Made by a program: the position numbers and the translations under genes
Source: Candidatus Saccharimonadales bacterium
GTDB lineage: Bacteria > Patescibacteriota > Saccharimonadia > Saccharimonadales > Saccharimonadaceae
Reading direction: 5' to 3'
Assembly (NCBI GenBank): GCA_038244885.1
Contig: JBBRTA010000002.1
Coordinates: 6,436-70,435 of the forward strand
DNA length: 64,000 bases
Part shown: one piece after another, positions 1 to 64,000 of the stretch
Numbering within the stretch: the stretch's first letter is position 1
How the letters are laid out: the number at the start of each line of letters is the position of its first letter
Notes under the pieces: generated by a model
Seen by the model: the letters and a program-made list of their open reading frames with translations, nothing else
Told to the model about the DNA's origin: nothing
Databases searched by the model: none

Positions 1-2
1 AT

Positions 3-713
3 CATTACGGCGATGCCAGCGAAGATGTCCTGAGTGACGTTACTTTGTCAATTCCTGCTGGGCAAAAAGTTGGTCTCGTCGGACATTCCGGGGCCGGAAA
101 AACTACCATTACCCACTTACTACTCCGTTTTGCTGATGTGACCGGCGGTAGTATTTTGATTGGTGGTCATGATATTCGCGACGTGACACAAAAAAGTCTG
201 CGCGACACTATCGCCTATGTTCCCCAGGAACCAATGCTATTTCATCGAACCTTGCGTGAAAATATTGCCTACAGCAAACCGACAGCGACCGACGAGGAAA
301 TCCGTCAAGTTGCCCGACAAGCCAATGCGCTGGAGTTTATCGAACGATTACCTCGCGGATTCGACACTATGGTCGGCGAACGCGGCATCAAATTATCCGG
401 CGGACAACGACAACGCATTGCTATTGCAAGGGCTATCTTAAAAAACGCGCCAATTCTAGTTTTAGACGAGGCTACTTCTGCCCTTGATAGCGAAAGCGAA
501 AAGCTAATCCAAGATGCGCTCGTCAAGCTCATGAAAGGCCGTACCAGTATCGTCATCGCTCACCGCCTTTCGACCATCGCCAAGCTCGACCGTGTTATCG
601 TACTCGATGAAGGAAAAATTGCTGAGCAAGGAAGTCATCAAGAGTTGCTGCAACAAAAAGGCATCTACTACAAACTCTGGTCACACCAATCGGGTGGCTT
701 CATAGAAGAATAG
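3..713 (+). CDS. ABC transporter ATP-binding domain, C-terminal part of a fused permease/ATPase exporter (5' end outside window)
   Basis: Frame is open to the window edge; Walker [13 protein letters not shown] signature LSGGQRQR, Walker [14 protein letters not shown]-loop IAHRLST. Confidence 0.9.
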
Positions 714-731
714 TCCAAGTTTAAATCAGGT

Positions 732-3539
732 TTACCTGTGGTGACGAAGTTCGAAGCGTGGACTCGACGTCTTGGGACGTTGCGTCGGACGAGCCTTATT
801 GACTTGACGGCCGGTCTGATTATTATGACCAGCAATTCTTGTAACGCCAGCCCCTATCGTCGCTTGGCTACGTCGTTGATCCCGAGTTGGCAAGGTATGA
901 TCATACCTTGCTTGTTCTAAGGTCTTGTACTCGGTCTTGCTGTCCGGACGAACACTCAGGCGATGTTCGCCCATCACAAACGGTAGTAAATGATAATAGC
1001 GGGCTGGTATTGTCACGTGCGCTCTGTCGCTGTTTGCTAGATATTCGATCTTGAATTCAAGCGACCCATCCTTTTCATCGATAACACTTATCACGTCGGG
1101 CGAATGAAGCAGTATCTCATCACGAATTTCCTCTGGAACGATTTCGCGAATAGCCTCAAGGTCGATATACGGATCAATGTCTTCCATGGAGCGAATCATG
1201 TAGGACGCTTCCCGAACCGTCTTGGCGATAATCTGATCAACCGAGTAATCGACCCCCAAATCTTCGACGGTTCGATTTTGCAGGCGTTTAAAATCAAAAA
1301 TCAACTTACGTGCTATCGCAATGTTTGTCGGCAGCTTAATAGTGGTTTTTTCATTGAGAAAAATCTGATCGACGATGAATTTCTGGACAGCAACGCTCGG
1401 CTCGGCTCGGCGAGAAATACATTGTCTTGTTGGGTTGCCGTCAAAGAAAACTCGCTCGTTCGTCACGGCCCATCCCTCTTCATCAATATTGAAACCATCG
1501 ATGACTGTCGTCGTCCTGTCGGGCAAGATCGATAACAACATTTCTGAAGTTACTTGAGTAGCGGTAGTCACAAACTTAGTCGTGTTTATTTTTTTGCTAC
1601 GTGCTCTTTGCATATCGAAACTATGACCGGCAACCAGAGAGACATCGCCCTCAAGGACGTCGATAATCGTACTGGAGACAAGCACGCGCTTTCTCTTTTT
1701 GTTGTCCGTAAATGCTTGCAGGCCGTTGCGCACAAATAACTCATCCGTACCAGTAATAATCGATTCTATCAGCTGAATCCTCTGTTCATCACTCGGAGTC
1801 TTCAGGTCATACACGTCAAGACCGCGACGATTTGCCAACGACTCGAATGCCCGAAAGGCTTTGTTATAGCGCAGTTCGATAATATTCGCTTTCTCCTGCT
1901 GAAGACCATTGCGTTGCATAGCCGCGACCATATAGTCGACGCCAGCGATAATATCAGAGTTAGTCTCGCTCGTCAGATGTCGCCATTTATCCATTCCTTT
2001 GGCAGTCGAGGTGATACCGTTCAATTGTTGGACAACGGCCGCGGCCAGCATTTGCAATTCTACCTCGGGACCGTATTGTCGTGATTTGAGCACCATGCGC
2101 GCTGAATTAACGTCGAGTGGTAGGTGGGCGGCTTGCTCGCCTAGTTTAGTGATAGCATAGCCCTCAAGCGCAGTATTGCCTAGTTTTCTGAAGAGCTTCA
2201 GTCGCGTCAGCCTCTCGTTTGCCCGGTCTATTTCCGCCTCGCTTGGCAAGTCGTAAAACGGCAAATCATCAAGCCTATGCCCAAAAGCCGCCAGTTTCAG
2301 TATCGTATCCTGCATTGGTACGCGCTGAATGGCAGGAATGTCATATTCGGCAATCTCATCAAGCGGAGGTAACAGTGGAAAGCCACGGTACTGAGCGCGT
2401 ATATACTTATCGATTTGGCCTGGTTCTTTTTTTACTCGGCCGACGCGTCCGCGCCTCTGCTCTGCAGTTGCCCGCGAAGAAAGCTGAATCGCAAGCGTAC
2501 GAACCCCGTCCGGACTTAACGTTGCGGTACGTTCATAGCCGCAGTCAATCACGGTATCAATCCCAGGGATGGTAATACTCGTCTGACCGACCGACGTGGA
2601 GAAAACGATCACACCTTTGGGATACGACAAAAATACCTTGCTCTGCTCGTTCGGAGTTTGGTCACCGTGTAGCGCAAGCAATGTATAGCCTTCTGGTACC
2701 TTGCGTCCAAATTTCGACAATGCACCCTGAATCTGTTCGCGCCCCGGCAAGAAGACTAAGACATTCTCGTGTCTCCGGGCGGCCTCGATAACATCCCTAT
2801 CAAGATCCGTTGACTCGCGCTCTTCGACTTCGTACGACGCTCCAGGAATCTCAATGACGGGAGCTTGTTCACCTACAATCTTGCTATAGTGATTACTCAG
2901 TTTTTCGGCATCAAGCGTTGCACTCATCACGACGACACGCATGCCGTACTTGACTGCAATGGCCAGCAGCGCATCCATGTTTTCACTCCGCTCGTGGTAT
3001 TCGTCAATTACTAAAACTTGGTCTTTAGTAATACCATTATGAGAAATCTCATGCATCAACTGGAGGCCGTCGGTCACATAGGATATGGCATTATCTTCTG
3101 ACTCGTCACCCTCTTGCGCTGTACGGTAGCCAACAAGATTATGGTTAGGGTCGTTCAGCGACGTAGCGATTGTACTATCGACATATCGCTTTAATTGACG
3201 CGCAGCAACGACGCGAGGCTGAGTGACAATAATTTTGCTAAAATAGCCGGATTCAAATAAATACTGTGGAAATTCCGTACTCTTCCCGGTCGCCGTTCTG
3301 GCCGTCACAATCGTCAAAAGGTGGTTTTTGACCATTTCGACACCATGTTCGCGGCACTTAGCCACCGGCAATTCGGGATTACCTAGCTGGTAATTTTTTT
3401 GGGCGGGGCGTTCTTGCTGCATACCTGCTTCGTCAAAATAAACCTGATTCGGCCACTCTTTGGCGAAGATCTTGGCAAACTCAGTATCCGTTTCTGTGTC
3501 TATTGTTCTATCTAAAATCGCGGTTCTGGTTTGTTCCAT
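732..3539 (-). CDS. DEAH/RHA-family ATP-dependent helicase (HrpA/HrpB-like)
   Basis: 935-aa ORF; motif I TATGKST, motif II DEYH (DEAH variant), motif III SAT, motif V TSVGQTSITIPGI, motif VI QRRGRVGR; C-terminal half not recognisable to me, ends in a basic tail. Confidence 0.8.
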   Translation of the reverse strand: MEQTRTAILDRTIDTETDTEFAKIFAKEWPNQVYFDEAGMQQERPAQKNYQLGNPELPVAKCREHGVEMVKNHLLTIVTARTATGKSTEFPQYLFESGYFSKIIVTQPRVVAARQLKRYVDSTIATSLNDPNHNLVGYRTAQEGDESEDNAISYVTDGLQLMHEISHNGITKDQVLVIDEYHERSENMDALLAIAVKYGMRVVVMSATLDAEKLSNHYSKIVGEQAPVIEIPGASYEVEERESTDLDRDVIEAARRHENVLVFLPGREQIQGALSKFGRKVPEGYTLLALHGDQTPNEQSKVFLSYPKGVIVFSTSVGQTSITIPGIDTVIDCGYERTATLSPDGVRTLAIQLSSRATAEQRRGRVGRVKKEPGQIDKYIRAQYRGFPLLPPLDEIAEYDIPAIQRVPMQDTILKLAAFGHRLDDLPFYDLPSEAEIDRANERLTRLKLFRKLGNTALEGYAITKLGEQAAHLPLDVNSARMVLKSRQYGPEVELQMLAAAVVQQLNGITSTAKGMDKWRHLTSETNSDIIAGVDYMVAAMQRNGLQQEKANIIELRYNKAFRAFESLANRRGLDVYDLKTPSDEQRIQLIESIITGTDELFVRNGLQAFTDNKKRKRVLVSSTIIDVLEGDVSLVAGHSFDMQRARSKKINTTKFVTTATQVTSEMLLSILPDRTTTVIDGFNIDEEGWAVTNERVFFDGNPTRQCISRRAEPSVAVQKFIVDQIFLNEKTTIKLPTNIAIARKLIFDFKRLQNRTVEDLGVDYSVDQIIAKTVREASYMIRSMEDIDPYIDLEAIREIVPEEIRDEILLHSPDVISVIDEKDGSLEFKIEYLANSDRAHVTIPARYYHLLPFVMGEHRLSVRPDSKTEYKTLEQARYDHTLPTRDQRRSQATIGAGVTRIAGHNNQTGRQVNKARPTQRPKTSSPRFELRHHR

Positions 3540-3679
3540 AATCCTACAAAAACACCCTTATTCAAACGTAACTCACCCACTCTGCGTCACATCTACTCTA
3601 GCTTGATTTACTTCTGCCCTCAGGATACAACAAGCGACGTCCGTCATCGATAAAAATATGTTGTCATTTGTACCTATAC

Positions 3680-3711
3680 AAAAATCCGCACCGTAATTGG
3701 TGCGGATTTTT
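3680..3711. terminator. Hairpin terminator downstream of rplY (A-run and T-run on either side, could act in both directions)
   Basis: AAAAATCCGCACC-gtaatt-GGTGCGGATTTTT, 13-bp perfect stem. Confidence 0.75.
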
Positions 3712-3726
3712 CGTGTATTGTTTGTG

Positions 3727-4416
3727 TTATTTGTCGGCTTTGACGTCAGCTTCAACCTCTTCGGCTACTTCTGCGCCGTTTTCAGCTTCAACCTCAGCCG
3801 CTTCTTCAGCTTCGGCTTCACCACCGGCATCTTCATTGGCAGATTGGAGGGCAGATGGTTCATAGACATTGGCGATGACCAACTCGAGATCCTGTTCGTG
3901 ATCGGCAAATTCGACGCCCTCTGGCAAAACGATGTCGGCGACGGTCAACTTATCGTCGTCGGTTGCCAGTTCGCTAATTGACATCTCAAGAGACTCTGGC
4001 AAATTGGCAGGTAGAGCACGAATTTCAAGGTGCTCAATTGCCTGCAAGACGATAAGTCCAGCTTTTTCAGCGGCACTTTCACCAACACCAATCAGGATAA
4101 TTGGCACTTCGGTGACAATTTTGTCTTTGCGATTAATGGCGTGGAACGCAATGTGTCGCACGACGTGCTTAACGGGATCAATATCGATGGACTTGATGAT
4201 AGCGAGGCGCTTCTTGCCGTCAATCAGAAGGTCGACTGGCGAGTGCTTGCCGGCGATGTGGGCAACTTTGGTCGTCTCGACGACAGCTGACTGCATCGTA
4301 ATGGGCTCGACACCACTTCCGTACACAACACTTGGTACCAAGCCCTGCTTTCGCAAAGTAGCGACTTTTTTACCAGTTACTGTTCGCTCATCTAACGTGA
4401 GTGAAATGTTGCTCAT
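3727..4416 (-). CDS. rplY: 50S ribosomal protein L25 / general stress protein Ctc, with acidic E/A-rich C-terminal tail
   Basis: 229-aa ORF; N-terminus LTLDERTVTGKKVATLRKQGLVPSVVYG is typical of L25/Ctc; tail EDAGGEAEAEEAAEVEAENGAEVAEEVEADVKADK. Confidence 0.85.
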   Translation of the reverse strand: MSNISLTLDERTVTGKKVATLRKQGLVPSVVYGSGVEPITMQSAVVETTKVAHIAGKHSPVDLLIDGKKRLAIIKSIDIDPVKHVVRHIAFHAINRKDKIVTEVPIILIGVGESAAEKAGLIVLQAIEHLEIRALPANLPESLEMSISELATDDDKLTVADIVLPEGVEFADHEQDLELVIANVYEPSALQSANEDAGGEAEAEEAAEVEAENGAEVAEEVEADVKADK

Positions 4417-4509
4417 ATGTTCTCCTTAATGCGTTGTTGTTTGGACTATATTGCCTATTATAGCATTTCTAACAGATTAATGCTGGTCCGTGTTAAAATA
4501 GTACGAGTA

Positions 4510-5184
4510 ATGATTCCCGGCATTGATCTGATCGATTTTATTAAATACGTAAGCGTCTTGGGCGTCGCTTTCGTGATATTCGCCGAATCGGGCCTCCTCA
4601 TCGGCTTCTTCTTGCCGGGCGACAGCCTGCTCTTCACCGCCGGCTTCTTAGCTCAATCGGGTTTGCTCCATATCAATATCAACCTGCTGGTTTTAGTTTT
4701 ATTCGTCGCGGCGGCACTCGGTGATAGTGTCGGTTATAGCTTTGGAAATAAAGTCGGTGGACGCGTCTTTACGCGAAAAGACTCACTCTTGTTCCGCCAG
4801 GAAAACGTTCGCAAGGCCCAAGTGTTTTACGAAAAACACGGCGGCATCACAATCATCATCGCCCGCTTTATTCCCATTGTCCGCACCTTCGCACCGGTGG
4901 TAGCTGGTGTGGCAAAAATGAAATATAAAACGTTCCTTAGCTTTAATTTAATCGGCGCTTTCCTGTGGGCAGCTGGTGTGACCTACCTTGGTTATTTTGT
5001 TGGTTCTTGGTTCAAAAAAATCGGCATTGATATCGACACAGTTTTGTTACCGATCGTTCTGGTGATTATCTTCCTGTCCGTATTACCTCCCGCTATCCAC
5101 ATCCTGAAAGACAAAAAACAGCGCGATGTCCTTTGGAACGGCACAAAACGCCAACTCAAACTTGTCTTTGGTAAAAAAAGTTGA
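4510..5184 (+). CDS. DedA family membrane protein
   Basis: Motif FFLPGDSLLFTAGFLA, FIPIVRTFAPVVAG, multiple TM segments; start moved to ATG 4510 because the longer ORF starts directly at the rplY start codon. Confidence 0.8.
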   Translation: MIPGIDLIDFIKYVSVLGVAFVIFAESGLLIGFFLPGDSLLFTAGFLAQSGLLHININLLVLVLFVAAALGDSVGYSFGNKVGGRVFTRKDSLLFRQENVRKAQVFYEKHGGITIIIARFIPIVRTFAPVVAGVAKMKYKTFLSFNLIGAFLWAAGVTYLGYFVGSWFKKIGIDIDTVLLPIVLVIIFLSVLPPAIHILKDKKQRDVLWNGTKRQLKLVFGKKS

Positions 5185-5906
5185 CAGTCGTGACCCTCCC
5201 TTCTTTTGTAGGTAAGATTACCAAAAAACCTGCGTTAATCAGCCTCTGTATCGGGCTACTCTGTATACTCATCGGTAGTGCAATCTTCATCTTTTTATTC
5301 GACAATGTCCGCGAACAAAATGACATCGCACGATTAGACCAACCGACACTGGCGTGGTTTATGGGCCACCGAAGCAATAGTCTGACTGCCATCATGAAGC
5401 TGATTACGACCATAGCCAGTCCTATCGTGCTTGGCGTCCTGGTAACCGTCGGCAGTCTGGTTTGGGGACGAAAAAGGCGGGAAATTTGGCGACCGGCCCT
5501 GTTGATTGGTGCCATGGGGCTAGCCGTTATGACTTCGACAATTATTAAACTACTCACCGGTCGAGGCCGTCCACCGCTGTCTGATATGATTCCTCCATTT
5601 GAAGTAGACTTCTCGTTTCCGTCGGGTCACACCCTTGGTATCGCCGTCCTAGTATTGGTCGCGGGATACCTGATTTACTCACGTCGACCGACCAAAAGGC
5701 GGCTGTTCTTATGGATAACGATGACCGTTTTTGGTATTAGCATAGTCGCTTCCAGCCGACTCTATCTCGCCTATCACTGGATAACAGATATCGGCGCCTC
5801 AGTTGGGTTAGCGTTGATTGTCTTTGGCATAGTCATGCTCGTCGACACCTGGTTCATGAACTACCGACGTCAATCTAGAAAAGTTCTTTCAAGTACTGGC
5901 CAGTAA
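5181..5906 (+). CDS. PAP2-family phosphatase (undecaprenyl-diphosphate/lipid phosphatase type)
   Basis: Three PAP2 motifs [26 protein letters not shown]; TTG start overlaps the DedA stop codon. Confidence 0.75.
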
Positions 5907-8688
5907 ACGATTCCTTGACCTCGGCAACCTGTTCTGGTGTGCCCGTGGCCACGATACTGCCGCCAGCCAGCCCGCCTTCTGGCCCCATGTCGATAACGTA
6001 GTCGGCCGTTTTAATAACGTCAAGATTGTGTTCGATAATGATCATCGTGTTGCCGCCCTGGATAAGCTTTTGTAAAATACCGAGCAGTCGTTTAACGTCG
6101 GCGCTATGCAGCCCGGTGGTCGGTTCGTCCAAAATATACAGTGTCTTGCCGGTTGCCCGGCGGGCCAGTTCGCTGGCCAATTTGATACGCTGAGCTTCAC
6201 CGCCGCTGAACGTCGTGGCTGGTTGTCCGAGGTTGATATAGCCGAGGCCAACGTCGACAATCGTGTCGAGCTTACGGGCAATCGCCGGGATATTTTCAAA
6301 GAATTTGGCCGCCTCTTCGACGGTCATCCCCAGGACATCGCTAATCGTCGCGCCTTTATATTTGATCTCAAGCGCCTCGCGGTTGTAGCGCTTCCCCTTG
6401 CAGACATCGCAGGTTACGTAAACGTCGGGCAAGAAGTGCATTTCAATTTTGATGACTCCGTCACCTTGGCAGTTTTCGCAACGACCACCTTTGACGTTAA
6501 AACTAAAGCGGCCGGCTTTATAACCACGGATGTTCGCTTCAGGCGTACCGGCAAATAATTCTCGAATCGGTGTGAACACGCCAGTGTAGGTCGCTGGGTT
6601 AGAACGAGGTGTCCGACCGATAGCCGACTGGTTAATGATAATCGCCTTGTCGAGGTGTTCGATGCCTTCGATATTTTCGTGGGACCCTGGAATCTCGTGT
6701 GATCGGTGCAAGCGCGCCGATAACTCTTTAGCCAAGATGTCATTCACCAACGTCGACTTACCCGAGCCACTGACACCACTGACGACGGTCATGACGCCGA
6801 GCGGAAAAGCAACGTCAATGTTCTTGAGATTGTTTTCACTCGCTCCGCGGACTATCAATTGACGGTCCCTGATGAGTGGCCGACGCTTCTTGGGCATATC
6901 AATATTTTCCAGCCCACTTAAATATCGTCCGGTGATACTGTCCTTATTCTTGGCCACTTCGTCGGGCGTCCCAGCCGCCACGACGTTACCGCCGGCGATG
7001 CCCGCACCTGGACCGATATCAAGTAAGTAGTCGGCTTGGCGGATCGTGTCTACGTCGTGCTCAACGACCAAAACAGTATTGCCTAAATCACGCAGGTGTT
7101 TGAGGGTAGAAATTAAACGATCGTTATCCCGCTGGTGTAGACCAATTGAAGGTTCGTCCAACACGTATAACACGCCCTGTAGACTCGAACCGATTTGCGT
7201 TGCCAAGCGAATTCGCTGGGCTTCACCACCACTAAGGGTATTGGCAGCCCGGGCGAGTTCGAGATAACTAAGCCCAACGTTACTCATGAAACCAAGTCGT
7301 GATTTTATTTCTTTCATAATTTGGACGGCAATAAACTGCTCTTGGTCGGTCAGTTTGAGCTTGTGGTCGAACAAATCGAGGGCACTATCGACCCCGAGGT
7401 TACAGATATCCATAATACTCAGCCCATGAACCGTGACGGCCAAGACGACCGGCTTGAGACGGGCACCCTTGCAGGTATAACATTGTCGTTCGCGCATAAA
7501 GCGCTCGATGTCTTTTCGCATAAACTCGCTGTCGGTTTCTTTGTGTCGACGCTCTAAATTCGGAATTACGCCTTCGTACGTCGATTCGTACATTCGACCG
7601 CCGCCAAGTTGCACGGTATACTTTTGAAGACCAGTCCCGTAGAGAATTTTTTCGAGATTTTCAGCTGACAAATCTTGAACGGGAACCTGTAGGCTGAAGC
7701 CGTGTGCACTGGCAACTTCCGCTAGTCGCTTCATATACCAGGCATCGCTATTGACGCGGTTATACGGACGAATCGCACCCTCAGCTATCGTCAGGTTCGG
7801 GTTAAAGACAAGACCAGGATCAACTTCTAGGCGACTCCCTAGACCCATACAAACAGGACAGGCACCTTGCGGGGCGTTGAAGCTGAAGAGACGTGGCTCT
7901 AACTCTGGAATATCCTCGTTCGGGTGATCGAGGCAGGCGTAGCGCTGACTAAAAGTCGAGACTTTATCGGTGTCAACATTCAATATTTGAATAATACCGT
8001 CAGCTATCTCGAGTGTCTGTTCAACCGACTGCGTGACGCGGCCGGTCATCTCGGTACTCATAGCAATTCGATCGACCACGATTTCGATGTTGTGTTTGTA
8101 TTTCTTGTCGAGCTCAGGAAACTCGTCCAACGAATAGACAACCCCATCGACCCGTACCCGGGCAAAGCCAAGTCGACGATACTGTTCGGGGATGTGAGCG
8201 AATTCGCCTTTCTTGCTCTGAATAACTGGCGCTAACAACATCAAACGAGCGCCTTCAGGTAGCTTCATGATTTCATCAATAATTGTCTCGGAAGTCCGGC
8301 GAGAAACAGGTTTGCCACAGACGGGACAGTGCGGTACTCCGATACGGGCATACAGCAGACGGAGGTAATCGTAAATCTCGGTGACGGTGGCGACCGTACT
8401 GCGGGGATTTCGACTGGTTGATTTCTGATCGATGCTAATTGCCGGACTGAGGCCATCGATTTGGTCGACGTCGGGCTTTTCCATCAATCCCAAGAACTGC
8501 CTAGCGTAGCTCGACAGACTTTCCACATAACGTCGTTGTCCCTCAGCGTAAATAGTATCAAAAGCTAGGCTTGATTTACCCGACCCAGAAAGACCAGTAA
8601 TCACCACTAACTTATCACGCGGAATTTCCACGTTAATGTTTTTTAGGTTGTGCTCACGCGCACCTGTGACTCGAATAACCTCTGACAT
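5875..8688 (-). CDS. uvrA: Excinuclease ABC subunit A
   Basis: Two ABC modules ([18 protein letters not shown]; LSGGE signatures), Zn-finger CPVCG/CxxC pairs, N-terminus [13 protein letters not shown]; start placed at ATG 8688 (MSEVIRV) with TACAAT 9 nt upstream. Confidence 0.93.
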
Positions 8689-8818
8689 AACCAATTGATT
8701 GTACTCTGTTTTGACGCCTTTTTCCACCCCTTTGCGTATACATCGCGCTTATCGTTGCACCTTGACGAGCCACGTGGTATATTCTATAGACATTAAATTG
8801 AAGTTCCGAGGTATTGTG

Positions 8819-9097
8819 ATGAAGAAAAAGATCAGCATCATCGGTATTATTGGCTCCCTGTTACTTATCCTTGATAGCATGGGCGCGAGCCATTGGGTAT
8901 TGTTATTTGTGCTGGCTGGGGTCATTCCAGGTACTGATGTCCGTATCTCAGCAATCGACATGATGGCTGCCAATGCCACTGCCATCGTAATTATTATTCT
9001 CCGCGTCACAGCGTGGCCTCAATTCCTTGAATTCTTCCTACCGCCCATCGAAAAACACGTGCCAACAAAAAAACACATCCGTCGCCACGCGGCCTAG
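8819..9097 (+). CDS. Small hypothetical membrane protein (92 aa)
   Basis: MKKKISIIGIIGSLLLILD..., 2-3 hydrophobic segments; no recognisable motif. Confidence 0.45.
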   Translation: MKKKISIIGIIGSLLLILDSMGASHWVLLFVLAGVIPGTDVRISAIDMMAANATAIVIIILRVTAWPQFLEFFLPPIEKHVPTKKHIRRHAA

Positions 9098-9106
9098 TTC
9101 TTGTTT

Positions 9107-10531
9107 CTAGTTTTCAAGGTCGGAAGGAAGGATACTTTCGGCCCACAGTTGCAGTTCCTGCAACACAAACTGCTTATCCTGGTCGTCGATTGTTGCCGAC
9201 AAACTATGAAGCGATTTCGTAAAACTCGGTAAACTGGCTGTAATTTTAGCGGCCCGCCACTTTTCCCAGGCTATCGTCTCGTCCTCAGCCAGACTACTAG
9301 GGAAATTACGAGCTTTGTAGTGGAGTAGTAGCGGTTCGAGCCGCTCATCATTAAAGCTAGGGTGAAAATCTGCTAGTTCACGTTCGCCGGCCTTGCGGAC
9401 AGTTTCGATTCTGATTTTATCAACGTCCGGTACGAAGCCATCGTACAGTTGCGCCTCGGGATCGAGTGATTTTTTGTATTCCGGCTTATTTTCGAACAAA
9501 GTTCTAATATTCTCAGCAAAACCAGGCGCAGCGAGTAAAGTAGTCCGGTGTTTCGTGATAATTTCTTCGCTCAAACCGATATTACTCCAGCCTTCACCTT
9601 GCGCCAGCACGCCAAGCGGTGCCACGGCCGGAGCGCGGTTGTACTGCAGTTCCTTGACTGGTAGGCGCTGAAAACCTTCAGCCGACCGCTCTTCCCACGT
9701 GGCATAAAGTTTTTTCTTCAGGTCCGACTGGCTCATCTCAAGAAATGGTGTCGGGTCGTAACGAAGATCGTAGACCACGACGTTGCTGTTCTGACCGGCA
9801 GTCAAGGGAAAAGCGACAGTTGCTTTGTTGAAGGCACTGTCCAAACGGCCACTAACGTAGACGAACGGCAGCTTATTGTCGAGATTAACCAATTGTTTGA
9901 CTTCTTTTTTGTCTCGGAGCCGCAGCAAATAGTCGTACAACTGAGGTTGTTTATCGCGGATTAATTTCGTCACGTCGATGAGCGCTTCGACGTCACTCAG
10001 CGCGTCGTGGGCTTTAGTATGATCAAGCTCGTTTACCTTGCTGAGAAGTTCTAGTCGGTTAGTGGCCACACCCTTGGCGTCGACGGGCCACTTGATCCCG
10101 TCGGGCCGGAGCGCCCGAGTCATACGAACAACGTCCAACAAGTCCCAGCGGGAGCGCCCGTCTTTCCAGCTCCATTCGTATGGATCGTAAAAATTACGCC
10201 AAAATAGATGACGGATAAACTCATCATCGAAACGAATATTGTTAAAACCGACCACAATCGTATCGGGGGTAAAAATTTCTTCGGACAACATCTTGGCAAA
10301 TTCAGATTCTTTATAGCCGTCCGCCTGTGTCTGTTGTGGCGTAATGTTAGTCACCATCAACGCTTCGGGGCTTGGTAGAACGTCGTCATTAAGCTTTACA
10401 AGGACATTGACAGGCTCTCCAATGGGCCGTAGCTCCATATCAGTCCGAATGCCGGCAAACTGCATGACGCGCGCTTCTTGCGGGCTGAGGCCGCTTGTCT
10501 CAAGGTCATAGAAAAAAAATGTTTTAGCCAT
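9107..10531 (-). CDS. sbcB: Exodeoxyribonuclease I
   Basis: 474 aa; N-terminal DEDDh exonuclease motif FFFYDLETSG, NNIRFDDEF, HDALSDV; size and layout of ExoI. Confidence 0.85.
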   Translation of the reverse strand: MAKTFFFYDLETSGLSPQEARVMQFAGIRTDMELRPIGEPVNVLVKLNDDVLPSPEALMVTNITPQQTQADGYKESEFAKMLSEEIFTPDTIVVGFNNIRFDDEFIRHLFWRNFYDPYEWSWKDGRSRWDLLDVVRMTRALRPDGIKWPVDAKGVATNRLELLSKVNELDHTKAHDALSDVEALIDVTKLIRDKQPQLYDYLLRLRDKKEVKQLVNLDNKLPFVYVSGRLDSAFNKATVAFPLTAGQNSNVVVYDLRYDPTPFLEMSQSDLKKKLYATWEERSAEGFQRLPVKELQYNRAPAVAPLGVLAQGEGWSNIGLSEEIITKHRTTLLAAPGFAENIRTLFENKPEYKKSLDPEAQLYDGFVPDVDKIRIETVRKAGERELADFHPSFNDERLEPLLLHYKARNFPSSLAEDETIAWEKWRAAKITASLPSFTKSLHSLSATIDDQDKQFVLQELQLWAESILPSDLEN

Positions 10532-10579
10532 TAGGACTAATTATATACTGCTTTGATGCCTGACAAAAATTTAGACATC

Positions 10580-11614
10580 TTATAAGCCATAGCGTCCCCG
10601 GAGGGCGTTGAAATTTAAATTAACCTCAGCAGTACTGAGTGCCCGGTTATAAACGCTGACATCACCCAGCTTACCCACAAGAGCATTACCGATATTAAAG
10701 GTACCTGGTAGTCCCAGCGGGGTAGATGTTAGATTTGGGCCTGTAGAGGAGACGTCCGTGCCATCGACGTAGATCTCCCTTTTTCCGCTCGAGTTTTGAA
10801 AGACAAAGCTGACAATATGCCACAAATCATCTTTTAGATTAAAATAACCGTAATCATAATAATCATCAGCTCCCCCATTTAGATATAGTAGTAGCCTATT
10901 TGTTCCTCCGTAGGCTAGGCTAACACCCTGATTGAAATTCATAATCTTCTGTATATTTGCGGGAGCAGTAGACACTAACTTCACGGCGGCACTTACCGTC
11001 CATTCTTGAGCAGCGGGAGTTTGGTTGAGAAAATTTGCCATCGATACATACTGTGTTCCGTCAAACGCCAAGGTGCCACCATTGGCCGTATCATATACGG
11101 TACTGTTAACAACAGTGCCATTGTTACCGTAGCCGCTAATGTCAGACCATTTCGTGCCCGTTCCTGGATAGGAGGTAGCCGAAGCCGCATCTAGATGCAA
11201 CATTAGACCAGACGATAAAAGACAACCACCAAGCGAAGGGGCGTCATCTTGAGTAATTTTAAATGTTTGATTACTTTTTATCGCAGAAATACAAAAAGTC
11301 TTATAGCCCAATGTACTATTCACTTGGTAGGAATAGGCAGTACCGGGACTCACCTTTAGACACTTATTGGTTGCGCTGTCTGGCTGGGCGCAGTCTATGG
11401 TGACCGGATAGCTATTGTTATCTATTTGGAATAACTTTAATTGCTGGTTAGCACCGTTGAGGTCAGATTGGAGCGACACGGCAATAGCCCGATTGTTAAC
11501 ACCCGTGTAGGCAACGATTGTGATAGCCGCCAAAATACCGATAATCACGATGACGATCAGGAGCTCAACGATAGTGAAACCCGAAAAAGAACGCCGATGA
11601 TTACCACTATTCAT
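10580..11614 (-). CDS. Type IV pilin-like protein with C-terminal LamG/concanavalin-A-like lectin domain
   Basis: Prepilin N-terminus SGFTIVELLIVIVIIGILAAITIVAY; C-terminal approx 200 aa match Laminin_G_3-type pattern (W.DISGYGNNGT, LAFDG, WHIVSFVF, IYVDG, GDVSVYNRALSTAEV). Confidence 0.75.
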   Translation of the reverse strand: MNSGNHRRSFSGFTIVELLIVIVIIGILAAITIVAYTGVNNRAIAVSLQSDLNGANQQLKLFQIDNNSYPVTIDCAQPDSATNKCLKVSPGTAYSYQVNSTLGYKTFCISAIKSNQTFKITQDDAPSLGGCLLSSGLMLHLDAASATSYPGTGTKWSDISGYGNNGTVVNSTVYDTANGGTLAFDGTQYVSMANFLNQTPAAQEWTVSAAVKLVSTAPANIQKIMNFNQGVSLAYGGTNRLLLYLNGGADDYYDYGYFNLKDDLWHIVSFVFQNSSGKREIYVDGTDVSSTGPNLTSTPLGLPGTFNIGNALVGKLGDVSVYNRALSTAEVNLNFNALRGRYGL

Positions 11615-11669
11615 TAGCTAAGTATACATGAGCACTATAGGGGGAACAAGAAAGAGCGTAGATGCTTAA

Positions 11670-12977
<1,308 letters not shown>

Positions 12978-12986
12978 CTAGTATAT

Positions 12987-13017
12987 CAAAATCGCCCCGT
13001 AATTAACAGGGGCGATT
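12987..13017 (-). terminator. Intrinsic terminator after the LysM-CHAP gene
   Basis: AATCGCCCC-N10-GGGGCGATT; on the minus strand the stem is followed by TTTTG. Confidence 0.7.
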
Positions 13018-13034
13018 CGATATATCCAGTGATC

Positions 13035-14180
13035 TTAGTGAATGTAATTGTAACTCGCTGCTTGGCCAGCGGTCATCGTACGGTAACTTTTAACGTTCCA
13101 GCCACCATAAGCGGAGTTGTTCATTTCGCTAATATGGATGTCTCCGTTAGGGTCAACGCTTTCGATAACAGCCACGTGTCCATACCCACCGCCATTTTGC
13201 ATGACAGCTCCAAATGAAGGTGTGTTGTCAACACGATAGCCTGCACCCCGAGCGGCGCTAGCCCAACTTGAGGCATTACCCCAGAAGCTCCCAACTGGCA
13301 TACCAAGCTGCATGCGTCTTTCGTAAACATACCACGTGCACTGTCCGTAGCCATAACGGTTTCCCGCCGAACCGCGATCGGTATTGAACCCCGCGTTATA
13401 TCCACTGACACCGCCACCGCCACCGTAGCCATAATTGACGACTCTCGGCGCGACGTAGCCTGGGCGTTCGGTTGCTGGCAGGCTGGCATTCGGTAGAATA
13501 ATTTTGGCGCCCGGTGTCAAACCAGTGACATCAAGGTCGTTGTAGAGGACAACCCGAGCCTGGTCCACATTGTACTTTTGAGAAATAGCTGGTAGTGTAT
13601 CACCTGCTTTAACGGTATATTGCACACCATCTTTCGGTAGAATCTGTAGTACCGTGTTTGGAATGAGAGCATCGGAGGTCAGGTTATTCGCCCATTTAAT
13701 CGTATCCTTAGATATACCAAACTGGGTCGAGAGGCTATCTATCGTATCACCCGCCTTGACGGTATAGGCAACGATCGTGCGGCTGTCCGCGGTCGGTTGA
13801 AGAATTTGTGGCTTGGTGGTGGTCACGCCATCTGTTTGCGCAAGTTCGCCTTTCGCTTCCAACGACACCGAAAGGTTTGCGACGTTTGCCGCAATCGATA
13901 AGTTCGTGGTTTCTGCAAGGTTAGCAGCAATATTGGTAGCGACAAGTTCATTCACAGAGGTACGTTGCGTTTGAGTATCAGATGTAAGGGCTGACGCATT
14001 CGCGATACCGCCGGACTGCTGAGGTGCATGATAACCAACTGCGACTACAGCAGCAATGAGGGCAAAAACGCTGACATAAATGGCAATTGTTGAGTGTTGA
14101 GGTATGCCTTTCGCTCTTTTGCGATTTTTAGCTTGTACCTGCTGTCTTGGTGCGACAGTTGATCGTTGAGCAAAGCTCAT
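13035..14180 (-). CDS. Secreted peptidoglycan hydrolase: 2 x LysM + C-terminal CHAP domain
   Basis: N-terminal TM anchor; LysM repeats YTVKAGDTIDSLSTQFGISKDTIKWANNL and YTVKAGDTLPAISQKYNVDQARVVLYNDL; CHAP Cys (GQCTWYVYERR) and His (GHVAVIES). Confidence 0.85.
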   Translation of the reverse strand: MSFAQRSTVAPRQQVQAKNRKRAKGIPQHSTIAIYVSVFALIAAVVAVGYHAPQQSGGIANASALTSDTQTQRTSVNELVATNIAANLAETTNLSIAANVANLSVSLEAKGELAQTDGVTTTKPQILQPTADSRTIVAYTVKAGDTIDSLSTQFGISKDTIKWANNLTSDALIPNTVLQILPKDGVQYTVKAGDTLPAISQKYNVDQARVVLYNDLDVTGLTPGAKIILPNASLPATERPGYVAPRVVNYGYGGGGGVSGYNAGFNTDRGSAGNRYGYGQCTWYVYERRMQLGMPVGSFWGNASSWASAARGAGYRVDNTPSFGAVMQNGGGYGHVAVIESVDPNGDIHISEMNNSAYGGWNVKSYRTMTAGQAASYNYIH

Positions 14181-14434
14181 AGTGATCTGATTACGAATTA
14201 TCGTTCTCCTGCCGCCTGTATTACTACAAGGGCGTCTACCTTAGTTTGTCTTTCTTCTCGCTAAGAACGGGGTACGTGTCGACCGACTTCATTAGTTAAT
14301 ATTGGCTTTTGAAAGTGTTATTATTCGGTACCCGTACGACATTTATGGTAGGCTCATCTGTGCTTCGGGTTTCCCGCCCGCTGATATCGCCGCTAGGCTG
14401 TACCAGTAGTCGAAGACACAAATGTGCTTTCATA

Positions 14435-14463
14435 AGTTTAGCAAGTATTGCTAAATATGTCAA
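14435..14463 (-). promoter_or_regulatory. Sigma-70-like promoter for the LysM-CHAP gene (about 250-nt leader)
   Basis: On the minus strand TTGACA - 17 nt - TAAACT. Confidence 0.5.
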
Positions 14464-14482
14464 TTTATTTTATAGATATAGA

Positions 14483-15643
14483 TCATGGCTTATTGCACTC
14501 TTTAGTACAGTGGGCGGTAACATTGGCCTCATGCTCTTGCAGCGTTCGACTAAAATAGGTCTTGCCGTTATCACCAGCAACGAAATACATATAGTCGCTA
14601 TTGGCCGGTGAAATGGCGGCTAACAGCGCAATAAGACCGGGGCTAGCAATTGGCCCAGGAGGAAGTCCAATTTTAATTCGAGTATTATACGGCGAGTCGA
14701 GAGTTGATGTGGGTTCGATACCTAGTTTTTGAGCAGCATAGATGAATGTCACGTCAGACCCCAGCGGCATCTGTTTGTTAAGCCGCGTATAGAACACCTG
14801 GGCTATTTGCTTTTGATCGGTATTTGGTTCTGTCTGGGACGGATCGAGAGCCATCTCGCGCTGAATAATTGACGCGAGTGTTATGCCTTGATACAGATTC
14901 AAACCTTGCGCTTTAAATCCAGCGACAATGTTGTTTTCTACGATAGTATCGTTAAATTCCTTGAATGTACGCTGCAAAATTTCCTCAACGGATGCACCTG
15001 CTCTAAACGCGTATGTTTGACCATAAATATAGCCTTCGAGGTCTGTTCCAGCGGGTTTGTCTTTAAATAAACCCTCAAACGAAGGCGAGCTATATGATTT
15101 AGATAAGGCTACGTTAATTTCGGACTCGCTAAATCCAGCTTTCTCGAGTACTTTTCGGTGTCCCTTAAGGGTGGCACCCGGCAGAAAAGTGATATCAAAT
15201 TGGTCAACTTTTCCACTTACGAGGTGTTCGACGATCCGAGGCGTTGATTCGGCAGGCGAGAGGCGGTAGGTTCCGGCCTGTAGCTTTCCGCGGGTGTCTG
15301 ACAGGCGTGTATAAATATTGAAAGCGAACTTGCTACGAATAACTGACTTGTCCTCTAATAACTGACCAATTTGCGACGGAGAAGAACCAGCTTCGATAGT
15401 GACAACGACAAGTTTCTGCTTGTCGCTCGTGAGTGATGTCAATTGGGTACCATACCACAGAAACGAGGCGAGGATAGTCCCTATTATGACGGCGAAAATG
15501 ATTGAAATTATCCGGATCATAATCCTTGTGATGTGTTTTTTATGAACCCTTAAACCACTTTTTTGGCCGTTAATCGGACCCGGCATGATGGGTGGCGTCG
15601 GTAAAGCCGACGGCTTGGTATCATTAGATTGTTTATCGGACAT
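14483..15643 (-). CDS. mltG: Endolytic murein transglycosylase MltG (YceG-like)
   Basis: N-terminal TM, YceG-type motifs incl. GLPPGPIASPG near the C-terminus; start set at ATG 15643 (MSDKQ), longer ORF would run through ruvX. Confidence 0.85.
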   Translation of the reverse strand: MSDKQSNDTKPSALPTPPIMPGPINGQKSGLRVHKKHITRIMIRIISIIFAVIIGTILASFLWYGTQLTSLTSDKQKLVVVTIEAGSSPSQIGQLLEDKSVIRSKFAFNIYTRLSDTRGKLQAGTYRLSPAESTPRIVEHLVSGKVDQFDITFLPGATLKGHRKVLEKAGFSESEINVALSKSYSSPSFEGLFKDKPAGTDLEGYIYGQTYAFRAGASVEEILQRTFKEFNDTIVENNIVAGFKAQGLNLYQGITLASIIQREMALDPSQTEPNTDQKQIAQVFYTRLNKQMPLGSDVTFIYAAQKLGIEPTSTLDSPYNTRIKIGLPPGPIASPGLIALLAAISPANSDYMYFVAGDNGKTYFSRTLQEHEANVTAHCTKECNKP

Positions 15644-16046
15644 AACGAGACTCCAAATAGTCTTGGAGGATAATCGCCGCGGCCCGGGCGTCAATATCAC
15701 CCTTGCTGTAGGAGCGTTTGTGAGCAACCAGTTGTTGCTCCGCAATGACGCTGGTCAGCGACTCGTCCTGGAAGACGATATTAGAGGCGATATCTTTTAA
15801 TCTGTCGGTGAACACTTCGACGTAGCGTGTTTGAGCCGTCGCCTCGCCAGATTGATTGCGGGGGTAACCGACGACGAGCGTGTCAGCATTCTCGGTCACA
15901 ACTATGTTCGCTATTGCCGCAATTTCATCGCCGTCAACCTCGATCGTTTCATAGGGAACCGCGATGCGTACGGACGTGTCAGCGACAGCGACGCCAATGC
16001 GTTTCTCGCCGACATCAAGACACACCAAATTCACGCCTCTACTCAT
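15633..16046 (-). CDS. ruvX: Holliday-junction-resolvase-like pre-16S rRNA nuclease RuvX/YqgF
   Basis: VCLDVGEKRIGVAVAD N-terminal motif; start set at ATG 16046 (8-nt overlap with upstream gene); long ORF extension rejected. Confidence 0.8.
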   Translation of the reverse strand: MSRGVNLVCLDVGEKRIGVAVADTSVRIAVPYETIEVDGDEIAAIANIVVTENADTLVVGYPRNQSGEATAQTRYVEVFTDRLKDIASNIVFQDESLTSVIAEQQLVAHKRSYSKGDIDARAAAIILQDYLESRYVR

Positions 16047-17682
16047 TCTGTAACTTAAACTCAATAGTAATCTTTTTGACATCATCTGGCACGGTGCGCA
16101 CCCAGAAGTACGAGAACTTGACGTCGACGTTGCTGACCCCGTTAATTTGCTGAAGGATCGACTGCGCTTCGCCGTATATCTTGCCCTTAACTTGTTCCTT
16201 AATGGCAGCCTCATCAATCTTTGGACCAATTTGTCCAGTGCTGACAATATTGACGGTACTGGTGTCCCCTGTCTTGGTATAGCCCGATAGCTTCACCTTG
16301 CTGATACCATCGTCGTAAATGCGTTGGTTATTTTTACCGACGAGTTGTTTTTCGACATTCGCTCTAAGATAGACCTCGAGATCACTCTTAGCAATAGCTG
16401 ACAGTGTGTAGGTTGTTGAACTAGTTAATTTTGCCTTGCCAGTCGCCTCGGCACCAACCGCTGGGACAGATACTGCGGGAGCGCGGTCAATCGTAAAGCT
16501 ATCGTCAATCACCACCTGACTACCCGGGACAAGTTTTACAAGCTGAGCCTTGATTTGATCGCTTGGCTGTTCGACCAAGGCTGCACTGGCTTTCTGGACG
16601 TCTTCAGCAGACACAACTTTTATATCACGGCTCGTGCCCCCAGTCATTGCGCTTCCTTGCGCACTAAAACCATCAACCGTTGACTGATAATTTCTTGCGG
16701 ACAAATTGTAGGCTTCGCCAAGTTCGAGCGCTTGAACATTGACCGTACCGGACCCGTTGATAAGGGTATTACCTTGAATCTGCGACTGTGGTATCGTGAC
16801 GCTGCTTGTCGTGATGAAGGTATAAGCACCACTGCTAAAGCCTGTGCCGGCAGGAATCACAGTTGAAGTAGCGGATACGCCAGAGCGTGTTATTGTCATC
16901 GTCCCTGTGGCTTTATCGCCGACTTTTGAGGTCCCTGTTGCATCAAAATCAACACTGACGTCTTTTTTGGTTTGCTGGAACGTCGATTGAATCATCCCTT
17001 TCGCAACGTCTGTGGCCGCATTGCCACCCAGCGTCGCGACGGTATTAACTGAAGTCGGAGTTGTCCGTGCTGTAATAATTACTTTTGCGGCGGGCGCGAA
17101 CCAGGTTGCCCATACCAAAAACACAATGAGCAAGAGCCCGGCTGCAATACCAATAAATAGTTTTTTACGGAAAGAGTTGAAGTCCGGTATTTTGGCGCCG
17201 TTCTTAACCTTGGCCATTTTTTTGGTCGCCATTGCGCCAAGCGCAGCGACCGACACCGCTTTATCGTCAATGTTCATACCCCTAATCGCTTTGTTGACCG
17301 CTGCGTTACCGTCGTCAGCCACGTCAGCGGTCTTTTCAAGTTCGCCGATTGGTAGTTGTGCGCCATCAATAATATCTTCGCCATCGTCAACACTCAGAAC
17401 TGGGATTTCAGCCAGCTCGGGCTTAGATTGGAGGTTTTTAGCAACAGGAATTCCGGCAACGGCTGATAATCCGATCAAAGCCTGGTTGTTGGTAATAAGA
17501 ACCATGCGTTTATCGGCGTTTTTTGCCATGCGCTCTAGCAGGCGAAGATTGACTGCACTTTGAAGAACCCCGACACGTTTTGGGGGTACGAGCGCAACGA
17601 TCTTTTCGCTGCTGGCTTTGATTTTGCCAATAATTGCCGTGATATCGTCTTCGACATCGATGTAAATAACGTCTTTATTCAT
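16039..17682 (-). CDS. Hypothetical single-pass membrane protein (547 aa) immediately downstream of ftsA-like gene
   Basis: Cytoplasmic N-domain, one TM (LFIGIAAGLLLIVFLVWATWF), Thr/Ser-rich beta-type extracellular part; no motif I recognise. Confidence 0.6.
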   Translation of the reverse strand: MNKDVIYIDVEDDITAIIGKIKASSEKIVALVPPKRVGVLQSAVNLRLLERMAKNADKRMVLITNNQALIGLSAVAGIPVAKNLQSKPELAEIPVLSVDDGEDIIDGAQLPIGELEKTADVADDGNAAVNKAIRGMNIDDKAVSVAALGAMATKKMAKVKNGAKIPDFNSFRKKLFIGIAAGLLLIVFLVWATWFAPAAKVIITARTTPTSVNTVATLGGNAATDVAKGMIQSTFQQTKKDVSVDFDATGTSKVGDKATGTMTITRSGVSATSTVIPAGTGFSSGAYTFITTSSVTIPQSQIQGNTLINGSGTVNVQALELGEAYNLSARNYQSTVDGFSAQGSAMTGGTSRDIKVVSAEDVQKASAALVEQPSDQIKAQLVKLVPGSQVVIDDSFTIDRAPAVSVPAVGAEATGKAKLTSSTTYTLSAIAKSDLEVYLRANVEKQLVGKNNQRIYDDGISKVKLSGYTKTGDTSTVNIVSTGQIGPKIDEAAIKEQVKGKIYGEAQSILQQINGVSNVDVKFSYFWVRTVPDDVKKITIEFKLQNE

Positions 17683-17684
17683 AG

Positions 17685-18950
17685 CTATATTCTAAGGATT
17701 CGATTAAGTTTTTCTTTTATCGTGTCCCCGTCCCCACTCCCTAACATTGTATCATAGCCAACCCGCAGTAATCCCATGGCGGTGATGAAGGTATGGTCGT
17801 TAACGTCACCGGTCGTGTCAGTAATACCGATGACTTCCGATGGTTGAATATAGTGGACGCTTGGCTTCTTGGTGAATGGCAAATCCTTGTGCCAATCTTC
17901 CGTTTGCAGAGCCGTCACCAGTTTCTCGAGACTCGCCCCACCGCCACACAATAAAATACGGTTTGGCAGATGATCGACCGAATCGAACTCGCTGAGGGCC
18001 AGTTCTACCCCCGCTACCCAAACTTCTAGCGTCTTATCGATCGCGGCATTGACGTCTTTGGCGACGCTGGCCTTGATTTGGCTGTTGCTGATATTGATTT
18101 TGAGTTTTTCGGCGTCGTCGTACGATAGATCCATTTCGCTGGCGATAGTGCGCGTAAAGCTACGTCCGCCGATACCGAACATCTTGGTACCTTCCACGCC
18201 ACCATCGTTGACCACGGCAATGTCCGTCGTCCCGCCGCCAACGTCAGCCAGGATGGCGGTGAAATTACTGCTAGCATCGGTACCCAGCACGCTCCGGCTG
18301 ACGGCGAACGGCTCGGCGGCTACCGCTAATAGTTCAAGCGACAATTCGTCCGCCACCCGCTCCAGTGCGCCGATATGGACCATAGGGGCAAAGGCGGTAT
18401 AGATCTGAACGGCGACATCGCGACCCTGAAAACCGATTGGATTGCTGACTTTATAGCCATCGATATGAATACTGACCAGAGCGCTGTTGACTAGCTTGAC
18501 TTCGACTTCTTGGTTACCCGTTTCGAGAGCAATCTGTTTTTGGGCTTTTCCCTGGGCCCGTTCTTGAACTTTTTCGATGATAAATTCCATTTCAGCCGTA
18601 TCAAGCGGACGGTCCGGCTGGGGACGACGGTAACGAATCGTGTTGGTTACACCTTTGACGAGCTCGCCAGCAATGCCGATAACAACGCGCTTAGCTTGGA
18701 GGCCAGCTTTGTCCTCAGCCTCGCTGAGCGCATCTTCGCAGTTACGAACGACACCAGCAATATCGGCGATTGCTCCGGAGTGCATATCGCTCAGTCCTTG
18801 CCGCGCCCGACCAACGCCAACGATATGCAAAACGTCGCCGTCAACCTTGGCGATTAAGGCTTTGACAAATTCCGTACCGATATCGAGCGCAACGATATGG
18901 TCATTAGATGGGTCATTTTTTCGACTTGTTCGTAGTTTTTCAAATACCAT
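17685..18950 (-). CDS. ftsA: Actin-like ATPase, cell-division protein FtsA-like
   Basis: Phosphate-1 VALDIGTEFVKA, phosphate-2 LADVGGGTTDIAVV, adenosine LLCGGGASL. Confidence 0.8.
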   Translation of the reverse strand: MVFEKLRTSRKNDPSNDHIVALDIGTEFVKALIAKVDGDVLHIVGVGRARQGLSDMHSGAIADIAGVVRNCEDALSEAEDKAGLQAKRVVIGIAGELVKGVTNTIRYRRPQPDRPLDTAEMEFIIEKVQERAQGKAQKQIALETGNQEVEVKLVNSALVSIHIDGYKVSNPIGFQGRDVAVQIYTAFAPMVHIGALERVADELSLELLAVAAEPFAVSRSVLGTDASSNFTAILADVGGGTTDIAVVNDGGVEGTKMFGIGGRSFTRTIASEMDLSYDDAEKLKINISNSQIKASVAKDVNAAIDKTLEVWVAGVELALSEFDSVDHLPNRILLCGGGASLEKLVTALQTEDWHKDLPFTKKPSVHYIQPSEVIGITDTTGDVNDHTFITAMGLLRVGYDTMLGSGDGDTIKEKLNRILRI

Positions 18951-19031
18951 GGTTGTCCTTCATTATATACCAAAGGAGCTTATGCTCCCATAATAGTTGT
19001 ATATATTGTAATTTTATTGTATAATAATCCG

Positions 19032-19943
19032 ATGAGTAATCGTCGTAGTCAAGACTTTTCGCCTATCGGCGCAGAAATATCTAGTAGTGCACCTCTAGAT
19101 ATTGATTTTAACGAGCAACAGGCTTTAGCCTCGAGGATTAAGGACACCGTTTCGCACCTCGAATATGCCCCAGACGTACGACCCACCCAAACAGATATAG
19201 CACTCCGTGGCATTCTCCTCAGGCCAATGCCTAAAAGCCCCACTAACCAAAGGGCGTTTATGTCGATTGACATATCAGAAAACGATAATGGAAGGAGCGC
19301 AGCTGCTATAAAAATCGCAGATACCCAACGACACGAATCAACTATATTCAACCTCTCTTCGGCTTTCAATATTTGGGAAGAATGGCAGCCAGGTAAAAAA
19401 ACGTCAACACGACTCCTCGAAAACTACGATTTAATGAACATCCTGCAAAATCGTCTACGCAGCAACGATAGTCAACGGCGTAATGACGATATTTTCGAAC
19501 AGCTTCTCGACGGAGCCGACCTAACTGGTATAAAGGTAGCGCACCTGCTAGCCCAGCACTTAGAACGCTCCGCCAAAACGCGGACGAGTAAGAAACGATA
19601 CTCAACCACTAGTATTATAGTGAGTAGCCAAGATTATCTCGGTGGTGTCGAGACGACGCTCACAACCCAAAAAACAAATCGACGAGTCCGTAACGATCTT
19701 TGGGTCGCCGCCCAATTCTTGATAGGCAAGGATGACGCCAGTGTTGAAAAAAAATATCGATACACCGTTGAGTCTGCCGAGTCCATAAAAGCAGCAGGGG
19801 GATTTGTAACATTTTCAAGCGAGGATGGCATACCTAAAAGCCGACTCGATGCCTTTGCAGCAATGGACCAGAACAATAACCATCCGCTTGACGCGTTGAA
19901 CAGTAGTATCGACCGAATTAGAGCTGACTTCCTTAGAAGTTAA
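19032..19943 (+). CDS. Hypothetical cytoplasmic protein (303 aa), no recognisable domain
   Basis: Long ORF; ATG 19032 lies 6 nt after a TATAAT box (19020-19025), no SD. Confidence 0.55.
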   Translation: MSNRRSQDFSPIGAEISSSAPLDIDFNEQQALASRIKDTVSHLEYAPDVRPTQTDIALRGILLRPMPKSPTNQRAFMSIDISENDNGRSAAAIKIADTQRHESTIFNLSSAFNIWEEWQPGKKTSTRLLENYDLMNILQNRLRSNDSQRRNDDIFEQLLDGADLTGIKVAHLLAQHLERSAKTRTSKKRYSTTSIIVSSQDYLGGVETTLTTQKTNRRVRNDLWVAAQFLIGKDDASVEKKYRYTVESAESIKAAGGFVTFSSEDGIPKSRLDAFAAMDQNNNHPLDALNSSIDRIRADFLRS

Positions 19944-21826
19944 CTTAGCACGGCTTTGATACGCCGAATACCGGCACCGCTTGATTCTTCTTTGAGGATT
20001 TTGAACGTCTTGCCTCCATCAATCAGTTCACTGGTGTGATCGACATGGGGGCCGCCGCAAATCTCGAAACTGAAGCGATTGTCACTATTGCCTATTTGGT
20101 AGACTTTGGCGCTGTCGCCGTAGGTATCGCCGAAAGCGCCAATTGCGCCCATGTCAAAGGCCTCTTTGACCGGATATTCCTTGAAGCTGACGGGCAAATC
20201 AAGCGCGATTTGTTCGTTGACGATCCGCTCAACCTCGTCAAGCTGTTCTTGAGTGGTTTTTTCAGGATGATTAAAGTCGAAACGCAGACGATCCTCGGTG
20301 ATGTTGCTGCCGTGTTGCGTGACGTGGTCACCGAGCACTTGCTTGAGGGCGGCATACATCAAATGCGTCGCAGTGTGATACTTGCGGTGCTGCAAGGTTT
20401 GTCCGCTCAGTCCACCTTTGAAAGCACCTTTGGCGGCGGTCTGTGAGCGCTGGCGCTGTTCGACCATTTTGGCATCAAATTCAGCACGCCAATTTTCGCT
20501 GAGTTGAACGTTCTGCTTGAAGGCTTCCTCAGTTGACAATTCAACCGGAAAACCGTAGGTATCGTAGAGCTTAAAGAGTTCTGCACCCGTTAGGCCATGG
20601 CTGATAAACTTTTGCAGCTCGTTCAGGCCTTTTCGTAGCGTCTGGCGGAAGACTTTTTCTTCTTTGACGAGCGTCGCAATCACTTCTTCGCGGGCGTTAG
20701 CAACCTCCGGATAATCATCGTGGTACAGGTCGGCAATTACTGGCACGATTTCTTCCAAAAAATTTTGTTCGATACCAAGGTCAAAGGCAAACCGAACAGC
20801 CCGTCGTAGTAAGCGGCGCATGACGTAGCCCTGTTCTTTGTTGGCCGGCTTGATTCCATCAACCGCGAGGAACGTCGCTGCTCGCAAATGATCAGCAATT
20901 ACACGCATGCTTTCGGTATGTGATTCATATTTCTTGCCGCTTAGGGACTGTAGCTTTTCAATAATTGGCCACATAACACTAATTTTAAATACGTCCGGAC
21001 TGCCGATTGCTGCTGCTGCGATACGCTCTAACCCACCGCCAAAGTCAACGTTTTGCTTTTCAAGTGGCGTAAAGCTGCCGTCGTCATTGCGACGATACTG
21101 CATAAAAACTTGGTTGCCAAGTTCCATAAATTGACCGCTATCACTGGCGGGGTGTGCGAGTCCAAAACCATCGGCGTGGTTCTGGGGGCCAAAGTCATAA
21201 AAAACCTCGCTGTCGGGACCACAAGGATCTCCAATCGGAGTTTTCTCTAGTCCACCGCCACGGCTCCACCAGTTTTCGCCATCATCATAAAAGAAAATAC
21301 GCTCACCAGAATTAATACCGCGCACGTCGCCATCGGCTTGGCTGCCGACTTCGACAATCTTAGCTTCTATACCTTTTTCCTGAAAAACCTGCTGCCAAAT
21401 ATTTGCCGCTTCGTCATCCCGGGGAATACCGCGATCAACATTACCAATAAATGCCGTTACGTAAATCTTGTTTGGGTCTAGGCCAACAACGTCTGTCAAA
21501 AATTCAAAAAACCAACGAATTTGTTGTTCTTTAAAATAGTCACCGAGACTCCAGTTACCCAACATTTCAAAGAATGTCGTATGGCGATTATCGCCAATAT
21601 CGTCAATGTCTTGCGCGCGAAGACAGGTCTGACTGTCGACCAGTCGAGTACCATCCTGGTGTAGTTGACCCAGTAGAAATGGCATCAGTGACTGCATACC
21701 GCTACCAGTAAATAATGTCGTTGGGTCGTTTAGCGGAATTAATTTGGCACGCGAAATAATCGTGTGGCCACGTTCTTCAAAAAAATTAAGATATTCGTTG
21801 CGTATTTGTTGTGCGTTCATTGTCAT
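19940..21826 (-). CDS. alaS: Alanine--tRNA ligase, short form (628 aa, lacks the C-terminal C-Ala domain)
   Basis: N-terminus IRNEYLNFFEERGHT, class II core, editing-domain HxxxH (HTATHLM) and CGGPHV motifs; ORF ends soon after the editing domain. Confidence 0.9.
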   Translation of the reverse strand: MTMNAQQIRNEYLNFFEERGHTIISRAKLIPLNDPTTLFTGSGMQSLMPFLLGQLHQDGTRLVDSQTCLRAQDIDDIGDNRHTTFFEMLGNWSLGDYFKEQQIRWFFEFLTDVVGLDPNKIYVTAFIGNVDRGIPRDDEAANIWQQVFQEKGIEAKIVEVGSQADGDVRGINSGERIFFYDDGENWWSRGGGLEKTPIGDPCGPDSEVFYDFGPQNHADGFGLAHPASDSGQFMELGNQVFMQYRRNDDGSFTPLEKQNVDFGGGLERIAAAAIGSPDVFKISVMWPIIEKLQSLSGKKYESHTESMRVIADHLRAATFLAVDGIKPANKEQGYVMRRLLRRAVRFAFDLGIEQNFLEEIVPVIADLYHDDYPEVANAREEVIATLVKEEKVFRQTLRKGLNELQKFISHGLTGAELFKLYDTYGFPVELSTEEAFKQNVQLSENWRAEFDAKMVEQRQRSQTAAKGAFKGGLSGQTLQHRKYHTATHLMYAALKQVLGDHVTQHGSNITEDRLRFDFNHPEKTTQEQLDEVERIVNEQIALDLPVSFKEYPVKEAFDMGAIGAFGDTYGDSAKVYQIGNSDNRFSFEICGGPHVDHTSELIDGGKTFKILKEESSGAGIRRIKAVLS

Positions 21827-21877
21827 CCATTATAACAGAGGTAAGTTTGATACTACAAGCTTCATTTGCAGCGCTCG

Positions 21878-22405
21878 CTAATTAACAGCCACGAAGTAGT
21901 TCATGCCGTACAAACTATCCAGAGTGGTATTACACGTGCCGTCGGTGTCGGTTGTCGAGTGTGGCATCGTTTCCAGATTAGCGTAGACGTACGCTGTTGC
22001 GCCGCAGTCGTATTTCATATAATAAAAACAATCCTGCGACGGATATGTCCCGGAACAACCTAGATTAGTCAACGGGTCGGCGAGCTCCTTTGAAAGATAC
22101 CCACCGTTGATTAAGCATTGGTTTACCGAAAGAAGCGGGCCGGCACCGTCGTAGTCATTCCAATACCAGCCGTTCCCAGTCGCGCAACCCCCTGAGCTAC
22201 TGACAAAATTACCTTTGTCAACACCGTAGAGCTGGAGGGCTTTTGCAATCTGTGCTACATCTTCTTTTCGCTGGGCGTCCCGCGCCTTCGCTTGGATCCC
22301 GCTATAGGCGACAATCGTAATTGCCGCCAGAATGCCGATAACGACGATAACGATAAGGAGTTCAACGATAGTGAAGCCTGTTTGTTTTGCCGACATTTTA
22401 TTCAT
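21878..22405 (-). CDS. Type IV pilin (prepilin-type N-terminal methylation domain)
   Basis: MNKMSAKQTGFTIVELLIVIVVIGILAAITIVAYSG; four Cys in the C-terminal globular part. Confidence 0.85.
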   Translation of the reverse strand: MNKMSAKQTGFTIVELLIVIVVIGILAAITIVAYSGIQAKARDAQRKEDVAQIAKALQLYGVDKGNFVSSSGGCATGNGWYWNDYDGAGPLLSVNQCLINGGYLSKELADPLTNLGCSGTYPSQDCFYYMKYDCGATAYVYANLETMPHSTTDTDGTCNTTLDSLYGMNYFVAVN

Positions 22406-22447
22406 TGCTGATATTTTACCAGCTCTTTATCTTTAAACACAAGCGGC

Positions 22448-23494
22448 TTACGCAATGATAGCGCCGCCGAGGCACTCGTCGCCGTCGTAGAAGACGATCG
22501 ATTGGCCGGCGGCAAGGGCGCGCTGCTGGTCGATAATTTCGAGGTGGGCTGTGCTGTTATCGTCTTGATTGGTAAACAATCGCGCCTGCACCAGTGGTGC
22601 ACGGTGCCGAATCCGAACGCGGTAGAGGCCGTCGTGCGGGACTCTCCCGATCCAGTGCACGGACTGAAGCTTAACGTTAGTTTTCCACAGGTTAGCGTCG
22701 TTCAAATCAGTCGTGACGTACACTTCATTCTTGTCCATATCCTTGCCAACAACGTAGTACGGCAGGCCACCGCCGAGCTCGAGTCCATGGCGCTGACCGA
22801 GCGTGTAAAAGATAGCACCGTCATGATGTCCCAGTACTTTTCTGGTCTGCTTGTCGATAATCTCGCCGGGTACCTGGGTGACGTATTCGCTCAAAAACTC
22901 GCGGATGCCAATCTTACCGACGAAACAAATTCCTTGACTGTCTTTTTTGTGAGCCGTATGTAGGCCTCGCTTCTCGGCCATTTGACGAACCTCCGGTTTG
23001 ACAAATTCGCCTAACGGAAAAAGGGTTTTCGCTAGAGCTTCACTCGTCACGCGATACAAAAAATAGGTCTGATCTTTGTTGGTGTCGATGGCCTGTTTCA
23101 ACACGCTATTGTCAACTCGTGCGTAGTGACCAGTAGCGATAAGGTCGGCACCGTCTTCCAATGCGGCTTCCAAGAATAATTTGAATTTCACTTCTTGGTT
23201 ACACATAATGTCCGGATTAGGAGTGCGGCCATTTTTGTACTCATCTATCATATAGTCGACAACTTTGTGCTTATAGTCGTTCTCAAAATCGTAGACCTTG
23301 AAGTCAATGCCAAGTTGGACGGCTACCCGCTTGGCGTCGGCCAAATCATCTGCCCACGGGCATTTCATGCCAGGAAGATCCTGCGTCCAGTTCTTCATGT
23401 AGACACCCGTCACGTCGTACCCTCGTTCAAGCAGTAGAGCGGCAGTCAGCGAAGAGTCAACTCCTCCGCTCATACCGACGTACACGCGCGTCAC
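22448..23494 (-). CDS. mnmA: tRNA 2-thiouridine(34) synthase
   Basis: PP-loop GMSGGVDSS, catalytic Cys regions (MKCPW, GICFVG), overall MnmA length. Confidence 0.95.
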   Translation of the reverse strand: MTRVYVGMSGGVDSSLTAALLLERGYDVTGVYMKNWTQDLPGMKCPWADDLADAKRVAVQLGIDFKVYDFENDYKHKVVDYMIDEYKNGRTPNPDIMCNQEVKFKLFLEAALEDGADLIATGHYARVDNSVLKQAIDTNKDQTYFLYRVTSEALAKTLFPLGEFVKPEVRQMAEKRGLHTAHKKDSQGICFVGKIGIREFLSEYVTQVPGEIIDKQTRKVLGHHDGAIFYTLGQRHGLELGGGLPYYVVGKDMDKNEVYVTTDLNDANLWKTNVKLQSVHWIGRVPHDGLYRVRIRHRAPLVQARLFTNQDDNSTAHLEIIDQQRALAAGQSIVFYDGDECLGGAIIA

Positions 23495-24093
23495 CTGCTT
23501 ACCTCAAAATTAAGAACGATAATTTTAAAGAATTCGCTGACCGCCAAGGCCCATCCCCGTGGGGTAGTCCACCACCACACCGACCAGTCTTTGTCGCGGG
23601 TGACTGGATGATTGACAACTGTGACGTTACTGTTGAGTTTGTTAAATTCAAGGCTCGCCCGACGCTGGTGATAGCCTGATGTGACCAAAATAATGCTTTT
23701 GATGTTTCTCTCGGTAAATAATGTCTGAGAATTTTCGGCGTTCTGCTTGGTCGTCGCAGACGTTTCATCAAGCAATATTGACGATTTGGGCACGCCCGAT
23801 GCGATGGCGCGGGTTTGCATAGCAGCGGCATTACTTGGACCCGACTTATCTTGGGCTGCGCCAGAGAAAATAAGCGTATCGGACCAGCCATTCTCATAGA
23901 GCCGAATTGCCTCATCGGTTCGGGCATTAGTGTCGCCGCCGCTGACCGCGACGATAGCATCAACCACTAAACAAGGTTTGAGTGCACTGATTTTATCATT
24001 ACAGTTCCGTAGGTCATCAGGCTGCAAATACAGGCTTAGTCCAACAATAATGCCGATGAGTAGGATGGGGACTATAATTAAATATCTCATCAA
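23491..24093 (-). CDS. DUF218/YdcF-SanA-like membrane-anchored protein
   Basis: N-terminal TM; motifs AIVAVSGGD, LIFSG, ILVTSGYHQRRA. Confidence 0.7.
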   Translation of the reverse strand: MMRYLIIVPILLIGIIVGLSLYLQPDDLRNCNDKISALKPCLVVDAIVAVSGGDTNARTDEAIRLYENGWSDTLIFSGAAQDKSGPSNAAAMQTRAIASGVPKSSILLDETSATTKQNAENSQTLFTERNIKSIILVTSGYHQRRASLEFNKLNSNVTVVNHPVTRDKDWSVWWWTTPRGWALAVSEFFKIIVLNFEVSR

Positions 24094-25247
24094 TGCTTAG
24101 TCCTGGCGTATTCGCGGTTCACTTCTTCGATAATGATATCACCAGCAGAAGCAATGTTTTCTTTGCTAGAGAGGTGGCCAAGTGTCAGACGCAGACTGCC
24201 ATCAGCCAACTCTGTCGATAGCCCTATGGCCGTCAGAACATGCGAACGGGTGCCTTTATTGGCGGCGCAGGCACTCCCCGTGGCGACCAGCACTCGCCTA
24301 TTCTCTAAGGCAAAGACTATTCTTTCGGCGTCAAGACGCGGAAACGAGAGGTGGAGGTGCCCCGCCAGGCGGTGCTTGGCGTGACCAGACACGACCGCAT
24401 CGGGAAAGGCCGTCGTTAATTTTACCTGCAGGCCGTCTCTCAACTCTGCGAGGCGGTCAGATTCATATTTGCGATGCTCCGTCACAAGGCTTAAAGCTTT
24501 GCTAAAGCCAATCGTACCGGCGACATTTTCAGTCCCGCTACGCAAGCCGTGCTCTTGGCCGCCACCAACGATCTGCGCTGAAAGCCGAACATGGCTAGCT
24601 ACCCACAACAACCCGACTTGTTTCGGTCCGTATATCTTACCGGCGTTCAGGGTCAGCAGGTCGACCCCCAAACGGGCGGCATTAATATCAATCTGGCCGA
24701 CGCCTTGCGACGCATCGCTGTGAAAATAAATCGGCGTCGTGTCACCGCGCGCCAGGCGGGCTTCGCGTTCGGATTTGATCACCTGCGCGATATCACGAAG
24801 CGGTTGAACCGTGCCGAGTTCATTGTTAGCAATAGCCACGCTGACAAGCTGGGTATCGGGCTTAATTGCGGCCTTGACACTGTCAGCTGACACGAAGCCG
24901 CGAGGATCGGCGTTAATAATTGTGTGGTCACGAGTCTGCATGGCGGCGAGCACGGCGTGGTGCTCGATGTTCGGTACAACCACGTGGCCGCTAGTACCAC
25001 CAAACGCCAGGTTAATCGATTCCGTCGCCCCGGCCGTCATCACAAGCTCGTCGGGTTTTACGCCGATACAACGAGCAAGTACATGCTTTGCCGCCTCGTA
25101 ATCACGACGAACCGTCACAGCGGGCGCGTACGGACTCGAGGGGTTATAGAATTGCTCACTAAAATACGGCTGCATGGCAGCCAGAACTCGACGATCTATC
25201 GGAGTCGCCGCAGCATGGTCAAGGTAAATAAATTCGTCTTCCACCAA
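24090..25247 (-). CDS. Cysteine desulfurase (NifS/IscS class V aminotransferase)
   Basis: PLP-Lys region LNAGKIYGPKQVG, active-site Cys ATGSACAAN, HSDASQ. Confidence 0.9.
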   Translation of the reverse strand: MVEDEFIYLDHAAATPIDRRVLAAMQPYFSEQFYNPSSPYAPAVTVRRDYEAAKHVLARCIGVKPDELVMTAGATESINLAFGGTSGHVVVPNIEHHAVLAAMQTRDHTIINADPRGFVSADSVKAAIKPDTQLVSVAIANNELGTVQPLRDIAQVIKSEREARLARGDTTPIYFHSDASQGVGQIDINAARLGVDLLTLNAGKIYGPKQVGLLWVASHVRLSAQIVGGGQEHGLRSGTENVAGTIGFSKALSLVTEHRKYESDRLAELRDGLQVKLTTAFPDAVVSGHAKHRLAGHLHLSFPRLDAERIVFALENRRVLVATGSACAANKGTRSHVLTAIGLSTELADGSLRLTLGHLSSKENIASAGDIIIEEVNREYARTKH

Positions 25248-25260
25248 GTTATTATATCAG

Positions 25261-25692
25261 TTACTTGATGAGTTTACCGCTCTGCGGGTCACGTTTATAT
25301 ATCTCGCGCATGACGCGTTCGTGATACATCTCTACTGCTATCGATAGGTTTTGCAATTCTTCACCCTTTATATAGTGGTAGAGAGATCCTTCTTGGACTT
25401 TCAGTATCCCCTCAGGGTGGACTTCGTAACGGGTTGTCACGGCGGTGGTTTTTCCATTCGAGCCTTTCCGCTCTTCGTGCCATATCCAGTTTTTTTGATC
25501 TTCGTTAAAAAACTCCCGCCTGTTGCCGGGTGGAATCGGACCAAATAATTTAGCGCCGATTTGGCTTTCCAGTTGGATAAGTTCACGAAGCGTGAGTTCC
25601 CGGAACGGTCGCTTTTTCGATATCTTAAAACTAGGGACCGTCGAGTCGTTGCCAATCAGGAGCGTGAAAGCTTTTTCGAATACATTTTTCAT
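25261..25692 (-). CDS. Hypothetical protein (143 aa)
   Basis: ORF in operon context between cysteine desulfurase and tatD; no motif recognised. Confidence 0.5.
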   Translation of the reverse strand: MKNVFEKAFTLLIGNDSTVPSFKISKKRPFRELTLRELIQLESQIGAKLFGPIPPGNRREFFNEDQKNWIWHEERKGSNGKTTAVTTRYEVHPEGILKVQEGSLYHYIKGEELQNLSIAVEMYHERVMREIYKRDPQSGKLIK

Positions 25693-25708
25693 ATTGAGCT
25701 CCCCCTTC

Positions 25709-26026
25709 CTATGCAGCTTTTGGCATATCCAACATATCTTCTAACTCAGCAGAGACAGTAAATTCAGCGTCGAGCATATAGCTTCGAGCTATGGCAATCC
25801 GAGCACTGCGGCTGCGAATCCCTGCGTGCATAATCTGCTCGGGCGTCGGTGGAACGATAACTTCAGGGAGACTCCCGTACACGGCTACTCGGGCAATGCC
25901 CACCTCGGGGCTGTCAATCCGACTATTTGGTACGCCAATAATCTCAGCACTGTTAGGCTCGGCTTCAGCACCTTGGTCAAGGCTGTATTCAGTTTGGGGG
26001 ATGGTGTATGTAAATTTTTCCTGCAT
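25709..26026 (-). CDS. Hypothetical protein (105 aa)
   Basis: ORF in operon context; ATG 26026 preceded by GAGG about 11 nt upstream. Confidence 0.45.
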   Translation of the reverse strand: MQEKFTYTIPQTEYSLDQGAEAEPNSAEIIGVPNSRIDSPEVGIARVAVYGSLPEVIVPPTPEQIMHAGIRSRSARIAIARSYMLDAEFTVSAELEDMLDMPKAA

Positions 26027-26074
26027 TGTTTTCAAGCCTCAGCTTAGCGTTGATGCGATTTGACGATGTTTGTT

Positions 26075-26821
26075 TTAGAGTGCGAATACCGCATGCGCGT
26101 TTGTGGTTGTCGCTCGGGCAACGTCCTCGAATAGAATATTTCGATTGGTTGCATGATATTGAGCGATATTCTTCACAAATGCTGGCTCGTTTACCTTACC
26201 ACGAAAGGGGGCAGGCGTCAAGAAGGGTGCGTCCGTTTCAAGTAACAATCGACCAAGGGGTATCGTTGTAAAAACAGCTTTTTGTGCTTCGTCGCGCGTA
26301 AAGGTACTGATCCCGTTCACGCCAATGTACAATCCCCGTTCCAACGCCAGATCAAGGTTTTTCTGATCGTCTGTAAAGCTGTGCAACACGCCACGAATTC
26401 CCGAAAAATTATCATATATCGACCAAAAATCGTCGAAGGCTCCGCGGACATGGAAGATAATGGGTAGATTATTTTTCAGAGCCAGTTCAATTTGCCATTC
26501 AAGGGCCCTAATCTGGGTTTCGCGAGGACTATGCGTATAGAAATAATCGAGTCCGATTTCGCCGACCGCCACCAGCTTGTTTGAGCCTACCAGCGACTCA
26601 ATGCCCCGGTAGCCCTCTTTGCTGTCGTGTGGGTGGACGCCAATTGAAGCGAACGCCTCATCGTGTTGGCTGGCGAAATCGATCGCGAGGCGTGAACTTT
26701 CCTCAGTGGTACCGACACAGATTAATCGCTCCACGCCCTGTTCGCGGGCCCGCCCTAGTGTTATCGCGATATCAAGTGGGTAGTCCGCTTCATGAATATG
26801 ACAATGCGTATCGATTAGCAT
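26075..26821 (-). CDS. tatD: TatD-family metal-dependent hydrolase/DNase
   Basis: MLIDTHCHI start motif, GEIGLDY, HVR/HSF His residues; ATG 26821 lies 5 nt after the metG stop. Confidence 0.9.
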   Translation of the reverse strand: MLIDTHCHIHEADYPLDIAITLGRAREQGVERLICVGTTEESSRLAIDFASQHDEAFASIGVHPHDSKEGYRGIESLVGSNKLVAVGEIGLDYFYTHSPRETQIRALEWQIELALKNNLPIIFHVRGAFDDFWSIYDNFSGIRGVLHSFTDDQKNLDLALERGLYIGVNGISTFTRDEAQKAVFTTIPLGRLLLETDAPFLTPAPFRGKVNEPAFVKNIAQYHATNRNILFEDVARATTTNAHAVFAL

Positions 26822-26825
26822 GAGA

Positions 26826-28310
26826 TTAGGCCTTCGGTGCATGCGGGTCTAGCGTGTGAATGTATACCCGTGGAAAGAGCACGCCTTCGTTCGGCACCAC
26901 CACGCCCGTTTCGAACATCTGGTGAATTTTGGCCGCGGTGCCTGGCAAGAACGGCACCAGTAAGTCACCAATCTGCACAAGTGCTCCCACTGCGTAAGCC
27001 AGCACTTCTGTTAGGTGCGCTTCAGATTCGGCGTCTTTGCCGACGGTTTTAGCAATTTCCCACGGTTTGACATTCTCGATGTATTGGTTGAGGCTCCTGA
27101 CCATCAGCCAAACTTCGTCGATTGCTTTATTGAATTCAAGTCCCTCCATAGCTTCGTGATACGTACCCATGTCGTGCTCGCCTTGAGGTGTGTCACCGAT
27201 AACACCCGATTGATACCTGGTAATCATACTGGCGATACGCTGGACGACATTACCGAGGTCGTTGGCAAGCTCGGTGTTATAAGCGGTTTCAAACTTCTCC
27301 CACGTAAAGTCGCCGTCGTCGAGGGTTGGAATATGACGAGAAAAAAAATAACGGAAGGCGTCGAGGCCGTAATGTTCAATCACCTCGTTGGGATTCACCC
27401 CATTACCGAGCGTTTTGCTTTGTTTGACACCGCCCACGTTCACAAAGCCGTGAACGAGTAGTTTTTTAGGCAGAGCCAGGCCGAGCCCCAGCAACATAGC
27501 TGGCCAGATTCCAGCGTGAAAACGTAGGATATCTTTGCCAAGGACCTGGACATCGGCTGGCCAGTACTCTTGCCATCCAGCCTGGTCGGGATAGCCCAGA
27601 ACGGTGATGTAATTGGCCAGCGCGTCGACCCAAACATACATAACCTGCTCGGGGTCGCCAGGCACCGGCACTCCCCAGCTCAGATTCTTTTTCGGACGCG
27701 AAATACTGACGTCCTGTAAGCCATCTTTTATCAGCTCGAGAAATTCCTTTTTGCGGAACTCCGGCACAATCTCCATCGATCCGTCAGCCAGCGCAGCTCT
27801 GATACGGTCGGTAAATGCACTGGTCTTGAAATAATAATTGTCTTCGCTGAGGTGTTGATACGGCTGATTGTGGTCGGGACAGATACCGTTATTGTCGGTG
27901 GCTTCCTTGTCGGTGACGAACGCTTCGCACCCCGCACAATACCAGCCCTCATAGCTGCCCTTATAGATATACGGCTGAAGCTGTTGCCAGATGTACTGCA
28001 CCGCACCAATGTGATGAGCGTCGGTCGTCCGTACAAAATCCGTATAACTAGCGTCAATTTTCTTCATTAACATCTCGAAGTTCAGATACATCTTATCGGC
28101 ATAGGATTGTGGATCAAGGCCAGCCTCGGCAGCCTTCGCGGCAATCTTATTGCCATGCTCGTCGGTGCCGACCTGAAAGCGCACCTCGTGGCCGTTCTGC
28201 TTTTGGTAGCGCGTCCAAATATCAGCGAGGAGATAATCAAGGGCGTGTCCGATGTGCGGCTCACCATTGACGTAAGGTATGGCAGTCGTGATGTATAATT
28301 TTTTTTCCAT
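26826..28310 (-). CDS. metG: Methionine--tRNA ligase (short form without C-terminal tRNA-binding domain)
   Basis: HIGH motif PYVNGEPHIGH, KMSKS-like KQSKT, Cys knuckles CAGCEAF/CPDH. Confidence 0.95.
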   Translation of the reverse strand: MEKKLYITTAIPYVNGEPHIGHALDYLLADIWTRYQKQNGHEVRFQVGTDEHGNKIAAKAAEAGLDPQSYADKMYLNFEMLMKKIDASYTDFVRTTDAHHIGAVQYIWQQLQPYIYKGSYEGWYCAGCEAFVTDKEATDNNGICPDHNQPYQHLSEDNYYFKTSAFTDRIRAALADGSMEIVPEFRKKEFLELIKDGLQDVSISRPKKNLSWGVPVPGDPEQVMYVWVDALANYITVLGYPDQAGWQEYWPADVQVLGKDILRFHAGIWPAMLLGLGLALPKKLLVHGFVNVGGVKQSKTLGNGVNPNEVIEHYGLDAFRYFFSRHIPTLDDGDFTWEKFETAYNTELANDLGNVVQRIASMITRYQSGVIGDTPQGEHDMGTYHEAMEGLEFNKAIDEVWLMVRSLNQYIENVKPWEIAKTVGKDAESEAHLTEVLAYAVGALVQIGDLLVPFLPGTAAKIHQMFETGVVVPNEGVLFPRVYIHTLDPHAPKA

Positions 28311-28379
28311 GTACTCTTATTGTAGCAAACTCCTCAAGCTACCACTACCGGGGCGTCTTAACGTGCCCATAGTGGCACG

Positions 28380-29156
28380 TTAAGAGGTGACAATCCGAGT
28401 CAGACGGGCCCAGTCATCGAGCGACAGCGCTTCGGCTCTAAAATTGGAGCTGATATCCGCCCGTTTCAAAAGACTCTCGACTTCGTCTTTTGGCAGCTTG
28501 AGACCTCCGGAAAGGCTACTGCGCAGCATCTTGCGCTTCGACGAAAAACCAGCTTTCACGACCCGAAAGAAATCCTTTTCTTCGATATCGGTTAAATACA
28601 GTGCGGTGCGGGTACGTAAAATCACCACCTGGCTATCGACTTTCGGTGGTGGCATGAAGAATTCGGCCGGCACGATATCGCCCAGTGTCACATCGGCGAA
28701 CAATTGAGCACTGACTGCTAGAATACTCATGTCGCCGGGTTGGGCGGCGAGGCGCTGAGCAACTTCCTTTTGAACCAGTAGTACGGCGATGCGCGGCTTA
28801 TTATCAGCGGTCATCAATAGTTGAATAATTTTGCTGGTGATATAATACGGCACGTTCGCGACGACACTGTACCCGACTGGCAAGCTAGAGAGGTCAAACG
28901 ACAGAATATCGCTCGTGATGACTTCGAGGTTTTTACCAGGAAACTGCGCCGGTAATTTACGGGCAAGCTCACTGTCAAACTCGACCGCCACTACTTTCTT
29001 GCTGCGGCGAAGTAATTCGCTGGTCAATGTACCCAGCCCCGGACCAATCTCGAGGACGGTCGCATCAGGCGCCAGTTCGGCGCAGTCCGCGATGTGGGCG
29101 AGGACCTCGCGGTCTTTGAGCCAGTGTTGACCAAGCGATTTGTTTGGAGCCGCCAC
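28380..29156 (-). CDS. rsmA: 16S rRNA (adenine1518/1519-N6)-dimethyltransferase
   Basis: LGQHWL, SAM site VLEIGPGLGTLT, NVPYYITS. Confidence 0.9.
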   Translation of the reverse strand: MAAPNKSLGQHWLKDREVLAHIADCAELAPDATVLEIGPGLGTLTSELLRRSKKVVAVEFDSELARKLPAQFPGKNLEVITSDILSFDLSSLPVGYSVVANVPYYITSKIIQLLMTADNKPRIAVLLVQKEVAQRLAAQPGDMSILAVSAQLFADVTLGDIVPAEFFMPPPKVDSQVVILRTRTALYLTDIEEKDFFRVVKAGFSSKRKMLRSSLSGGLKLPKDEVESLLKRADISSNFRAEALSLDDWARLTRIVTS

Positions 29157-30328
29157 TAATACCAGCCGTTGGCGTATGAATGGCTCAAGGCAACTGACCA
29201 GCTACCGTAACGGCCGATGACATACTGATTCATCCACCTTGTCTGACAGGCGCCGTCGCCCATTTCACAACCGGTCTTACCGCAAGGTAAGGCTTGTCCG
29301 ACACCACAGGCTCCGCTAGATTGATTCACCGAGTAGGGGTTGCAGCCACTTTCGCGGGCTATCAATACACTGGCACTTAACGAATCAGTGATACCAGCCC
29401 CTGCTATCCATTCAGAACAGCTACCGCCGAACGATCTGGCCTTTGCACCAATAATTTCAACTTGACTGGTAGGTTGTTTGGTTGTCAGGGTAGCTATTTC
29501 GGTTCGTGCTACTTCTTGGCCATCCTGAATAACGACTTCGTAGGTCACGTTGCGAGACCCGTTCTCTCCAGGTATTTTTACGGCGCGATAACCTATTTCT
29601 TGATCGCCATCTTGAATTTTTTCGGTTGAAAAAGTAACCACTTCATCAACTGTAATCGTCTGCTTGCCCTCGCGCCAGACCCGGACAGCCAGACCTTCAG
29701 TTAGCTTCGTTGTTTGGTCAGGAGAAACACGGTCGTCTTTGGTCAGCTTGATATTTTTTTCTTTCAACATGTCGCCCACCGTTTCGCCTTGTGTCCGGGC
29801 GGTGGTTGTTTTGCCGTACAGGGTGAAGGCAAAGGAGGTTGCGCGGTCAATTGCCAGTTGCAAACCAGCGCCTTCTGAGGTGATATTTTCGGTATGGGAC
29901 AGCGTCGTCTTATCTTCGCTATACAAAGTCACGCCAGCGCTGGCCGCAATTTGATTGGCGGTTTGGTACGGCGTAATAATCTTCTGTCTAGTCATTCCGT
30001 CGACAACGATAACCGGACGGGCGCGATAAATATTGATTTGGTATTCGCTGGCAACCAGCTTCTCGGATGCAGCCGGCTCGATATTATCACTTTTATCGAC
30101 GGCAACATCTGCTTCTTTTAAGGCATCACCGACGGTGGCCGCTTGGCTCAGGACGACGGTTTGTTTTCCACGATCATGGATAGTGAGAAGATGGCCCTTT
30201 TGAGACCGCGTCGCGTTGGTTGCCCCCACCTGGCTGGCGACGGTCACAATAATCAGTACGATAAACACAAAAAAAGCGGCAAGCATTACGCCGACGGGCA
30301 TGGATAATCTGGGGGTTAGACTCTTCAT
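29156..30328 (-). CDS. Membrane-anchored DUF348 x3 - G5 - Cys-rich C-terminal muralytic-like domain protein (RpfB/YabE-like architecture)
   Basis: Repeats GDALKEADV / IAASAGVTL / VGDMLKEKNI (DUF348-like), G5-type segment, C-terminus ARESGCNPYSVNQSSGACGVGQ...RYGSW...HSYANGWY; start at ATG 30328 is my choice, GTG 30343 possible. Confidence 0.7.
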   Translation of the reverse strand: MKSLTPRLSMPVGVMLAAFFVFIVLIIVTVASQVGATNATRSQKGHLLTIHDRGKQTVVLSQAATVGDALKEADVAVDKSDNIEPAASEKLVASEYQINIYRARPVIVVDGMTRQKIITPYQTANQIAASAGVTLYSEDKTTLSHTENITSEGAGLQLAIDRATSFAFTLYGKTTTARTQGETVGDMLKEKNIKLTKDDRVSPDQTTKLTEGLAVRVWREGKQTITVDEVVTFSTEKIQDGDQEIGYRAVKIPGENGSRNVTYEVVIQDGQEVARTEIATLTTKQPTSQVEIIGAKARSFGGSCSEWIAGAGITDSLSASVLIARESGCNPYSVNQSSGACGVGQALPCGKTGCEMGDGACQTRWMNQYVIGRYGSWSVALSHSYANGWY

Positions 30329-30405
30329 ATAATAGGGAAACACACCTCAAGCGTGCTTAAGCCATTATAGCAAGAAACGCCAAAACAATCAAAAATACAT
30401 AACCG

Positions 30406-32508
30406 TTATATTTTTTCAAGACGGGCGTATTCGATATTCAATTTCTTGGTTTGACCACTGTCAAATTCAATTGTTAGTGCCAAACCATCGACGTCAGTGA
30501 CTTCACCGTTACCGAAGGCGGCAGACCGAACGATATCACCGACTATAAATAATTCATCGCTGTAAAAATCCTGTTCGGTCACAACGTGCGGTTCGGCCGA
30601 CACCGCCGCTACCTTATCGCCCATGTCAGTGATAAATCGAGACATCGGATTGTAGCCACGTTGGCCAAACTGCAGGCGGCTTTGAGCATACGTCAGATGA
30701 AGCTCCTCGCGGGCGCGAGTCATGCCGACGTAAGCAAGGCGCCGCTCTTCTTCAAGCTCGGCTTGACCGGCCTCGTAGACCCTCGCGTGAGGTATAATAC
30801 CCTCTTCCATGCCGACCATAAAGACCACGGGGAACTCAAGACCTTTGGCGGCGTGCAGCGTCATAAGGGTGACTTTTTCGCCGTCACTACTAGTATCTGC
30901 GCTCGACATCAGTGCCACTTCCTCAAGGAAATCGGGCAAGCTGGCAAAGCTCTGGGCGTCCGAAAGCAAGGCACCGATGTTGTCATCGCGCTCTTCGGCT
31001 TGCGGCGTCCCATCAAGGATATACTCCCGATAACCAGTTAGGTTTAGTAGTTTTTCGATGACTTCGGTCGGACTCGCCGTTTCCAGCAGGACTTGGACGA
31101 GACGTAACTTTTCACCGAGACTGACCAGGGCTTGCTTGGCACGTGCTGTGACCGTGCTGGTTTGATCAACGTTTACGAGAGCCGACAAAATATCCATACC
31201 ACTCGCCGCCTGCCACATCATGAAGCGCTCCAAGCTGGTGGCGCCAATGCCTCGAGTCGGCACGTTGACGATACGACTGAAGCTCATGCGGTCGTTTGGC
31301 TGGTAGACGAGGCGAAGATAGGCAATAATGTCTTTGATTTCTTTACGGTCGTAAAAACGGACACCACCGACGATTTGATACGGTACCCGTAAACGCAAAA
31401 AAGCACGCTCTAACGTGTAGCTCTGGGCATTCGTCCGGTACAGCACAGCAAAATCACCAAAACCTCGAGCTCCCATTGCCACGTGTGTCGAGATACGCTC
31501 GGCCACCAAATTTGCTTCTTCGGCTTCGTCGTAGACGCCATGAACTTGTACGGGCGATCCTGGCCCTGCAGCGGTCCACAACTTTTTTTCACTTCGCTGG
31601 ACATTTTTAGAGATAACGTTACTGGCCGCATCGAGGATATTACCGGTACTGCGGTAGTTCTGTTCCAACTTGATGACTTTGGCGCCCTTAAAATCTCGTT
31701 CGAAATTCAAAATATTCGTAAAGTCGGCCCCACGCCAACTATAAATCGACTGCCAGTCATCGCCGACCACGCAAATATTGCGCAGATCGTTCACTAGCGA
31801 CTTCACAATCGCGTATTGGGCGGCGTTGGTGTCCTGGTATTCATCGATTAAAATATGTTTGAATGAGGCTTGCCACTTGGTTCGCACTTCGGGCATCTCA
31901 CGAAACAGTCGAACTACCTCAAGTAGTAAATCGTCAAAATCCAATGCCCCGGCGGTTTTTCGCAACTCTTCGTATCGTTGGTAGATTTTGGCTATATTTT
32001 TTTGATACGGAAACTGAGCGGCGCTCGCAAAGGCAGACGGATCAATCATTTCGTTTTTCGCAGTCGATATCACACTACTGACGGACTGGGCCTTGACTTC
32101 CTTGTCGCTGATTGACAACTGTTTCATGGCCTGTTTGACCAGTCCCCGCCTGTCGTCTTCGTCGTAAATGACAAAATTGTGGGCGATACCGATTGTCTGG
32201 CCTTCGATTCGGAGCATCCGTACGCAGATACCGTGGAAAGTCCCCATCCAAGGCATAAAGCCGCGGTTAGCACTATTTTGACCGAGCAGTACGCCCAGAC
32301 GTTGGCGCATCTCTCGAGCGGCCTTGTTCGTAAATGTCACCGCTAAAATCTCATTGGGCCAAATAGACTCATGAGCGATGAGGTAAGCGATTCGGTGAGT
32401 CAAGGTTTTCGTTTTACCGCTGCCAGCCCCAGCCAAAATAAGTAAAGGCCCAGAAGTTGTCTGTACCGCATCAGCTTGAGCAGCGTTTAACCCACTAAGT
32501 AAATCCAT
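30406..32508 (-). CDS. pcrA: ATP-dependent DNA helicase PcrA/UvrD (SF1)
   Basis: Walker A AGAGSGKTKT, DEYQDTN, VGDDWQSIY, TLHAAKGLEF, YVGMTRA. Confidence 0.92.
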   Translation of the reverse strand: MDLLSGLNAAQADAVQTTSGPLLILAGAGSGKTKTLTHRIAYLIAHESIWPNEILAVTFTNKAAREMRQRLGVLLGQNSANRGFMPWMGTFHGICVRMLRIEGQTIGIAHNFVIYDEDDRRGLVKQAMKQLSISDKEVKAQSVSSVISTAKNEMIDPSAFASAAQFPYQKNIAKIYQRYEELRKTAGALDFDDLLLEVVRLFREMPEVRTKWQASFKHILIDEYQDTNAAQYAIVKSLVNDLRNICVVGDDWQSIYSWRGADFTNILNFERDFKGAKVIKLEQNYRSTGNILDAASNVISKNVQRSEKKLWTAAGPGSPVQVHGVYDEAEEANLVAERISTHVAMGARGFGDFAVLYRTNAQSYTLERAFLRLRVPYQIVGGVRFYDRKEIKDIIAYLRLVYQPNDRMSFSRIVNVPTRGIGATSLERFMMWQAASGMDILSALVNVDQTSTVTARAKQALVSLGEKLRLVQVLLETASPTEVIEKLLNLTGYREYILDGTPQAEERDDNIGALLSDAQSFASLPDFLEEVALMSSADTSSDGEKVTLMTLHAAKGLEFPVVFMVGMEEGIIPHARVYEAGQAELEEERRLAYVGMTRAREELHLTYAQSRLQFGQRGYNPMSRFITDMGDKVAAVSAEPHVVTEQDFYSDELFIVGDIVRSAAFGNGEVTDVDGLALTIEFDSGQTKKLNIEYARLEKI

Positions 32509-32532
32509 TACTATCTAGTATAGTCTATAAAT

Positions 32533-33612
32533 CTATAACATAGGAAGTATGAAGAAATAAACGGCCGCGCCAGCACCAGCACCGACAGTCAGGAGTAGTG
32601 CTATCCACAACACCATCAACCAACCTGATTTTTTCTTAGCAGGATGAGCCAGTGGTTTTTGGTACGCACCGGTGTCAAAAATAGCTCCCGTTGGTTGATC
32701 GCCAGTACTTGGTTGTTCGGTATATTGTTGCGTGATAGAGGTTGGTCCAACAGGCACTTCTTGCTGAGGTGTTTGTTCAGGTATTTGCGGTGCGATAGGT
32801 TCCTCTTTTTTTGGTTGCTCCGTCTCGGTACTGGATTCAATCAACAATAAATCACCTTGGAGCTCCGCAGGCAAAGGGACCTCTACTTCGAGAGGTTGAT
32901 CCTCGTCGCCATTCGAAATGGCCACATCTGCCGTAACTGGCACGATAGGGTCAGCTTCTGAGATAGGCTCAATTGAAGGAGTCGTTGACTCGGTAGGGAA
33001 TGCATTCAAAGGCCGTTTCTCGACTTTTGCGTCCGTCAGGAAGGGCGATTCGAGTGGAGGTTGAACATCTTGAGCTTCACCTAGCGACTTGTTAATGTCA
33101 TCGGCAATCTGATTAATGTCTGTATCTTCGTCAGCCTGAGATTGTGACTGGCTCTCTTGTGCTGGCTCAGCCACCGGCGGTTCGGCCACGACGACCGGTG
33201 TTTCGTCCGTCGAAAAACTGTTAAAGTCGATGGGGTCAGGCCACTCAGTCGCTGGTTTTGGCGCTTCGTAGGTGGTTGGTAAGTCATGAGGCGGTAATGA
33301 TGGAGCAGTTTGGTCCGATAGACTACCCGTATCGAGCGGATTACGGGCGAGCGGAACCACTCCGGCCCCTTCGCGAGAAATTGGCCTTTGTGGAATAGAC
33401 GGTGTTCGCATATCCGAAGAGGGATGCACCACGTCCATAAAACGCCCCGAACTACGCCTGGCGGCAAGCGGTAGCGAAGCTGGCAGTGGCGTCGTTGTGT
33501 CGACATCGGGAGCAGATACGTTATCGACTGGCAGCCCTTCCACGGGTTGGTTGTTACTGCCGAGCAGAGAATTCACAGCTCGGTCTAATTCGTCAAAATC
33601 AAGATCTTTCAT
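32533..33612 (-). CDS. Hypothetical Pro/acidic-rich protein with C-terminal TM anchor
   Basis: Low-complexity P/E/T-rich sequence; C-terminal WLMVLWIALLLTVGAGAGAAVYFFILP. Confidence 0.55.
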   Translation of the reverse strand: MKDLDFDELDRAVNSLLGSNNQPVEGLPVDNVSAPDVDTTTPLPASLPLAARRSSGRFMDVVHPSSDMRTPSIPQRPISREGAGVVPLARNPLDTGSLSDQTAPSLPPHDLPTTYEAPKPATEWPDPIDFNSFSTDETPVVVAEPPVAEPAQESQSQSQADEDTDINQIADDINKSLGEAQDVQPPLESPFLTDAKVEKRPLNAFPTESTTPSIEPISEADPIVPVTADVAISNGDEDQPLEVEVPLPAELQGDLLLIESSTETEQPKKEEPIAPQIPEQTPQQEVPVGPTSITQQYTEQPSTGDQPTGAIFDTGAYQKPLAHPAKKKSGWLMVLWIALLLTVGAGAGAAVYFFILPML

Positions 33613-34406
33613 ATCCCACCTTCTGTATTTTTGGCTAACGACGAGCCTTTGTGCGCTTTTTTAATAATCTCGTTAAAAGTATGGGCATCAAGACTTGCGC
33701 CTCCTACGAGAAGCCCGTCAACATCGGGCAGGGCCAGGTAATCAGCCGCACTGTCGGCGGTGACGCTAGCACCGTACAAAACTCGCATCGCTTCGGCCGC
33801 TGTCGGTCCGTAGAGGTGTTTGATTTGACGACGAATCGTGCGAATTGCACTGCTCACATCACCTGGCAAAGCATTGGCGCCAGTGCCGATTGCCCAAACA
33901 GGTTCGTAAGCGATTACGATGCGTTCGAGTTCGTCGCTAGTGACATTGGCGAGTCCGCCAATTAATTGGTCATGGAGAACATCGAGCGTCTCACCGTTGG
34001 CTCGTTCGCCGGCGGTTTCCCCAATACAGAGGATAGGGTGAAGGTCATTGCGAATTGCGGCCTGTACTTTTGCCCGTATGTCCTTGTCTGATTCGTGAAA
34101 GATATGACGGCGTTCCGAATGGCCGACCAATGCATATTGAACGATACCCCGTAGTTGGGTAGCAGAAATCTCACCCGTGAAGGCACCATCATCTCGCCAG
34201 TAAAAATTTTGAGCGGCTAGTTTAAACTGGCGATAATTCACCTGTAGACTGAGGGATTGCAGGACTAACGACGTTGGCGCCAAGACGACTTCGACGTCGC
34301 GACGTGTTTTGACCAGTTTCGACAATTGATGGACATACAAACTAGCCTCGTGCATGTTGAGATTCATTTTCCAATTGCCAACGATGAGTGTTTTGTCTCT
34401 AGTCAT
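33609..34406 (-). CDS. tpiA: Triosephosphate isomerase
   Basis: GNWKMN, VGHSERR, AYEPVWAIGTG. Confidence 0.92.
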   Translation of the reverse strand: MTRDKTLIVGNWKMNLNMHEASLYVHQLSKLVKTRRDVEVVLAPTSLVLQSLSLQVNYRQFKLAAQNFYWRDDGAFTGEISATQLRGIVQYALVGHSERRHIFHESDKDIRAKVQAAIRNDLHPILCIGETAGERANGETLDVLHDQLIGGLANVTSDELERIVIAYEPVWAIGTGANALPGDVSSAIRTIRRQIKHLYGPTAAEAMRVLYGASVTADSAADYLALPDVDGLLVGGASLDAHTFNEIIKKAHKGSSLAKNTEGGI

Positions 34407-34416
34407 CTTCTATATA

Positions 34417-35673
34417 TTACTTATGGTTATTGCTGTTAGTGTACTCTATTTGATGAGGGGCGTCTAGCAAACTTTCAATGCCCGGTAGTTTGTCCCCGGC
34501 CATGAGCTCTAAGCTGGCTCCACCTCCGGTAGAGATGTGGGTAAAGCCGGTTACGTCACCACTGGCCCACTTCAACACGAAATCGGCGGTATCGCCGCCA
34601 CCAATGATGGACGTAATGCCAGTATGGCTGGCCAAGACAAGGGCTAAGCGCGCCGAACCGTGCGCAAACGCGGGAATTTCATCGTAACCAAGCGGACCAC
34701 TCCATATGACCGTGCCTGCTTGTGACACTTCTTTGCTGACCCGTTCAATCGATGCATCACCAATATCGAGCACAATATCATCTGATGCAATACCGCCGAC
34801 CTCGACTACTCGCCGCTCACTCTCGGAAATAATGGCGGTAGCAACAGCCACATCGACTGGCAAAATAATAAAATCGTCGACCGCGTCACCGACTTTATCG
34901 TGGGCGGCGGCATAAATGCTATCGAGCACGGCTCGCTGGTCGGCCTCGACTTTACTGGCACCAACCGATACCCCCTTATAATCAAGGAACGTGTTAGCCA
35001 TGGCGCCACCGATAATAATTCTGTCGGCCACCTTGACGAAACGCTGAATCACGGCAATCTTATCGCTGACTTTCGCCCCGCCCATCACCGCCACCAAAGG
35101 TCGTTTTGGTGCTTCCATAGCCCCAGTTATGGTCGTGTACTCTCGTTCTAACAAGAATCCTGCCACACTCGGGATACACAGAGTAATGGCGTGGGTACTG
35201 GCGTGGGCGCGGTGAACGACTCCAAAGCCGTCCTGGACGAAATAACGAGCTCTCGTCGCTTTAGCGATTTTTTGAGCGAATGTATGGTCGTCCGCCTCTT
35301 CCTCGGGGTAATAGCGGAGATTTTCAAGCACCGTGATGCTTGCTTGTGGAGCCCGTTTGATCGCTTGATAAACCTTGTCGCCAATCGTATCATCTACGAA
35401 TCTTACATCGCGACGCAATAACTGTGCCAAACGGAGGCCAATCGGCTCGAGGCTCAGCGCGGGGTCCCGCCCATCCGGGCGTCCCAAGTGGCTAATGATG
35501 ACTATCTTGCAGCCGCGGTCAATCAAATAGTTGAGCGTTGGCAAGCTGGCGCGGATACGAAGATCATCGCTAATCGTCCCGTCTTGAGCCAACGGAACAT
35601 TATAATCAGCCCTGACCAACACCGTTTGGTGATCAAGTAGTACATCGCGAATTGTTAGTTTGAAAAAGCTCAT
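34417..35673 (-). CDS. pgk: Phosphoglycerate kinase
   Basis: RADYNVPL, ISHLGRP, GGGDTA; ATG 35673 preceded by AAAAGGGGTGGGG. Confidence 0.95.
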   Translation of the reverse strand: MSFFKLTIRDVLLDHQTVLVRADYNVPLAQDGTISDDLRIRASLPTLNYLIDRGCKIVIISHLGRPDGRDPALSLEPIGLRLAQLLRRDVRFVDDTIGDKVYQAIKRAPQASITVLENLRYYPEEEADDHTFAQKIAKATRARYFVQDGFGVVHRAHASTHAITLCIPSVAGFLLEREYTTITGAMEAPKRPLVAVMGGAKVSDKIAVIQRFVKVADRIIIGGAMANTFLDYKGVSVGASKVEADQRAVLDSIYAAAHDKVGDAVDDFIILPVDVAVATAIISESERRVVEVGGIASDDIVLDIGDASIERVSKEVSQAGTVIWSGPLGYDEIPAFAHGSARLALVLASHTGITSIIGGGDTADFVLKWASGDVTGFTHISTGGGASLELMAGDKLPGIESLLDAPHQIEYTNSNNHK

Positions 35674-35729
35674 CCCCACCCCTTTTATCTGCTAACTATT
35701 TTAGCATGGTAACGATGAAACCGTATGTA

Positions 35730-37145
35730 CTATTCGAGCATACGAACTTTGATCGTGTCGGTGGTGCCGATGACGCCAGGCTGTTGCCCGCTGACGATGA
35801 TGACTGGCGTCGGTTCGTCGCCAAAAAAGCCTTGAGCTTTTAATTCTTTGGCAATGCTGAGGCCAGCTTCGGCTGAATCTGGTCGAACGTAGCTTCGGTT
35901 GGCATAGCTGAGGGCGAGCTGTTGGGCGGCGCGAGGTTCGCTGGTGACACTGATAATCGGCAGATTTGGACGGTGAGACGCAATGTTAGCGGCCGTCGCC
36001 CCAGATTTCGATTCGGCAATAATCGCCGGAGCTTTGAGCTGCTTCGCCAAGGAAACCGCCGCGGCGCTAATCGCATCGCGCTGCTTCTTGTGACTAGTGG
36101 CTCTCCCCTCAAGTGGATCAACCGGTGCATTGTCCTGCGTATATAAAATCACCTTCTTCATGGCGGCGACCGTCTCGAGCGGATAGCGCCCATTAGCCGT
36201 TTCATCGCTCAACATCACGGTATCGGCACCCTGAATCACGGCAATGGCAACGTCACTGACCTCCGCTCGGGTTGGTTCGGGGGCATCAACCATACTTGCC
36301 ATCATCTGAGTTGCCACGATACTGAGCTTACCGTGCATGCGGCAGAGGGCGATGATGCGGCGCTGCACGATAGGCACGACTTCGGCGCCGGCCTCAACCG
36401 CCAAATCGCCACGAGCTACCATGACGCCATCACTGACCTTGACAATTTCTTCGAGCATTTCGTCTTTAATGGCGGCTTTTGTCTCGATTTTACTAATAAT
36501 CTGGGCCTGCGAACCGCCGGCCGTCAGGATTTGACGGAGGTTGTTAATGTCTTCGGCGCTCTGGATGAAGCTCAGCGCCACGTAATCGATATCCTTCGTC
36601 AAGCCGTATTCGATATCGCGCAGGTCCTTCGGCGTCAAGATGTCCCCGCCGAAGTCGGTGTCAGGCAGATTGATACCCTTCCGACTCATCAAGGTACCGT
36701 CGTTTTCAACTCGGAGTTTGATGGCGCTTGCCGAAACCACCTCGATGATGGTGGTACGAACTTTACCGTCAAAAATGTAAAGTGGTTCGCCCGGCTTTAC
36801 CTTCTCGGCCAGATTGTACTGGACGGGAAATATCAGACCGTCGTGCTTGGCACCGTACTCGAGGACAATTTCATCGCCTTTTTTGACGTCGGTGTTCTCG
36901 TTGAGTAGTCCGAGGCGGATTTTTGGCCCCTGTAAGTCTTGTAAAATAGCCACAGGTTTGCCAACTTTTACGCTGGCCTCGCGGATCCACCTAATCTGGT
37001 CATCGCGCTCGGCGTAGTCGCCGTGGCTAAAGTTAAGTCGAAATCCGTTTACACCTGTACGGATAAGGTTCTCTATCATTGCTGGGTTACTGGTTGGTGG
37101 CCCTAGCGTGGCTAAAATTTTTGTGCGTTTGAAAATAATACTCAT
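35730..37145 (-). CDS. pyk: Pyruvate kinase
   Basis: RTKILATLGP, LNFSHG, MVARGDLAVE, ATQMM. Confidence 0.95.
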   Translation of the reverse strand: MSIIFKRTKILATLGPPTSNPAMIENLIRTGVNGFRLNFSHGDYAERDDQIRWIREASVKVGKPVAILQDLQGPKIRLGLLNENTDVKKGDEIVLEYGAKHDGLIFPVQYNLAEKVKPGEPLYIFDGKVRTTIIEVVSASAIKLRVENDGTLMSRKGINLPDTDFGGDILTPKDLRDIEYGLTKDIDYVALSFIQSAEDINNLRQILTAGGSQAQIISKIETKAAIKDEMLEEIVKVSDGVMVARGDLAVEAGAEVVPIVQRRIIALCRMHGKLSIVATQMMASMVDAPEPTRAEVSDVAIAVIQGADTVMLSDETANGRYPLETVAAMKKVILYTQDNAPVDPLEGRATSHKKQRDAISAAAVSLAKQLKAPAIIAESKSGATAANIASHRPNLPIISVTSEPRAAQQLALSYANRSYVRPDSAEAGLSIAKELKAQGFFGDEPTPVIIVSGQQPGVIGTTDTIKVRMLE

Positions 37146-37203
37146 ATCTATTTATTGTACCATTGTTTCGTCAGAGGTAGAGGAGGCTACTGCGCAAATC
37201 CAT

Positions 37204-37247
37204 CCAAAGAAAATATCCCATCACAGTGGATGGGATATTTTCTTTGG
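37204..37247 (-). terminator. 19-bp perfect inverted repeat directly after (and overlapping the CCA of) tRNA-Glu
   Basis: CCAAAGAAAATATCCCATC-acagtg-GATGGGATATTTTCTTTGG. Confidence 0.65.
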
Positions 37248-37319
37248 TGATCTCACCGGGAATTGAACCCGGATTGCCAGGATGAAAACCTGGTGTCCTA
37301 ACCGTTAGACGATGAGACC
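37245..37319 (-). tRNA. tRNA-Glu (anticodon TTC), CCA encoded
   Basis: Hand-folded cloverleaf: GGTCTCA/TGAGATC acceptor, anticodon arm CCAGG-TTTTCAT-CCTGG, T arm CCGGG-TTCAATT-CCCGG. Confidence 0.9.
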
Positions 37320-37436
37320 ATATTTTGTAAATGATGTAATGTACGCAGTCTTCTATCATCGACTCGGTTTTTTAACCTGGTCTCTGTACCTGAAGGGCGT
37401 TAGACGATGAGACCATATTTTTTGTGAACGATGCAA
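37303..37436. repeat. Tandem direct duplication (period 95 nt) of the tRNA-Glu 5' end plus its upstream flank
   Basis: 37303-37339 vs 37398-37436: 24 identical nt (cgttagacgatgagaccatatttt), a 2-nt indel, then 10 of 13 matches. Confidence 0.85.
37374..37414 (-). pseudogene. Degenerate tRNA-Glu 5' fragment
   Basis: First 17 nt of tRNA-Glu (GGTCTCATCGTCTAACG) repeated exactly, then an 8-nt ACCAGGTT match; no T arm or 3' acceptor strand. Confidence 0.7.
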
Positions 37437-37679
37437 CCGTGTCATTTAATCCTGATGATTGTAACAAAAAAAGCCTTCTTTGGATAGAGGTACCTATCGT
37501 TTGACAATAAAAAGACGCTCTACTTAAAATGCGCCTTACGTCGTAGTGCATCGAAATATCGAACCAAACCGCGATCCGCAACGTCTCAGGCGTCTGAGCA
37601 AGGTCCGCAACTCGTGCCAACCTCGTCTGAATAGTTAATGCAAATCATTGTTTTTTGTAGCGTATATCACCATACGACC

Positions 37680-37697
37680 AACGCTATATATAGCGTT
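37680..37697. repeat. Perfect 18-nt palindrome
   Basis: AACGCTATATATAGCGTT in non-coding DNA. Confidence 0.9.
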
Positions 37698-37742
37698 ATC
37701 GGGATATTCCGCTTGTGTTTTACGTGATTAGTGATATAAAGC

Positions 37743-37771
37743 ATTGACATTATGGTGATTTTATGATAAGT
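37743..37771 (+). promoter_or_regulatory. Orphan sigma-70-like promoter in non-coding DNA
   Basis: TTGACA - 17 nt - TAAGTT. Confidence 0.4.
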
Positions 37772-37873
37772 TTACAACATCGGTTATACGAGGCGTGAGG
37801 CCCCGTTATAGCGGAGGATCGTTAACAAGTCAGATTATTACAGTGCATGTCTGTGAAAGTCTTGACTCACGAA

Positions 37874-37918
37874 GGTAGCACCCTGGTGATATTCGTCGCC
37901 AGAGTGCTACCTTTGTTG
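37874..37918 (+). terminator. Intrinsic terminator with no upstream CDS
   Basis: GGTAGCAC-N22-GTGCTACC followed by TTTGTTG; inner CTGG/CCAG pairing. Confidence 0.55.
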
Positions 37919-37999
37919 CAGTCAGATAACGATTGAGCCGTTACACGCTCTCTCGTCATAAGACACGCTACAAATTTATAGCATATCGCATCTCCCCCA

Positions 38000-38051
38000 T
38001 TTCGGGTGACACTTTGGTGAAAAACCATTGTCGCTAAAGTGTCACCCGAAA
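38000..38051. repeat. Inverted repeat with 16-bp perfect arms, 20-nt spacer, about 45 nt upstream of the first island gene
   Basis: TTTCGGGTGACACTTT-N20-AAAGTGTCACCCGAAA. Confidence 0.9.
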
Positions 38052-38097
38052 GGGAATGACCGGCAATCCTGCCGTACTTCCCAGAAAGGGAGAAGAG

Positions 38098-38934
38098 ATG
38101 TCAGATAAACCCGAAAAAGCCTCGAAAGAGGAGATTGCGGTCATCGCAGCACTCGGCGATACCGGTCAAAAGGTGGTGGATTTCGTTCACAAGACGGTAT
38201 CCGACACGATGAAGGCCAACGCCGACGAGCTGCGTGCAGCAATCGGGCGGTTCAACGAGCACGTCGCATCATGCGAGGCAAGGGAGATCGGTTACAACGA
38301 TCTCCTGAACTCGATGAGCGACGCGCTCAACAAGGCCCGCGGTGCACACAGTTCCGTTGCAACGAGCGTCAATGACGGCAAGCAGGTCACGCCTGCCGCA
38401 GTCGCTGAGGCAGTCGAAGCAACAGAAAAGGTGCAGAGGCTCGAGGACTCGTGGAAGGTGATGGTCGACAAGACCCTCGAAGCCCACGACAAGACCCTCG
38501 ACGACCTCAAAGGTCGGGTTTCGACACTCGAAGGCAAGAACAAGGTTCCGACGATGGCACCCGTGCCAGCACCGGAACCGAACCCCAAGCCCAAGGCTGT
38601 CGAGCCAGAACCCAACGTCGTCACGGTCGAGCCAAACAAGCCCGACCAGACGAACGTCTTCGTGGCACCGTCACAGCCGACGGTCGTCCGCTACGTCAAC
38701 CCCAAACTTTGGGGCGGCCTGGCACGGGCGTTGGCAGCCGCCGGCTTCATCATCGGTGGCATCGTCGTCCTGAACATTTGGGGAGGTTTCTTCCCCGGTG
38801 TTCCCGCAGCCATTCAGTGGGTGCGATGGTTGACACTACTGTTGATACCTGTGTTCGGCCTGTTTACAGGCGGGGCACTTGGTTCATACATCGAGTCGAA
38901 GCAGCAACCCGTAAGGGAAACAGTCGTGGCGTAG
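38098..38934 (+). CDS. Hypothetical membrane protein of the GC-rich island (helical N-domain, PxP-rich linker, two C-terminal TM helices)
   Basis: GC3-rich ORF; ATG 38098 preceded by AAAGGGAGAAGAG; C-terminus LARALAAAGFIIGGIVVLNIW and WLTLLLIPVFGLFTGGALGSY. Confidence 0.6.
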   Translation: MSDKPEKASKEEIAVIAALGDTGQKVVDFVHKTVSDTMKANADELRAAIGRFNEHVASCEAREIGYNDLLNSMSDALNKARGAHSSVATSVNDGKQVTPAAVAEAVEATEKVQRLEDSWKVMVDKTLEAHDKTLDDLKGRVSTLEGKNKVPTMAPVPAPEPNPKPKAVEPEPNVVTVEPNKPDQTNVFVAPSQPTVVRYVNPKLWGGLARALAAAGFIIGGIVVLNIWGGFFPGVPAAIQWVRWLTLLLIPVFGLFTGGALGSYIESKQQPVRETVVA

Positions 38935-39056
38935 CCACAGGGCGTGTAGGAGCCTAGTTCTCCTCTTTGTCGTTCAGTCGACGCACGTCCACGAATCACA
39001 ACCGGGAAGGCCTCGGTGTGAGCATGCCCCCAAAGGGCAGAGAGGGGGTTCTTCTC

Positions 39057-40085
39057 ATGAAGAATCTTCGTCATTGGCTCTCCGGGGCCTTTATTTCTGG
39101 CGGCGCCATCGTCGTCGGGATCATGGTCCTGTTGTTGTCAACCATATTCACCACCATGGGTCAGCCGACCAATGTGTCCGCTACCGAGCCGACGCCGACT
39201 GCAACCGCAACGGCAACGGCCACACCGGTGGCCACCAAGCTGACGACATCCAAGTACATCATCGCGATGCCGGAACGAGGTAACGGCCGTCTGAATAAAG
39301 ATGGCGTTACCAATCGTGGTAACGTCGAAAAGTTCAGGACGCAGATCCTGAACCAGGCTAAAAGCGACCCTCTGACACTCTTCCTTTACTACCAAGCTTC
39401 ACCGCTTGGTACGACAAGGCCTCTTAGCAATGAGTCAATCATAGCTGAGGGCGGGAAGGTCATGAACGGAAACGTCTACTCCAAGGAAGGCATTCGTGCC
39501 TACAAGGAGTGGGCAGCCCTCTGGACATCGTCGGCCACGCAGATCTCTGCAGTTGACGAAATCACGTTCCAGGGGAACAACACTGGTGTGTCAGCCAAGA
39601 ACACCCCGACCACCAGTAAGAGCGTCACTGGTAAGGACAAATCGGGTTACGACATCCGATACACTGATGCGATGAGTAAGACGGTGAAAGAGCATTCCGC
39701 TCTGAACCGTTGTACTCAGCCCACCGGTAATAGGATACCGAACGTCCCGCCGGGACCGACGGACAACCCAGTCCCGACGCCGACACCTACACCGACGCCG
39801 ACGACGCCGACGTGCCCACCCGGGTACGTTGGTACACCGCCAAAGTGTCTCCAATCCAAGGTTCCTTCACAGGATCCCGCGCCAAGAGGCAACGCTCCCG
39901 TCGGGGGAGGTTTGAACCAGGACCCTGGTCCTGGAACGGTCCCCCCGGCGCGTCCAGCGCCGGTCGCACCACCCGTTGGGTCAACCCCCGACCCGGCACC
40001 AGCCCCTGCGCCAGAGCCTTTGGCCCCACCGCCGAGCGCTCCAGCAACGGGAACATCCTGCGCACCAGGAATACCTGTGTGCTGA
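39057..40085 (+). CDS. Hypothetical secreted/anchored Pro-Thr-rich protein of the GC-rich island
   Basis: ATG 39057 preceded by GAGAGGGGG (ATG 39024 or 38967 start also possible); N-terminal TM GAFISGGAIVVGIMVLLLSTIF, TEPTPTATATATATP linker, Pro-rich C-terminus ending CAPGIPVC. Confidence 0.6.
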   Translation: MKNLRHWLSGAFISGGAIVVGIMVLLLSTIFTTMGQPTNVSATEPTPTATATATATPVATKLTTSKYIIAMPERGNGRLNKDGVTNRGNVEKFRTQILNQAKSDPLTLFLYYQASPLGTTRPLSNESIIAEGGKVMNGNVYSKEGIRAYKEWAALWTSSATQISAVDEITFQGNNTGVSAKNTPTTSKSVTGKDKSGYDIRYTDAMSKTVKEHSALNRCTQPTGNRIPNVPPGPTDNPVPTPTPTPTPTTPTCPPGYVGTPPKCLQSKVPSQDPAPRGNAPVGGGLNQDPGPGTVPPARPAPVAPPVGSTPDPAPAPAPEPLAPPPSAPATGTSCAPGIPVC

Positions 40086-40094
40086 GTTGACAAC

Positions 40095-40131
40095 GAGTTG
40101 GGTGCGTGGCCTTCAGTCACGCACCCAACTC
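40095..40131 (+). terminator. GC-rich 14-bp hairpin right after the island ORF2 stop (no T-tract)
   Basis: GAGTTGGGTGCGTG-N9-CACGCACCCAACTC. Confidence 0.4.
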
Positions 40132-40360
40132 AGAAAGCTATATCGTTTAGCGCATCACCGAGGAATCTATTCCCTGCTTTAACGCCTCACGGCGACCGCA
40201 AGTCGAGTAGATTCCTCGTGAATCTTTTTTGATTCGACATGCACGTTGTAATAATCTGATTTGTTTCCTTTAACAAACAGGCAATAGCACCAATCAATAT
40301 TATTTATTTTTATTAATATTTGATTCTCTCTGCGAGACGAATCAATAGAAGGAGAATTAT

Positions 40361-41665
40361 ATGAGCAACTTAATTTCACTCATACGACGCGCCCCTAAGC
40401 GCACCAGTACATTACTCGCGATTGCAGCCGCAGTCGTCGTTGTTCCAGCCGCCCTATTTGCATGGGGACCGACTCGTCCAACCTACACAATCGAAACACC
40501 AGCCGATCACATTACGTTTAACTCAATCACCAACAACCCAAATATTGGTGACGAGCGTAATTTCGTTGGTATCCGCGAAACTGGCACAACCAACCTATGG
40601 TCCGACAACATGACCGTCGTAAAAGACAAGTCATACACGGTCCGTATGTACGTACACAACAACGCAGCCGCCAACCTCAACCTGGTGGCCGAGAATGTCA
40701 CCGCTAAGTTCAACCTGCCAACGACCACTGGGAAATCCCTCCAGGTCAACGGTTTCTTGGACTCAAGCAACGCAACGCCAACCGAAGTTTATGACCACGC
40801 AATTTTTACTAGCGCCGAGGATTTTAACCTGGCGTACGTAAGCGGCAGTCTAAAATTTGAGAATAACTTCTTTGGCGCAACCGGTACTGCTCTTCCCGAG
40901 AGTATCTTTACCAGCGCCGGAGCAAAACTTGGCTACGACAAGCTTGACGGCCGCATTCCTGGTTGTTTCCAGTATGCCGGCTACGTGAGCTTTACAGTCA
41001 AGCCACAATTTGCCCCAGTCTCACAGTTTACTATGAGCAAAATGGTCAGCAAACACGGTGATAACAAGTGGGTTGAAAGCTACGCCGCACAAGCTGGCGA
41101 AGTAGTTGACTACCTTATTCAGTACAAGAACGTCGGTGGAGCACAACAGAACGACGTCACTTTCCGTGACACACTTCCTACTGCTACGACCTACGTCAAC
41201 GGTTCAACAACCTTTGGTAACTCAACGACCCCTGCTGGAGTCAAAGCAAGCGACAACATCGCTAACGGAACTGGCATCAATGTCGGTTCATATGCTCCAG
41301 GCGCAAACGCATGGGCAATCTTTAGCGCCAAAGTTGCAGCCAACGATCAACTTCCAACCTGTGGTGCCAACACGCTTGTAAACAAAGCTAAGGTTACAAC
41401 TGGTGGTGGTTCAATCGAAGATACAGCAAACGTCACCGTTTCTAAAACGTGTAAGACAGCTGAATGTAAGCCTGGTATTCCAGTTGGTGACAAGCGATGT
41501 GAAGAAACTCCAGTAACACCCGTTACTCCAGTCACTCCCGTCACCCCAACCCAACTACCAAAAACGGGCGTCAGCGACAGTATCGCTCCCCTGCTTGGAC
41601 TTGGTTCACTGATTGCAAGTGTTGGTTATTACCTCACTAGCCGTCGTGCTGCCCTGCTCAAGTAA
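40361..41665 (+). CDS. LPXTG cell-wall-anchored surface protein with DUF11-type conserved repeat domain
   Basis: Signal peptide, DUF11/TIGR01451-like segment AQAGEVVDYLIQYKNVGGAQQNDVTFRDTLP, (TPV)x4 stalk 41507-41542, LPKTG 41555-41569 + hydrophobic stretch + RRAALLK; SD AAGGAG. Confidence 0.85.
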   Translation: MSNLISLIRRAPKRTSTLLAIAAAVVVVPAALFAWGPTRPTYTIETPADHITFNSITNNPNIGDERNFVGIRETGTTNLWSDNMTVVKDKSYTVRMYVHNNAAANLNLVAENVTAKFNLPTTTGKSLQVNGFLDSSNATPTEVYDHAIFTSAEDFNLAYVSGSLKFENNFFGATGTALPESIFTSAGAKLGYDKLDGRIPGCFQYAGYVSFTVKPQFAPVSQFTMSKMVSKHGDNKWVESYAAQAGEVVDYLIQYKNVGGAQQNDVTFRDTLPTATTYVNGSTTFGNSTTPAGVKASDNIANGTGINVGSYAPGANAWAIFSAKVAANDQLPTCGANTLVNKAKVTTGGGSIEDTANVTVSKTCKTAECKPGIPVGDKRCEETPVTPVTPVTPVTPTQLPKTGVSDSIAPLLGLGSLIASVGYYLTSRRAALLK

Positions 41666-41705
41666 TTCGAGTCTGACCGCTCTTCACTACTGAAGCGATT
41701 CAGAC

Positions 41706-41741
41706 AAATTACCCCCGCTATCCATGCGGGGGTAATTTTTG
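41706..41741 (+). terminator. Intrinsic terminator after the LPXTG gene
   Basis: AAATTACCCCCGC-tatccat-GCGGGGGTAATTT followed by TT. Confidence 0.8.
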
Positions 41742-41757
41742 TTATACTGAAATAACT

Positions 41758-41979
41758 ATGACAAAACAAAAGAAGAAACGCAACAAAGTCTACCATGGTG
41801 CCGATGCGGCCATGACCCGTCCGGTTGTCACCCGCATTTCAGCTGCCAACCGCAATAAAGCCAACCAATGGTGGTTTGACCGCAAAGCGGCTTTGAAGCC
41901 TATTCTTATCACCAGCTTGGTGGTTATAGTTGTCGTCTGGCTAATCTTTGAGCTAGTTCGCGTTATCAACGGAGCGTAA
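41758..41979 (+). CDS. Small basic single-TM protein (73 aa)
   Basis: MTKQKKKRNKVYHG..., TM ILITSLVVIVVVWLIFELV; TATACT box 9 nt upstream of the ATG; 3' end overlaps the kinase gene by 27 nt. Confidence 0.4.
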   Translation: MTKQKKKRNKVYHGADAAMTRPVVTRISAANRNKANQWWFDRKAALKPILITSLVVIVVVWLIFELVRVINGA

Positions 41980-44121
41980 TTTTTCAAGCGGTAGATGGAA
42001 CCCGAACGTACTGCCCTGCCCCTCGACCGATTCAAACACGACTTTGCCACCATGGGCATCGATGACTTTCTTGGCCAAGAAGAGCCCAACGCCGGTGCCA
42101 TCTGGTCGCTGCTTGCGGGCGTTGCTGGCCCGGTAAAACTTAGTGAATAGTTCGGCCTGCTCGGTTAATGGCACGCCGATACCGGTGTCTTTGACACTAA
42201 AGACCACTACCGCGTCTTGGATCGTCAGTTTGACGTGGATGGTGGTATTCTCGGCCGAATAATACAGGGCGTTGTCGGCAAAATTCATAATTACCTGTCT
42301 TATTTTTCCTTCGTCCAAATCAAGTATTGGAAATCTCTTTGGAGGCGTGTAAGAAAACGAGAGGTTTCGTGACGCTGCGGTAGTCAAGAGGCTATCGATT
42401 TCCTGTTCGACAACCTTGGCAAGATTAGAGGGACGTTTGTCGATTATGAATTTACCCGTTTGGAGCCGTGAGACGTTCAAGAAATCGTTGATTAAATGCA
42501 CCATGCGCTCGCTACTAGTGAACGCCTCTTCCAATAGATGCTTTTGGGCATCAGTTATCTTGCCGGCATCACCTTCGATGACCATACTGATATAACCCTT
42601 CACGCTCGTCAGGGGGGTTCTTAGCTGATGGCTGGCCATACCGACGAACTCATCCTTGGCCTCATCAAGACGATGAAGTTGCGCGTTGCTGACACGAAGC
42701 TCGTGCGTCGCTTCGTTGATGCGTTGTTGCAGGGTAGCATTCAAATCCTTCACTTCTTGAACGGAGTGGGCATTCTGAATTGCAATGACGAGTTCATCGG
42801 ATATCGTTTCAAGTATCTGAATGTCGCGAGCAGCGTAGTTCGAAACTCGGTGCGGACCGAGACAAAAATACCCAATAACAGTATCGTTCTGTACAAGGGG
42901 AAGAATGAGTTCAAGTTTGTGGCTCACCATCATACGGCACATAACGTCATCGGTTTCGAGTAACGATGCAACGATGACATTGGCGGTATGACTTTGAACG
43001 AAACTATCCATCATTTGCGCATCAGCTTTTGGTAATACCGAATGTCCTGTCGTGCCCACGCTAATTGGGCGTTGCTTTGTTGAATATAGAAAGAAGAAGG
43101 CCTGTTCAGACTTTAAGGTGATACCAATCTCTTTAGCGACAATCTTCATTAAGTGATGCAAGTCAGTCGTCGAGGCGAGAGTACCGTTTAAACGAGAGAA
43201 GAAATCATTTCGGCTGTACTCATCTTGAAAGAAAATACGCCTTGTTAAGTGATCAAAGAAGTGCCTGAGGGGTTGAAAGACTAACGCCAGTATTAAACCG
43301 ATCAATACGCCGCTTGTAGTTTGCTGCGGACTCGTGAAGGTACTTCCAAAAAATGTAGACAGTGCGAGCGCAGCTACAAAATAGAGACCGGTTAACGTCG
43401 CAAGAACCATCGTATAAGTGACGCTGCGAACAACCGCCGAGCGGATATCAAACAGGCCCTGACGCACAACCGCATAGCCTACTCCTGCAATTATCAACGA
43501 TCCAAACAGAAGCCCTGTCGTCGATAAATCAAAATTGTTATATAGCGTCGGTAGTAACACATTAGTGACTAACATAGCGATGATCGCAATGCCTATCGTC
43601 ACGAGTAAGTTTTTAGAATACGCCTTCACCTTTCGGTCGGAAGAGCGTGCGCCGGAGCCAAGCTGAAAAAAAACAAATATAGCCAATGCCAGTATCGACA
43701 AAAAATAAACAATAGCCAAAGCACCGAATTGGATGCCGACAGACGTTGCCGCCTGATCGCCAATCGTTATATCATTAACGACAAACGGTGTTAAGGCAAG
43801 CACTGCAACAGTTATCGCTAGAGCTAACGCGGTACCCGGCAGCTGTTGTCGTCGCGTAATGGCCGTTGCGAAACTACCCAATATATAAAACGCCGCCAAG
43901 GCCGCAACAAACAATATTTTATTGATTATTAATAATCCATCATGACCAATCTGAATCAGATTACTCAGATAATTTAGCGCAGCGAGGGCTGCAAAGGAGA
44001 TTAGAAAACTAAAAAAATATTTATTCAGCTCGTTTTTAATACCGGTACGAAAAACAATGATAGCAAAAGACAAAAAAATAACTTCAACCAGCAAGACAGA
44101 AATTAGCACTAGCATGTTCAT
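41953..44121 (-). CDS. Sensor histidine kinase: about 10 TM helices - GAF-like - HisKA - HATPase_c
   Basis: H-box ASHQLRTPL, N-box NFADNALYYS, G1 DTGIGV, G2 GTGVGL; N-terminal 330 aa highly hydrophobic; TATAAT 6 nt upstream of the ATG. Confidence 0.9.
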   Translation of the reverse strand: MNMLVLISVLLVEVIFLSFAIIVFRTGIKNELNKYFFSFLISFAALAALNYLSNLIQIGHDGLLIINKILFVAALAAFYILGSFATAITRRQQLPGTALALAITVAVLALTPFVVNDITIGDQAATSVGIQFGALAIVYFLSILALAIFVFFQLGSGARSSDRKVKAYSKNLLVTIGIAIIAMLVTNVLLPTLYNNFDLSTTGLLFGSLIIAGVGYAVVRQGLFDIRSAVVRSVTYTMVLATLTGLYFVAALALSTFFGSTFTSPQQTTSGVLIGLILALVFQPLRHFFDHLTRRIFFQDEYSRNDFFSRLNGTLASTTDLHHLMKIVAKEIGITLKSEQAFFFLYSTKQRPISVGTTGHSVLPKADAQMMDSFVQSHTANVIVASLLETDDVMCRMMVSHKLELILPLVQNDTVIGYFCLGPHRVSNYAARDIQILETISDELVIAIQNAHSVQEVKDLNATLQQRINEATHELRVSNAQLHRLDEAKDEFVGMASHQLRTPLTSVKGYISMVIEGDAGKITDAQKHLLEEAFTSSERMVHLINDFLNVSRLQTGKFIIDKRPSNLAKVVEQEIDSLLTTAASRNLSFSYTPPKRFPILDLDEGKIRQVIMNFADNALYYSAENTTIHVKLTIQDAVVVFSVKDTGIGVPLTEQAELFTKFYRASNARKQRPDGTGVGLFLAKKVIDAHGGKVVFESVEGQGSTFGFHLPLEKLRSVDNAN

Positions 44122-44141
44122 ATCGTGATTATACTATAAAC

Positions 44142-45038
44142 CTAGTAGCCTGCGCGTGGGTTTTTTCCCAACTTGGTCCGCAGTGCGGCGACAGCAAAAC
44201 TGGCAAAAAAGTGTGCTCTGGGAAATCGTACGTTTATCCTACCGTCAATGGCGTCTATCGACGTCCCGTGCGGAGCATAACAGATCCAGTGTTGGCGCTC
44301 TGGGCTTATTTGCTGTAAAAGATGCGCAAGAGCTTGAACCGAGGCGTATGCTGCTGCCATTTTGACGCCCGGTGAAACGGTCGGGGTGGGTATATCGCGG
44401 TCTTCAATAGCTTTGAATATATTCGTATCGGCGTATGAAGGGATATGTGGCACCCAACGATACAGCGGGACGTTCGCCTTAGCGATTTCATCCAAATCTG
44501 CGTTTGGATCAAGGCCTAGATACTCCTCAAATTTTTTACCATCAGGGGCAAAGGAAGTTGTATACGCACCAAAACCGATGTTAAGCGTCATCAGAACTGG
44601 CAATTTTTCTTTACGAGCCGCTCGCGCCAACATGACACCAAGCTCATGCTTCGTAAACTCGGTTTCGTCTACTACCAAGTCTGCTCCCACGACGAAAGTC
44701 TGAACGTTACCAGGCGTAATACCTTCAATAAACACCGCGACCTGCGCCTGTGGATTTACCGCAAAAATCATACTCGCGATAACCTCGGCCTTATTTTTAC
44801 CAAGTGTATCGAACGTTGCACCAGCCTGCCGATTCAGATTATCTATTTCAAAAACCTCCGGGTCGGCCAGACGAAAGTTACCAATCCCCAATTGAGCCAA
44901 GGTAACAGCTAGTTCACCCCCATCGCCACCAACCCCAGCAATAGCCACGGTCGACTGCTGTAAATGTTCGTGCTCAACACGACTAATAAAACCTAGATTG
45001 CGATTGAACTGATTCGGGTTGGGCTGGGGATCATTCAT
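44142..45038 (-). CDS. ThiF/MoeB/HesA-family E1-like adenylyltransferase
   Basis: Nucleotide loop IAGVGGDGGELA, FEIDNLNRQ, DETEF; no C-terminal CxxC pairs or rhodanese domain seen; ATG overlaps the upstream stop (ATGA). Confidence 0.85.
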   Translation of the reverse strand: MNDPQPNPNQFNRNLGFISRVEHEHLQQSTVAIAGVGGDGGELAVTLAQLGIGNFRLADPEVFEIDNLNRQAGATFDTLGKNKAEVIASMIFAVNPQAQVAVFIEGITPGNVQTFVVGADLVVDETEFTKHELGVMLARAARKEKLPVLMTLNIGFGAYTTSFAPDGKKFEEYLGLDPNADLDEIAKANVPLYRWVPHIPSYADTNIFKAIEDRDIPTPTVSPGVKMAAAYASVQALAHLLQQISPERQHWICYAPHGTSIDAIDGRINVRFPRAHFFASFAVAALRTKLGKNPRAGY

Positions 45039-45778
45039 TGCCGATTACGATCGTCGCTGACAGCACGCATAGCGACCCTACCGAGTGACGGTTGCTCGAA
45101 AAAGGTAGCAAGCTTCTCTGGCATGCCACTCAAGGACCGACCTGATTTATCACGTTCTTGAACTTGTCCTACCACACTGCGAGGGTGCATAGATACTAGC
45201 AAATTCACGGTGTTGTATTCGTCTATTTGTTGTGGTTCCGCAATTGTCTCAAGTTTAATGCCAATAAAATCATCGAGGTAGCGACGCAAAGGCTTTTCGA
45301 TGACTGCATATACTTCAGCATCACTATCCGAAGTGTCCTGAAGCGCCGCACGAATCAGGGACATACTGACAATACGTGACAATGTGGGCGGTATCCCCGA
45401 ATCAACCATAAAGCGTGATATTTCGCGAACATTTTCAGGTAAGGTAACGTCAAATAAAGTCTCGCACGGTAGCCTACCGCCATGATCGCGTCGAATAACA
45501 CGTATCGTTCCCAGTGTCTCACCATCGTCGCTTAATGCGACAAAATGGTCAGACTGACTATCGTACATATCGTACTCCGCACCGTTTTCATCTAATACAT
45601 CTGCTGATAAAAATGATCGGTCTTCAACATAAGTTCTCGCTCGTAATCGACCCATAGACAGCCATAATTTTCTATCTTCTTTCAGAATATGACTGACGCT
45701 AAATCCATCTTGAAAGATACGCTCGCTATTGAATCGCGGTTTCTCATGTTCGGGGGTAAGGGTATCAATGGATAACAT
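45035..45778 (-). CDS. LuxI/FeeM-fold GNAT N-acyltransferase (autoinducer-synthase / N-acyl amino acid synthase-like)
   Basis: GRLRARTYVEDRSF, GAEYDMYDSQSDHFVAL, GTIRVIRRD, REISRFMV (E-x-S-R motif); start at ATG 45778 or 45796, longer ORF would cover the divergent receiver start. Confidence 0.7.
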   Translation of the reverse strand: MLSIDTLTPEHEKPRFNSERIFQDGFSVSHILKEDRKLWLSMGRLRARTYVEDRSFLSADVLDENGAEYDMYDSQSDHFVALSDDGETLGTIRVIRRDHGGRLPCETLFDVTLPENVREISRFMVDSGIPPTLSRIVSMSLIRAALQDTSDSDAEVYAVIEKPLRRYLDDFIGIKLETIAEPQQIDEYNTVNLLVSMHPRSVVGQVQERDKSGRSLSGMPEKLATFFEQPSLGRVAMRAVSDDRNRQ

Positions 45779-45817
45779 TCCCTTCAAAATTATCATTATG
45801 CTACAATAAATGCAACT

Positions 45818-46189
45818 ATGACTAAAATAGCTATCATCGAAGACGATCCCGTTATTAGCCAAATGTACCGCATGAAATTTGAAGCGGATGGCTTTGACGT
45901 GCAACTCGCCAATAACGGCAAACGAGGCGTAGCGCTCGTCCAGGCATTTTCACCTGACATTATATTGCTTGACCTTCAAATGCCCGAGATGGGCGGCGCT
46001 GAAGCCCTCGCGATCATCCGCAAGGAAGAACAAAGCAAAAATACACCTGTCATCATCCTCACCAACCTCGGCGAAGAAGAATCACCAAAAGAAATACGCA
46101 GCCTTGGTATTCATAGCTACATCGTCAAAGCAGACCTGACTCCCCGACAAGTTGTCCAACGAGTCAAAGAAGCCCTCGGCACCAACTAG
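45818..46189 (+). CDS. Stand-alone response-regulator receiver domain (CheY-like, no output domain)
   Basis: IIEDD, phospho-acceptor ILLDLQMPEMGG, TNL, conserved Lys in YIVKA; TACAAT 10 nt upstream of the ATG. Confidence 0.9.
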   Translation: MTKIAIIEDDPVISQMYRMKFEADGFDVQLANNGKRGVALVQAFSPDIILLDLQMPEMGGAEALAIIRKEEQSKNTPVIILTNLGEEESPKEIRSLGIHSYIVKADLTPRQVVQRVKEALGTN

Positions 46190-46192
46190 TTC

Positions 46193-47020
46193 CTAGTTGT
46201 CTTGTTGACCCTGACGATCGGCTACGACAAGGGCCGCTTGAATCACATTATCGAATAAGGCTGCGATGGTCAGTGGGCCGACGCCACCTTTTTGGGGCGT
46301 GATGGTGATATCGTCGAGTTCGCGGACTTCGGCACTCACATCACCGACAATCTTGCCGTGTTCTGACGCTGTCCCAGCATCGACAATCAAAGCACCTGGT
46401 TGCACCATATCGCGCGTAATCAACGACGGCACGCCGGTTGCGGTCACGATGACTTGAGACTGGCGCAGGGCAGCTACGAGGTCAAGCGAGGTATCGTCGT
46501 ATATGTTGACAGTCAAGCCGTTGCCGCGCCACAGTCGCGCCAGCGGAGCCCCCACTAGGCGGCCGTTGCCCACAATCGAAATAACTTTTCCTTCTAAGGC
46601 GACGTTGTAACCAGCCAGTAACCAATCGACGGCCATAGCTGTCGCGGGAGTCATAGTCGCTTTCTCGCCCAGCCCATCGACATCCTTTTCGGGCGCAATC
46701 GCATTAACGGCAGTGTCGGTTTGGGTCGGATCGCTCAGAGGCAACTGGACAATAATGCCGTGGATAGACTTGTCATTGTTCAGCTCTTGGATCCGAATCA
46801 TCAAATCGGCTTGTTCAATCTTATAGACATCGACTTCAATCAAGATATCGGCCGCGTAGACTTTCTTGAGCCGAACGTACATATCTATCACCGCGTCATC
46901 AGTGGTTTGGACGATCGCCAAGCGTGGTATCACCCGCCATGATTGGCGGAGGGCGCGCACTTGTTTTATCTGGCGTTCTTTTATAAAACCGGCCAGCTCT
47001 GCTCCATCTAAAATCTTCAT
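46193..47020 (-). CDS. folD: Bifunctional methylenetetrahydrofolate dehydrogenase/cyclohydrolase
   Basis: HGIIVQLPL, DVDG, VGNGRLVGAPLA, TPQKGGVGPLTIAAL. Confidence 0.9.
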   Translation of the reverse strand: MKILDGAELAGFIKERQIKQVRALRQSWRVIPRLAIVQTTDDAVIDMYVRLKKVYAADILIEVDVYKIEQADLMIRIQELNNDKSIHGIIVQLPLSDPTQTDTAVNAIAPEKDVDGLGEKATMTPATAMAVDWLLAGYNVALEGKVISIVGNGRLVGAPLARLWRGNGLTVNIYDDTSLDLVAALRQSQVIVTATGVPSLITRDMVQPGALIVDAGTASEHGKIVGDVSAEVRELDDITITPQKGGVGPLTIAALFDNVIQAALVVADRQGQQDN

Positions 47021-47169
47021 TCCTTCTATCTTAACAAAGAGTCACTTGAGGGCATAATTTCGCTTAACGGATTCCACAACAATAAGCATTTGCTTAATAG
47101 TGGTTATGTGCGTAATATAGAGAGCAATAGGTCATTATAATATAGGCAACCAACTTAAAGGGCACAAAT

Positions 47170-48066
47170 ATGAAAACGATTATAAACAAGATTAGTACAA
47201 AATTCTTAATCGGCACCCTTATCGCCACTGGCACACTCGGTTTTGTCGGTGTCGTTAACGCCGCGACAGCGACCGTTAACCTGGGAACAGCTGGTAGTTT
47301 TGCGATTCTGGCTGGTGCCAGCATAACAGACGTTCCGACGTCTGTTATTAAAGGTGATGTGGGCTTGAGCCCAGCTACTGGTGCAAATTACGCCGGATTA
47401 ACGCAGGTGGAAGTGACCGGTACGATCTTTTCGACAGATGGTTTTGGCCCTGGAGGCCGTGTCACAAACCCCGGTTTGCTAACGACTGCTAAAAATGATT
47501 TAACCGCAGCCTTTACTGACGCCTCCGGTCGAGGCTCAGCTATTCCACTTGTCGGCGCTACCAACCAACTCGGCGGCAAGACACTAACACCTGGCGTTTA
47601 TTCGTTCAGTGGTGGAGCTGCTGCCAACCTCGTTGGTTCTTTAACACTTAGTGGTGATGGAGTTTATATTTTCCAATCTTCATCAGACCTTATCACAGCC
47701 GCAGGAAGTAGTGTCGTCCTTACAAACGGCGCTCAAGCGTGTAATGTCTTCTGGACGGTTCCTAGTTCTGTCTCTGGCGCCGGACTCGGTGCCAACTCGA
47801 CTATGGTTGGAACCATCATGGCCGACCAATCAATTACCCTCCAGACCGGTGCCACCGTCAATGGTCGAGTCCTAGCGCGAATTGCGGCTGTCACCATGGA
47901 CCACAACACCATCACGGTGCCAACTTGTACAACTCCTGTCGTTGCACCAACATTGCCTAACACTGGCTTTGCACCAACAAACAACAGCGCTATCCTATGG
48001 GCAGCTGGAATCAGTCTTATTGCACTTGCCTCCTTTGTGATTATCCGCAAGAAGCGCATAATCTAG
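47170..48066 (+). CDS. LPXTG-anchored ice-binding-like (DUF3494) surface protein
   Basis: Signal peptide; LGTAGSFAILAGASITDVPTSVIKGDVGLSP pattern of DUF3494; LPNTG 47953-47967 + hydrophobic stretch + RKKRII. Confidence 0.8.
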   Translation: MKTIINKISTKFLIGTLIATGTLGFVGVVNAATATVNLGTAGSFAILAGASITDVPTSVIKGDVGLSPATGANYAGLTQVEVTGTIFSTDGFGPGGRVTNPGLLTTAKNDLTAAFTDASGRGSAIPLVGATNQLGGKTLTPGVYSFSGGAAANLVGSLTLSGDGVYIFQSSSDLITAAGSSVVLTNGAQACNVFWTVPSSVSGAGLGANSTMVGTIMADQSITLQTGATVNGRVLARIAAVTMDHNTITVPTCTTPVVAPTLPNTGFAPTNNSAILWAAGISLIALASFVIIRKKRII

Positions 48067-48093
48067 TCCAATTATTAAGAATGACTAATTGAT

Positions 48094-48729
48094 ATGCTGA
48101 TTCGCCGTAACAGGAATTCTCGACAAATCCTAATACGGCGAATTTTCTATGTCTTGATTCCTATAACACTTGCATCCGCCATCGTGCTAGTCCCACTACT
48201 TATGCCCACAAAAGTAGGCCAAGGCGGCGTGGCGCCGTTAATCAAGGGAGTAGCACCTGTCGATAGCCAGTCGGCCAACGTGGGGCTGCCCAAAAGGCTG
48301 ACGATACCCGCACTCAACATTGATGCAGCTGTCGCCTACGTTGGCAATGCTTCTGACGGCTCAATGGATATTAGCCCCAACCAAGATGACGTCGCCTGGT
48401 ACAAACTCGGACCGCGCCCCGGGGAAATAGGTAGCGCCGTGATTGCCGGACATTACGGTTCCTTACGTGGCAAGTTCTCGGTGTTTAGCGATTTATCCCA
48501 GCTAAAAAAAGGTGATAAACTCCAAGTTCAAGACTACAAAGAGAGATTGGTGACTTTCGTGGTACGCGAAAGCCGAATGTACAACCCGACGGCCGATGCT
48601 ACGGACGTCTTTAATTCACACGACGGAAAAATCCACCTCAACCTGATTACCTGTGAGGGTGCTTGGAATAATGCTAAAGAATCATACGCCAATCGGCGGG
48701 TTGTCTTTACCGACAAAGAGACGCCGTAA
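48094..48729 (+). CDS. Sortase (small, class F-like)
   Basis: N-terminal TM; His AVIAGHYG, Cys LNLITCEG, Arg NRRVVF; directly downstream of an LPNTG substrate. Confidence 0.8.
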   Translation: MLIRRNRNSRQILIRRIFYVLIPITLASAIVLVPLLMPTKVGQGGVAPLIKGVAPVDSQSANVGLPKRLTIPALNIDAAVAYVGNASDGSMDISPNQDDVAWYKLGPRPGEIGSAVIAGHYGSLRGKFSVFSDLSQLKKGDKLQVQDYKERLVTFVVRESRMYNPTADATDVFNSHDGKIHLNLITCEGAWNNAKESYANRRVVFTDKETP

Positions 48730-48738
48730 GGCCCTTGC

Positions 48739-49224
48739 CTATCTGGCCGTCGCGGATTTGGCTATCGTCTTCATCCACGCTGTTGCCCGCTCTAACTCTC
48801 CTGGTTTGAGAGGACCATCCTTGTTATCTACAATGAACCCTTCAGGGTCAGCCACCAGATCCCCGCCTTTTTTACGCAAGACGGTCGCGATACGCGGCGC
48901 GGCAAAGCCAATAATTCTCATCAATAGCCGGAGACTCTTGCCTTGTTCTTCAATGGCGTAGCGTGTGTCGAACGCGGCCACCCGAACTCCCGCCAGTGAG
49001 TTAGGACTGAGCTTCTTCAGGTAATCTTGTAACACCTTGGTTGCCATCCCACCCTGCGTCGGCGAGCCCACGACGAGCAAGTCGATAGGCGGCAAATCTG
49101 ATGGTGTCGCTTCACCGACCCGCAATAGCCTCACTTTGTGGGATTTAGGAACAGCGGATGCAATCGCTTTGGCTATTTTTTCAGTATTTCCATACCCGGA
49201 ATCATAGACGACGAGGGCATTCAT
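48739..49224 (-). CDS. Flavodoxin-like protein
   Basis: MNALVVYDSGYGNTEKIAKAIA FMN-loop, VVGSPTQGG. Confidence 0.7.
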   Translation of the reverse strand: MNALVVYDSGYGNTEKIAKAIASAVPKSHKVRLLRVGEATPSDLPPIDLLVVGSPTQGGMATKVLQDYLKKLSPNSLAGVRVAAFDTRYAIEEQGKSLRLLMRIIGFAAPRIATVLRKKGGDLVADPEGFIVDNKDGPLKPGELERATAWMKTIAKSATAR

Positions 49225-49448
49225 CCAGGCTGGCTCGTTTTAAGCCTATCTGGCTTTGGATGGAACACTAGGTACAGAATCGGTAACACCCCCACACTGT
49301 TGATGATAAGTAGTGCGACGAACCAGTCTATTTGATCGTTGTGGCTGGCTCGCCAGAGTGCCAAACCCTTCCAGGCGACCTCCCAGGCAATGAGGATAAT
49401 CAGTACCGTTGTCCATGTCGGTGATAAGTTTAATAAGTTGTAATCCAT
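49221..49448 (-). CDS. Small two-TM membrane protein (75 aa)
   Basis: WTTVLIILIAWEVAWKGLALW and WFVALLIINSVGVLPILYLVF; stop overlaps the flavodoxin-like start. Confidence 0.5.
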   Translation of the reverse strand: MDYNLLNLSPTWTTVLIILIAWEVAWKGLALWRASHNDQIDWFVALLIINSVGVLPILYLVFHPKPDRLKTSQPG

Positions 49449-49650
49449 GATTGAACCCTCCTTTTGCTTATGACATTCTCTACTACAATACTAACAAAAA
49501 ATGGTTCATTTATCATATTTTTCATACGGCTTGCCTCAAGATCGTACGAAGCCTGTTAGTTGTCTTTATGATAATCTCTTAATTTTTAGACTATAATTAT
49601 ATTTAAGTAAGCATGCTACGCTATTAGCAATTTAACTCAAGGATTTTTAC

Positions 49651-49938
49651 ATGACAAAAACAGCTCGTTTCCATAACCTGTTCGATAGATTCTTTCGCGA
49701 CAAGCAAGGAAAGCTGATTATCGGGCAGTCTCCCAATGCACCGATTTGGGGCTGGGGTATTTTTACGATTCTGGCGATAGTCGTTGGATCCGGAAAATTC
49801 CACGACGGCTTTCAACTCTTAGCTCAGGCCTTCCTGTTCGTCTGGGCCTATCTTGAGTTACGCCAAGGTGACAGTTTGTTTCGCAAGGTCCTTGGGACAG
49901 TGATATTTATTGGAATTGTGGTTTCTTTCTTCAAGTAG
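49651..49938 (+). CDS. Small hypothetical membrane protein (95 aa)
   Basis: Three hydrophobic segments; followed by a hairpin terminator. Confidence 0.5.
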   Translation: MTKTARFHNLFDRFFRDKQGKLIIGQSPNAPIWGWGIFTILAIVVGSGKFHDGFQLLAQAFLFVWAYLELRQGDSLFRKVLGTVIFIGIVVSFFK

Positions 49939-49977
49939 GCAGCGGCGGGAACGATCGGCTAAAGCTGCCGAATGAAA

Positions 49978-50008
49978 AGTCCCACGGCGAGGTGGGATTC
50001 TTCATTTG
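49978..50008. terminator. Hairpin between convergent genes
   Basis: AGTCCCAC-ggcgag-GTGGGATT with A-run upstream and TTCTTCATTT downstream. Confidence 0.5.
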
Positions 50009-50076
50009 GAGGGCCATTGTAAATGCTATCACGACTAAAATAAGAAATAGTGATTGAAGCGTTATTGCTCTAAATA

Positions 50077-50595
50077 TTATTGAGGAATACCAGGACAAGG
50101 GAGGACAAAAGACATAGCTCCTGGTTGATGAGGCTGATTTGCTTCTGGGTGGGTTTTATAATATGCCTTTATACAGGCTTCTTGCTGGGAGCTATCAGTA
50201 TAATCTGAGGAGTTAAATTGAGCTGGGTTCAGTTGATTATACAGACCTAACAATCCTAATAAAATTCCTGCTACCAAAAAGGCCTCAGTGACCCAAGCTT
50301 TATGACCTCCGTTTCTGAAATGTAGCCAAACCGCCACAGATAGACAAATAGCTACCGCTACAAAGAGTAAAGTCTCCGCTGTTGTGAATGCAACGTACCA
50401 ATTATGAATATCACTCATACGATTATAGAATTGCTCCTTTACTTGGGGGCCGTCAATGTATGTATCGAAACCTTTACTCTCCACAAGATCGGACTGGATT
50501 TTAATGGCATTTCGTTGCCAGTCGCACACCATTGCGGCAATGAGGAGCAACGGGCTTATACCGAATAATACTCGTTTTTTTGTCTTAGATTTCAT
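50077..50595 (-). CDS. Hypothetical membrane protein (172 aa)
   Basis: Three TM segments, Cys-containing C-terminus; no motif recognised. Confidence 0.5.
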   Translation of the reverse strand: MKSKTKKRVLFGISPLLLIAAMVCDWQRNAIKIQSDLVESKGFDTYIDGPQVKEQFYNRMSDIHNWYVAFTTAETLLFVAVAICLSVAVWLHFRNGGHKAWVTEAFLVAGILLGLLGLYNQLNPAQFNSSDYTDSSQQEACIKAYYKTHPEANQPHQPGAMSFVLPCPGIPQ

Positions 50596-50645
50596 GCAGT
50601 AACTATAACAAACAAAAAGCTCCCGAACAATCGAGAACTAATATT

Positions 50646-50810
50646 GCTTATGCTTGGAAGGCCAGCGGGGATTTGGTTACCTCTGGCGACCCCAGAACCT
50701 CACGAATGCAAACACAGTTTGCATCGGAAGATTCCCTTGAGAACTGCCGGTGGCAGTTCTCACCCCAGACACTCTGAGCGTGTCCGGGCTTCAAGTCCTT
50801 CACGATAAGC
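50646..50810 (+). ncRNA. Candidate structured RNA of unknown class (strand uncertain)
   Basis: Closing helix GCTTAT/ATAAGC + GAAGG/CCTTC encloses hairpins GCCAG/CTGGC, ATGCAAAC/GTTTGCAT, GAGAACTGCC/GGCAGTTCTC, GACAC/GTGTC; TAATAT box at 50639-50644, terminator at 50824-50858. Confidence 0.35.
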
Positions 50811-50811
50811 T

Positions 50812-50860
50812 TCAAAATAAAAGACACCCTCGGTAGCGATCAAAGGGTGTTCTTTATTTG
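50812..50860. terminator. Bidirectional intrinsic terminator
   Basis: ACACCCT-N13-AGGGTGT flanked by AAAATAAAAG upstream and TCTTTATTT downstream. Confidence 0.65.
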
Positions 50861-50912
50861 GAGGTCCATATGTTACGCAACTGCAACCATAATTCGTCAG
50901 AATAAGGGTAGG

Positions 50913-51194
50913 TTAGCGATTTTTGATGCCATCAAGACGTAGCTCATTGCTATCATCACTGTGCGAGCCGCCGCTATTGACGTGTTTATCGCCAATTTCG
51001 GAACCATTCTTGATGACGTGTACCATCGCCATTGCGTGACCGTGACCTAATTCATACTCGGACTTTAGCCAGTTCACGATTTCCATTGCTTTTGTATCTT
51101 TATTAAAGCCTTTTTCTGCGGCTAGTTTAATAAACTCGTTTGGAGTTTTTCCAGTTTTTGCTTCTACGTTGTCTAAGTATGCTTGAAATGACAT
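50913..51194 (-). CDS. DUF4287-like small protein (93 aa)
   Basis: MSFQAYLDNVEAKTGKTPNEFIKLAAEKGF... resembles the DUF4287 family as I remember it. Confidence 0.55.
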   Translation of the reverse strand: MSFQAYLDNVEAKTGKTPNEFIKLAAEKGFNKDTKAMEIVNWLKSEYELGHGHAMAMVHVIKNGSEIGDKHVNSGGSHSDDSNELRLDGIKNR

Positions 51195-51232
51195 ACGTTG
51201 ATTATACCAAAAGGGATGTGAACTTTATAACA

Positions 51233-51268
51233 GATATAAAATGCCTCTCATCTGAGGGAGACATAGGC
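51233..51268 (-). terminator. Hairpin plus T-run after tRNA-Lys
   Basis: Minus strand GCCTATGTCTC-N8-GAGAGGC followed by ATTTTATA. Confidence 0.45.
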
Positions 51269-51302
51269 ACGAACTAAATTATATCTGACAAATACTATTG
51301 GA

Positions 51303-51376
51303 GGGCCAGCCGAGACTTGAACTCGGGACACCCTGCTTAAGAGGCAGGTGCTCTAACCAGCTGAGCTACTGGCCCA
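51303..51376 (-). tRNA. tRNA-Lys (anticodon CTT), CCA not encoded
   Basis: Hand fold: acceptor GGGCCAG/CTGGCCC, D arm GCTC-AGCTGGTTA-GAGC, anticodon arm CCTGC-CTCTTAA-GCAGG, T arm CCGAG-TTCAAGT-CTCGG. Confidence 0.85.
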
Positions 51377-51481
51377 TAATCGTGTAAAGCAGCTCTGTTA
51401 GGAGCCCGTTTACAATGGCTGATTGTACACTATTACCTCTGTTGATACAAGGCAAATATAGTGTATAGTCTGAAGAAGTCA

Positions 51482-52588
51482 TTATAATTCTAGAAACAAT
51501 GCAGCCCACACCATACCTGGATCGGCCTTATAAAATGGTGCTTTGTACCACGAACCGTCAGGATTGAGGAGTTCCGGATAGGTTCCATGTCGTTCAATCA
51601 TAGCGGCGAAATGGGCGCGCTGCTGCTCGTACTCTGGACGACCGTAGCGTTTGAGAAGATGGAGGTAAAACGTACCGTGCCAGGTCCAGATTGTCGTGCC
51701 GGTGTAATTTGGCATTATGAGCTTACCCATCGTGAAGCGATAGTGAAACACGTCAGGCTGGTTGCAGTATTCAAGCGGATACAGCTTATTAAGGCCGGCT
51801 TTTTGGATATAATCAAACGTGTGACCGGCTTTTTCGGCGTCATCGATTATACCGAGGAAAAACGGCATCAGCGCGCACTCTGAGCTATAAACAGTCGTGG
51901 CGCGGTCGGCACGGAAATATTCACCGGTCCAATAATTCTCCAGTAAATCGTTTTGGTAGTGCGAGACGTTGAACGGAAATGTCCGAAGACCAAGCTGATT
52001 GGCACACTCCACCATTCTGGCTATCAGCGCAATGGAGTAGGCGCTCCGGTCATAATTCACCGCATCACGCATTTCGGCGTAGCGTACCTTGCGGAGATCA
52101 CCAGTCAATGGATCGATAAAGGTTCGACTGTATTTTTCGAGCTGTCGGTCAAGAAAAGCCCGCTCACCGAGATTAAGGGAATAGCCGCTGACTACTAATG
52201 AATGCAGTAACCAAGGCAGCGCATCGACACTTTTTTTGGCGGGGGCATTGAACGTGTGGCCAGCCTTGTCGATGCATAGCGTCACCGCACCAGCACGGCG
52301 GTAGTGGTAGAGCGCCCAGGTCAAGGTGTGGTGAACGCGGTCAGTGTATCCAAGACTCACCAGTGATTGACAAACAGTGCCGAAATCACGCATCCAAAAA
52401 AAGTTGAAATGCCCAAGACTGGTGCGATAGAAATCCCCTTCCCACAGCCTGTCAATAATTTGAAGGCAAATTTGTTCGGCATTACCATCGAACTGCTCTA
52501 TGGGACTGAAATAGCGATTCACTATCTGTCGGTACTCTGCCCGTAGCGTACCGAGAATACCACCGACGCGTCGAATGATGTGTTCCAT
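51482..52588 (-). CDS. (alpha/alpha)6-barrel glycoside-hydrolase-like protein (GDE_C/GH63/GH15-like)
   Basis: 368 aa; FFWMRDFG motif and W/Y-rich helical repeats; family assignment is from memory and weak. Confidence 0.5.
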   Translation of the reverse strand: MEHIIRRVGGILGTLRAEYRQIVNRYFSPIEQFDGNAEQICLQIIDRLWEGDFYRTSLGHFNFFWMRDFGTVCQSLVSLGYTDRVHHTLTWALYHYRRAGAVTLCIDKAGHTFNAPAKKSVDALPWLLHSLVVSGYSLNLGERAFLDRQLEKYSRTFIDPLTGDLRKVRYAEMRDAVNYDRSAYSIALIARMVECANQLGLRTFPFNVSHYQNDLLENYWTGEYFRADRATTVYSSECALMPFFLGIIDDAEKAGHTFDYIQKAGLNKLYPLEYCNQPDVFHYRFTMGKLIMPNYTGTTIWTWHGTFYLHLLKRYGRPEYEQQRAHFAAMIERHGTYPELLNPDGSWYKAPFYKADPGMVWAALFLEL

Positions 52589-52677
52589 TGCCGCTAGTAT
52601 AGCGCGCGGGGGCTTGAACGTCTACGATGGATAATTTCATATATGAATTGTGGAGGCAGCTAGACGAATAGCACGGA

Positions 52678-52705
52678 GATCAAAACTACCCATGAAGGGG
52701 TAGTT
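52678..52705 (-). terminator. Hairpin plus T-run after tRNA-Arg(TCG)
   Basis: AACTACCC-N6-GGGTAGTT, followed on the minus strand by TTTGATC. Confidence 0.5.
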
Positions 52706-52715
52706 ACATTTCACC

Positions 52716-52792
52716 TGGTACACCCGGACGGATTCGAACCGCCGACCCTCTGTTCCGAAGACAGATGCTCTAATCCACTGAGCTACGGGTGC
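52716..52792 (-). tRNA. tRNA-Arg (anticodon TCG), CCA encoded
   Basis: Hand fold: acceptor GCACCCG/CGGGTGT (G1-U72), anticodon arm TCTGT-CTTCGGA-ACAGA, T loop TTCGAAT. Confidence 0.88.
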
Positions 52793-52846
52793 ATATCAGA
52801 GGTAATTATACCATGCGATCCAATCTTGAGCTATACTGATAAGCAT

Positions 52847-53866
52847 ATGGACGTTCACACAAATATTCCACTCAAAAACTACACAACTATGAGACTAGGC
52901 GGAAATGCCCGTTTTATGACGGAGGTACATACCCCCGAGGAGGTCATCACCGTTTATCGTAACGCCAAAGCGCAAAATTTGCCTGTCTTTATACTCGGAG
53001 GAGGCAGCAATGTCGTCGCCAAAGACGAAGGGTTCGCTGGCATTATTATCCATATGTGCATTCCGGGCTTCGAGATCGTCGCCGACAGCTTAAATTCAAC
53101 AACAATCCAGGTTGGTGCTGGCGAAAACTGGGACGAAACGGTGAAACGAACGGTCGAGATGCGCCTGACTGGTATCGAAGCGTTGTCGGCAATCCCAGGA
53201 ACTACCGGCGCCTCCCCCATCCAAAACATCGGCGCCTACGGCCAGGAAATCGCCGATACGCTGGAATCTCTCGTCGCCTATGACACCCAGACCGATGCCT
53301 TCGTGACACTGCAGAACGCCGACTGTGGTTTTTCGTATCGCCACAGTATCTTTCGAGGCACAGAGACGGGTCGCTATATCGTGACCTCAGTCACCTTCAA
53401 GCTTTCTAAAACGAATCCTCAACCGCCTTTTTACGAAGCTCTACAAACGTATTTTGACGAGCACCACATCGAAATTTTCACTCAAGATGTCGTGCGCAAA
53501 GCGGTGATCGCTATTCGTACCAACAAACTCCCCGACCCCAACCTACTGCCAAATTCTGGCTCATTCTTTAAAAACGCAATTGTCGAAGACTGGCAACTGA
53601 ACGACCTGCGTTCGATCGATCCGAATATCCCGATGTATGACATGGGCGACGGGCGTTTTAAAATCCCGACTGGCTGGCTGATTGAACAAACCGGACTGAA
53701 AGGCAAAGTGCTCTATGGCATCAAGGTCCATGATAAAAACGCGCTGGTGCTCATTAACGAGTCAGCGACCAGCTACCGGGACCTTGCGAGAGCTCGTGAC
53801 GAGATTACTGGAGCGGTCCGCGACAAGTTTCGCATCCAGATCGAACAGGAGCCTCTTGAAATTTAA
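52847..53866 (+). CDS. murB: UDP-N-acetylenolpyruvoylglucosamine reductase
   Basis: LKNYTTMRLGGNARF, ILGGGSNV, SGSFFKN; ATG 52847 lies 9 nt after a TATACT box. Confidence 0.9.
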   Translation: MDVHTNIPLKNYTTMRLGGNARFMTEVHTPEEVITVYRNAKAQNLPVFILGGGSNVVAKDEGFAGIIIHMCIPGFEIVADSLNSTTIQVGAGENWDETVKRTVEMRLTGIEALSAIPGTTGASPIQNIGAYGQEIADTLESLVAYDTQTDAFVTLQNADCGFSYRHSIFRGTETGRYIVTSVTFKLSKTNPQPPFYEALQTYFDEHHIEIFTQDVVRKAVIAIRTNKLPDPNLLPNSGSFFKNAIVEDWQLNDLRSIDPNIPMYDMGDGRFKIPTGWLIEQTGLKGKVLYGIKVHDKNALVLINESATSYRDLARARDEITGAVRDKFRIQIEQEPLEI

Positions 53867-53906
53867 TGCGCTTGCGATTTGGTGCTAAAACTCTTATGCT
53901 ATAGAC

Positions 53907-54410
53907 ATGTATCGTCGAGGGTTTAGTATCGTTGAATTAATTATTGTCATCACTGTGATGGGAATATTGCTCGTATTAGGCGTGGTGAATATGCGCAGCA
54001 CACAGTCACGCGCCCGCGACGACGAACGCAAGACCGACATCGAAACGATTGCTCTGCAACTTGAGAATTACTTTAATACTGGCACGGACGGCTGGAATGC
54101 ATCGACCGGTTCCTATCCGACGACGGACTTAGTGTCTAGTGTTCAAACAACGCTACGCGACGCCGATATGAAATCCTTCACCGCGCCCGGGGCAGCTAGT
54201 CTGGCAGCGAGTTTTGTCACGGCAACGAACAATACACAGACGACAGCCGGCGTCACGCCGGCGCCAACGATTAGCACCTACGTCTACCAGCCATTACAGC
54301 CAGACGGGACGCTCTGTACCGGCGTGATGACCACCTGCCGTAAATTCAACCTCTACTATATGCTGGAAACCGACGGTTCCTCTAACATGGTAAAGAGTAA
54401 AAACCAATGA
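53907..54410 (+). CDS. Minor (pseudo)pilin with prepilin N-terminus
   Basis: MYRRGFSIVELIIVITVMGILLVLG. Confidence 0.75.
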   Translation: MYRRGFSIVELIIVITVMGILLVLGVVNMRSTQSRARDDERKTDIETIALQLENYFNTGTDGWNASTGSYPTTDLVSSVQTTLRDADMKSFTAPGAASLAASFVTATNNTQTTAGVTPAPTISTYVYQPLQPDGTLCTGVMTTCRKFNLYYMLETDGSSNMVKSKNQ

Positions 54411-54796
54411 CGTCTAAATCCACCCAAGCGGGCTTCTCAGCGGTTGAACTATTAATCACTTTGTTTGTAGCCGCCGCATTCTTGGTGGCCGGCTACCAGC
54501 TGTACAGTCTGATTATTAAGGATAGCGGGCAGACCCGATCGCAAGCCCGTGCCAGCAACGTGACCTACGATTACATGCGTCGTTATTCGGTAACTCCCTA
54601 CACTGCTAACCCTTGTGCCACGGCGAATCCGCTGACCGCTTCTCCCCTCACCGTGACCGGTCTCAGTGCCGTCACAATCTCAGTTGTCATCACCTGCCCT
54701 TATCCAGCCAGGACCAACGTTTCACGAATAGAGGTTACTACCCTCTATAACTCGCCGCAGCAAACGATAAAACAGGCGACCTATGTCAAATTTTAG
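54407..54796 (+). CDS. Minor (pseudo)pilin with prepilin N-terminus
   Basis: MTSKSTQAGFSAVELLITLFVAAAFLVAGY; ATGA overlap with the previous gene. Confidence 0.75.
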   Translation: MTSKSTQAGFSAVELLITLFVAAAFLVAGYQLYSLIIKDSGQTRSQARASNVTYDYMRRYSVTPYTANPCATANPLTASPLTVTGLSAVTISVVITCPYPARTNVSRIEVTTLYNSPQQTIKQATYVKF

Positions 54797-55622
54797 ATCA
54801 CCATCACAACCAGCCATTTCTGGTTTTACGATCGTCGAGATGTTAATTATTGCACCGATCGTCCTGCTGACCATCGGTGCCTTTATCACCGTTATCGTGA
54901 ATATCACTGGTGAAGTACTAGCTAGCCGTAACGCTAACGTACTCGCCTATAACGTCCAAGACACGCTCAACCGCATAGAAAATGATGTCAAGGCCAACGG
55001 AACATCGTTTGTGGAGGCCAACCGAATTACTCCTCTAACGTCACCCCAAGGGTATGATGATAACATAGCCGGATTCAGCAATGTCGGGGCCAGTGGCACT
55101 ATGCTCATCCTCAATACACCAATGACGACCGGCAATCCCGCTACGCTCTCCAGCAATGTCCTCTACTTCAACGCGCCCAATAGCTGTGCTAGCCTGAACT
55201 TCAACAAAAACGCAACAATGATGATGAACATCGTCTATTTTGTCAAAACTGACGCTATCACTAACATTGGTACATTATGGCGGCGAACGATTGTACCGTC
55301 TAACTATTTGACCGCCGGTACCTGTGGTACACCGTGGCAGCAGCCAAGCTGTCTGACGGGGAGCGGGACCCTCTGCACGACGCAAGATATTCGCCTACTT
55401 GATGGCATCGCCGTGAATGACTTTGTCTTGCAATATTTCACCCTTGCCAGCGACACAGTTCCTAACAGCATCGCTGGCGATATCGCCCAACCGGCTGCTA
55501 GCCGCGCCACAGCCCTGCAGTCAGCCACGACCGTTGGTGCGACACTTACCGCCTCCAAAACCGCCGCTGGACGCACCGTCAGCCAAACCGGTACGATGCG
55601 AGTCAGTCGAGTCACAAATTAA
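54783..55622 (+). CDS. Minor (pseudo)pilin, larger PilW-like type
   Basis: SGFTIVEMLIIAPIVLLTIGAF; 14-nt overlap with the previous gene. Confidence 0.7.
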   Translation: MSNFRSPSQPAISGFTIVEMLIIAPIVLLTIGAFITVIVNITGEVLASRNANVLAYNVQDTLNRIENDVKANGTSFVEANRITPLTSPQGYDDNIAGFSNVGASGTMLILNTPMTTGNPATLSSNVLYFNAPNSCASLNFNKNATMMMNIVYFVKTDAITNIGTLWRRTIVPSNYLTAGTCGTPWQQPSCLTGSGTLCTTQDIRLLDGIAVNDFVLQYFTLASDTVPNSIAGDIAQPAASRATALQSATTVGATLTASKTAAGRTVSQTGTMRVSRVTN

Positions 55623-55652
55623 AAAAGTTCTGTAAATCTTTACAAGAAGTGC

Positions 55653-55681
55653 TTGTGTTTAAAATTACGAACCAGTATCAT
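55653..55681 (+). promoter_or_regulatory. Promoter of pilin paralogue 1
   Basis: TTGTGT - 17 nt - TATCAT, 40 nt before the ATG; same box layout as paralogues 2 and 3. Confidence 0.5.
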
Positions 55682-55720
55682 GATTACATACACTAACTAC
55701 TACATAGGGGGCATTAGGAC

Positions 55721-56251
55721 ATGGTTCTTAACAAAATGAAAGACACTAATAAGACAGCCGGTTTCACGATCGTCGAACTGTTGATTGTTATCGTCGTTAT
55801 AGGTATCTTGGCAGCAATCACGATTGTGGCTTATAGCGGTATTACGGCCCGCGCCAACACGACAAAAGCCCAGACAAATGCCGTTCAGACTCAAAAGGTA
55901 GCCGAAACCTACAATGCAGAGTTAAGTGCGTACCCAAAAACAACTGCTAACTTTGGAGCCGCTCCAACAGCTAAATTGCCTTCTGGTGTTACTCTGTTTT
56001 ACACGGGTGGTACCGGTGTTAACGCAACACCAAGTGCAACCAACGGTGGTGGTACGGTTTGGTACCAGTGGTGCGGTTCTACCAACCTGATAGGAACCTC
56101 CGATGCACAAGGTGGCCGTATCCAATACTGGGACTTTTCTACCAATGCTCTCGCTGTCGCTCCAGCCATAATATATGTCGGGACTGGTTCCGCTACGCTT
56201 GGTGCGGGTGTGGGTACAGCCTGCAACACGTGGTTTACCCCTGCTTCATAA
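55721..56251 (+). CDS. Type IV major-pilin paralogue 1
   Basis: KTAGFTIVELLIVIVVIGILAAITIVAYSGITARANTTKAQTNA; SD GGGGG 9 nt upstream. Confidence 0.88.
   Translation: MVLNKMKDTNKTAGFTIVELLIVIVVIGILAAITIVAYSGITARANTTKAQTNAVQTQKVAETYNAELSAYPKTTANFGAAPTAKLPSGVTLFYTGGTGVNATPSATNGGGTVWYQWCGSTNLIGTSDAQGGRIQYWDFSTNALAVAPAIIYVGTGSATLGAGVGTACNTWFTPAS
55760..55861 (+). repeat. 102-nt near-identical block, copy 1 (pilin N-terminal coding region)
   Basis: ggtttcacgatcgtcgaactgttgattgttatcgtcgttataggtatcttggcagcaatcacgattgtggcttatagcggtattacggcccgcgccaacacg; 2 mismatches to copy 2. Confidence 0.9.
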
Positions 56252-56274
56252 CATTTCGTAAGCTAACATGTCAC

Positions 56275-56305
56275 AAAAGAAGCTTCATCAAACGAAGCTT
56301 CTTTT
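56275..56305 (+). terminator. Intrinsic terminator after pilin 1
   Basis: AAAAGAAGCTTC-atcaaac-GAAGCTTCTTTT. Confidence 0.8.
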
Positions 56306-56367
56306 GGAGTCGCTATCTAGTACCACCTTGCTCTTCTTGGAGTGACCAACGTCTGATTATAATTCGC

Positions 56368-56396
56368 TTGTGGTTATATGTGTCTTATGGTACATT
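56368..56396 (+). promoter_or_regulatory. Promoter of pilin paralogue 2
   Basis: TTGTGG - 17 nt - TACATT with TG one nt upstream of the -10. Confidence 0.5.
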
Positions 56397-56434
56397 TAAC
56401 GTATAAGTAATCAATTAACGGGGGGCAGGTACAA

Positions 56435-56899
56435 ATGTCAAATATGAAAACAAGCACTAACAGTCGAAGCGGTTTCACGATCGTCGAGCTGTTGATTGTT
56501 ATCGTCGTTATCGGTATCTTGGCAGCAATCACGATTGTGGCTTATAGCGGTATTACGGCCCGCGCCAACACGGTCAAGGCACAAACCAACGCCGAGAGTA
56601 TCCAAAAGGTCGCCGAAGCCTACAACGCCGATCCACCTACAGGCGCATCGGGCTATCCTGCTACACGAGGGGCACTAACCGGATACAATGGTTCAGCCAA
56701 AATCCCGTCAGGTATCACCTGGGGTACACCTGCGAATACGTCAACTGCGACTCAAGCATATAATGAGTATGTACCTGGAACTACCCCCGCTAACGGTGGT
56801 TGTATCTATTACTGGAACTACACCACTAGTGCTATCAACTACACCGGAGTGGGTGTTGCGGTAGTCAACGCGGCCGCTACTACTTGCACCAGCGCCTAG
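56435..56899 (+). CDS. Type IV major-pilin paralogue 2
   Basis: RSGFTIVELLIVIVVIGILAAITIVAYSGITARANTVKAQTNA; SD GGGGGG. Confidence 0.88.
   Translation: MSNMKTSTNSRSGFTIVELLIVIVVIGILAAITIVAYSGITARANTVKAQTNAESIQKVAEAYNADPPTGASGYPATRGALTGYNGSAKIPSGITWGTPANTSTATQAYNEYVPGTTPANGGCIYYWNYTTSAINYTGVGVAVVNAAATTCTSA
56471..56572 (+). repeat. 102-nt near-identical block, copy 2
   Basis: Differs from copy 3 at one position (c/t near the 3' end) by my reading. Confidence 0.9.
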
Positions 56900-56930
56900 A
56901 TAGCGTCAGCTCAATATTAAGCTACGGATT

Positions 56931-56962
56931 ACAAAGGTAGGCTCGTGAGAGCCTACCTTTGT
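56931..56962 (+). terminator. Hairpin after pilin 2
   Basis: ACAAAGGTAGGCTC-gtga-GAGCCTACCTTTGT (14-bp stem). Confidence 0.7.
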
Positions 56963-57020
56963 AAAGTAACGAGGTAAGGATGCCTGGTTTCGAGATAGAC
57001 ACATAGTTGATTCATATCGC

Positions 57021-57049
57021 TTGTGGTTACAGCCTCACTGTGTTATATT
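57021..57049 (+). promoter_or_regulatory. Promoter of pilin paralogue 3
   Basis: TTGTGG - 17 nt - TATATT with TG one nt upstream of the -10. Confidence 0.5.
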
Positions 57050-57090
57050 TAACCTATAATTTCATCATTCGTTAGGGGGCAACTGAAAAA

Positions 57091-57615
57091 ATGGCACATC
57101 TAAAAACAAATTCTCAATCACAGAGCGGTTTCACGATCGTCGAGCTGTTGATTGTTATCGTCGTTATCGGTATCTTGGCAGCAATCACGATTGTGGCTTA
57201 TAGCGGTATTACGGCCCGCGCTAACACGACAAGCGGTCAACAGGCGGCGGATAACATCGCCCGCAAAGCAGAGTTATACTACGCCGAGCCTACCACTTCA
57301 AGCTACCCTGCAACCTTCGCCGCGCTATCCGGGGCTGCCGCAACTACCAGTTACTACGTCCCGGCCAGTGCTGGAACACTCGTGACAACAGCGATAGCTG
57401 CCGCACCAGCCAAACCCTCGTATATCAACTTCTACACCTGTGGTACAAGTGGCGCGGTTGCCGCACCTACCTCCATTGGACTCATCACTGCCGTCACCGG
57501 TAATAAGATTGGTACGTGGGACTATACCAATAATGTCGTTGTCTTTGACACGGCGGGCGTCACCAGTGGTCTTGTTGGGACGTTTAACGTCGCCTGCTTT
57601 ATCAGCACGACTTAG
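57091..57615 (+). CDS. Type IV major-pilin paralogue 3
   Basis: QSGFTIVELLIVIVVIGILAAITIVAYSGITARANTTSGQQAA; SD GGGGG. Confidence 0.88.
   Translation: MAHLKTNSQSQSGFTIVELLIVIVVIGILAAITIVAYSGITARANTTSGQQAADNIARKAELYYAEPTTSSYPATFAALSGAAATTSYYVPASAGTLVTTAIAAAPAKPSYINFYTCGTSGAVAAPTSIGLITAVTGNKIGTWDYTNNVVVFDTAGVTSGLVGTFNVACFISTT
57127..57228 (+). repeat. 102-nt near-identical block, copy 3
   Basis: See copies 1 and 2. Confidence 0.9.
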
Positions 57616-57633
57616 CTCCAGCGTTTAAGCACA

Positions 57634-57663
57634 AAAATACCCAGCCCCACGGCTGGGTATTTT
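57634..57663. terminator. Bidirectional terminator between pilin 3 and glyA
   Basis: AAAATACCCAGCC-ccac-GGCTGGGTATTTT. Confidence 0.8.
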
Positions 57664-57676
57664 ATATATGACCTTG

Positions 57677-58957
57677 TTACAGTCGGTCGCTGGGTAGTGG
57701 AAATGACAAAGCGAATTGCTTGACCTCTTCGGCGAGCGCTGCAAGGATAGTCGGGTTATCACGGTTATCAATCGCCTGCTTCATCCAGTCGGCGATCTGG
57801 GCCATATGCTCCTCTTTCAACCCACGAGTGGTGATAGCGGGGGTCCCAAGGCGAATACCACTTGGTTTGAACGGTGGCAACGGGTCATCCGGCACAACGT
57901 TGGCGTTGAGCGTTAACCCAATCTTATCAAGAGCGATTTCGGCGACCTTACCGTCAACGCCAAAGCTCTCATAAACATCAGCTAGTATCAGGTGGTTGCT
58001 GGTACCGCCAGTCACCAGTTGAAAATCACGTTTTAAGAGCTCCTGGGCAAGCGTTTTAGCATTCACGACTACCTGTACGGCGTAATCCTTAAACTCCGGC
58101 TGGAGGGCTTCGTCGAAGGCCACGGCTTTAGCTGCGATGGAGTGCATATGCGGTCCGCCCTGCATACCAGGAAAAACGGCCCGATCGATCAGCGTCGGGA
58201 TGTTTTCAAGCGTCTTTTCGGGAGCCCGCAAAGGACTACTTACGATGCCTTTTGATAGGATCAGTCCCCCGCGTGGTCCGCGGAGCGTTTTATGGGTGGT
58301 AGTGGTAATGACATGGAAGCCAAAGTCGAACGGGTTGGCGCTCACACCGCCGGCGATCAGTCCGGCAATATGGGCCACATCGGCCATCAGCAGGGCGCCG
58401 ACTTCGTTACCGATGGCGGCAAATTTAGCGTAGTCAAGCTCACGCGGATAGGCGCTAAAGCCAGCCAAGATGATTTTTGGTTTGTGCTCTAAGGCTAGCT
58501 CGCGCAGGTTATCATAATCAATCTCACCCGTTGTAGTATCTTTCATCTTATAACGAATAAAGTTATAGAGATGAGCACTGCGTGTTACCGGCGCGCCGTG
58601 GGTTAAATGACCACCGTGGCTGAGGTCCATGGCTAGCACTGTATCGCCCGGCTCCAGCCAGGCACTGTAGACGGCTTCGTTGGCCGGTGCACCCGAATGC
58701 GACTGTACGTTGGCATGGTCAGCCCCGAAAAGCTGCTTGGCCCTGTCAATGGCCAGCTGTTCTACCTGGTCGGTAAATGTTTGGCCACCATAATATCGTT
58801 TTCCCGGATAGCCTTCAGCATATTTGTTGGTAAAAACGCTACCGAGGGCGGTCAACACATCGCGACTGACGTAGTTCTCGCTCGGAATCAGCTCCAACCC
58901 CTCGCGCTGGCGCTTCTCTTCGCCCTCAATCAAAGCTTGTATTTGTGTGTCTATCAT
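57677..58957 (-). CDS. glyA: Serine hydroxymethyltransferase
   Basis: LELIPSENY, PLP-Lys region TTTTHKTLRGPRGG. Confidence 0.95.
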   Translation of the reverse strand: MIDTQIQALIEGEEKRQREGLELIPSENYVSRDVLTALGSVFTNKYAEGYPGKRYYGGQTFTDQVEQLAIDRAKQLFGADHANVQSHSGAPANEAVYSAWLEPGDTVLAMDLSHGGHLTHGAPVTRSAHLYNFIRYKMKDTTTGEIDYDNLRELALEHKPKIILAGFSAYPRELDYAKFAAIGNEVGALLMADVAHIAGLIAGGVSANPFDFGFHVITTTTHKTLRGPRGGLILSKGIVSSPLRAPEKTLENIPTLIDRAVFPGMQGGPHMHSIAAKAVAFDEALQPEFKDYAVQVVVNAKTLAQELLKRDFQLVTGGTSNHLILADVYESFGVDGKVAEIALDKIGLTLNANVVPDDPLPPFKPSGIRLGTPAITTRGLKEEHMAQIADWMKQAIDNRDNPTILAALAEEVKQFALSFPLPSDRL

Positions 58958-58992
58958 GCCAGTAATCTCCTAATAATCTCATTATATCATCA

Positions 58993-59021
58993 TTGACTAT
59001 ATATCATGGACGATATAATAT
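58993..59021 (+). promoter_or_regulatory. Promoter of the HTH-murA gene, leaderless geometry
   Basis: TTGACT - 17 nt - TAATAT - 7 nt - ATG(59029). Confidence 0.55.
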
Positions 59022-59028
59022 AGAGCTT

Positions 59029-60561
59029 ATGACAAATGATTCGTACAAAACCAAAATTGGCACGTTGATACAAGAGACCAGGCAGTCGAGAGGTCTGACC
59101 CAAACGCAGCTGGCCGAAGCACTTAATACCAGCCAGAGCGCTATAAACCGTATCGAAAAAGGTGGCCAAAATATCAGCCTTGAGATGTTATCGCGCATTA
59201 GCGAAGTTCTGTCAAGCCAAATCGTAACGGTCAATCAATCAGGAATCATCAACTTTCAAGTCGACGGCGGCCACCAGCTCTCGGGGAGTATCACCGTCAA
59301 CACCAGCAAGAATGCCGCCGTTGCCCTGCTGTGTGCAGCGCTACTCAACCGAGGCACGACCACCTTACGCAACGTCGCCCGTATTGAAGAAGTCAACCGT
59401 ATCATCGAAGTCCTCAATAGTATCGGCGTCAAAACGAAGTGGTTTGGCGATAATCACCTGGCAATCACCCCTCCTGCCAAGCTCAAACTGGAAGATATGG
59501 ACATCGAAGCCGCCTGCCGCACCCGGAGTATCATTATGTTCCTCGGTCCGCTGCTCCACCGCTACCAGTCGTTCAAACTGCCGTATGCCGGCGGTTGCAA
59601 TTTAGGCGAGCGGACGGTTGAGCCGCACCTTAGCGGACTGGCCTACTTTGGCCTCAAAGTCACAACAGTTAAGGGTTTCTATGAAGCGACGGCAGTCCCT
59701 ACTAAACCAGAGCGAGCAATCGTTTTGTCAGAACGCGGCGACACCGTCACCGAGAATCTGCTAACGGCCGCCTCCTTAAACGACGGCATTACAGTTATTC
59801 GCAACGCCAGTCCAAACTACATGGTCCAAGATTTGTGTTTCTTCCTTGAGAAGCTAGGCGTGGAGATTGACGGTATCGGCACCACCACCCTGACGGTGCA
59901 CGGCGTCCGAGATATCAATAAGAATGTCGAGTATTCCCCTAGCGAGGACCCGATTGAAGCGATGAGTTTTTTGGCAGCCGCCATCGTGACTAAATCTGCC
60001 ATTACCATCAAGCGGGCACCCATCGAATTTCTTGAGATTGAACTCAAAACCCTCGAGGATATGAACTTTGAGTACGATCTATCCGACGAATATACCGCCA
60101 ATAACGGCAAGACTCGCTTGGTAGATATCACGACGAAAGTCAGTAAACTCAAAGCGCCCCTCGACAAGATTCATCCCCTCCCCTTCCCCGGACTCAACAT
60201 CGACAACCTACCGTTCTTCGCAGTGATTGCTGCCACCGCCACCGGACGAACGCTCATCCATGATTGGGTATACGAGAACCGGGCAATCTATTTACTTGAG
60301 TTGTCTAAATTGAACGCCAATGTCAAGTTGCTTGACCCGCACCGCGTGTACATCGAAGGGCCGACCAAATGGAAACCAGCCGAGATTATTACACCACCAG
60401 CCCTCAGGCCCGCGGTTGTGATTCTACTCGGTATGTTGGCGGCACCTGGTATCTCGACGCTTCGCAATGTCTATTCCATCAATCGTGGCTACGAAGACCT
60501 TGCTGAACGCTTGAATACGCTCGGCGCCAAAATCACTGTTATTCGTGACATTACTGGATAA
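59029..60561 (+). CDS. murA: XRE-type helix-turn-helix domain fused to UDP-N-acetylglucosamine 1-carboxyvinyltransferase
   Basis: Residues about 10-65 LIQETRQSRGLTQTQLAEALNTSQSAINRIEKGGQNISLEMLSRISEVL (HTH_XRE); then MurA fold from FQVDGGHQLSGSITVNTSKNAAVALLCAALL, catalytic-loop Cys in YAGGCNLGERTVEPH. Confidence 0.85.
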   Translation: MTNDSYKTKIGTLIQETRQSRGLTQTQLAEALNTSQSAINRIEKGGQNISLEMLSRISEVLSSQIVTVNQSGIINFQVDGGHQLSGSITVNTSKNAAVALLCAALLNRGTTTLRNVARIEEVNRIIEVLNSIGVKTKWFGDNHLAITPPAKLKLEDMDIEAACRTRSIIMFLGPLLHRYQSFKLPYAGGCNLGERTVEPHLSGLAYFGLKVTTVKGFYEATAVPTKPERAIVLSERGDTVTENLLTAASLNDGITVIRNASPNYMVQDLCFFLEKLGVEIDGIGTTTLTVHGVRDINKNVEYSPSEDPIEAMSFLAAAIVTKSAITIKRAPIEFLEIELKTLEDMNFEYDLSDEYTANNGKTRLVDITTKVSKLKAPLDKIHPLPFPGLNIDNLPFFAVIAATATGRTLIHDWVYENRAIYLLELSKLNANVKLLDPHRVYIEGPTKWKPAEIITPPALRPAVVILLGMLAAPGISTLRNVYSINRGYEDLAERLNTLGAKITVIRDITG

Positions 60562-60564
60562 ATT

Positions 60565-60897
60565 CTAGCCAAAGGGGTCGTGAGGACGCTCCGAAGGCTC
60601 ACTGAAGCCCCGGGAAGTAGCGGGAGGAAGTCCCATACCCAAAGGAGGCGCTACGCCGTTCTGATTTGACCCACCAGGCGTCACCGTCTTGGCACGCTGT
60701 ACGCCGTACGCTTGACCGACGATTGAACGATTGTAGGAGCCGACGGCCCGCCTTGTCTGCTCGATTCGCTGTCTATCGTTGAACGAGGTTGGCGACAGCG
60801 ACCCGATACGACCACCGTTAGCAACGTTGGCATAGCCGTTACTGTGAAACGGTTTGCCGGGTTCGGGGTTGACGATATATTTATTTAAATCCATCAT
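60565..60897 (-). CDS. Hypothetical protein (110 aa, Gly/Pro-rich)
   Basis: ORF only; no motif recognised. Confidence 0.4.
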   Translation of the reverse strand: MMDLNKYIVNPEPGKPFHSNGYANVANGGRIGSLSPTSFNDRQRIEQTRRAVGSYNRSIVGQAYGVQRAKTVTPGGSNQNGVAPPLGMGLPPATSRGFSEPSERPHDPFG

Positions 60898-60953
60898 GGT
60901 TATGCTTGGTTGCCTACATTATACACGTGCCGTACTTATATTCAAACACCCGT

Positions 60954-61679
60954 CTAATCAATGCGGTAAAAGCGGCTGTCGATTAACTTCTTGTAAGGAT
61001 CCCAGATTTGTTTGGCTTTTTTATGAGTCAACGTCGACGTCTTAGCTAGAATAATCAGCAACATACTCAATCCCGTGCACAGCATCGCCGCCAAGATTTG
61101 GTAAATATAGCCTTCGCCGGCATCGAGCAACAAGACAAATGATAACGTGATGCTAAATAGAATAAACATAATCATCCATTCGTTACTAAAGACCTTATTT
61201 CTCATTTGCATCGCAAAGTTCGTTCGGTTTTGCTGGTTGGCTACTAATTTATCGAGTAACTGAGCGATACCTACTTCATTCTCGCCCTTGTAATCGAGAC
61301 AGTACGAGATGAGAGCTTCGTATTTCTCTTCGCCAGCACCGGCTTTTTGCTGACGGACGGAGACGCGTAAATAAGCCAGAATCATATCCTGCAGCGTATT
61401 GTTTAGCTGCTTTGGAAATTTCTTTAAATTAATAACCATCGCGAAGATAGCGTTTGATTCAGATCGGACAATCCTGTGTAAGTCTTCGATTCTGGCTTTT
61501 TGGGCACTCAAAATCGGTGCGATATAGAACCCATAAAGAAACGAGTTAACTGAGAAAAGCGTCAGCGCTCCACTACTGAACTTCATGCGCGGGAGGAACG
61601 TTACTAGAATTGCGAACACGAAGAATAGCCCTATGAAGTAATAGCTTAACCTAATTTTTGTAAGTAATAGTTTTTTCAT
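60954..61679 (-). CDS. Hypothetical membrane protein (241 aa)
   Basis: Start moved to ATG 61679 (AAGGA 5 nt upstream); TM helices at both ends, helical middle. Confidence 0.55.
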   Translation of the reverse strand: MKKLLLTKIRLSYYFIGLFFVFAILVTFLPRMKFSSGALTLFSVNSFLYGFYIAPILSAQKARIEDLHRIVRSESNAIFAMVINLKKFPKQLNNTLQDMILAYLRVSVRQQKAGAGEEKYEALISYCLDYKGENEVGIAQLLDKLVANQQNRTNFAMQMRNKVFSNEWMIMFILFSITLSFVLLLDAGEGYIYQILAAMLCTGLSMLLIILAKTSTLTHKKAKQIWDPYKKLIDSRFYRID

Positions 61680-61812
61680 TTTTATCCTTGATTGATTACT
61701 CATCAGTATAGGATAAAACCTCGCAAAAAGCACATGTTTATATAAAGTCTTCACAATGGAACGATACTTTTTGCCAGGAATAGAGTCGTCGTGCGAAGTA
61801 GGAACCAAATGC

Positions 61813-61840
61813 TTGGACCAGAAACCGCTTGTGTTACAAT
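61813..61840 (+). promoter_or_regulatory. Promoter of the PyrB-like gene
   Basis: TTGGAC - 16 nt - TACAAT with TG extension (gTGtTACAAT). Confidence 0.5.
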
Positions 61841-61901
61841 GTCTGGTGGGAGTTTTGGAATTTTAAGAAAACTAAATCAAACAGCATTCAACAATAGCAA
61901 C

Positions 61902-61930
61902 AACCGGTAGGGTAACCTACCGGTTTTTTT
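61902..61930 (+). promoter_or_regulatory. Leader terminator (attenuator) between promoter and the PyrB-like start
   Basis: AACCGGTAGG-gtaa-CCTACCGGTT + TTTTT (7-T run incl. stem end), 2 nt before SD AAGGAG; no + strand gene upstream to terminate. Confidence 0.6.
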
Positions 61931-61943
61931 ATAAGGAGACAAG

Positions 61944-63002
61944 ATGATGGCAACACCAGAAATGATAGCAAAACCAGTTGATCAATCGGCGGTGATGCAG
62001 CCAATAGAAGGAAACGCTTACGGAAAAAACCTACTTTCCGTGCGGCAGCTTGACGATAAGGACATACTCACCTACATCAAAGAAGCCGAAGCCGCCGAGT
62101 CAGTACTACGGAACCCCTCGCAACGCGGCTTAGTGTTACTTCCCCATTTCGTCTTGAAAGCAGTCATGCGACAGCCATCAACCCGTACCGGTGGCAGCAT
62201 GACAACGGCTATGGAGAAGCTGGGTGGCTCGGCACAACTTATTAGCGGTATGGGTAGCTCGTCGGAGGCCAAAGGTGAATCATTGGCCGATTCATGGGCA
62301 GCTTTTGCGACCCAAGCGGATATTCTCGGCATTCGAACGGCCGAAGACAAGGGACCGACTTTTGCTGCCCACGCTATCGAGACAGCCCTAGAGCGCGGTG
62401 ACCTACTCAATATCGTACCGGTCATCAATTTAGGTGATGGTCGCAACGAACACCCTACCCAAGCACTTGGCGATATGTATACTATTTACAAAAAATTTGG
62501 TAGTTTTGAGGGCTTGACGGCCACGGTCGTGGGCGACCAGGAACGTTATCGCGCTCATCACTCCTTTATGATTGCGGCTGCAAAACTAGGCATGAAACTA
62601 GTGGCGGTTGAATCAGAAGCAGCGCCCGTACCTCAAGAACTAGTAGGAATGCTCGGCGACAATTTAACGCGAACCGACGATTTGAATGGGGCGATGCGCA
62701 ACGCTGACGTATTGTATTTAGGTCGTAATCCCGATGAGTACGCCGGCGAAGATCGAGCGGAAAAAGCACGGAGTGCACAGCTCACCCGCGACTACACTAC
62801 CTGGACAGTCGATTATGACAGAATACAACAAATGTCCCCTGACAGTATCGTCATGCACCCACGACCACGAAGAGACGAACTTCACCCCAGCGTGGACATC
62901 GACCCCAGAATGAAGGACGTAGAGCAAATGGCCAACATGATACCAATGCGCATGGCAATTATTGCCAGGCATCTTGGTAAATCTATTTTAGAATCACTAT
63001 AG
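61944..63002 (+). CDS. Aspartate carbamoyltransferase-like protein (transcarbamylase fold)
   Basis: STRTG (variant of STRTR), HPTQAL, GDQERYRAHHS, HPRPR, PMRMAI; about 35-aa N-terminal extension. Confidence 0.7.
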   Translation: MMATPEMIAKPVDQSAVMQPIEGNAYGKNLLSVRQLDDKDILTYIKEAEAAESVLRNPSQRGLVLLPHFVLKAVMRQPSTRTGGSMTTAMEKLGGSAQLISGMGSSSEAKGESLADSWAAFATQADILGIRTAEDKGPTFAAHAIETALERGDLLNIVPVINLGDGRNEHPTQALGDMYTIYKKFGSFEGLTATVVGDQERYRAHHSFMIAAAKLGMKLVAVESEAAPVPQELVGMLGDNLTRTDDLNGAMRNADVLYLGRNPDEYAGEDRAEKARSAQLTRDYTTWTVDYDRIQQMSPDSIVMHPRPRRDELHPSVDIDPRMKDVEQMANMIPMRMAIIARHLGKSILESL

Positions 63003-63023
63003 AATACCTGAATGATTGCAATA

Positions 63024-63099
63024 TGGTACCCCGGGTTGGAATCGAACCAACGACCTTAGGCTTAGAAGTCCTCTGCTCTATCCACTGAGCTACCGGGGC
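63024..63099 (-). tRNA. tRNA-Arg (anticodon TCT), CCA encoded
   Basis: Hand fold: acceptor GCCCCGG/CCGGGGT (G1-U72), D and T arms canonical (GTTGG-TTCGATT-CCAAC), anticodon loop CTTCTAA; anticodon stem GAGGA/GCCTA gives only 3 Watson-Crick pairs. Confidence 0.72.
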
Positions 63100-63119
63100 A
63101 TACCTTGAGTTATTATACC

Positions 63120-63500
63120 TTATTTTTGTTTAGCTTTGCCGATTGGGCCGAGGTGGGTGTGATTGAAGCTGGTTGAGTGTTTTAGTCCATAGCCAAGTGC
63201 GCGGTCGACGAAGATATGGAACAACCAGATGAGAGTTATAAACAGGACGCCTTGGTTGCTTGATCCAATGTAGACTGCAGCTAGGAGACTTGGTCCAATC
63301 AGGCTGTGTCCGATATTGTACAGGACAGCCCCTACCTTTGGATTAACCAGATAACCGACGGCGCTTATGTCAAAGACCAAAAAGAGAACGGGAAGCCAAT
63401 ACCAAGAAAATTCACCGACGACGATGTAGAACAAAGCGACTAAAATTGCGATAACTAAATATTCGAGACTAACGATTCGTTTTAGGATAGAGTTTTGCAT
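63120..63500 (-). CDS. DUF4260-like membrane protein
   Basis: Four TM segments; FDISAVGYL, YNIGHS, HIFVDRALGYGLK resemble DUF4260 as I remember it. Confidence 0.6.
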   Translation of the reverse strand: MQNSILKRIVSLEYLVIAILVALFYIVVGEFSWYWLPVLFLVFDISAVGYLVNPKVGAVLYNIGHSLIGPSLLAAVYIGSSNQGVLFITLIWLFHIFVDRALGYGLKHSTSFNHTHLGPIGKAKQK

Positions 63501-63584
63501 ATACTTAGTATTATACCCTATCTGTATTTGAGGTTAGTTAAAAATCCGCGGTATAATAGAAGTAGAAACATAAGGAGGATAGAT

Positions 63585-63995
63585 ATGTTAGATACAACCG
63601 ATTACGGCCCTGGGCCGTTTGTGGCGAACATCGAGGCCTCGACCCTCGACAACGAAAACTACCGAACTACTCTATGGACGGGACATAATCTTCAAGTGAC
63701 TTTGATGGCGATTCAACCGGGCCATGAAATTGGGCTTGAGGTTCACCAGGATCACGATCAATTCTTGCGCATAGAGGAAGGTCAAGCGACGGTTTATATG
63801 GGGCCCGCCCAGGATGAGCTTGAAACCTGGCAAGCCAGCAATGACGATGCGGTCATCGTTCCAGCTGGAACGTGGCATAACCTCGTTAACAGTGGCGACA
63901 TCCCGCTAAAAATTTATTCGATTTATGCCCCACCACAACACCCGCATGGGACCGTGCATCTCACCAAGGAGGCCGCGGACGCCGATGAGCTCTAA
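63585..63995 (+). CDS. Cupin-domain protein
   Basis: Cupin motifs GHEIGLEVHQDHDQFLRIEEG and PAGTWHNLVN; ATG 63585 preceded by TAAGGAGG. Confidence 0.7.
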   Translation: MLDTTDYGPGPFVANIEASTLDNENYRTTLWTGHNLQVTLMAIQPGHEIGLEVHQDHDQFLRIEEGQATVYMGPAQDELETWQASNDDAVIVPAGTWHNLVNSGDIPLKIYSIYAPPQHPHGTVHLTKEAADADEL

Positions 63996-64000
63996 CCTAT

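Follow-up and report, generated by a model that had tools for sequence, protein, structure and literature searches.

The locus analysed here raises the question of how two adjacent genes near a tRNA gene came to differ so clearly in composition from the DNA around them. The window, that is the whole 64,000-nucleotide stretch of a Candidatus Saccharimonadales contig that was analysed, contains the pair upstream of a surface-protein gene, and a preliminary description took the segment to have been acquired recently from an actinobacterial host or one of that host's phages or plasmids. The three genes concerned are as follows.

38098-38934, plus strand: ORF1, 278 aa, G+C 0.59, GC3 0.70
39057-40085, plus strand: ORF2, 342 aa, G+C 0.59, GC3 0.64
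40361-41665, plus strand: CLIPPER/DUF11 protein with an LPXTG-type anchor (Pfam PF01345, E = 2e-6; weak Gram_pos_anchor match)

The compositional jump is real and of modest size (58-59 % G+C versus about 49 %), and the segment does look compositionally foreign. The 1-kb windows at 38001-39000 and 39001-40000 have G+C contents of 0.579 and 0.586, with the remaining 62 windows at 0.408-0.548; among 57 long ORFs (mean GC3 0.528, sd 0.061) ORF1 and ORF2 rank first and second in GC3, and their RSCU distances of 1.62 and 1.51 make them the largest codon-usage outliers, the next gene being at 1.24. GC1 and GC2 are likewise elevated, and the spacer between the two ORFs has a G+C content of 0.598. The codon usage is not, as had been suggested, of actinobacterial style: GC3 reaches merely 0.64-0.70, GCA, TCA, CGT and AGG are favoured and CGC is shunned, which differs from the preferences of high-GC Actinomycetota. 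The main codon trait is the use of NNC over NNT (0.86 and 0.71 in the two genes versus 0.66 or less in native genes; T3 is 0.11 in ORF1), and pilins and the CLIPPER gene are among the native genes nearest to this pattern. Both genes have the strong SD sites ascribed to them (GGGAG at 38088-38092 and GAGGGGG at 39042-39048), and the remark that many native genes look leaderless holds too, because an SD-like motif precedes only 16 of 54 genes and a TATAAT-like box lies right before the start codon in many.

The gene products have architectures that agree between the earlier reading and AlphaFold models. ORF1 is modelled as a helical hairpin (residues 21-147) followed by a disordered Pro-rich linker and two C-terminal TM helices, and ORF2 as an N-terminal TM anchor, a TP-rich linker, a small alpha/beta domain (approximately residues 61-232) and a disordered Pro-rich tail in which the motif PRGNAPVGGGxNxDPGPG occurs. 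ORF2 is a mosaic. Pfam, PHROG and fold searches gave no significant match for ORF1 and none for ORF2. The proposal that the products are membrane-anchored or secreted envelope proteins is supported.

No actinobacterial-named homologue was present in either of two large protein searches (12 and 33 matches among 5.8 billion proteins, and 54 clusters among 1.84 billion representatives), and phage, plasmid and IMG/VR collections gave zero matches to the segment. Homologues of both ORFs were found solely in Saccharibacteria-type genomes and metagenome contigs, including H7X68_01500 and H7X68_01495, which lie side by side, and the proposed donor is thus not supported. The order pyk, tRNA-Glu, ORF1, ORF2, LPXTG/CLIPPER gene is shared among related loci: the longer order UvrD-hyp-TIM-PGK-PK-...-ORF1h-ORF2h-CLIPPER-73aa-HisK is preserved in sister loci L001, L002 and L005, and L008 and L009 keep the gene order, although no ORF1 homologue was detected in them. 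No empty pyk/tRNA-Glu/LPXTG site turned up among the relatives: each related locus that was retrieved has the cassette in this place. The flanking genes have diverged to 80-90 % amino-acid identity at a GC3 of 0.40-0.53, and the ORF1 homologues have a GC3 of 0.75-0.82 versus 0.40-0.50 in the genes beside them. The preliminary description had itself named syntenic homologues of like composition as what would count against it; related Saccharibacteria have these, with an equal or greater GC excess, and the acquisition reading is therefore refuted on its own terms. Recency likewise finds no support. As for the concern that the assembly might be chimeric, an independent Logan assembly is 100 % identical across 37292-39934. 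Additional GC-rich small genes lie beyond the segment and its flanking repeats (described below) in L002, L001 and L005.

The proximity of a tRNA gene had suggested a genomic island, and two features to the left of the segment bear on this.

37245-37319, minus strand: tRNA-Glu(UUC) (ARAGORN; Rfam tRNA, 63 bits)
37372-37421, minus strand: decayed tandem copy of the tRNA-Glu 5' half, including the 24-nt exact repeat 37398-37421

The gap of about 780 nt between tRNA-Glu and ORF1 is confirmed at 778 nt. This non-coding stretch holds features that had been missed, namely a palindrome, the conserved promoter and a leader with RNA structure. The tRNA-Glu placement is unchanged in L001, L002, L005, L008 and L009; in the rearranged locus L006 the tRNA gene is downstream of the CLIPPER gene, with the ORF2h-CLIPPER linkage retained. 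The 24-nt direct repeat of the tRNA 5' end (37303-37326 and 37398-37421, 95 nt apart) was considered as an att site and rejected: it belongs to the decayed half-copy, it lies left of the island, and the same half-copy is found, decayed further, in L005, so the duplication is old. The statement that no integrase or att repeat is visible is borne out in the window and six sister loci, with no integrase or mobility gene between pyk and the histidine kinase and no tRNA-derived att repeats at both island ends. The Y1_Tnp gene of L001 and L005 is situated beyond the island, at native G+C and with palindromes of its own. The tRNA-Glu is a neighbour of the locus and no integration site for the cassette, and insertion linked to it is not supported. 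The hairpins thought to mark the island borders (37997-38054 and 40095-40131) exist, as local UTR structures.

The true bracket of the segment is a pair of inverted arms, at 37821-37851 and 40236-40274, that had been overlooked. The arms and the elements associated with them are:

37680-37697, no strand assigned: perfect palindrome AACGCTATATATAGCGTT, upstream of the cassette promoter, in a block kept in a 9-locus alignment
37744-37772, plus strand: cassette promoter of sigma-70 type (TTGACA, 17 nt, TAAGTT, with TGA before the latter)
37813-37818, plus strand: SD-like GGAGGA in the 5' UTR, immediately 5' of the A-arm and lacking a start codon at SD spacing
37821-37851, plus strand: A-arm, 31 nt (GTTAA, 17-nt core CAAGTCAGATTATTACA, 9-nt distal part GTGCATGTC), with its inverted partner at 40236-40274
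37853-38097, plus strand: structured 5' leader (two hairpins, 37869-37916 and 37997-38054); its 3' end holds the SD GGGAG of ORF1
40086-40235, plus strand: conserved 3' UTR with hairpins 40095-40131 and 40159-40218 and a small hairpin GAATC-T6-GATTC
40236-40274, plus strand: B-arm (distal part GACATGCAC, 2-nt bulge, core TGTAATAATCTGATTTG, 6 nt, TTAAC), complementary to the A-arm

Only two arm copies are present in the window. The arms bracket the cassette in 6 of 6 sister loci, and scans of public genomes and metagenomes identify 77 unique cassettes with the same arm pair. They can form a two-part helix of 17 + 9 bp (about 31 bp counting the GTTAA extension) with a bulge of 0-11 nt that is invariably on the B side. 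The two arms co-vary: 98 % of the cells in 74 arm pairs are paired (1740 Watson-Crick and 78 G.U, with 34 mismatches), there are compensatory double changes at 8 or more helix positions, and true partners give 1682 paired cells against 1655 ± 2.1 (maximum 1664) in 2000 shuffles. By these patterns the arms are under strong purifying and compensatory selection. The arm duplex has a predicted energy of -45.5 kcal/mol versus -17.5 ± 3.7 for shuffles, and when the putative 2.5-kb transcript is folded to minimum energy the A-arm pairs with 40236-40265. With core position 4 excluded (G.T there in 58/74), G.U and A.C cells are equally frequent (20 vs 21), and complementarity alone therefore cannot separate RNA pairing from concerted evolution of DNA sites. 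All 22 pairs recovered with an unbiased core pattern have the identical layout (A-outer/A-inner, B-outer/B-inner), and none of the 77 cassettes, these 22 included, is in inverted orientation. The best internal dif-like dyad matches at 6 of 11 positions, which is chance level; no target-site duplication or direct repeat was found outside the arms, and no invertase or other recombinase gene is linked to the locus in the window or the sister loci.

Judging by the elements around them, both arms appear to be transcribed. The TTGACA and -10 region are retained in 8 of 9 aligned loci, and 67 of 74 cassettes have a TTGAC[ATC]-N16-18-TAnnnT motif 47-66 nt ahead of the arm core, versus 0 in shuffled controls. 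This promoter is outside the arm and yet travels with it, so that the conserved unit reaches past the arm; the palindrome AACGCTATATATAGCGTT farther upstream is a candidate operator. In 52 of 74 cassettes the core has an SD-like motif no more than 22 nt away, and GGAGGA may act as a 5' mRNA stabiliser in the manner of STAB-SD elements. The leader RNA folds at -118 kcal/mol (z = -11.5 versus shuffles), and the sister loci have leader hairpins at equivalent positions with sequences that are either compensatory or wholly different. The 3' UTR is much better conserved than the coding region in a 7-locus alignment. No terminator-like site was called on the plus strand of 40086-40450 and the 3' UTR has no canonical intrinsic terminator; across the cassettes, an intrinsic terminator separates the last stop codon from the B-arm in just 2 of 67. 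L064 has a canonical terminator after a B-arm, and two cassettes connected by 19 nt without an intervening promoter.

The DNA enclosed by this conserved shell turns over rapidly. The enclosed segments are 0.45-3.3 kb long and contain one to three genes, and the 139 payload ORFs fall into 73 families, with 112 ORFs on the plus strand (reading from A to B) and 27, mostly short, on the minus strand. Genomes with PK or CLIPPER genes at 80-88 % identity to those of the window have non-homologous genes between the same arms. A CLIPPER-like gene lies within 600 nt past the B-arm in 49 of 61 cassettes; there are also tandem arrays and cassettes at other loci (L064, L167, L032), and every cassette of the L064 and L167 arrays comes with two arms of its own. 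What stands of the claim of horizontal acquisition is the apparent replacement of content between lineages, and not the donor, the recency or the tRNA-linked insertion.

The G+C excess is confined to the payload. It is present in 53 of 66 cassettes measured, and by compartment, in 53 cassettes, the G+C content is 0.474 in flanks, 0.475 in 5' UTRs, 0.596 in coding sequences, 0.588 in spacers (n = 12) and 0.497 in 3' UTRs; the UTRs of the cassette in the window are likewise at native G+C. Non-homologous payloads are alike in the excess, the GC3 of a single ORF2 family spans 0.34-0.80 between lineages, and the excess is missing from short cassettes of low-GC lineages. The excess is a property of the payload, neither of the locus nor of one protein family, and since the payload is richer than its flanks in every mid-GC genome no donor pool is visible. 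Most likely the excess reflects a distinct evolutionary regime of genes that are often exchanged; candidate causes are GC-biased conversion or an unsampled GC-richer Saccharibacteria pool, which we prefer to transfer from Actinomycetota.

We propose that 38098-40085 forms the variable payload of an expression cassette that Saccharibacteria conserve and whose UTR arms pair as RNA, a reading to which we give about an even chance. A transcript would start at the sigma-70-type promoter with a 5' UTR composed of the A-arm and the structured leader, cross ORF1, ORF2 and the conserved 3' UTR, and reach the B-arm; in the window it probably extends into the LPXTG/CLIPPER gene. Pairing of the arms in vivo would close the 2.4-kb message into a loop, and the duplex may serve as a processing and/or stabilising element, either an RNase III-type stem or a clamp between the 5' and 3' UTRs, that would set the ends of the payload mRNA and split it from the downstream CLIPPER message. 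An RNase III (rnc) gene was not found in the DNA examined, nor did we find literature linking RNase III to Saccharibacteria. The payload itself would encode an envelope pair, in which a TM-anchored extracellular protein with a variable domain and a Pro-rich tail accompanies a coiled-coil protein that has two TM helices, and would be swapped between lineages by recombination within the conserved shell. A broader proposal, which we offer tentatively and regard as more doubtful than probable, is that these loci constitute an undescribed cassette system of Saccharibacteria in which the expression shell is fixed, the arms clamp the mRNA ends, payloads are swapped without a dedicated integrase and exchange itself holds payload G+C well above that of the genome. 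The shell so understood comprises the promoter, the 5' and 3' arms and the conserved UTRs, and either stands alone before the gene for an LPXTG surface protein or forms tandem arrays at other loci.

Several known systems resemble parts of this arrangement. The processing stems of 16S and 23S rRNA are long-range helices of 20-30 bp at which RNase III cuts free the enclosed RNA, and the arms would similarly join sequences either side of a kilobase-sized RNA; unlike the rRNA stems, which enclose a stable RNA, those in the window enclose a putative mRNA that is followed by the CLIPPER gene. The pdif (XerC/D) modules of Acinetobacter plasmids have inverted sites of about 28 bp, arrays and exchangeable content. 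However, pdif sites have an 11-6-11 dyad that the arms lack and are shared by adjacent plasmid modules, unlike these chromosomal cassettes, each with its own two arms and promoter. Integron cassettes form arrays of small exchangeable genes with imperfect palindromes at their junctions and diverse content, mostly of unknown function; here there is no IntI integrase, attI or compact attC, the repeats flank the gene, and in the loci retrieved no integrase was found in the cassette flanks and nearly every cassette has its own promoter. The deviant composition beside a tRNA gene recalls tRNA-integrated genomic islands, from which the cassette differs in having no integrase or att repeats, in occupying the same site in all relatives examined and in staying with CLIPPER when the tRNA is elsewhere. 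A MITE or TIR transposon was rejected given the absence of a target-site duplication, only two arm copies in the 64-kb window and a unit that extends to the promoter, as was an inverton, given the single orientation in 77 cassettes and no invertase gene nearby.

A further likeness is to the icaR mRNA of Staphylococcus aureus, in which the 3' UTR pairs with the 5' UTR to form a duplex that RNase III takes as substrate and that governs what becomes of the message (PMC3868564). The cassettes are predicted to have such a pairing of 5' and 3' UTRs. What the icaR 3' UTR masks is the SD of a single gene, in a single genus (PMC3868564); the cassette helix is placed about 250 nt ahead of the SD. It also encloses one to three genes (0.45-3.3 kb), and is kept across many Saccharibacteria around unrelated payloads, at times in tandem. 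The Correia repeat-enclosed elements of Neisseria have transcribed 26-nt inverted repeats that bind RNase III, are cut or protected, and affect the expression of neighbouring genes (PMC2649163). These are non-coding MITEs of 100-155 bp in hundreds of copies (PMC2649163), unlike the cassettes, whose repeats enclose whole genes, which occur about once per genome (as with the two arm copies in the 64-kb window) and whose promoter is outside the repeat.

The remaining explanations differ in what they make of the arms and of the G+C excess. The arms could be DNA sites for a recombinase encoded elsewhere, acting in inversion or cassette exchange with the GC-rich payload as a mobile cassette. Inverted repeats of about 30 bp around segments of 0.45-3.3 kb, tandem arrays and cassettes at separate loci (L064, L167, L032), payload differences between close relatives and mismatches without strand asymmetry all fit this account, which we nonetheless consider unlikely. 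No recombinase is linked to the locus (in L001 and L005 the Y1_Tnp gene comes with separate palindromes and a native composition), the arm arrangement is uniform in 22 of 22 pairs with genes running from A to B and no inversion seen, and the conserved promoter moves with an arm that does not include it. A sub-site spacing that varies by 0-11 nt on the B side only suits a helix bulge better than a protein footprint, and the arms have neither a dif-like dyad nor a target-site duplication. Rather unlikely, too, is a purely vertical locus with arms that are ordinary regulatory sites. Very high expression would then account for the GC excess, through translational or mRNA-level selection that favours codons ending in C or G in abundant envelope proteins whose genes are SD-led. 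The near-consensus promoter, the strong SD sites, the NNC preference, the similar codon pattern of pilins and CLIPPER and the native G+C of the UTRs speak for this account. Against it, payload spacers are as GC-rich as the genes, both in the 12 measured and in the window, GC1 and GC2 are raised as well, and GC3 is 0.51 in the one ribosomal-protein gene recognised by eye in the window (L25-like, 3727-4416); the non-homologous payloads of near relatives oppose simple vertical descent, and the GC3 of the same ORF2 family differs widely between lineages.

Two further accounts invoke a foreign origin. That a GC-rich mobile element was gained once in the Saccharibacteria ancestor, leaving the arms as relics of terminal repeats and a composition that was never ameliorated, we judge improbable. 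The arms do resemble terminal repeats, the excess is widespread and more GC-rich small genes lie nearby in three sister loci; however, the flanks have diverged so far that synonymous sites should have re-equilibrated, and yet payload GC3 remains at 0.64-0.82. The strong selection on the arms, an excess common to non-homologous payloads and the lack of a transposase or target duplication also speak against a relic. The original proposal of recent actinobacterial, phage or plasmid DNA inserted by tRNA-Glu draws on the strongest compositional outliers of the window, the nearby tRNA gene and the presence of SD-led genes amid many leaderless ones, and we regard it as very improbable indeed. The searches returned no homologue from any such source, many Saccharibacteria have the segment in syntenic position with like composition, the tRNA gene of L006 is elsewhere while ORF2h-CLIPPER linkage persists, there is neither an integrase nor an att site and the tRNA repeat is an old pseudo-copy; the codon preferences are not those of high-GC Actinomycetota.

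Saccharibacteria are obligate epibionts, and their surface proteins decide the hosts to which they can attach; how these proteins diversify is, to our knowledge, poorly understood. The caution from this locus is that GC-rich DNA beside an epibiont tRNA gene is here no evidence of capture from a high-GC host. It is a dedicated, conserved site at which envelope-protein genes turn over fast inside an invariant regulatory frame. If the arms act as RNA, they would provide a phylum-wide case of 5'-3' UTR pairing around whole messages, a mechanism known so far only from single genes in model bacteria, and TTAACAARTCAGATYATTACAGT would be a simple sequence tag for the variable surface genes of uncultured Saccharibacteria.

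The jump in G+C content noted in the preliminary description is real yet modest. The two 1-kb windows covering 38001–40000 have G+C contents of 0.579 and 0.586, and the remaining 62 windows span 0.408–0.548. Two forward-strand genes lie here, ORF1 (38098–38934, 278 aa) and ORF2 (39057–40085, 342 aa), and their GC3 values (0.70 and 0.64) are the top two of 57 long ORFs (mean 0.528, sd 0.061); their codon-usage distances from the remaining genes (1.62 and 1.51) are also the largest, with the next gene at 1.24. The strongest codon signal is the use of C over T in two-fold codons (0.86 in ORF1 and 0.71 in ORF2; all native genes are ≤0.66), and AAG, CAG and GAG are also favoured. However, GCA, TCA, CGT and AGG are over-represented and CGC is under-used, unlike in a high-GC actinobacterium, and the shift does not amount to the actinobacterial-style codon usage that had been proposed. 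The Shine-Dalgarno (SD) sites, two hairpins, protein architectures, neighbouring tRNA-Glu gene and many leaderless-looking native genes of that description were all found, and one independent assembly (Logan) is 100% identical over 37292–39934, a stretch that spans the left composition boundary. An SD-like motif precedes 16 of 54 window genes, the majority having none; in many genes a TATAAT-like box 6–10 nt ahead of the start codon points to leaderless transcripts. Those led by an SD site include ORF1, ORF2, the CLIPPER gene (40361–41665, forward, encoding a CLIPPER/DUF11 LPXTG-type surface protein) and the pilins. The window contains at least seven type IV pilin-like paralogues (10580–11614, 21878–22405 and 53907–57615) with nearly identical N-termini, GFTIVELLIVIVVIGILAAITIVAYSG.

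Relatives of both genes are few, and the named ones belong to one group. Among 5.8 billion proteins there are 12 relatives of ORF1 and 33 of ORF2, and the sole organism name among them is 'Candidatus Saccharibacteria bacterium', in which H7X68_01500 and H7X68_01495 are adjacent. An exhaustive HMMER search of 1.84 billion representatives with the ORF2 globular domain yields 54 clusters, and ten distant ones that were checked bear no informative name. The phage, plasmid and IMG/VR collections gave no homologue of either ORF, and neither protein search gave one with an actinobacterial name. The sister loci L001, L002 and L005 share the order UvrD-hyp-TIM-PGK-PK-(variable)-ORF1 homologue-ORF2 homologue-CLIPPER-73aa-HisK; L008 and L009 have the same flanks and an ORF2 homologue with no detectable ORF1 homologue, and in the rearranged L006 the ORF2 homologue is still immediately before the CLIPPER gene, with tRNA-Glu after it. 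Flanking housekeeping proteins are 78–92% identical to those of the window, ORF1 homologues 55–69% and ORF2 homologues 31–44%. The L002 organism is represented on more than 30 contigs. The ORF1 homologues have GC3 values of 0.75–0.82 versus 0.37–0.51 in their flanking genes, and these genes are often more GC-rich in the relatives than in the window. GC-rich homologues at the same place in relatives are the very outcome named in advance as refuting recent acquisition. The anomaly was thus correctly seen but wrongly explained: the segment did not come recently from an actinobacterial host, and is instead a payload, exchangeable and enriched in G+C, carried by a conserved cassette that precedes an LPXTG surface protein in many Saccharibacteria. 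The literature searched contained no earlier account of the locus or of any GC-rich island in Saccharibacteria.

The cassette consists of a promoter, an A-arm, the payload genes and a B-arm complementary to the A-arm, and its surroundings in the window are as follows.

37372–37421: tandem copy, now decayed, of the tRNA-Glu 5' half, 95 nt away from the intact gene
37680–37697: perfect 18-nt palindrome AACGCTATATATAGCGTT, some 50 nt ahead of the cassette promoter, conserved in relatives
37744–49: TTGACA of a sigma-70-type promoter (17-nt spacer, then TAAGTT), upstream of the A-arm
37821–37851: A-arm
40236–40274: B-arm

A repeat search finds the arms as a 19-nt inverted pair (37824–37842 and 40247–40265) that grows to 31 nt with one small bulge, and in each of the six sister loci the cassette lies within the same pair. 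When 185,579 species genomes are scanned with the 17-nt core, there are many matches in Saccharibacteria/Saccharimonadales and single, chance-expected ones elsewhere, and the 23-nt A-arm matches at least 120 metagenomic contigs. The 27 viral-contig matches to the 17-mer are likewise single chance matches that lack the extended arm. Among the genome and metagenome matches listed there are 77 different cassettes, each with an A-arm (GTTAA-CAAGTCAGATYATTACA-GTGCATGTC) and a complementary B-arm 0.45–3.3 kb downstream; all 77 are in a single orientation, with no inverted form. A CLIPPER-like gene lies within 600 nt after the cassette in 49 of the 61 with enough sequence; those lacking it are short, belong to low-GC lineages, and lie at other loci, sometimes in tandem. 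In three such loci from low-GC Saccharibacteria the promoter-arm-gene-arm units are short, hold a single small orphan gene apiece and show no GC excess.

L064, 5278–7314: three cassettes beside pyk
L167, about 10340–13470: three cassettes between rpsI and trpS
L032, 4449–5160: one cassette between sodA and clpP

The region between pyk and the cassette varies among the sister loci. The tRNA-Glu half-copy (24 nt identical, 37398–37421 versus 37303–37326) is an old duplication, since L005 has a more decayed version, and this repeat was rejected as an att site. An IS200-like, possibly REP-associated Y1_Tnp gene of native G+C, flanked by TTGCAAGGCCnGGCCTTGCAA palindromes, lies between pyk and tRNA-Glu in L001 (8143–8881) and L005 (7954–8724); the window has neither gene nor palindrome. 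In L002 (6962–9410) four extra GC-rich small genes (115, 93, 181 and 99 aa; GC3 0.68–0.77) are located on both sides of tRNA-Glu and outside the arms; none of the four matches anything in Pfam or PHROG or is a homologue of a GC-rich 111–115 aa minus-strand gene found in L001 and L005. In those two loci that gene is followed by a terminator-like element; its counterpart in the window (37466–37490), where the gene is missing, is a conserved A-run and hairpin that reads as a minus-strand terminator, with the hairpin mismatched.

The 139 ORFs between arms fall into 73 families, and 112 of them are oriented from A to B. The usual first gene is ORF1-like, encoding a coiled coil that ends in two transmembrane helices, a layout seen in at least five unrelated families. 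The second (320–650 aa) has an N-terminal anchor or lipoprotein-like signal and a variable central domain, often with a shared Pro-rich tail, PRGNAPxGGGxNxDPGPG. Pfam and PHROG searches with ORF1, ORF2 and the extra GC-rich sister-locus genes gave nothing above threshold; AlphaFold models of ORF1 and ORF2 have mean pLDDT values of 61 and 58, and Foldseek comparison with the PDB matches ORF1 to nothing beyond generic helical hairpins and gives no match for ORF2. Ten payload proteins of other cassettes gave one Pfam match, a Phage_lysozyme2 (PF18013) peptidoglycan hydrolase family present in the L225 and L029 cassettes (E = 7e-20), and some payloads may thus have the cell wall as their target. 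Different payload families occur in genomes that share 80–88% identity with the window in PK or CLIPPER proteins; L125, for example, has a CLIPPER protein 82% identical with payload families f30+f1 in place of f6+f0. The ORF2 central domain (residues 61–232; 39237–39752) is 50–61% identical to proteins of distant lineages, whereas its N- and C-terminal parts match close relatives bearing another central domain, which makes ORF2 a recombinant mosaic. The payload thus turns over, by replacement or recombination, much faster than the frame around it.

The GC excess is limited to the payload and is common to non-homologous families. In the 53 cassettes that have it, G+C is 0.474 in the flanks, 0.475 in the 5' UTR, 0.596 in coding regions (GC3 0.676), 0.588 in payload spacers and 0.497 in the 3' UTR, and the window compartments show the same pattern. 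The payload is richer in G+C than its flanks in every mid-GC genome, low-GC lineages have no excess, and GC3 in the ORF2 family spans 0.34–0.80. The GC-rich spacers and the raised GC1 and GC2 speak against selection on codons alone. An ancient import that had never ameliorated is countered by an excess that outlasts saturated synonymous divergence, and a simple donor by the lack of any genome in which the payload composition is 'native'. The likeliest candidates for its cause are a recombination hot spot with GC-biased conversion, or a GC-richer pool within Saccharibacteria that has yet to be sampled.

The constant parts of the cassette look like a transcription unit. The promoter is conserved in 8 of 9 aligned loci, and 67 of 74 cassettes have it 47–66 nt ahead of the arm core (none in shuffled controls), placing the A-arm at about +40 to +50 of the predicted transcript, whose primary 5' end is predicted near 37779–37782. 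The upstream palindrome, one of the conserved palindromes there, is a candidate operator; further upstream the relatives additionally have TTGACA-N5-TGTCAA. Directly before the A-arm is an SD-like GGAGGA (37813–37818), which most cassettes share and which has no start codon at the spacing expected of an SD site; it is a possible STAB-SD-type stabiliser of the 5' end. The leader between A-arm and ORF1 folds strongly (z = -11.5 versus shuffles), with hairpins at matching places in relatives whose sequences are compensatory or wholly different, and conservation of the 3' UTR up to the B-arm far exceeds that of the coding regions. In only 2 of 67 cassettes was an intrinsic terminator found after the last stop codon and ahead of the B-arm, and none was called in the window. 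L064 has a canonical terminator just past a B-arm, and a promoterless stretch of 19 nt links two of its cassettes; both arms are therefore predicted to sit on one RNA. Rfam searches of 36500–41000 (E ≤ 1) give just the tRNA and chance miRNA-like matches, and no family for the locus.

In 74 distinct arm pairs the 17-bp core and 9-bp distal helix comprise 1740 Watson-Crick, 78 G.U and 34 mismatched cells. Compensatory double changes occur at eight or more arm positions; 21 cassettes, for instance, have T-A in place of C-G at core position 11, and in the distal helix GTGCATGTC/GACATGCAC becomes GTGTATGTC/GACATACAC, GTACATGTC/GACATGTAC or GTGCACGAC/GTCGTGCAC. True partners have 1682 paired cells versus 1655 ± 2.1 in 2000 partner shuffles, none of which reaches the true value. 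The window duplex has a predicted energy of -45.5 kcal/mol (-17.5 ± 3.7 in shuffles) and is part of the minimum-energy structure predicted for the full 2.5-kb transcript. On the A side nothing separates the two helices, and on the B side a bulge of 0–11 nt lies between them; a nucleic-acid helix readily accommodates this arrangement, which sits uneasily with a single protein that binds each arm as duplex DNA. In a comparison intended to reveal which strand acts as RNA, G.U cells outnumber A.C cells (78 versus 21), but leaving out one position, which is G.T in 58 of the 74 pairs, makes this 20 versus 21. Context favours RNA, because the arms are predicted to be transcribed, the bulge is one-sided, there is no linked recombinase and no inversion is seen among the 77 cassettes.

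Other roles for the arms were considered. A stretch of the B-arm, TGTAATAAT, resembles an extended -10, but outward promoters or an operator pair were rejected as the main role because the L032 B-arm faces the convergent clpP and arrays set B-arms against the next A-arm. A DNA uptake sequence was also rejected, there being just two copies in 64 kb. The pdif modules, integron cassettes and invertons are alike in DNA-level layout, but the defining features of each were looked for and not found: no integrase, invertase or transposase tied to the cassette was found in the flanks examined, the arms have no dif-like internal dyad or target-site duplication, no second orientation was seen, and nearly every cassette has its own promoter. 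The three closest systems in working principle are the icaR mRNA, with its 5'-3' UTR pairing (PMC3868564), the RNase III stems that flank rRNAs, and the Neisseria Correia elements, with their RNase III-binding inverted repeats (PMC2649163); a search of the window and 2 Mb of related loci for an RNase III signature found none and is uninformative. The two arms that bound the cassette co-evolve and most likely pair in the mRNA, and this likely pairing is the main new point to emerge from the locus.

Follow-up and report, generated by a model that had tools for sequence, protein, structure and literature searches.

The autoinducer synthase genes of luxMN, ainSR and cqsAS lie beside a gene for a multi-pass membrane histidine kinase, which detects the hydrophobic signal; these systems signal by phosphotransfer, not through a LuxR-type receptor. 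Pairs of a LuxI homologue and a sensory kinase were reported in CPR by Bernard et al. 2020, with examples from Giovannonibacteria, WWE3 and Kerfeldbacteria, and were proposed to be complete quorum sensing systems based on acyl-homoserine lactones (AHLs); a ThiF protein is never mentioned for these pairs, which resemble the present locus by description (PMC7567580). Another group of pathways combines an N-acyl amino acid synthase (NAS) with a ThiF-like cyclase, a route to oxazolones which was shown biochemically for OxzAB of Pseudoalteromonas rubra (de Rond et al., bioRxiv 10.1101/2020.06.11.147165), for TyzACB of Mycobacterium tuberculosis (Rv2336/Rv2337c/Rv2338c; Grigg et al. 2023, PMC10404671) and for TrzAS, also of M. 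tuberculosis (Kleetz et al. 2025, PMC12856293). OxzAB and TrzAS are two-gene operons with the NAS gene directly upstream of the gene for the ATP-dependent cyclase, OxzB and TrzS being ThiF-nitroreductase fusions. Since cyclisation by TrzS precedes desaturation, a saturated oxazolone can be made (PMC12856293). In TyzACB, the NAS (AHL-synthase/FeeM fold) and a ThiF homologue of about 300 aa, which uses ATP to cyclise the N-acyl amino acid, are stand-alone proteins, and a flavin oxidase of the nitroreductase superfamily, TyzC, leads to the conjugated tyrazolone. OxzAB and TrzAS have no linked two-component system, and the tyz cluster contains neither a kinase nor a receiver.

The window, i.e., the whole 64-kb stretch of DNA which was analysed, contains a NAS gene directly upstream of a ThiF gene, as in OxzAB and TrzAS, and both proteins are stand-alone, as in TyzACB; a kinase gene and a receiver gene are adjacent:

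40361..41665, plus strand: DUF11/LPXTG surface protein with a homologue cluster; conserved neighbour and possible member of the module
41758..41979, plus strand: 73-aa open reading frame (from the ORF list) with one C-terminal transmembrane helix by hydropathy
41953..44121, minus strand: sensor histidine kinase (722 aa) with a 9–10 TM sensor region (HisKA_7TM-type), GAF, HisKA and HATPase_c domains
44142..45038, minus strand: ThiF-like, ATP-dependent adenylating/cyclising enzyme (298 aa) of the NAS-partnered, oxazolone-synthetase-type clade (assignment by homology)
45035..45778, minus strand: putative NAS of the LuxI/FeeM GNAT fold (247 aa), first gene of the minus-strand operon
45779..45817, no strand: AT-rich divergent intergenic region (39 nt) between the NAS and receiver starts
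45818..46189, plus strand: stand-alone receiver (single-domain response regulator, 123 aa), divergent from the NAS gene

A sequence-only reading had described these four genes, an ATGA overlap and a 39-bp divergent spacing, all of which were found as claimed. The ATGA, shared by the NAS stop and the ThiF start, suggests translational coupling, and the gap from ThiF to the kinase gene is 20 nt. Promoters were not placed in the divergent region, since promoter-like matches in 45779..45817 were no commoner than in shuffled sequence. The 73-aa frame is convergent with the kinase gene and overlaps its 3' end; a gene of the same length, 73 aa, was called at the equivalent position in three related loci (L001–L003). 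Profile searches also confirmed the flanking genes, which code for the DUF11 LPXTG protein, an ice-binding-like LPXTG protein, a class F sortase and FolD. The arrangement is far from what chance would give, its order being repeated in every related Saccharibacteria locus with enough DNA. With moderate confidence, we regard the minus-strand trio as one operon which, together with the divergent receiver, represents a desaturase-less relative of the oxazolone pathways wired to a two-component system.

Conservation was counted over species-representative loci (70 in all, 37 of them from Saccharibacteria). NAS was directly upstream of ThiF, or fused to it, in 65 of the 70 loci, and three more had the order ThiF-NAS; NAS and ThiF form an obligate pair. 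Fusions in this family, which occurred in 10 of the 37 Saccharibacteria species and in additional proteins, join ThiF to NAS, unlike those of OxzB and TrzS; the window ThiF has a single domain. No gene for a flavin desaturase (FDO) was found in the window or, at the related loci, up to about 8 kb away.

Three Pfam models matched the window NAS above their gathering scores: Autoind_synth (PF00765; 31.6 bits, gathering score 24), FeeM (31.6 bits, 27) and Acetyltransf_5 (PF13444; 31.1 bits, 22.4). Foldseek searches with the AF2 model (pLDDT 87) gave as top matches the AHL synthases RpaI, BjaI, TofI and LasI, followed by FeeM. The canonical R/Y/E/D/D/R/E-S-R residues are kept in the family (R46, Y50, D70, D73, R93, E119, S121, R122), so that both the fold and the hallmark residues of the first reading were borne out. 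TyzA comes from another NAS sequence family, and no pairwise similarity could be detected between the window NAS and the Nocardia farcinica homologue of TrzA. Could the locus then be a true LuxI-type AHL system, as Bernard et al. 2020 (PMC7567580) imply, having catalogued such CPR pairs as AHL candidates? The GNAT enzyme would use SAM and acyl-CoA or acyl-ACP and release an acyl-homoserine lactone, the kinase would be a LuxN-like sensor, and the role of ThiF would be unrelated or accessory. The PF00765 score, the complete set of LuxI residues, the structural proximity to AHL synthases, especially CoA-dependent ones, and the JGI annotation of a homologue as "N-acyl-L-homoserine lactone synthetase" would fit. 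However, FeeM and PF13444 score as well as PF00765, the AHL-synthase equivalog TraI reached 17 bits (cutoff 292), the LuxN model gave 8.5 bits with the kinase and no significant stretch, and no LuxR-type gene occurred in the annotated neighbourhoods of related loci. SAM-based AHL synthesis is self-lactonising and does not need ATP-dependent activation of a carboxylate, yet hardly any locus lacks a ThiF that is coupled or fused to its GNAT enzyme. AHL synthesis therefore appears very unlikely.

The ThiF-like protein (PF00899, 105.4 bits; AF2 model with pLDDT 91.9) contains the conserved motifs GxGGDGG, DNLNRQ, K83 and D124-E-T-E127, where Glu (E127) takes the position of the acidic residue D217 of TrzS. 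Highest NCBIfam scores were obtained with PRK08223 (184 bits), PRK14851 (ThiF-FDO; 116) and PRK14852 (NAS-ThiF-FDO; 104), followed by ThiF (82), Rv1355c/TrzS (77), MoeB (62) and TcdA (56); identity to the ThiF domain of the N. farcinica TrzS homologue was 36%. Bacteroidota ThiFs from ThiF-NAS-GNAT-nitroreductase clusters are 37–45% identical, and in a neighbour-joining tree they were joined with the window ThiF, apart from TrzS, TcdA, MoeB and ThiF, in 76% of bootstraps. Close relatives include ThiF-nitroreductase and NAS-ThiF-nitroreductase fusions. By sequence, the window ThiF thus groups with ThiFs fused or adjacent to NAS or nitroreductase, not with TcdA, MoeB or ThiF. It is hardly credible that it is a housekeeping orthologue of the latter, a possibility raised earlier, or an E1-like or RiPP enzyme of the MccB or PaaA kind with a protein, tRNA or peptide as its substrate. 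The nearest solved structure by sequence is indeed TcdA (E 6e-15), the nearest folds are AclA, PaaA, ThiF, MoeB and MccB, and PADLOC E1-E2 models matched weakly; but the equivalog scores are far under their cutoffs (304 for TcdA, 449 for MoeB, 159 for ThiF), the tree places the protein with NAS-linked ThiFs, Zn-binding or catalytic Cys residues are missing (a single Cys is present in the whole protein), and the neighbourhood has no conserved gene for a ThiS/MoaD-like protein or a precursor peptide.

From these homologies, NAS would N-acylate an amino acid, and ThiF, like TyzB, OxzB and TrzS, would adenylate and cyclise the product. Since no flavin-dependent oxidase is encoded nearby, the predicted product is a saturated 2-alkyl-5(4H)-oxazolone; an amino acid with a nucleophilic side chain could give a lactone or lactam instead. 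Either product would be reactive, short-lived and lipid-like, whereas the arylidene-oxazolones described to date are stable. It is established in peptide chemistry that saturated 5(4H)-oxazolones are labile and act as acylating agents, and oxazolones are easily hydrolysed or alcoholysed. This would also suit a ligase: the N-acyl-aminoacyl adenylate, or a transient oxazolone, would be an activated intermediate for transfer to an amine, lipid head group, cell-wall peptide or protein, or for epimerisation of the amino acid, and the kinase would control, or respond to, an envelope function. A cyclised product was not detected in vivo with TyzA and TyzB alone (PMC10404671), and thus an FDO-less pair may not release free oxazolone. 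Genes for peptidoglycan metabolism (Mur ligase, MurL-type epimerase, Asp/Glu racemase) beside many Saccharibacteria loci and a C-terminal membrane extension of the Uhrbacteria ThiF point in the same direction. We still think this unlikely, though worth keeping in mind, as the cassette has no conserved acceptor-specific enzyme or transferase, the actinobacterial loci are devoid of the peptidoglycan genes, and free heterocycles are what the nearest relatives that have been characterised release.

The third step of the favoured oxazolone-type pathway would be sensing. Pfam matches of the kinase were GAF_2 (28.9 bits), HisKA (61.1) and HATPase_c (92). A hydropathy scan of residues 1–290 showed eight clear hydrophobic segments and one weaker, corresponding to 9–10 TM helices, in line with the about ten and the domains proposed before. 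Among 38 orthologues, HisKA_7TM matched in 15 (best E 2e-10) and GAF_2 in 19; H498 and the N and G boxes are invariant, and F132, Y139 and P191 of the TM region are conserved. The receiver (Response_reg, 81.6 bits) has E8-D9-D10, D52, T82 and K104, and receivers of the module have no output domain. Gene linkage suggests that the presumably co-transcribed kinase may sense the product, or the N-acyl amino acid from which it is made, by the multi-pass membrane domain or the cytoplasmic GAF domain and phosphorylate the orphan receiver(s). Such an autoinducer-like circuit would share with luxMN, ainSR and cqsAS the layout of a synthase gene adjoining a multi-pass membrane kinase, not sequence membership; the window kinase has a HisKA_7TM-type sensor plus GAF, is non-hybrid and pairs with single-domain receivers, and the synthase chemistry differs.

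Kinase followed ThiF in 36–37 of the 37 Saccharibacteria loci (median gap 45 nt), with one to three orphan receivers upstream in 30. Further conserved neighbours were folD, a Mur ligase and the DUF11 gene; because synteny is strong in Saccharibacteria, the kinase linkage could in part be inherited and not functional. Kinase and receivers might even be merely syntenic and sense something unrelated, while the lipid made by NAS-ThiF serves in the membrane or in defence, a role proposed for mycobacterial tyrazolones; the equal order conservation of those unrelated genes, the kinase-free pairs of Actinomycetota and a HisKA_7TM domain with no known ligand would agree. This appears quite unlikely in view of the common strand, the short gaps without terminator-sized spacing, the signalling-domain partners (GGDEF-EAL, PilZ) of pairs without the kinase, and recurrence elsewhere: Uhrbacteria and Moranbacteria have the pair with a multi-pass-membrane (HisKA_7TM-type)/GAF kinase in an operon-like array, in Moranbacteria with the gene order reversed. 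The co-occurrence of pair and kinase, posed as a check, is therefore conserved across Saccharibacteria and found in two other CPR lineages. In Actinomycetota, mostly Leucobacter, where the kinase is missing, the pair adjoins a gene for a GGDEF-EAL protein (21 loci, all actinobacterial; 24 actinobacterial species scanned), and a PilZ-NAS-ThiF fusion protein was found. The actinobacterial ThiFs nest within the Saccharibacteria ThiF clade; the same enzyme pair appears to be coupled there to c-di-GMP proteins in place of the kinase. M. tuberculosis trzAS likewise adjoins c-di-GMP genes.

A suggested parallel with exosortase loci was not supported. Sortase and ice-binding genes adjoin the cassette only in the window and two close relatives, TIGR03694, the best NCBIfam match of NAS, reached 44 bits (cutoff 112), and PrsK was not matched by the kinase sensor region in a profile comparison. 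[quoted passage not shown] The DUF11-gene homologue cluster adjoins the kinase in 30 loci, which could be plain synteny.

The sequence-only reading knew of no described system of this kind. Its N-acylation followed by adenylation or cyclisation is established for OxzAB, TyzACB and TrzAS and is not new, and CPR pairs of LuxI-like proteins and sensor kinases were catalogued in 2020 (PMC7567580). The departures from known oxazolone pathways are that an FDO gene was not found nearby and that the array is operon-like and linked to a kinase. The occurrence of this cassette across Saccharibacteria is a first genomic hint that oxazolone-type lipids may act as signals.

The locus at window positions 41953-46189 comprises a candidate desaturase-less, often fused pathway of an N-acyl amino acid synthase (NAS) and a ThiF-like adenylating enzyme, which is tied to a dedicated two-component system; this arrangement is real and conserved. 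The four open reading frames proposed for it in the sequence-only reading were all found:

41953-44121, minus strand: sensor histidine kinase, 722 aa, with GAF_2, HisKA and HATPase_c
44142-45038, minus strand: ThiF-family enzyme, 298 aa, PF00899 at 105 bits
45035-45778, minus strand: acyltransferase (NAS), 247 aa, with Autoind_synth, FeeM and Acetyltransf_5 above Pfam gathering scores
45818-46189, plus strand: stand-alone receiver, 123 aa, complete, with acidic pocket, D52, T82 and K104

The stop codon of the NAS gene overlaps the start codon of the ThiF gene as ATGA; the ThiF and kinase genes are separated by 20 nt, and the starts of the NAS and receiver genes by 39 nt. When promoters and terminators were scanned, promoter-like matches at the locus were not commoner than in shuffled sequence. 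The flanks consist of folD and of genes for an ice-binding-like LPXTG protein, a class F sortase and a DUF11 LPXTG protein.

Several other features of the window were recorded. An ORF of 73 aa (41758-41979, plus strand), with a basic N-terminus and one transmembrane helix, runs opposite to the kinase gene and overlaps its 3' end; an ORF of equal size was called at this place in relatives (L001-L003). A strong terminator-like hairpin with a 13-bp stem (41706-41738) lies after the DUF11 gene, just upstream of this ORF. The lysM-TM7 cis-regulatory RNA motif (Rfam RF03005, 105 bits) was found at 14206-14353 (minus strand), upstream of an ORF at 13035-14180 (minus strand); together with the nearest relatives it places the window in TM7/Saccharibacteria. 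Type IV pilin-like genes with the signature GFTIVELLIVIVVIGILAAITIVAY at the N-terminus are numerous; they were seen at 10580-11614 (minus strand), 21878-22405 (minus strand) and 53907-57615 (plus strand), where three are tandem paralogues (55721-57615). In Saccharibacteria, association with the host is mediated by such pili. G+C content peaks at 38001-40100 (58%, compared with about 49% elsewhere), where two ORFs encode Pro/Thr/Ala-rich repetitive proteins with TPTPTP and PAPAP runs, which are probably surface proteins. An anti-phage defence system was rejected for the locus, PADLOC giving only generic E1-E2, HATPase and receiver matches.

The AlphaFold model of the NAS (pLDDT 87, pTM 0.85) gave the AHL synthases RpaI, BjaI, TofI, LasI and MesI as best Foldseek matches (E about 1e-9), followed by FeeM, and PF00765 (Autoind_synth) scored 31.6 against a cutoff of 24. 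The LuxI/FeeM fold, which had been proposed from the sequence, was thus corroborated by Foldseek as well as by the Pfam families FeeM, Autoind_synth and Acetyltransf_5, all above their cutoffs. Residues R46, Y50, E68, D70, D73, R93, E119, S121 and R122 align with conserved residues of LasI, and the set which defines the LuxI type is kept. With such features the protein might be regarded as a true AHL synthase of the LuxI type, forming acyl-homoserine lactone from SAM; its obligate coupling to an ATP-dependent carboxylate activator would argue against this mode of release. The TraI AHL-synthase model gave 16.8 bits against a cutoff of 292, i.e., there was no match to this curated model, and LuxR-type genes were absent from the Pfam-labelled neighbourhoods. 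Word-indexed homologue searches with the NAS yielded only 5, then 13 proteins, and the breadth of the family was taken from the ThiF instead.

The ThiF has conserved the GxGGDGG nucleotide loop, the DNLNRQ arginine finger, K83 and the acidic residues of D124-E125-T-E127, of which E127 stands where TrzS has D217, MoeB has D130 and the IDAID motif of TcdA has its second Asp, so that Asp is conservatively replaced by Glu. The whole protein contains a single Cys and therefore has neither a zinc site nor an E1-type thiol. Its model (pLDDT 91.9) shows the ThiF/MoeB/MccB/PaaA fold, which a housekeeping or RiPP ThiF could share; the closest solved structure is PDB 9EGB/9EGC, "AclA from Tenacibaculum discolor in complex with substrate" (released 2025), and may be informative about the type of substrate. 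Among NCBIfam models, PRK08223 ranked first (184 bits), followed by PRK14851 (116), PRK14852 (104), ThiS-adenylyltransferase (ThiF; 82, cutoff 159), TrzS (77), MoeB (62, cutoff 449) and TcdA (56, cutoff 304), all scores being below the curated cutoffs. With equivalog scores so far under their cutoffs, the protein is very unlikely to be the TcdA/MoeB orthologue that the sequence-only reading had considered, and on these scores and the single Cys a housekeeping ThiF enzyme is very improbable. Genes for a small Gly-Gly protein (ThiS/MoaD-like) are not conserved near the locus.

Two of these models, PRK14851 and PRK14852, and some near relatives point to enzymes which work with a flavin-dependent oxidase/desaturase of the nitroreductase superfamily (FDO). 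On the "Rv1355c family" model, the TrzS homologue of Nocardia farcinica scored 950 bits; since the oxidase half of this protein aligns with positions 335-614 of PRK14851, the latter is a ThiF-oxidase fusion model. PRK14852 (989 positions) is a longer fusion model, in which ThiF takes the central part. With the ThiF domain of N. farcinica TrzS the window ThiF shares 36% identity, and with ThiFs from Bacteroidota 37-45%, among them that of Taibaiella, which sits in a ThiF-FeeM-GNAT-nitroreductase cluster. A neighbour-joining tree was rooted on MoeB of E. coli and had ThiF and TcdA as further outgroups; in 76% of its 200 bootstraps, the window family and the oxidase-linked Bacteroidota ThiFs stood apart from TrzS and from the E. 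coli enzymes. By these comparisons, which covered TyzB and OxzB through NCBIfam models and FDO-linked relatives only, the window ThiF is placed in the clade of NAS/FDO-partnered ThiFs and not with TcdA, MoeB or ThiF.

A scan of 1.84 billion representative proteins was used for domain architectures only; its profile of 534 positions was built from fused NAS and ThiF sequences, and the counts (23,249, 4,884 and 434) are mostly ThiF proteins and say little on NAS. Among near relatives of the ThiF (representatives P0233, P0222, P0254 and P0225), ThiF-nitroreductase (687 aa) and FeeM-ThiF-nitroreductase (870 aa) architectures were seen, P0225 and P0254 among them. Further fusions were methyltransferase-ThiF-FeeM (949 aa), ThiF-glycosyltransferase (746 aa) and PilZ-FeeM-ThiF (680 aa, P0248). 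This variety suggests a wider, largely unexplored chemistry around the activation of N-acyl amino acids. ThiF orthologues of 449 aa from Uhrbacteria (locus L020, 2395-3744; proteins P0066 and P0072) are extended at the C-terminus by about 150 aa, in which membrane helices are predicted; this suggests a membrane-anchored cyclase.

An NAS together with a ThiF-like ATP-dependent cyclase is an established route to bacterial oxazolones, characterised for OxzAB of Pseudoalteromonas rubra (bioRxiv 10.1101/2020.06.11.147165) and for TyzACB (PMC10404671) and TrzAS (PMC12856293) of M. tuberculosis. The sequence-only reading had stated that no system with this gene combination was described, which was wrong; the chemistry it envisaged, acylation of an amino acid followed by adenylation and cyclisation to an oxazolone, agrees with the biochemistry shown for these three systems. 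As in these, an NAS gene of LuxI/FeeM fold adjoins the ThiF gene in the window, and the ThiF keeps the nucleotide loop, the Arg finger and an acidic residue at the position of TrzS D217. Unlike every characterised system, in which the FDO is fused or adjacent, no FDO was found near the window pair. Queries were the FDO domain of N. farcinica TrzS, the Taibaiella FDO and a two-sequence HMM of both (phmmer, tblastn and HMM searches); they matched only in two Bacteroidota loci and a Nocardia locus (L078, L079 and L083), and the 64-kb window gave no match, nor did any Saccharibacteria or Actinomycetota locus within about 8 kb. Nitroreductases were likewise absent from the Pfam-labelled neighbourhoods.

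Without the oxidase, a saturated 5(4H)-oxazolone would be the expected product. TrzS makes a saturated oxazolone in vitro under limited oxygen (PMC12856293). TyzA and TyzB alone, however, gave no cyclised species in vivo, and oxazolones are easily hydrolysed or alcoholysed, so that the saturated oxazolone is a tentative assignment for the desaturase-less branch, whose product is probably reactive. A plasmid search recovered the N. farcinica trzAS locus. Plasmid pN9T4-3 of Rhodococcus qingshengii (NZ_AP026694.1, 2849-5732; L082) carries a GNAT N-acyltransferase/ThiF pair split by an IS256 transposase, with a ThiF 40% identical to that of the window and no oxidase gene nearby.

Conservation of the locus was followed with a ThiF-alignment scan, one genome per species, which gave 70 loci; these were annotated with our own profiles for NAS, ThiF, the sensor region of the kinase and the receiver. 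NAS was upstream-adjacent or fused to ThiF in 65 of the 70.

Genes beside ThiF in species loci of Saccharibacteria and Actinomycetota
Saccharibacteria, 37 species loci: NAS upstream or fused in 36 (10 fused; the 37th cut by a contig end); kinase after the pair in 36, and one more missed only because calls overlap; upstream receivers in 30 loci, 1-3 each
Actinomycetota, 24 species loci: NAS upstream or fused in 23; kinase after the pair in 0; upstream receivers in 0

The co-occurrence of pair and kinase, which had been left as a check, thus holds for the Saccharibacteria loci. Their kinases share one sensor region throughout, with a median ThiF-kinase gap of 45 nt; the Uhrbacteria locus has the same array, and a Moranbacteria locus the order ThiF-NAS-kinase. 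In 38 aligned kinases the phospho-acceptor histidine and the ATP-binding boxes are invariant, and several residues of the membrane domain are conserved. Residues 1-290 of the window kinase contain 9-10 hydrophobic helices; PF16927 (HisKA_7TM) was matched by 15 of the 38 (best E 2e-10), the window kinase itself giving no match at E ≤ 0.1, and GAF_2 by 19. No ligand for HisKA_7TM was reported in the literature searched. A LuxN-like sensor was rejected (8.5 bits against 1550 for the LuxN model, with no significant stretch).

Kinase and receivers could also stand beside the pair by coincidental synteny, and gene order around the locus is kept for other genes, too: in 30 loci the DUF11 LPXTG gene is retained next to the module, which may be plain synteny, since folD and a Mur ligase are conserved neighbours as well. 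The kinase is a regular companion of the pair in Saccharibacteria, down to its shared sensor region, and occurs in Uhrbacteria and Moranbacteria. In many Saccharibacteria (L008, L010, L021, L026 and others) the interval from folD to the receivers holds a Mur ligase and either a MurL-type epimerase or an Asp/Glu racemase. In mechanism, ATP-dependent epimerisation is close to oxazolone chemistry, and the ThiF might act as a ligase or epimerase activator instead of a cyclase.

The parallel to exosortase loci drawn in the sequence-only reading failed in all its parts. Membership of the NAS in TIGR03694 was rejected (44.3 bits against a cutoff of 111.95, with only the N-terminal half matching), the N-terminal 459 aa of the kinase gave no match to PrsK at E ≤ 1, and the receivers found here are single-domain proteins, unlike PrsR, which is a sigma-54 regulator. 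Apart from the window, just two loci, both of close relatives, have the sortase and ice-binding genes as neighbours; they are absent from all others, and a 76%-identical relative (L004) has other genes in their place. LuxI homologues of the CPR, 18 of them next to sensory kinases, were catalogued as candidate AHL systems by Bernard et al. (PMC7567580), with examples that include Giovannonibacteria, WWE3 and Kerfeldbacteria; ThiF is unmentioned in the text and supplements of that paper. A connection between Saccharibacteria and oxazolones was not found in the literature searched.

The 24 actinobacterial species, mostly Leucobacter, and also Microbacterium, Cryobacterium and Acidimicrobiia, carry the NAS-ThiF pair without kinase or receiver. 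In 21 loci, all actinobacterial, a GGDEF-EAL gene (cluster c5; L006, 2750-5077, and homologues) neighbours the pair and, with a protein of about 290 aa that has no Pfam match, always precedes it. This resembles trzAS, which lies beside c-di-GMP genes in M. tuberculosis (PMC12856293). The GGDEF-EAL neighbours and the PilZ-FeeM-ThiF fusion link the pathway to c-di-GMP signalling. Linkage to proteins of signal transduction, the kinase and receivers as well as those of c-di-GMP, thus recurs for the pair and is the chief reason for which a role in signalling would be favoured.

ThiFs of Leucobacter and Cryobacterium (L006, L024-L053 and others) formed one clade in 200 of 200 neighbour-joining bootstraps, and in all 200 this clade joined some of the Saccharibacteria, leaving out the window subclade and all outgroups. 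Neither Saccharibacteria nor Actinomycetota were monophyletic in any replicate, ThiFs of Microbacterium and Acidimicrobiia being interspersed. For one cultivated Saccharibacterium, Leucobacter is on record as the host (PMC9894109). Together with the distance tree, this suggests that the pair may have been exchanged between lineages of epibionts and of their hosts.

By homology to characterised enzymes, the NAS would form an N-acyl amino acid, which the ThiF would adenylate and cyclise to a heterocycle that is lipid-like and labile. Conserved gene linkage would suggest that the membrane/GAF kinase, presumably co-transcribed, senses either this product or its precursor and then phosphorylates one or more of the orphan receivers; such a layout would be like the synthase-sensor operons luxMN or cqsAS. 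A bolder reading, which we consider improbable, sees the product as a chemical language common to Saccharibacteria and their actinobacterial hosts: the pair would have moved between Saccharibacteria and Microbacteriaceae/Acidimicrobiia, with the hosts keeping only the synthase pair, under c-di-GMP control, and the epibionts the synthase and a dedicated membrane sensor kinase. It was put forward because Leucobacter ThiFs nest inside the diversity of Saccharibacteria and Leucobacter is such a host. In a chemical sub-variant, ATP-dependent cyclisation of an N-acyl hydroxy-amino acid would give an AHL-like lactone, a second route to AHL-type signals. If this reading were true, Saccharibacteria could sense host-made and self-made N-acyl-amino-acid heterocycles, perhaps to find hosts or to time attachment.

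The physiological role of bacterial oxazolones and of related heterocycles from N-acyl amino acids is posed as open in the three descriptions (bioRxiv 10.1101/2020.06.11.147165, PMC10404671, PMC12856293), where signalling was suggested without evidence. Across the lineage, the locus ties the biosynthetic pair genetically to a dedicated sensor kinase and receivers, with parallel links to c-di-GMP in other phyla. The product of the desaturase-less branch, a branch often encoded as a single NAS-ThiF fusion, should differ from known oxazolones and be more reactive. Saccharibacteria live as obligate epibionts and have very few systems of regulation. For them, a conserved cassette of synthase and sensor, partly common to host Actinomycetota, is a plausible handle on host recognition, and the locus makes both the role of oxazolone lipids and partner sensing by Saccharibacteria approachable by experiment.
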